DNA of 17,312 bases, from the NCBI GenBank assembly GCA_964423525.1, contig CAYRFU010000108.1, positions 1 through 17,312 on the forward strand, read 5' to 3'. Source of the stretch: an uncultured Burkholderiales bacterium (lineage in GTDB: Bacteria > Vulcanimicrobiota > Xenobia > Xenobiales > JADMJV01). Made by a program: the position numbers and the translations under genes. Shown piece by piece: positions 1 through 17,312 of this stretch. The number at the start of each line of letters is the position of its first letter. Within the stretch, counting starts at the first letter, position 1. The notes under the pieces are model-generated. The model made no database searches and was not told the origin of the DNA. It saw nothing but the letters and a program-made list of their open reading frames with translations.

Positions 1-3000
1 GGCCGTCTCGATGGTCTCTGAGATCCCCGCTAGCCGCTCTGAAAGAACGCCGAGCAACGAGGTGACTCTCATGATCGGGTCCTGGTCGTCGCCTCCCGCC
101 ATCTGGCGTCGCGAGAACCCTTTCTTAATTTCGTTCCAACGCCCTTGCTGGGTCTCAGTTAAAGTGCCCCGCAGTTCGGCCAGCTTGAGTAAGTTCTGTT
201 CGGCCCCGCTGGTCAGGGTTTGAGACTCGCTTAAATAGTGGTCTTCGATCAGACGGTCCAGCTCCTCTTCGTTCATGATCGGGACCACCTTTTCGGCCAG
301 CTTGTTCATGTTACGGTAGCTGCCTTGGAGCTTGAAAGCCGGTTGGGTGCGGTAGTTGTCGTCCATGGAGGCCGACCGGATATACTCCTGATTGACTTTA
401 AGCAGGACGTCCTGGACCACCAGCAGTTTCTTGAGAACGGAGGTGATGTCGTCGAGTTCCACGGCCGAGTAGTTGTGTTTGAGTTCCGAAGCTGGCACGG
501 GCAACCCCTGGGCTCCTTGAATGAGCTTGTAAAGGTCTTCCGGGTCGCGACCGGCCAGGGGAGCCAAGGCGGGGTTACTGGTCAGCGAATTCTCGAGGTA
601 GGAGAGTTCAAACAGATTTTGCTTGCCCGAAAGGACATCGCCCAGGTTGTAGGTGTCGGCGCGGTTGGCCAACATATCGGGGATCTGAAAACGCCCGCCT
701 GACTCCGTGTAGGGGTTGCCGGCCATCACGATGCAGAACCTTTTGCCCCTCAGGTCGTAAGTGCGGGTGCGACCCTTCCAGACGCCTTCGATCCGGCGCT
801 GACCGTCACACAAGGAGATAAACTTCTGCAGAAACTCCGGGTCGCAATGCTGAATATCGTCGAGATACAGCATCACATTGTTGGCCATCTCGAGGGCGAA
901 GTTGACTTTCTCGACTTCCTGAGCGGCGGTGGCGTTGTTGGCCTCGGCCGGGTCGAGGGAGGTCACCGAATGGCCCAGGGCGGGCCCGTTGACTTTGACG
1001 AACACCAGACCCAGGCGGTTAGCCACGTACTCCATCAAAGTGGTCTTACCGTAGCCCGGCGGAGAAATCAAAAGCAACAGACCCATCAGGTCAGTTCGTT
1101 TGCTATCGCCGACCGAGCCCATCTGCTTGGCGAGATTGTCGCCGATCAGGGGCAGATAGACTTCGTTGATCAACTTGTTGCGCACGAACGCGGTCATGAC
1201 TTTCGGAGTGTACTCTTCCAGGCGGAGACGATGTTTGTGGTGCTCGAGAACTTTGTGACGCTGGCGTTGGTAGGCTCGGTAGGCGGGTACCGTGACGGAA
1301 CGAAAAGCCTCGAGGCGAGCTAAAAACTCGTCGAGTCGTAGCTCCATGCTTCGATCGTGAAGGCGAGGGTGTTGACCCAGTAGCCCCCGCACCGTCGACT
1401 GCGTCACGGCGCTGGTGACTTCGCGTTCGAGCATCCCCTCGGTCAACAGGAGAACGGCGGCTTCCTCCTGCACGTGGCGGGCCCGCTCGTGAGCCTTCTG
1501 GTCGTCGCCCTGAAGCTTCGAAACGAAGGCCGAAATCCAGGTCTTAGCCACCTCCACCTGGCGACCTACCCGACCTTTGAGCCCCTCAAGATGAGCTTCG
1601 AAGGTCTTCAAAGTGCCGGCCTTTTCCAGATGGCGACGGAAACCATCTCGGACCTTAACGGCATCGCCGCTAGTCACAAACCGGGTGGAAGGGCTACCGA
1701 GTTCATAGAGCAGATACTTGCCGGCCTGACGCAGGAACTCCGGGGGGGCCTCCAAGCCGTGGTGCTGGCAGAAGTCGGAGACCGCTTGCTCGAGTTCGCC
1801 GGCCACCTTTTGCTCGGCTGGTGACGGGCCAAAAGTTTTTTGGAGAAGCATTAAACTGCGAGTCTGGTGGAGCCAGTCGGTGGCTGTCTCCTTGCTGGTT
1901 CCGAAAGCCCAGGTCAGAATGGCCAGAGCTCGGGCCCGGGGAGCGTAACGAAGGAGGCCGGCCGTTTGGAAAATACTCAGTAACGATTCCAGGATCAAAG
2001 TAGCGTCGACATCGTGCACCCCACGGTCGTAGCCTTCGTCGTAGCGAGTGGTGGCGTATTGGCGGACTCTCTCGAGCAGTGGTCCGTGAGCGTCCCCTTT
2101 CTTCTCCGAGTCATCGACTGTTCGGAGTAGGTCCTGGAGTAACTCCAGGGAGAGGTCAGCGGCCTCCTTCTCGGCGTCGTCGAGAAGGCAGAAGGCCAGA
2201 TACTCGGCCCGATAGACGGCTGGGGTCTCCGAGACTAACTCTTGCTGCCAAAAAGAGCGGGTCGCCTCAAAGGCTTCGTCCTGAAGTTGCTCCATGTAGT
2301 CGGTGCCGGTAATATGGAGCATCATCCTCTCTTCCCGGGGGATCATGGTCATCTCGACGGGGTCGGTATTGACGCTGAATTTGTGGCGTCCCAATTTGAC
2401 CAGGTCGGCCCCTTCGGCATAGAGCTCCTGGCGATCACGGAGCCCTCGGGTCGACTCCTGGCGGGCAGACTTCAGGCGAGAGAGGAGCTCGTCGGCTTTG
2501 ACGGGGTCGTTGAGTTCTCGCAGTCGTTCAGCCAGGTCGCGGACCTTCATTACCATCGCGTCAGAAGCGAAATAGGAGTTGAGTTTGTCGGTGTCGCTCA
2601 GAGTAGAGGCTCGGCGGATAATCCCTTCCAGAATCCGTTCCCCGGCTGAGACCAGCTGCTGAACTCGTCGTTGACGTTGGTCCACCAGCACTTGCTTCTT
2701 GGCTGAAAACGAATTGTAGACTTCCTCTCGCTTGGCCACCAGGTCGGCCACAAAGGTATCAAACTCGCCGAATTTGGCTTCCAGTTCCTCCAGCTGGAGC
2801 ATCAGAGAAGACAACGTTTCGTCGCATTTTTCGGGAGTCTCGGCCAGGTTCAAGGAGCTGGCCACATTTTGGCTGAACAGCTTGAACTGCACTCCGAACT
2901 CGGCTGTCGATTCGGTTTCGCCCAGTTTCTTGTAGCGGGCCTGAACGAGAGCTCGAGAGCGGTTGAGCTGAGCCAGAACTTCGGAAATCTGCTCGAGAAT

Positions 3001-4989
3001 CTGGGTTCTCTGGGTGGGGTCTTCCACTTTGAGTGAGCCCACCACATCGGAAAGAAGCTCAAGCCCCTGACCGATCGAGTCGAGTTCATCTCGCAGGGGG
3101 ATGACTTGGGAAGCTTTCTGGATCTCTTCGATGCCTGAGGCGGCTTGTTCGATCCGGTCGAGGTAAGGGGTGAAGGCTTTGTCGGTTAGCAAGAACTCCA
3201 CGCACCGGGCGCTGATCTCGTCGAACTTGTCGACGGCGGTCTGTTCTAGCTTTTTGAGCAGCTCTCCATCGACGTAGCGCATCTCCTGGAGGGTGATGAG
3301 GTGGCCCCTCTGGGTGCGAAGTTCATCTAAGGCTTGAACGTAGTCGTCGAGGTCGTCCCAGTCCTCAGCGTGGAGGCCCCGGATCAGGGTCTTGAGCTTG
3401 GATTGGGCTTCTTCGACGGCCTGGGTGGCTTGCTTGCGAAGAGTCTGGACTTTGTCGAACTCGGTTAGAACCAGCTCGGCCGTTTGACGAACCTCGGTCA
3501 ACAGTTCGCTGATCTGGCCAACCTCCTCGTGAGAAAGCCAGTGGTAGTTATCGATGCTCGCGTTAACCTGGTTGATCAGGTCGAGATAGGTGACCGTGGA
3601 GGGGGTCTGGTCTTGAATGCGACGACAGATGGAGTAGCAGTCAGAGATCCCTTTGACCAGTTCGGTATTGCCGATCTTCTCGAGATAGACCCCGGAGCGG
3701 GGAGCTAGTTCGTAGTTTTCCCGCGAGACGAAGGGGGTCTGCCAGATCTGCATTGGGTGAACCTTGGAGGCTTCCATGTTCGGCTCTTTGCGAAAGACCA
3801 CCATGACCCCATCGTCGAACACCGAGAAACCGTGGCAGCGCACCGGAACGGACATCTCCCGGCTGACCAGGTTATAGCTGAGCAGGACTGTCTCACCCTC
3901 TTCAGGATCACGAAAGACATAGAGCACATCCTCGCCGTTGGGGCTCTGAACGGGAGGACGCTCAAGCACAAGACTGGCGAATTCCCCCTCGAACATCCGC
4001 AGGGTTCCCTCGAGCAGGTAATATCCCCCCGGGAAAACGATGCCGTGATTGTTGGGCAGCATAATGCACGACTGACCGATAGCGTCGATGCGATGGACTG
4101 ACTGATCTCGGGTATTATAGACCAGATGGCGCCACTCGTCTTCGCGGTAGGGTAAAACACGGAGAAGCAAAAGCTCGTCGGCATCGTGATAGAGAATTTT
4201 AGCGTCGTGAAGAGCCTGCTTCTCGTGGACCACCGCCTCGCGGTAGACCCCAAGGCCATCCTCGGTGTTGTCCTCGACCTTGACGGTCAGGTCGCCGCCG
4301 ACACATTCGACGAAAGCTTTGTTGGCTACGTTGACGTGAGGGTGCACACCCTGAACGTGATCGGCGCGGGTGGTTTCCACCCATTCAAAACTGTGGCTGG
4401 AAGGGTAGGAGATGACTCCTTTGTCACCCACGAACTGAAAGTGCCCCTGGCGGTCGAGTCGCCACTCTAAACAGCGGCGGTCGCTCTGGCTTTCGCCAGT
4501 CTGAAACTGAGCGATCAGAGTGCCTTCGTAATAGCGCATCTGGCGCAGCCAGACATCTTTGTAGTAGCGGACCATGTCGTCAAAAACTTTGACGAAGTCG
4601 GGACCAGACAGGAAGTGAAAAGGGTCGCTCTGGGAAAGGGGAGGAAACTCAAAGCCGGCCTCTTCGTGCTCGACTTTGTGAAGGCAGAACACATCGGCCA
4701 CTTCGGCCGTCTTGCGACCCATATGGACGTTGTAGCCAAACAGAAGATGGTCACCAACGGCCACGATGTCACGGGGTTGGCAGGTGTTCTCGGTGCGGAT
4801 CCGCTCATTCCCTATGATACGCAACTCTTCCGACTGGAAGATCTCGGAGCGCTTCTGATTGAGCCCGTCGGTCAGTCCTTTGAGTTGACGACCCTGTTCG
4901 CCTAGTCGGGCTTTAAGGACCTCATAGGCTCCGTGCTCGATCTCTTCGCCCGAGGGGTCGGCCGTTACCACCTTCTCTTCTTCAGCCAT
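1..4989 (-). CDS. Giant multidomain AAA+ ATPase with a MoxR/AAA_5-like core. The N-terminus is present and the C-terminus runs past the window start; at least 1663 aa are visible.
   Basis: My own translation of the minus strand is open and uninterrupted from the ATG at 4989..4987 to nt 1. It is not in the supplied ORF track because no stop codon lies inside the window. Walker A is LLLISPPGYGKTTLMEYVANRLGLVFVKVNGP (plus-strand nt about 981-1080). Walker B is NVMLYLDDIQHC (nt 846-875). Sensor-1-like is CIVMAGNPYTESG. An Arg-finger-like motif is IPDMLANRADTYNLGDV. The N-terminal ~440 aa are beta-strand-rich, followed by ~850 aa of helical/coiled-coil sequence. The AAA+ core sits at about aa 1290-1470. 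The plus-strand ORFs 238..4905 in several frames are its antisense shadows. Confidence 0.8.
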   Translation of the reverse strand, partial: MAEEEKVVTADPSGEEIEHGAYEVLKARLGEQGRQLKGLTDGLNQKRSEIFQSEELRIIGNERIRTENTCQPRDIVAVGDHLLFGYNVHMGRKTAEVADVFCLHKVEHEEAGFEFPPLSQSDPFHFLSGPDFVKVFDDMVRYYKDVWLRQMRYYEGTLIAQFQTGESQSDRRCLEWRLDRQGHFQFVGDKGVISYPSSHSFEWVETTRADHVQGVHPHVNVANKAFVECVGGDLTVKVEDNTEDGLGVYREAVVHEKQALHDAKILYHDADELLLLRVLPYREDEWRHLVYNTRDQSVHRIDAIGQSCIMLPNNHGIVFPGGYYLLEGTLRMFEGEFASLVLERPPVQSPNGEDVLYVFRDPEEGETVLLSYNLVSREMSVPVRCHGFSVFDDGVMVVFRKEPNMEASKVHPMQIWQTPFVSRENYELAPRSGVYLEKIGNTELVKGISDCYSICRRIQDQTPSTVTYLDLINQVNASIDNYHWLSHEEVGQISELLTEVRQTAELVLTEFDKVQTLRKQATQAVEEAQSKLKTLIRGLHAEDWDDLDDYVQALDELRTQRGHLITLQEMRYVDGELLKKLEQTAVDKFDEISARCVEFLLTDKAFTPYLDRIEQAASGIEEIQKASQVIPLRDELDSIGQGLELLSDVVGSLKVEDPTQRTQILEQISEVLAQLNRSRALVQARYKKLGETESTAEFGVQFKLFSQNVASSLNLAETPEKCDETLSSLMLQLEELEAKFGEFDTFVADLVAKREEVYNSFSAKKQVLVDQRQRRVQQLVSAGERILEGIIRRASTLSDTDKLNSYFASDAMVMKVRDLAERLRELNDPVKADELLSRLKSARQESTRGLRDRQELYAEGADLVKLGRHKFSVNTDPVEMTMIPREERMMLHITGTDYMEQLQDEAFEATRSFWQQELVSETPAVYRAEYLAFCLLDDAEKEAADLSLELLQDLLRTVDDSEKKGDAHGPLLERVRQYATTRYDEGYDRGVHDVDATLILESLLSIFQTAGLLRYAPRARALAILTWAFGTSKETATDWLHQTRSLMLLQKTFGPSPAEQKVAGELEQAVSDFCQHHGLEAPPEFLRQAGKYLLYELGSPSTRFVTSGDAVKVRDGFRRHLEKAGTLKTFEAHLEGLKGRVGRQVEVAKTWISAFVSKLQGDDQKAHERARHVQEEAAVLLLTEGMLEREVTSAVTQSTVRGLLGQHPRLHDRSMELRLDEFLARLEAFRSVTVPAYRAYQRQRHKVLEHHKHRLRLEEYTPKVMTAFVRNKLINEVYLPLIGDNLAKQMGSVGDSKRTDLMGLLLLISPPGYGKTTLMEYVANRLGLVFVKVNGPALGHSVTSLDPAEANNATAAQEVEKVNFALEMANNVMLYLDDIQHCDPEFLQKFISLCDGQRRIEGVWKGRTRTYDLRGKRFCIVMAGNPYTESGGRFQIPDMLANRADTYNLGDVLSGKQNLFELSYLENSLTSNPALAPLAGRDPEDLYKLIQGAQGLPVPASELKHNYSAVELDDITSVLKKLLVVQDVLLKVNQEYIRSASMDDNYRTQPAFKLQGSYRNMNKLAEKVVPIMNEEELDRLIEDHYLSESQTLTSGAEQNLLKLAELRGTLTETQQGRWNEIKKGFSRRQMAGGDDQDPIMRVTSLLGVLSERLAGISETIETA

Positions 4990-4992
4990 GGT

Positions 4993-7152
4993 TTAGCTGT
5001 CGGCGAGAGTCATATCGCCAAGACCGAGGGAACCAACCGACTCGACCAGCTTCTTCAGTTTGACTTTGTCGGCCCCTTTGGCCTCGCCGGCCAGGTGGTT
5101 GAGCAGCTTGGCCAGGGTTAGGTTCTTGAGGTCGTCGCTACCGAGGGCCGGACTGGAAAGAACCTGTTTGAGATCCTGGGTGAAACTTCGCTCTCCACTG
5201 AGATAGTCGGTGGCCAGCGTACGGCCGGCCTCACCGTTCGAGACGAACGCATCTAGCGATTTGCCCAGAGCGGCGGCGTTGAAGATCTTGTCGACGAACA
5301 CTCCGTCGCCGCCGATAATGTCGATGTTGGCCTGACGGAAAGCTTCCGAGATGACCATGGCTTGAGCCTCGGCGATATCTTTGCTGATTTTGAGCTGTTC
5401 GAGGGCGATGATGCGCTGGTTTTCCAGGCGCAGGCGGAACTCTTCGTGTTCTTTGCTGGCCTCGTCGAGGGCCTTCATCGACTCCGCTTTCTTGGCGATA
5501 CCCTCGGCCTCAGCTAGCAGCTTGAGGCGCACTCCGTGGGCGTCGGTCTCGTGACGGGCTTGCTCGACCTTCACTTCGGCCAGGCCTTCTTTCTCGATGG
5601 CACTGGCGTTAGCTTCCTTGACCCGAACTTCTGCCAGACCTTCCTTCTCGCTGGCGGCCGCGTTGGCTTCTTTGACGCGGGCTTCGGCCATACCGCGAGC
5701 GGCGGTTTCGGCCTGAACTCCTTCCGCCAGTCGAATCTTGGCCGCCGCCTGTTTGTCGGCCACCTCGAGGTCGGCTTCTGCCATCGTCAGCCTTTCTTTG
5801 GCCGTATGGCGGGCCACCTGTTCGGCCGCCTCGGCTGCCTTGACGCTCTCGATCACCTTTTCCTGAGCGGCGGCTTCGGCCTGAATTACTTTGGCTTCTT
5901 TTTGGCGTCGGGCTTCTTCGACCAGGCGGAGTTCTTTGATTCTCTCTTCTTCCTCGGCTACCGTCTTCTCCACCGCCACTCGCTCTCGAATGACGTCCTG
6001 GATGAGTTTCTTCTCCTCCTCCAGGGCCCGTTCTTTCGCGATCCGCTGGAGGTCGGTTTCTCGCTCGCGAGTGATGGCTTCGAGTTGACGGTCCTTTTCG
6101 ACTTTCTCGGCCTCGATGGCGATGATACGCTCACGGTTCTTCTGAGCCACTTCGATTTCTCGCTGCTTGTTCTCGTTGTCGATGGCCAGTTTTTCGTCGG
6201 TCTTGATGCGAGCTTCTTCAGCCTTCTGTCGCTGCTCGGCTTGAGCCACCTCGATAGTGGACCGCTCGGTTGCCTGCTTGGTGGCGATCTGGCGGGCCTG
6301 TTCGGCTTCGGCGTCTTTCTCTTGCCGCTCGAGTTCAAGAATCTTTTCGCGGGCCCGAGTGTCTTGCTCCTTGATCTGCTTTTCGGCTTCCCTTTGGTGG
6401 TGGTTGGTCTGAATGTGCTGCTGAGTGGTTAGCTCGGTAATTTTGCGGATACCCTGAGCGTCGAGGATGTTGTCACGGTCGAGACTCTCGATAGGGGTTT
6501 GTTCCAGGTAGTCGATGGCAGCGTCTTCCAGGTTGTAGCCGTTGAGGTCTTCGCCGATCACCTGCATAATCATGTCCCGGAAGTTCTCGCGCTTGGTGTA
6601 AAGCTCTTCGAACTCCATCTTCTTACCGACCGTCTTGAGGGCTTCCGAGAACTTAGCCGTAAAGAGCTCATCGAGAACCTCGATGTTGGAGGCGCGAGCA
6701 CAGCCGATCAGCTGAGCGACCTGAATGACGTCGTTGACCGACTTATTGACTTTCACGTAGAAAGACACGCGAATGTCGGCCCGAATGTTATCTTTACAGA
6801 TCAATCCTTCGTGGCCCTGGCGGTCGATCTCGATGGTTTTGACCGAGATGTCCATCAGCTCCGCTTTGTGGATGACTGGGTAGACCAGTCCACCGGTGAA
6901 GCTGACTTCGGGCGTCTCGCCCATCTTGTTGATGATCAAAGCCGTTCCCTGATCGACTTTAATGTAGAATCGTTTGAAAACGATGATGGTCACCAGGGCC
7001 ATGAAGGCCAGGACCGCCATCACGATGGGACCATAAATTATGATTCCCGGCACCTCAAGGCCGAGAATGTTCACCCCGAGCAAAGTCAAAAACCGTTCCT
7101 CCACACTTGGCCCTTTCGGTTGAGAGCCACCTTTGGTGTAGCGTTCCCGCAT
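4993..7152 (-). CDS. Flotillin-family SPFH/band-7 membrane protein, long form. It has an N-terminal TM helix, an SPFH domain, a long Glu/Ala/Lys/Arg-rich coiled coil, and a flotillin C-terminal region.
   Basis: The ORF track gives 4993..7167 (724 aa). The TM helix is GIIIYGPIVMAVLAFMALVTIIVF. The SPFH-like core is ALIINKMGETPEVSFTGGLVYPVIHKAELMDISVKTIEIDRQ. There are ~300 aa of EA-repeat coiled coil (for example EAEKQIKEQDTRAREKILELERQEKDAEAEQARQ). The TAA stop at 4995..4993 lies 3 nt before the ATG of the downstream giant ATPase. The codon at 7167 is TTG; the first ATG is at 7152..7150 (MRERYTKGG...), which I use as the start. TTG at 7167 would instead overlap the NfeD stop by 4 nt. Confidence 0.85.
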   Translation of the reverse strand: MRERYTKGGSQPKGPSVEERFLTLLGVNILGLEVPGIIIYGPIVMAVLAFMALVTIIVFKRFYIKVDQGTALIINKMGETPEVSFTGGLVYPVIHKAELMDISVKTIEIDRQGHEGLICKDNIRADIRVSFYVKVNKSVNDVIQVAQLIGCARASNIEVLDELFTAKFSEALKTVGKKMEFEELYTKRENFRDMIMQVIGEDLNGYNLEDAAIDYLEQTPIESLDRDNILDAQGIRKITELTTQQHIQTNHHQREAEKQIKEQDTRAREKILELERQEKDAEAEQARQIATKQATERSTIEVAQAEQRQKAEEARIKTDEKLAIDNENKQREIEVAQKNRERIIAIEAEKVEKDRQLEAITRERETDLQRIAKERALEEEKKLIQDVIRERVAVEKTVAEEEERIKELRLVEEARRQKEAKVIQAEAAAQEKVIESVKAAEAAEQVARHTAKERLTMAEADLEVADKQAAAKIRLAEGVQAETAARGMAEARVKEANAAASEKEGLAEVRVKEANASAIEKEGLAEVKVEQARHETDAHGVRLKLLAEAEGIAKKAESMKALDEASKEHEEFRLRLENQRIIALEQLKISKDIAEAQAMVISEAFRQANIDIIGGDGVFVDKIFNAAALGKSLDAFVSNGEAGRTLATDYLSGERSFTQDLKQVLSSPALGSDDLKNLTLAKLLNHLAGEAKGADKVKLKKLVESVGSLGLGDMTLADS
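5573..5680. repeat. 54-bp imperfect tandem direct repeat (2 copies, 5573..5626 and 5627..5680) inside the flotillin coiled-coil coding region.
   Basis: Copy 1 is acttcggccaggccttctttctcgatggcactggcgttagcttccttgacccga. Copy 2 is acttctgccagaccttccttctcgctggcggccgcgttggcttctttgacgcgg. They are about 75% identical and in phase. They encode the 18-aa protein repeat VKEANA-A-EKEGLAEV-V twice. Confidence 0.7.
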
Positions 7153-7163
7153 CGAGTGGGGGC

Positions 7164-7811
7164 TCAAACTTGAACGAAGTAAAAGTTCCCCTCGGCTTGA
7201 TAGCTCAGCAGTTTGACCAGGTCGTGACGCTTGAGAGCGTTCTCTTTCTTGGCCCGAATTTCGAATTCATAGTCGAGGCCCTCGTGTCGTATGTAACCCT
7301 TGCCAAAAGAGTCTGTGACTCTACCAGTGACCACCTTACATTCCATTCCCACCAGCACCTCCGGTTCTACCGACTGGGCGCTGCGGAAAAGGGGGGCCAG
7401 GGGGCGGACGGCCACCACGGTGGCCAAGATTCCCGCCGCTAGCGAGAGAGCCCCCACCAGAAGCTTGTGGACCCAGGTGACCTGAACCAGAACGGTAGCG
7501 GTCCGTTCCATGGCAAATAGGGAAAGGAGAAAGCCAAAAGCTAGAGTCAGGGTCACTAAAAAGATGGGAGGAACCCCAGACAGGCCCACTTTCCATTGGC
7601 TCCGATGACCTCGGAAAGCTCCCCCAGCCCCGCCATATCCAATGTCGACAGCGTCGGGCGCCAGGTCCACCACGGTAGAGTCGATGCCGATGTCGGGGTC
7701 GATCAATCCCACCATCATCAGGGTCCAGAAGAGGGCGCACAGCCCCAACCCCACCGCGAAGGCCGCGGTGGGGAAGGAGAACAGGATATAGACCAGATCG
7801 TTTTGGGCCAT
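7164..7811 (-). CDS. NfeD/YqiJ-like membrane protein with an OB-fold C-terminal domain. This is the usual operon partner of SPFH proteins.
   Basis: The ORF track gives 7164..7865 (233 aa). I place the start at the ATG at 7811..7809 (MAQNDLVYILF...), which shares one nucleotide with the TGA stop of the upstream channel gene (TGATG). There are two or three hydrophobic helices (FSFPTAAFAVGLGLCALFWTLMMVGLI, VPPIFLVTLTLAFGFLLSLF, LLVGALSLAAGILATVVAV). The beta-rich C-terminus is ECKVVTGRVTDSFGKGYIRHEGLDYEFEIRAKKENALKRHDLVKLL, about 215 aa as in E. coli YqiJ. The position immediately upstream of a flotillin gene matches the conserved NfeD-SPFH pairing. Confidence 0.65.
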   Translation of the reverse strand: MAQNDLVYILFSFPTAAFAVGLGLCALFWTLMMVGLIDPDIGIDSTVVDLAPDAVDIGYGGAGGAFRGHRSQWKVGLSGVPPIFLVTLTLAFGFLLSLFAMERTATVLVQVTWVHKLLVGALSLAAGILATVVAVRPLAPLFRSAQSVEPEVLVGMECKVVTGRVTDSFGKGYIRHEGLDYEFEIRAKKENALKRHDLVKLLSYQAEGNFYFVQV

Positions 7812-8824
7812 CAGGCCGCTGGTTGGTTCATCTCCTGAATTCGCTCCAACACGGGGAGTTCGCAAACCACCGTAAAGCTGTCCCCGGCGCTAAAATTCGA
7901 GAGGCCGGTGGGATGGAGCCGGGGCTCGCGACCTTTTTGGCTGTAGCGAATCACGGTGAAGTCCAGATCCTTCCTGAGCTTGGTGAAGTTGCTCTTGGCC
8001 AGGGGCGTTTTGGGCAACACCTCGATATTCGCCGTTAACAGCAAACCATCTTCCAGATGAAGCGAATCGATCACGCTATCGCAGTGAGAGGCGGCCGCGA
8101 AGGCCGGTGCGGCCAGAGCGGTGGCCGAGAAGGCGGCTCGAATTCCGAAGGCTTCCTGCAGCTTGCGAGCCATTCTCTGATCGAACATCTTGAGAACGAT
8201 GTTGATGTCGGGTCGTAGCTCTTTAGCGTTCAAGGCGAGTTCGACGTTGAGCAGGTCATCGTCGGTGGCTACGATCACAGATTTCGCCTCTTGGATGTTG
8301 GCCTTTTCCAGAATGTCGTGGGAGTGGAGGTCCCCGACGAGCACCGCTATCGAGTCGTTACGAAGTTTGGTCACAAACTCGTTTTCCCTATCGGAAATGA
8401 CGGTCACGTCATCCCCGAAATGGGTCAGTTCTTCACAGATGCGGAATCCGACCTGGCCGGTTCCGCAGACAATCACATGGTTGTTCATCTGTTCGGGTTT
8501 CCTTCCTAAGAGTTGATCGATTCGGGTCGACAGTAAGAAGTCAGCTACGAATCCGAAGATGCTGGCCAGAGCCACCGCTCCGGTTGTCATCAAGAGGGAC
8601 GCGTAGACTTTGGTGAAAGGCGAGATATGGTCGAAACGAAGACTACCGGGGTCGCCGGTGACAAAGATCGTAAAAGCCGAGAAAAGGGCGTCGACGAAGG
8701 GGATACTCTCGACCCACATCATTTCCAGGACGGCCCCCAGGAAGATGATGGCGACACCTAACAGAACACGATGCCCAAACTTTCTCAAGACAGCCTCCTC
8801 TCCCGGAGCCCATCTTATCACCAA
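7811..8824 (-). CDS. Two-TM pore-loop cation channel with a cytoplasmic RCK/TrkA-N (NAD-binding fold) domain plus a TrkA-C-like tail. It is MthK-like with a non-canonical selectivity filter.
   Basis: TM1 is VLLGVAIIFLGAVLEMMWV. The pore helix and filter are SIPFVDALFSAFTIFVTGDPGS. TM2 is VYASLLMTTGAVALASIFGFVADFLL. The Rossmann motif is HVIVCGTGQVGFRICEEL (GxGxxG), followed by ...VTVISDRENEF... The first in-frame start is TTG at 8824 (GTG at 8821 is an alternative), 18 nt downstream of the MMPL stop. The TGA stop overlaps the NfeD ATG. Confidence 0.75.
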   Translation of the reverse strand: MVIRWAPGEEAVLRKFGHRVLLGVAIIFLGAVLEMMWVESIPFVDALFSAFTIFVTGDPGSLRFDHISPFTKVYASLLMTTGAVALASIFGFVADFLLSTRIDQLLGRKPEQMNNHVIVCGTGQVGFRICEELTHFGDDVTVISDRENEFVTKLRNDSIAVLVGDLHSHDILEKANIQEAKSVIVATDDDLLNVELALNAKELRPDINIVLKMFDQRMARKLQEAFGIRAAFSATALAAPAFAAASHCDSVIDSLHLEDGLLLTANIEVLPKTPLAKSNFTKLRKDLDFTVIRYSQKGREPRLHPTGLSNFSAGDSFTVVCELPVLERIQEMNQPAA

Positions 8825-8842
8825 ATTGTATTTTAGGAAAAT

Positions 8843-11503
8843 TTACCCCAGTTCCTTTTTCTTCGAGAGAAAAATCTGGGTTAAGCAGGGTAATAGGAAC
8901 AGCGCCGTGAGAAGGTTGGCGCCCATACCGGTGGCGATGACGAAGCCCAGGCTGTTGATGCCCTGGTGACTGGCTGACAACAGGCTTCCAAAGCCGGCCA
9001 TGGTGGTGAGAGCTGAGAGGGTCACAGCGGGACCGGTGGAGCTAGTGAGAATTCTGGGACTCCCCAGTTCTCGCATACGGTGAGTGACGTGAATGCCAAA
9101 GACGGACCCCACTCCTACTAGCATCGGCAAGGCCACAAAGTTGGCCGGATTGAAATCGATCCGGGTCCAACCCATAAAACCGACCATCCAAAGGACGCCG
9201 AGAGCCGTGGGTAGGAAGGTGATGACCACTTGAGCCGGACTGCGGAGATACAGAGCTGTCACTAGAAGCACCACCGCCAAAGTTACCCAGACTGTGATGG
9301 CGTGAGTCCGACCGATGACATCTTCAAAGTGCTTCATCAAAATCGGGTCGCCCCGGATCTCGGGGTCGAGGGAGGCCAGGTCTCCCACAAACTGCACCAA
9401 AGGTCCCCGATTCCAAACGTTACCCGACGGGCGGATCAACAGAGCCAGGATGGAGTCTTTTCCTACCAACCGGACCTTGAGCGGGGTGGGAATGTCGTCC
9501 AAAGTGGGAGCAGTAGGTTCCTGCTCTTCTAGAAACCCCAGAATCAGAGCCAGGTCCTGATGGAGGGCCAGTTGGGTTTGGTCGATGGCGTCGAAGATCG
9601 GCCCGGGACCGCGCTCCTCAAGAGCGCGGCGAAGTTCGGTGAGTCGCTCCTGGAAGGCCCCCGCCGGCTCTCGGAACTGCTCCTGGGTCCGCAAAAGAGG
9701 GTAGCGCTCGGCGTAGACTGTCTCGAGCGTTTCAAGCGCTCTGGCCAGGGGCCGCACGGGGGTCGGCATGGGAGCTTTTTGAGACGGCTTGAGTCCTTCC
9801 GCCAGGGTCAAGATTTCGGCGATCAGGTCATCTTTTTCTGGATCTTTGACCGGAACGAGATCGGTCGGGGTGGTGACGGCGTGAACCGTCTCAAGACTCC
9901 GAAACTGCTCGGCTCGTTGGCGGGCCTGCTCCAATCCGTCGACCAGAGAGATAGCCGAGAGAACAGTCGTCTGGCCTTCGCGGGTTAATTGGAGTTCGGT
10001 CTTGATCGACTCCAAGTCAGGCGCTTGAATGTTGAGCAGGTTATAGTCGAAGGTGACTTTCCAGGCCTGAGGCAGTGCCAATACCGAGATCACCACGGCC
10101 GCTAGGGCTACCAGTCGAGAGTTTTTGAGCAGCGCCGATTCCATGGTCTGGAGTGGGGCCTGTTCATAGACCTCGGCCACGGGCAGGCCGGCTCGCTCGT
10201 AGAGGGCGAAAAAGGCTGGCAAGACCACGATGGTGGCCAGATAGCAAAGCAAGACTCCCCCACCCGCGATGATGCCTAACTCAGCGATTCCCTTGAAGCC
10301 CGTTACCACCATCACCAGCAAAGCCAGGGCAGTGCTCACGGCTCCCACGAAGGTGTCGAGACCCGTCCCCCGGATGGTAAAGGTGAGAGCGTCATCAGCC
10401 GTTTTGCCGCTGGCTCTCTCTTCGAAATAGCGGAAGGTGAGGTGGATTCCGAAGTCGATTCCCAACCCGCATAGTATCGAGATGTAGGTGACGGTGATGA
10501 AATTGAGATGACCCACCGCCAGGGTGGTGAACCCGAGGGTCCAGGTCAGGCCGATCACGAGGGTCGTCAAGGCCATGGCTGGTCGACGCACCTCTCCAAA
10601 GCCGAGGGTGAACAGAATCGAGATCAGTGTCAGGGTGATGGCCGAGCTTTTGAGAGAGTCCAATCCGCAGGTCCGCCTTTCATCGGTAAGCAGCACAGGC
10701 TCCCCGGTAACCCGGATACGAAGGCCAGGAAAGCGAGGTTCTAACTCCTCAATGATGACCCGGATTCGGTCCACTGAAGGACCAGTTGGCGAGATGCGAT
10801 CGTCTGAAATGGTCGGCTTGACCAGGAGGAGAAACGTCTCCTCGTCTTCCAGCGTCGTATAGAAAGTGGTTTCTCCGAGAAAAAGCTTCTGTTGACGAGG
10901 ATCGTCGCTAGAGAACTTCTCCACCAGAAAGGGGGGAGGGCGACCTGACTCTAAGCGGCCCAAAATTTGTCCCAGCAACCGATTCCCCAGGTCGAGTCCG
11001 GCCGCGATTCGGGAGGGCTCGAGCGAAACCACATCTGAGCGGAACTGGGCCAGCAGGGTAGGGAGGTCCGGCTGGTCGGTAAATCCTCGAAGATAGGGTC
11101 TCGCCAACCGTAGCTCGTCGCGGATCTCTTCTAGAGCTTGATTTGCCAGGAAGAAAAGCCCTCGAGCCCTCAAGTAAGAAAGGTCGAGACGATGCAGGGT
11201 ATGCTGGAAAAACTCCGGTTCTTGCTCCAGTCTCTCGGCCAAGACATCGAGAAAATGAGTCCGACTGGCTCGCGGGCCGTCATCGACGAGAACGGCTATG
11301 TCGTGGGGAAGCGGGAACTTTTCCCGGTAGTCCCGGATCTGGACGATGTAGGGGTCATCCTCCCGAAAAAGGTAGGACCAGTCTGTCTGAAGGTCGAGCT
11401 TGGCAGCCGTGAGAGCAAGACAAATCAAGCCGACCAGGGTCGAAAGAATCAGGGTCGGGGTCGGGTTCTCGAAAGAAGTTCTTGCGATCTTGACGTGGGG
11501 CAA
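8843..11503 (-). CDS. MMPL/RND-superfamily inner-membrane transporter of the HpnN-like lipid exporter type, 886 aa.
   Basis: It is 886 aa with a 1+5 / 1+5 TM arrangement and two large extracytoplasmic loops. TM1 is LILSTLVGLICLALTAAKL followed by a ~230-aa loop. A TM cluster contains GLGIDFGIHLTFRYFEE (the RND TM4 GxxxD-type motif). The second half repeats the pattern (LVALAAVVISVLALPQAW, loop, AITVWVTLAVVLLVTALY ... MLVGVGSVFGIHVTHRMREL). The first in-frame start is TTG at 11503..11501. Confidence 0.8.
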   Translation of the reverse strand: MPHVKIARTSFENPTPTLILSTLVGLICLALTAAKLDLQTDWSYLFREDDPYIVQIRDYREKFPLPHDIAVLVDDGPRASRTHFLDVLAERLEQEPEFFQHTLHRLDLSYLRARGLFFLANQALEEIRDELRLARPYLRGFTDQPDLPTLLAQFRSDVVSLEPSRIAAGLDLGNRLLGQILGRLESGRPPPFLVEKFSSDDPRQQKLFLGETTFYTTLEDEETFLLLVKPTISDDRISPTGPSVDRIRVIIEELEPRFPGLRIRVTGEPVLLTDERRTCGLDSLKSSAITLTLISILFTLGFGEVRRPAMALTTLVIGLTWTLGFTTLAVGHLNFITVTYISILCGLGIDFGIHLTFRYFEERASGKTADDALTFTIRGTGLDTFVGAVSTALALLVMVVTGFKGIAELGIIAGGGVLLCYLATIVVLPAFFALYERAGLPVAEVYEQAPLQTMESALLKNSRLVALAAVVISVLALPQAWKVTFDYNLLNIQAPDLESIKTELQLTREGQTTVLSAISLVDGLEQARQRAEQFRSLETVHAVTTPTDLVPVKDPEKDDLIAEILTLAEGLKPSQKAPMPTPVRPLARALETLETVYAERYPLLRTQEQFREPAGAFQERLTELRRALEERGPGPIFDAIDQTQLALHQDLALILGFLEEQEPTAPTLDDIPTPLKVRLVGKDSILALLIRPSGNVWNRGPLVQFVGDLASLDPEIRGDPILMKHFEDVIGRTHAITVWVTLAVVLLVTALYLRSPAQVVITFLPTALGVLWMVGFMGWTRIDFNPANFVALPMLVGVGSVFGIHVTHRMRELGSPRILTSSTGPAVTLSALTTMAGFGSLLSASHQGINSLGFVIATGMGANLLTALFLLPCLTQIFLSKKKELG

Positions 11504-11566
11504 TGAGGCAGGGCGTTCTTCTCTTAGGTGAAGGCCCCTTCTCTCCGGCGGAAGCGAACGCCTGTT

Positions 11567-12751
11567 CTAGTAAAGAGAAGGCTCGGTTACGGGGAGTCTG
11601 ACGGGCAGAGAAATGAGCCTCCGGAGGACGTGATTCTTGACCCGATCGGGCTGGGCCTCGAGGAGGACCATTTCGGGGAAGCGCTCCAGCAAGCTGGTGA
11701 CGGCCGTCTGGCCGGTCAGCTTAGCCAGCATCGCGCCTACACAAAAATGCTTTCCTCTTCCGAAGGCGACGTGGCGGTAGGCTGGTCTCTCGAAGTTGAG
11801 ATGGTCTGGCTCGGGAAATTGGGCCGGATCCCGGTTCGCCGCGCCGATGTAGAGACAAACCATATGGTTCGGCTCAATGATGGAAGGCCCAACCTCGATT
11901 CGCTTGAGAGCCACCCGAGTGGCGACCTGGGAAGGGCTGTCGATGCGAAGGAACTCCTCGATGGCGTTGGGGACAAGTTCCGGCCGAGCCAAGAGCTTTT
12001 GGTGGGCCGTCGGGTCTCGAAGTAAGGCTAGCATACCGTTGCAGATCAAATTGGCGGTTGTATCGTGTCCGGCCAGCAAGAGTAGAGCGCAAAGGGAGAT
12101 CACTTCGTCACGGGTCAGCTCGGTAGCCGCCAAGGAGGCCATCAGGTTGGGCTCTGGTCGTTGTCGATAGCGGTCGTAGAGTTGTCCGAAGATCTCGACC
12201 ATTTCGACCAGGGCCTCTTCTGAGCGGGCCGCGCTATCGGGCGGTCGGATGGGAGCGCCGATGAAGGTGGCCAGGGTTTCGCCCCAGTGATAGAATCGCT
12301 CAATGTCGACCGAATTGGCCCCTAACACCTCGGCGATCACCAAAGCCGGTAAAGGCATGCCTAGATGGGCGACCAGGTCGACCTCACCCTGAAGATCGTC
12401 GAGCAGCCGGTCGACTTTGGCTTGGACTATTTCTCGGTAGCCTTCCACGAACTTGGGAGTGAACACGGTCGCCAGTCGCTGACGCAGATAAGTGTGATGG
12501 GGAGGGTCGATGTAGAGAATCCAGTGGTGAGCCACCCTCTCGAGGGTCGGAGGCGCTTCTCTCCCGGCCATAAAAAGAGGCAGCATGAAGTTGGAAAGAT
12601 GGTCGTGTTTAAGCAGGGCGGCTACCTCGGAATAGCCCGTCACGATCCACCCCAGTTGGGGGTCCCACTGAATAGGAGCGGTCTCCCGCAAACGATGATA
12701 GGTGGGGTAGGGATCGAGAAAAAAGGAGTTTTCCAGGCTCCAATGCACCAT
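11567..12751 (-). CDS. Cytochrome P450 monooxygenase.
   Basis: The heme-binding loop is FGRGKHFCVGAMLA (FxxGxxxCxG). The I-helix is LLLAGHDTTANL (A/G-G-x-D/E-T-T). The ExxR motif is EEFLRIDSP, and a PERF-like motif is FERPAYRHVAFG. The ORF track extends to a GTG at 12841 (424 aa), but that would overlap the divergent methyltransferase start by 11 nt. The ATG at 12751..12749 (MVHWSLENSFFLDPYP...) gives a typical bacterial CYP N-terminus and about 394 aa, so I use it. Confidence 0.88.
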   Translation of the reverse strand: MVHWSLENSFFLDPYPTYHRLRETAPIQWDPQLGWIVTGYSEVAALLKHDHLSNFMLPLFMAGREAPPTLERVAHHWILYIDPPHHTYLRQRLATVFTPKFVEGYREIVQAKVDRLLDDLQGEVDLVAHLGMPLPALVIAEVLGANSVDIERFYHWGETLATFIGAPIRPPDSAARSEEALVEMVEIFGQLYDRYRQRPEPNLMASLAATELTRDEVISLCALLLLAGHDTTANLICNGMLALLRDPTAHQKLLARPELVPNAIEEFLRIDSPSQVATRVALKRIEVGPSIIEPNHMVCLYIGAANRDPAQFPEPDHLNFERPAYRHVAFGRGKHFCVGAMLAKLTGQTAVTSLLERFPEMVLLEAQPDRVKNHVLRRLISLPVRLPVTEPSLY

Positions 12752-12830
12752 TTTGCTGGCTTCGCTTCCCTGGGAAACACTCCCCCCAGGTTCGTAGGAA
12801 GGCTTCTGGCCTGTTACGAACCGGCTCCTC
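12752..12830. promoter_or_regulatory. Divergent intergenic region between the P450 (-) and the methyltransferase (+). It presumably carries both promoters.
   Basis: This is the only non-coding stretch between the two divergently oriented genes, provided the P450 starts at ATG 12751. I could not identify convincing -35/-10 or SD elements by eye. Confidence 0.3.
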
Positions 12831-13670
12831 ATGGAGCCCACCGACCGCCTTCCCTATTTCGATATTATTCTCGAACAGATCGCCTGCGGCAACGATGAAA
12901 TGACCCAGGCCTTCGGCAATCATGTGCACTGGGGATATTGGGAAGATCCTTCCGAGGCCGATGGCACGGTGGCCGATTTCGTGGCAGCCTCGGAGCGGAT
13001 GTGTCGTCTTGTCTGCGATCAGGCCGAGCCCGACCAGGGGCCTGAGATTCTCGACGCAGGCTGTGGCTTCGGAGGCACGGTTTTTAGCCTCCATCAACGG
13101 TTTCCGGAGCTTCGTTTGACGGGTCTGAATATCGATGAGCGTCAACTGAAGCGAGCCAACAGCCGAATCCCTGCCGGCGCTCCCATCCAGTTCGTCCACG
13201 GCGACGCCTGCGCCATGCCACTCGAGGATCAGTCCTTCCAGGCCGTCTTAGCGGTTGAGTGCGTCTTCCACTTTCCCAGCCGCCTGAACTTCGTCAGGGA
13301 AGCGGCTCGAGTTTTGAAGCCAGGTGGTCTCTTGGTGATCTCGGACTACGTCGCCGGCGTTAGTGAGATGCCTAATCTTGACCCGGAGGTGATCGAGAAG
13401 ACTGCCAGGGTGTTTGCCGAGTTTTATGGCCCGGGGTGTGTGGCCAGGGCCGGTGATTACGAGGCCCTGGCTGAACATTGCGGGCTCGAGATCACTCAGG
13501 CTCGGGATATCACCGCCAATACCATTCCCGGCTATCAGGTCGGGCGCAAGCTGCTGGCCGGGCTTTCCCAGGCTGGTATCGAGGCCACCCACTGGATGGA
13601 GAAAGAAGCCCGAGAAGGCGTGGCTAGGTATATGATCTACACCTTCCGCAAGCCCACTACTTCACGCTAG
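12831..13670 (+). CDS. Class I SAM-dependent methyltransferase (Methyltransf_11/EryG-RebM-like fold), 279 aa.
   Basis: Motif I is EILDAGCGFGGTVFSL. An acidic motif follow-on is TGLNIDERQ. Motif II/III region is IQFVHGDACAMPLEDQSFQAVLAVECVFHF ... LKPGGLLVISDY. The N-terminal HWGYWEDP is reminiscent of small-molecule O-/C-methyltransferases. It is transcribed divergently from the P450. Its TAG stop at 13668..13670 overlaps the convergent unknown gene by 14 nt. Confidence 0.85.
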   Translation: MEPTDRLPYFDIILEQIACGNDEMTQAFGNHVHWGYWEDPSEADGTVADFVAASERMCRLVCDQAEPDQGPEILDAGCGFGGTVFSLHQRFPELRLTGLNIDERQLKRANSRIPAGAPIQFVHGDACAMPLEDQSFQAVLAVECVFHFPSRLNFVREAARVLKPGGLLVISDYVAGVSEMPNLDPEVIEKTARVFAEFYGPGCVARAGDYEALAEHCGLEITQARDITANTIPGYQVGRKLLAGLSQAGIEATHWMEKEAREGVARYMIYTFRKPTTSR

Positions 13671-14631
13671 CCAGGGTTTGCTCCACCAGTTGAACGGTTC
13701 TCGCTCTGTTAGGTCGGGGAACCACGGCCACTACCTCCAGGGTTTCTCCACCCCAAGGGCGTTGGCCACTGACCCCCACCCATTCACTCTGCTCGGCCAG
13801 GAGTTCAGCCATTTGAAGTCCTCCGGGTCCGGTGTGGGGGCCATAAGTGACCTTTCCGAGGGTCTTGAGCCGGCGGCCGGGATGGTCAGTGAGATAGGCC
13901 GCCAGGAAATGCCTCTGCTGTTCAAACGATTGGCGAAGAAAACATGGTTTGAGGTCGAAGGGCGAGGTTTTTGTGGTGGAAAATCCTATCGGGATCCACA
14001 TCATGAAGGCCCCGGAATACCAACCCCCAGTGGTGGTGGGCTTCAGGGAGAGGGCCGGTTGGAACTGCCTCAAGGTTTGTCGCGCTCGGCTCAGAGGGTG
14101 AGTAGGGCACTGTTCATCGTAGTCGGCGCTGTCGGCGGGCAAAGCAAGGAGAAGGTCTTTGGGAAAGGTCCACCATTTCTTGAAGCGCTCGAAGAAACTC
14201 GGTCGAGGATAAACGAATCCATAAGGATCAGCTGGCTTGCCGGCTGGAACCTGACCGGCTAAGAGCTCGGCACGGGTTGAGGAGGTGAAGGCCTCCAGGG
14301 TAGTGACTAGAACCTCTACGTGGCCGCCGGCTACCGGGCACAAAGCCAGAGCCTGGTAAACCATCGAGCCGGAGGGGCCGGGGTATTTAATGACGCCGGT
14401 CACCCCCAGGCGGCTGTCCATTTCGCACTCAATCAAACCACCGCCCCGGGTGGCCGCCACAAGACGAAGGTCGTGACGATAGGTCTCCAGGGCTTCTGGT
14501 TCAGCCGAAACCGGATAGGGGTGGAATTCCAGTCGAACCCTGTCGTTTTGTCGGCTGCTCCAGGCCTTCACAGTGGCCGTTTGCTCGGCCGGCCACCAAC
14601 CGGGTGGGGGAGTGAAATCGAGTTCTAGCAA
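13657..14631 (-). CDS. Hypothetical protein of 324 aa with no recognisable motifs. It is translationally coupled to the upstream Clp-like ATPase.
   Basis: The complete ORF is in the track. The first start is TTG at 14631..14629, overlapping the TAG stop (14627..14625) of the Clp-like gene by 7 nt. Composition is protein-like (Pro/Gly/Trp-containing, for example GWYSGAFMMWIPIGFSTTKTSPFDLKP). I recognised no Walker motif, TM helix or signal peptide. Confidence 0.5.
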   Translation of the reverse strand: MLELDFTPPPGWWPAEQTATVKAWSSRQNDRVRLEFHPYPVSAEPEALETYRHDLRLVAATRGGGLIECEMDSRLGVTGVIKYPGPSGSMVYQALALCPVAGGHVEVLVTTLEAFTSSTRAELLAGQVPAGKPADPYGFVYPRPSFFERFKKWWTFPKDLLLALPADSADYDEQCPTHPLSRARQTLRQFQPALSLKPTTTGGWYSGAFMMWIPIGFSTTKTSPFDLKPCFLRQSFEQQRHFLAAYLTDHPGRRLKTLGKVTYGPHTGPGGLQMAELLAEQSEWVGVSGQRPWGGETLEVVAVVPRPNRARTVQLVEQTLASVK

Positions 14632-16817
14632 AGCGAGACCTCCACCCCATCCGCCCCCAGGGCCAGACAGAGGCAGCTTCCTTCGAGGGAGGGATGCTCG
14701 ACTAGAAAGCGCGCCACCTGGGTCACCACTTCTTGTTCGATGAGTCGCTGGAGAGGACGGGCTCCGTAACGTCGGTCGTAACCTCGCTCAGCCAGAGAAT
14801 CGATCAACTCGGGGTGGGCCTCAACCGTCAGGCCTCGGCTGGCCAGGCCCTCTCGCTGGCTCAGGCGGGAGAGTTCTAGCCGGGCGATCTCCCGAACGAT
14901 GGGAGGCTCTAGGGGATTGAATTGAACCACCGAATCGAGTCGATTGAAGAACTCCGGGCGGAAAAAAGCTCGCACCTCTTGGTCGGGCGAGAGGTCCTGT
15001 CGGTTTTGACGCAAGCCTGGCGCCGTTCGGGGCGTTCCCAGGTTACTGGTCAGCAAGACCAGAGCGCTGCGAAAACTGGTGACCCGTCCCAGAGGATCGG
15101 AGAGGGTGGCCTGATCAAAAAGACTGAGTAAGACGTCAAAGATTTCGGGAGCGGCCTTCTCGATCTCGTCGAACAAAATCACCGAGAACGGCTCACTCCG
15201 AAGGCGCCGAATCAAAGGGCCAGGTCGCTGACTGTCTCCCACTAGCCGGAGGGCCGCCCCGGGGCCCTGATACTCGCCCATATCAAGCCGCAGCAGTCTG
15301 TTTTCGTCGCCAAAAAGGAAGCGGGCCAGGGAGCGGGCCAGCTCGGTCTTGCCAACTCCGGTAGGCCCGCTGAAGAGCAGCACCCCTAGAGGGCGGGTCG
15401 GGTCGTTCAGCCCGGCTTTGTAAGTCAAGATCGTCGAGGCGGCCAGATGACAGGCGTGAGACTGACCGAGAACCTCAGACTCCAACTGCTCTTGGACTTG
15501 GTCGTGGGTGAGAGTCAGGTCGTCGCGCAGAAAGATCGGTTGCACTCCGGTCTGATCAGAGAATTGGGTGACCACAGAGGAGGGGTCTACGGTCTGCTCC
15601 GATCGCTCGGCAAGCGTGCGAACGAATTCCACCGTCCGGCCGGGGAAGGCCGAGTAAGGATAGAATCTCTGATGGAGTTCGTAGGCTGTTTTCAAAGCTT
15701 CGGTGGTGAAACAAACCTGGGTCCGCCTCGACTCGGTTTCTGCGACCTGGGCTAGAACATTGAAAGCCTCTGAGGGGCTAAACTTCGGCAGGATATAAAT
15801 CTCAAAGAGGTCGAGAAGCCCTGGAGCGAGACGGCGACAAATGTCGAGTTCATCGGGCGTCGTCTCGGCCACCAGCTTCAGTTCCCCGCGTTCTAGGAAC
15901 TGCCGGAAGAAGGAGCCGAGGCTATAGTCGACGCCTCCGGTCCCGGTGGTCAAGAGAGCCAGCAAGTTCTCAATACAGAGAACTCCCTTCTCGCGGAATA
16001 GTTCCTCGACCATCTCCTCGCACCGTTCTTCCCACTGCCCGAGATAGCGCATGCCGGCAATAATGCGTCCGGCCGAGGTGGAATAGAGGGTCGTTCCAAG
16101 CTTACGGGTTTTTTTGGCCAGTGCTACCAACAGCGTGGTTTTGCCGCTTCCCCGCTCCCCGACCAGGAGAAGGTTGCTTTTCCGTTGGAGGAGGGCGGCC
16201 AGCAGTTTGTCGAGCTCGGCTTGGCGTCCGTAGGCCAGGCCAAGTTGCTTTTGCCAGAAAGGTCGGTGGAGCTGGTCGCTCACGATTTCGAGGGTGGTCT
16301 CGGCCAAATCCGTTCCTCTTCGTCGCGGGCGACGTCGCTTCTGCTTCAGATCTTTCAATTGAACTCTTTGGGGTGGGAAGGATTGGCGTAGAGCCCCGGG
16401 GGTCAAATGAGAGAGGCGGTCTCGAACGTAATGGCGGATCAGCCGGCGCAGAGCCCTTTGCTCTCGATAGAAGAACTGAAGGTCAAGAAAAGGGAGGCCG
16501 CATAAATGAAGGCCACATCGGTGGCGCCCCCGGACGGCCACCACTGGCACCGGAAGCTCAAACGCGTAGGGGTGAAGCTTACCTTCCTGTTCAAACTCAG
16601 GACGGACTTTTACCGTCAGTTCGAGAAGCTCGGGTTCGCTAAGGTGGGGTTCTTCAGGAGCGAGGTCTAGCTCCTGAAATTCGGCCAACTTCTGGCTGAG
16701 CTGGGTCAGGGCGGCCTTCTCGGTGAGGGCCACAGTCTTCAGACTGGGATTCTCCACCAGCAGCGCCACCGTTTGCCCTCCCACGGGCCAGGTTAGAACA
16801 GGAAAATTCTGACTCAC
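14625..16817 (-). CDS. ClpA/ClpB (Hsp100) family double-ring AAA+ ATPase with an unusual N-terminal region in place of the canonical Clp N domain, 730 aa.
   Basis: D1 Walker A is LLLVGERGSGKTT (plus-strand nt 16133-16168). The D1 pore-loop-like sequence is AGMRYLGQWEER. D2 Walker A is VLLFSGPTGVGKTELARSLA (nt 15338-15370). D2 Walker B is VILFDEIEKAAPEIFDVLL. Sensor-1 is LVLLTSNLG and the sensor-2/Arg region is FRPEFFNRLD ... GARPLQRLIE. Domain spacing is ClpA-like with no long ClpB M-domain. I saw no ClpP-docking IGF/LGF tripeptide. The start is GTG at 16817..16815. Confidence 0.85.
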   Translation of the reverse strand: MSQNFPVLTWPVGGQTVALLVENPSLKTVALTEKAALTQLSQKLAEFQELDLAPEEPHLSEPELLELTVKVRPEFEQEGKLHPYAFELPVPVVAVRGRHRCGLHLCGLPFLDLQFFYREQRALRRLIRHYVRDRLSHLTPGALRQSFPPQRVQLKDLKQKRRRPRRRGTDLAETTLEIVSDQLHRPFWQKQLGLAYGRQAELDKLLAALLQRKSNLLLVGERGSGKTTLLVALAKKTRKLGTTLYSTSAGRIIAGMRYLGQWEERCEEMVEELFREKGVLCIENLLALLTTGTGGVDYSLGSFFRQFLERGELKLVAETTPDELDICRRLAPGLLDLFEIYILPKFSPSEAFNVLAQVAETESRRTQVCFTTEALKTAYELHQRFYPYSAFPGRTVEFVRTLAERSEQTVDPSSVVTQFSDQTGVQPIFLRDDLTLTHDQVQEQLESEVLGQSHACHLAASTILTYKAGLNDPTRPLGVLLFSGPTGVGKTELARSLARFLFGDENRLLRLDMGEYQGPGAALRLVGDSQRPGPLIRRLRSEPFSVILFDEIEKAAPEIFDVLLSLFDQATLSDPLGRVTSFRSALVLLTSNLGTPRTAPGLRQNRQDLSPDQEVRAFFRPEFFNRLDSVVQFNPLEPPIVREIARLELSRLSQREGLASRGLTVEAHPELIDSLAERGYDRRYGARPLQRLIEQEVVTQVARFLVEHPSLEGSCLCLALGADGVEVSLC

Positions 16818-16927
16818 GAGACTTTCGTTCGATTTCGATGGCGCGTTCCATTTCCCTCACTGGGGCGGATAGGGAATTTTGAGATGGGCCTGAGAGAGGA
16901 CTGACTCCGCTCCATCTCGGATGGTAG
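16818..16927. promoter_or_regulatory. Divergent intergenic region between the Clp-like ATPase (-) and the CaCA exchanger (+).
   Basis: This ~110-bp non-coding gap is flanked by divergent starts (GTG 16817 on minus, GTG 16928 on plus). There is a weak SD-like ggatggtagg upstream of the exchanger start. No promoter hexamers are confidently assignable. Confidence 0.3.
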
Positions 16928-17312
16928 GTGGTGACTACCGTTCTGTTCTATACCCTGGTTGCTCTGCTTTCGACCGGCATTGTCTGGAAAGGAAGCGAGC
17001 TGCTGGAATCGTCCAGCGAGAAACTGTCGGCCTACTACGAGTTGCCGCCTATCGTCCAAGGGGCGGTTGTGGTGGCTGTGGGGTCGAGCTTTCCAGAGCT
17101 CTCGACTACAGTTCTCTCCACTGTGATTCACGGGAAATTCGAACTAGGGGTGGCAGCCATCGTTGGCTCGGCCATCTTCAACATTCTCGTGATACCAGCC
17201 TTGGCTGGAATCTATGGAGGTCGCCAGCTGGAGTCCAACCGGGATTTGGTCTACAAAGAGGCCCAGTTTTATATGATCGCCGTCTCCGTTCTGCTGCTGA
17301 CCTTCTCCTTCG
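16928..17312 (+). CDS. CaCA-family Na+/Ca2+ (cation/Ca2+) exchanger, YrbG-like. Only the N-terminal 128 aa are in the window; it is 3' partial.
   Basis: My translation from the GTG at 16928, immediately after an in-frame TAG at 16925-16927, reads VVTTVLFYTLVALLSTGIVWKGSELLESSSEKLSAYYELPPIVQGAVVVAVGSSFPELSTTVLSTVIHGKFELGVAAIVGSAIFNILVIPALAGIYGG... It contains the alpha-1 repeat signature G-S-S-F-P-E-L and the typical TM1 ... SSEKL/ELP start of YrbG-like exchangers. It is not in the ORF track because it runs off the window end. Confidence 0.8.
   Translation, partial: MVTTVLFYTLVALLSTGIVWKGSELLESSSEKLSAYYELPPIVQGAVVVAVGSSFPELSTTVLSTVIHGKFELGVAAIVGSAIFNILVIPALAGIYGGRQLESNRDLVYKEAQFYMIAVSVLLLTFSF

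Follow-up and report, generated by a model that had tools for sequence, protein, structure and literature searches.

A YqiJ-like membrane protein, a flotillin and a giant AAA+ ATPase make up a core three-gene operon that is conserved in many bacterial phyla. The stretch of DNA analyzed here (the window: 17,312 nt, positions 1 to 17,312 of contig CAYRFU010000108.1; gene positions are given in window coordinates) carries these three genes behind a gene for an RCK channel-like protein, and the earlier note had taken the four for a new kind of flotillin-associated ATPase system to which the channel belongs. Neither part of that reading stands. The operon has already been described computationally by Ravi et al. 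(mSystems 2024; preprint 2020; PMC11237479), and the RCK gene, a relative of which was found in one of 80 genome loci, convergent and downstream, is a lineage-specific accessory and not part of the core of the module.

Conservation of the core module

The giant ATPase belongs to a large family, with at least 4828 sequence clusters and at least 571 species genomes, of which the best 80 (those closest to the query) supplied the genome loci discussed here. In keeping with the earlier reading, homologues of the ATPase recur beside SPFH/NfeD genes: a flotillin gene lies upstream of the ATPase gene, on the same strand, in all 73 loci with enough upstream DNA (within 400 nt in 67 of them), and a YqiJ-like gene adjoins the flotillin gene in 66 of 71. 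These loci span the Myxococcota, Actinomycetota, Gammaproteobacteria, Planctomycetota and Acidobacteriota. The linkage of the three core genes is far beyond chance, and the possibility of a fortuitous adjacency of ATPase and flotillin is effectively refuted by the consistent tie to membrane-protein genes. A mirror-tree comparison of flotillin with ATPase gave r = 0.94 (Mantel 0 of 999), which was discarded as evidence of co-evolution, since such a value is expected for any two genes sharing a genome phylogeny, and shared species phylogeny explains it.

The same linkage bears on the name under which the family is filed. NCBI calls the giant ATPase a 'DNA repair ATPase' and Pfam labels it 'ATPase involved in DNA repair', and these labels are all that speaks for a DNA repair enzyme whose adjacency to a flotillin would be functionally meaningless. 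With membrane-protein partners in 73 of 73 loci, and with no DNA-binding, nuclease or helicase domain detected in the ATPase, we regard this as extremely improbable; the label was probably carried over from SbcC- or RecN-type annotations through likeness of the coiled coils, leaving a large family mis-named. Open-access full texts yielded no literature on DUF3686 (PF12458), and none on flotillin in combination with a DNA repair ATPase.

According to the sections of PMC11237479 that deal with it, the operon consists of genes for a YqiJ/YuaF-like protein, a Band-7-coiled-coil-flotillin and a beta-propeller-coiled-coil-AAA+ protein, occurs either as a PspA-associated or as a stand-alone form (the PspA-less one being termed 'abbreviated'), and is read in terms of membrane dynamics. 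The window presents the same order of YqiJ/YuaF-like, Band-7 flotillin and AAA+ genes, and it corresponds to the 'abbreviated' form without the CesT/Tir-PspA dyad, for both PspA and a CesT-like gene are absent from its 17 kb. The full form of that description (CesT-like DUF2170 protein, PspA, PLD) was recovered in gammaproteobacterial relatives of the window ATPase. In 13 to 15 gammaproteobacterial loci DUF2170/YjfI-like and PspA genes lie upstream of the core three, and downstream of the module there is a PLD gene in eight loci and a rhomboid gene in seven, so that the order of the full version reads YjfI-like, PspA, core three, then phospholipase D or rhomboid. What the window adds to the published operon is the ATGA-joined RCK channel-like gene, which goes unmentioned in these sections of the paper and in its supplement. 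No experimental work on the module was found in the literature.

The module also occurs on 13 of 72,556 plasmid records, among them pQBR103, where it lies beside a yjfK/L/M/C-like polyamine cluster, and Deinococcus and Streptomyces plasmids. Its patchy spread across phyla, its presence on some megaplasmids such as these and the PLD/HKD genes downstream in eight loci could point to an anti-phage or abortive-infection system, in which the ATPase would sense infection and the membrane components or PLD would act as effectors; a giant ATPase with a beta-rich N-terminal domain moreover resembles some conflict-system ATPases. We nevertheless hold a defense role to be very doubtful. The plasmid records carrying the module are few, its recurrent neighbors are PspA, YjfI-like, rhomboid and housekeeping genes rather than defense genes, and PADLOC models match none of the four proteins in the window, save for an IetA match to the ATPase that is restricted to Walker A (E 2e-4). 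The core is, in addition, strongly conserved, with ATPase homologues 53-63% identical across phyla over 99-100% of the query, and no sensor-type diversification is seen.

Gene junctions and core proteins in the window

The RCK, NfeD-like, flotillin and ATPase ORFs form a run of four tightly packed genes on the minus strand, all of them lying where they had been reported. At the first junction the RCK stop (TGA 7813..7811) and the NfeD-like start (ATG 7811..7809) have A7811 in common, in an ATGA stop/start overlap, and at the last the flotillin stop (TAA 4995..4993) is followed by ACC and then by the ATPase start (ATG 4989..4987), a 3-nt gap that is found again in close relatives; both junctions agree with the earlier account. 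The 4-nt overlap described between the NfeD-like and flotillin genes holds for the ORFs, in that TGA 7166..7164 overlaps TTG 7167..7165, but it probably arises only from the choice of the longest ORF. The first in-frame ATG of the flotillin ORF (7152..7150) lies 11 nt past the NfeD-like stop. Because homologue N-termini start near residue 24-27 of the ORF and a GGAGGA motif (7102..7097) stands upstream of TTG 7089, the flotillin probably starts at that TTG, with a spacer of ~74 nt behind the NfeD-like gene. Homologue N-termini and Shine-Dalgarno motifs thus suggest that two of the four gene starts, those of flotillin and RCK, are further downstream than had been assumed. The co-directional, close-packed run goes on past 8824 with an HpnN-like RND transporter (8843..11503) and then a P450 (11567..12841). 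A promoter scan of the minus strand returned a sole promoter-like site between 4700 and 13000, at 12892..12864; inside the cluster, the sequence scan gave no terminator or promoter signal above background and is otherwise uninformative.

The first core gene (7164..7811, minus strand), directly upstream of and co-directional with the SPFH2 gene, encodes a membrane protein of apparent YqiJ/YuaF type (NfeD2-like). It has three hydrophobic segments and, at the C-terminus, a domain of ~70 aa that looks beta-rich from its sequence, as does the conserved motif of the family (G..C.V.T.RV...FGQA...DGGAGL...VR). The window protein has no match of its own in Pfam, to NfeD or to any other family. The family profile recovers E. 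coli YqiJ with 30 bits over the whole architecture (hmmsearch), 4 of 30 members match Pfam YqiJ_N (best 8e-5) and 1 of 30 matches PF01957 (NfeD) at 0.02; against the PDB, the profile gave only spurious TM matches. Together with the YqiK-type flotillin, this protein appears to form an ordinary pair of the SPFH2-NfeD2 kind. As in E. coli YqiJ-YqiK and B. subtilis YuaF-FloT (SPFH2-NfeD2; PMC2636767), the small membrane protein comes first and the flotillin second, but the E. coli pair, unlike that of the window, has no ATPase downstream. The ATPase is mentioned neither by Hinderhofer et al. 2009 (PMC2636767) nor in a paper on P. aeruginosa SPFH proteins (PMC13086221).

The YqiK-type flotillin (SPFH2; 4993..7167, minus strand, likely start TTG 7089) has 724 aa as the longest ORF and about 698 aa from its likely start. 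Its N-terminal membrane segment (hydrophobic residues 34-71) is followed by a Band_7 domain, then by a long coiled-coil stretch rich in E, A and K, and finally by a C-terminal extension. Residues 1-276 match Band_7 (Pfam; E 1.1e-11, 45.6 bits, above the cut-off of 23.6), whereas the full-length protein gives no Pfam match, probably due to coiled-coil bias, and no match among PDB sequences. In BLAST, 469 aa of it align with E. coli YqiK (29% identity, E 6e-40); YqiK is shorter, at 553 aa, and the alignment stops at window residue 501, the C-terminal remainder being unmatched. The SPFH part also matches QmcA weakly (E 0.006). Since the C-terminal 'Flot' domain (PF15975) is not matched in Pfam and the score against NCBIfam FloT, 16.8 bits, is far below the cut-off of 700, the protein is a flotillin-family relative and not a FloT equivalog.

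The giant soluble AAA+ ATPase of the DUF3686 family (1..4989, minus strand) had been announced as a protein of more than 1660 aa, and its frame indeed stays open as far as base 1, which amounts to 1663 aa inside the window; with homologues of 1750-2000 aa, the C-terminus must lie outside it. An N-terminal helix is followed by a beta-rich domain (~57-417), a helical region (~423-1290) with DUF7902 and an AAA+ module (~1296-1560). PF12458 (DUF3686) matches the N-terminus with full-length profile coverage (Pfam, E 3.7e-164), and residues 1305-1428 match AAA (E 9e-9) better than AAA_5 (E 1e-6). Walker A, Walker B, sensor 1 and the arginine finger are all conserved, with GYGKTT, D1377-D1378, N1425 and R1443 invariant in 75 of 75 sequences, every one of which has D-D rather than D-E in Walker B. 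The view that the protein is not FtsH-like is borne out by the lack of HExxH and of any TM segment, and Pfam gave no peptidase family match in it.

Also as proposed, the AAA+ core looks MoxR-like. In a predicted structure of the AAA module (pLDDT 73) the closest matches are NorQ (E 2e-7, TM-score 0.55-0.60 per target) and CbbQ, which lead by E-value and per-target TM-score (0.52-0.60 for the two), though RuvB and MCM score nearly as well, with similar E-values; the modeled module is hence most like the MoxR class, in a clade assignment that is not firm. The 'AGNP...P..L.NR' sensor-1/Arg-finger pattern of the ATPase is one that we take to be typical of that class. MoxR-class ATPases (NorQ, CbbQ, RavA) usually work with a VWA partner. 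The window ATPase differs from them in being about six times larger, in its D-D Walker B and in having no VWA partner nearby: no VWA family was present among the Pfam-annotated neighbors of nine metagenomic loci, nor in nine recurrent neighbor clusters scanned across the genome loci.

The RCK channel-like gene

The remaining gene of the run (7811..8824, minus strand, likely start TTG 8788) encodes a 2-TM, pore-loop RCK (TrkA_N) channel-like protein. Two hydrophobic segments stand on either side of a pore-loop-like stretch and are followed by the RCK/TrkA_N domain (Pfam TrkA_N, E 4e-25); residues 82-223 give a Kch-like NCBIfam match, and Pfam reports no Ion_trans_2 match in the protein. The filter is non-canonical, FVTGDPG instead of TVGYGD, and the canonical T-V-G-Y-G is absent both from the window protein (FTIFVTGDPG) and from its orthologue in L086, an Armatimonadota MAG (FTMFLTGEPG). 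Because the N-terminus of this orthologue, which is 55% identical and holds the same position, aligns to window residue 13, and a GGAGG motif (8798..8794) precedes TTG 8788, the gene is probably 7811..8788.

Taken at face value, the ATGA overlap with the NfeD-like gene and the retention of the four-gene order in L086, with an RCK orthologue that has an equally odd filter, would fit a single machine of four obligatory parts, with the SPFH scaffold as the coupling between ion channel and AAA+ motor. Stomatin and MEC-2, after all, regulate channels, and in six myxobacterial loci the YqiJ-like gene is immediately preceded by a small Ion_trans_2 channel-like gene, which runs in the same direction in L017 and divergently in the other five. 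The wider distribution makes such a machine quite unlikely. About 70 of the 80 genome loci have neither an RCK nor another channel gene, L086 is the only one of nine close metagenomic relatives with the RCK orthologue in place (7 of the 8 others lack it), and within 6 kb of the closest RCK relative found elsewhere (L088, in metagenomes; 59% identity) there is no module. The two channel types, 2TM-RCK in the lineage of the window and small Ion_trans_2 in Polyangia and Kofleriaceae, have, furthermore, no detectable relation to each other. The 760-aa upstream proteins of L003 and L087, considered as a fourth component, were rejected, as they too are unrelated to each other.

The recurrence of channel-like genes at the 5' end does allow for a looser association, in which two unrelated, filter-degenerate pore proteins would have been recruited there independently as genuine clients or sensors of a flotillin-AAA+ machine. 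We think this, too, quite unlikely. If true, ion leak or membrane-potential sensing would be linked to the ATP-driven remodeling of a flotillin scaffold, and bacteria would have an equivalent of stomatin-regulated channels to which a motor has been added.

Proposed function of the module

The reading that we favor, with moderate confidence and largely by analogy, is that of a scaffold of flotillin and YqiJ-like protein with a recruited ATPase that would remodel membrane-bound assemblies, the RCK protein being an accessory. By analogy with HflK/C, QmcA-YbbJ and flotillin cages, flotillin and the YqiJ-like protein would assemble into a cage or scaffold at the inner membrane, on its cytoplasmic side. 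The ATPase might be recruited to it by its N-domain or by its coiled coil (a helical spacer of ~850 aa), and physical contact between ATPase and flotillin is here inferred from synteny only. Where the envelope is damaged, the ATPase would then spend ATP on the assembly, remodeling or disassembly of protein polymers or clients bound to the membrane, and the invariant Asp-Asp Walker B may give slow, switch-like hydrolysis. In the lineage of the window, the RCK channel-like protein may be a co-expressed accessory client or sensor.

HflK/HflC-FtsH and prohibitin-m-AAA are SPFH proteins paired with AAA proteases, and both systems, like the module, join an SPFH scaffold genetically or physically to an AAA+ enzyme at the membrane. 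This analogy, together with the rhomboid genes downstream in seven loci, would suit a protease-free form of membrane-protein quality control, in which a flotillin cage corrals damaged or unassembled proteins, the ATPase unfolds or extracts them, and separate enzymes, such as rhomboid, cleave them. MoxR-like AAA+ proteins, on the other hand, are usually remodelers and not threading unfoldases. The window ATPase departs from FtsH in having no protease domain, HExxH or TM anchor, in an AAA+ module that looks MoxR-like and not of the classical clade, and in ~1290 aa of beta-rich and helical domains at its N-terminus; rhomboid, for its part, is found in no more than a minority of loci. Quality control is thus a possible role, if hardly a favored one; in a passage of PMC13086221, S. 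aureus FloA-NfeD is cited as stabilizing unfolded proteins, which counts in its favor.

Under the favored scaffold-and-ATPase reading, candidate substrates would be the flotillin lattice itself and, where it is encoded alongside, PspA/ESCRT-III, on which the ATPase could act in a Vps4-like role. The gammaproteobacterial operons do join PspA, a member of the ESCRT-III superfamily, to an AAA+ ATPase, in a manner reminiscent of ESCRT-III/Vps4 and PspA/Vipp1, but the architecture of the giant ATPase is unrelated to that of Vps4, and PspA is missing from most module loci, the window included, so that it cannot be the general target of a Vps4-like action. On balance, the module most likely serves the ATP-driven remodeling, during envelope stress, of flotillin or PspA assemblies bound to the membrane.

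The window is a further instance of a computationally described module, with a lineage-specific channel-like add-on. The module points to a possible ATP-driven step in flotillin/PspA membrane repair and, more generally, the near-obligate linkage of this ATPase family to flotillin provides a handle on what bacterial flotillins do and on what they partner with.

Layout and conservation of the flotillin-ATPase core

Bases 1-8824 of the window hold four successive minus-strand open reading frames, encoding an RCK channel-like protein, an 'NfeD' protein, a flotillin and a giant AAA+ ATPase, the last of which is open as far as base 1 (1663 aa in the window). The earlier note proposed these genes as one translationally coupled machine of a new kind, and the junction geometry it described is correct: the A that ends the RCK stop (TGA, 7813..7811) also opens the next ATG (7811..7809), the NfeD-like stop (7166..7164) overlaps a TTG at 7167, with the first in-frame ATG 11 nt on, and ACC separates the flotillin stop (TAA, 4995..4993) from the ATPase ATG at 4989. 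The 4-nt overlap between the NfeD-like and flotillin genes is probably not real. Flotillin homologues have their N-termini near residue 24-27 of the ORF in the window and GGAGGA (7102..7097) lies 8 nt 5' of TTG 7089, a candidate flotillin start, and hence the true spacer would be about 74 nt. For the RCK gene, the orthologue in an Armatimonadota MAG (L086) begins at window residue 13, where GGAGG (8798..8794) is followed by TTG 8788; judging by these comparisons, the starts first assigned to both genes are probably wrong.

The ATPase family comprises at least 4828 clusters, with members in no fewer than 571 species genomes. We compared the window proteins with six-frame ORFs of the best 80 of at least 571 genome loci, spanning Myxococcota, Actinomycetota, Gammaproteobacteria, Planctomycetota, Acidobacteriota and other groups. 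Among the 73 of these 80 loci with at least 2.6 kb of upstream DNA, all carry a flotillin gene upstream of the ATPase on the same strand (no more than 400 nt away in 67), and a YqiJ-like gene adjoins the flotillin gene in 66 of 71. The co-directional linkage of the module genes is conserved, and the predicted co-occurrence of the ATPase with SPFH and NfeD genes is borne out. The same pairing recurs in close metagenomic relatives, often with an identical 3-nt gap between flotillin and ATPase genes. In the six metagenomic loci closest to the window's ATPase (L001, L085, L101, L102, L103 and L104), an ABC-F ATPase gene lies upstream of flotillin and is transcribed divergently; none of the six has a recognisable YqiJ-like gene, its place being taken in some by small ORFs of 93-140 aa.

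The full-length flotillin has no Pfam match; in its N-terminal part Pfam identifies a Band_7 domain (E 1e-11), and an alignment of the protein to E. coli YqiK spans 469 residues (E 6e-40). The 'NfeD' protein by itself likewise has no Pfam match, yet some members of its family match YqiJ_N, and a profile built from 30 members matches E. coli YqiJ over its whole architecture (30 bits). YqiJ and YuaF are NfeD2 proteins, partners of SPFH2 flotillins (Hinderhofer et al., PMC2636767). In some loci an extra short SPFH/Band_7 protein of 150-210 aa is encoded after the YqiJ-like gene and before the long flotillin (L003:7301-7813, L058:7078-7713, L020:7088-7543, L103:2785-3342).

The giant ATPase and its possible role

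Pfam places DUF3686 at residues 36-483 of the ATPase (E 4e-164), DUF7902 at 604-687 and AAA/AAA_5 at 1305-1428. A model of the AAA module (pLDDT 73) best matches NorQ and CbbQ, of the MoxR class, with RuvB and MCM just behind, and sequence comparison with the PDB yields only Walker A-level similarity, to Cdc48/p97. The active site is intact, though unusual: Walker A, sensor 1 and R1443 do not vary across 75 sequences, and Walker B reads L-D-D-I-Q-H, with Asp-Asp (residues 1377-1378; window about 856-861) in 75/75 family members. Most AAA+ proteins have Asp-Glu in Walker B; Asp-Asp also occurs in STAND NTPases, and in this family it may denote slow or switch-like hydrolysis.

A scan of the ATPase sequence found no hydrophobic segment; the ATPase is soluble and its two partners are membrane-located. 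We suggest that flotillin and the YqiJ-like protein would form a membrane scaffold onto which the ATPase would dock, remodelling membrane-bound assemblies under envelope stress. No HExxH motif was found in the ATPase. A rival reading is membrane-protein quality control without a protease. DNA repair by the ATPase is another, for which the sole evidence is a database name.

Channel-like genes and upstream neighbours

In the RCK protein, a TrkA_N domain comes after a pore-loop-like stretch and two hydrophobic segments. Its filter, FVTGDPG, is non-canonical, and the pattern FT(I/M)F(V/L)TG(D/E)PG is common to the two orthologues (window 7811-8788; L086:3991-4983); the protein is probably not a K+-selective channel. 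The four-part machine of the earlier note would make this channel obligatory, and its place in a conserved unit is not upheld: the best 80 loci hold one RCK relative, downstream and convergent, no copy of the module lies within 6 kb of the closest metagenomic RCK relative (L088, 59% identity), and one true orthologue occupies the matching position, in L086. A caveat in favour of a looser channel-module link comes from six myxobacterial loci (Polyangia and Kofleriaceae), where a small Ion_trans_2 protein (about 160 aa, filter-like SVGYDN) is encoded directly upstream of the YqiJ-like gene, divergently in five (L016, L037, L040, L054, L071) and co-directionally in L017; it has no detectable relationship to the window's RCK protein.

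The closely packed co-directional run extends upstream past 8824, through genes for an HpnN-like RND transporter (8843..11503; TIGR03480, E 2e-145, under the curated cut-off) and a cytochrome P450 (11567..12841), and the sole minus-strand promoter-like match in a scan of 4700-13000 lies upstream of the P450; the 8824 limit is therefore arbitrary. The segment 8843-13670 thus sets an HpnN/BstA-like lipid transporter and the P450 directly upstream of the module, with a divergent SAM methyltransferase adjoining. Since flotillin microdomains are linked to polyisoprenoid lipids, hopanoid or sterol transport genes near flotillin are suggestive; the arrangement is not kept in L086. Also on the minus strand (13657-17131), a 730-aa ClpB/ClpA-like protein with two AAA domains matches PADLOC DolB (E 2e-23). 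Its gene overlaps by a few bases those for 324-aa and 105-aa proteins, neither with a family match. These partners do not fit Dodola, and the three genes may form a separate small operon.

The wider operon and its earlier description

Neighbouring ORFs were clustered across loci and the clusters scanned against Pfam. DUF2170 (YjfI-like) and PspA genes lie 5' of the module in 13-15 gammaproteobacterial loci, and PLD and rhomboid genes 3' of it in 8 and 7 loci, making PspA, PLD and rhomboid recurrent associates in one class. This extended operon is the one described by Ravi et al. (PMC11237479), whose supplementary table contains an identical gene string, and the module is thus known from comparative genomics; the same paper reports abbreviated operons without PspA as more widely distributed. 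In a metagenomic relative, a TPM_phosphatase-domain protein (L104:12851-13759) is encoded downstream of the ATPase, a few genes away; the paper counts this domain among others associated with PspA. Our literature search found no experimental study of the module. The module is real and conserved but, given the description in PMC11237479, not new in kind, and the window supplies a new example of its abbreviated form, to which this lineage has added an RCK channel-like gene of its own.

Phage defence has also to be weighed as a function, but it has no PADLOC support and plasmids seldom carry the module. One plasmid instance is the P. fluorescens SBW25 megaplasmid pQBR103, in which the module, in the region at 87-98 kb, directly follows a yjfK/L/M/C-like cluster (DUF2491, DUF350, DUF1190 and a glutathionylspermidine synthase-like gene) and precedes an MvaT/MvaU gene; this megaplasmid offers an instance of the module open to genetics.
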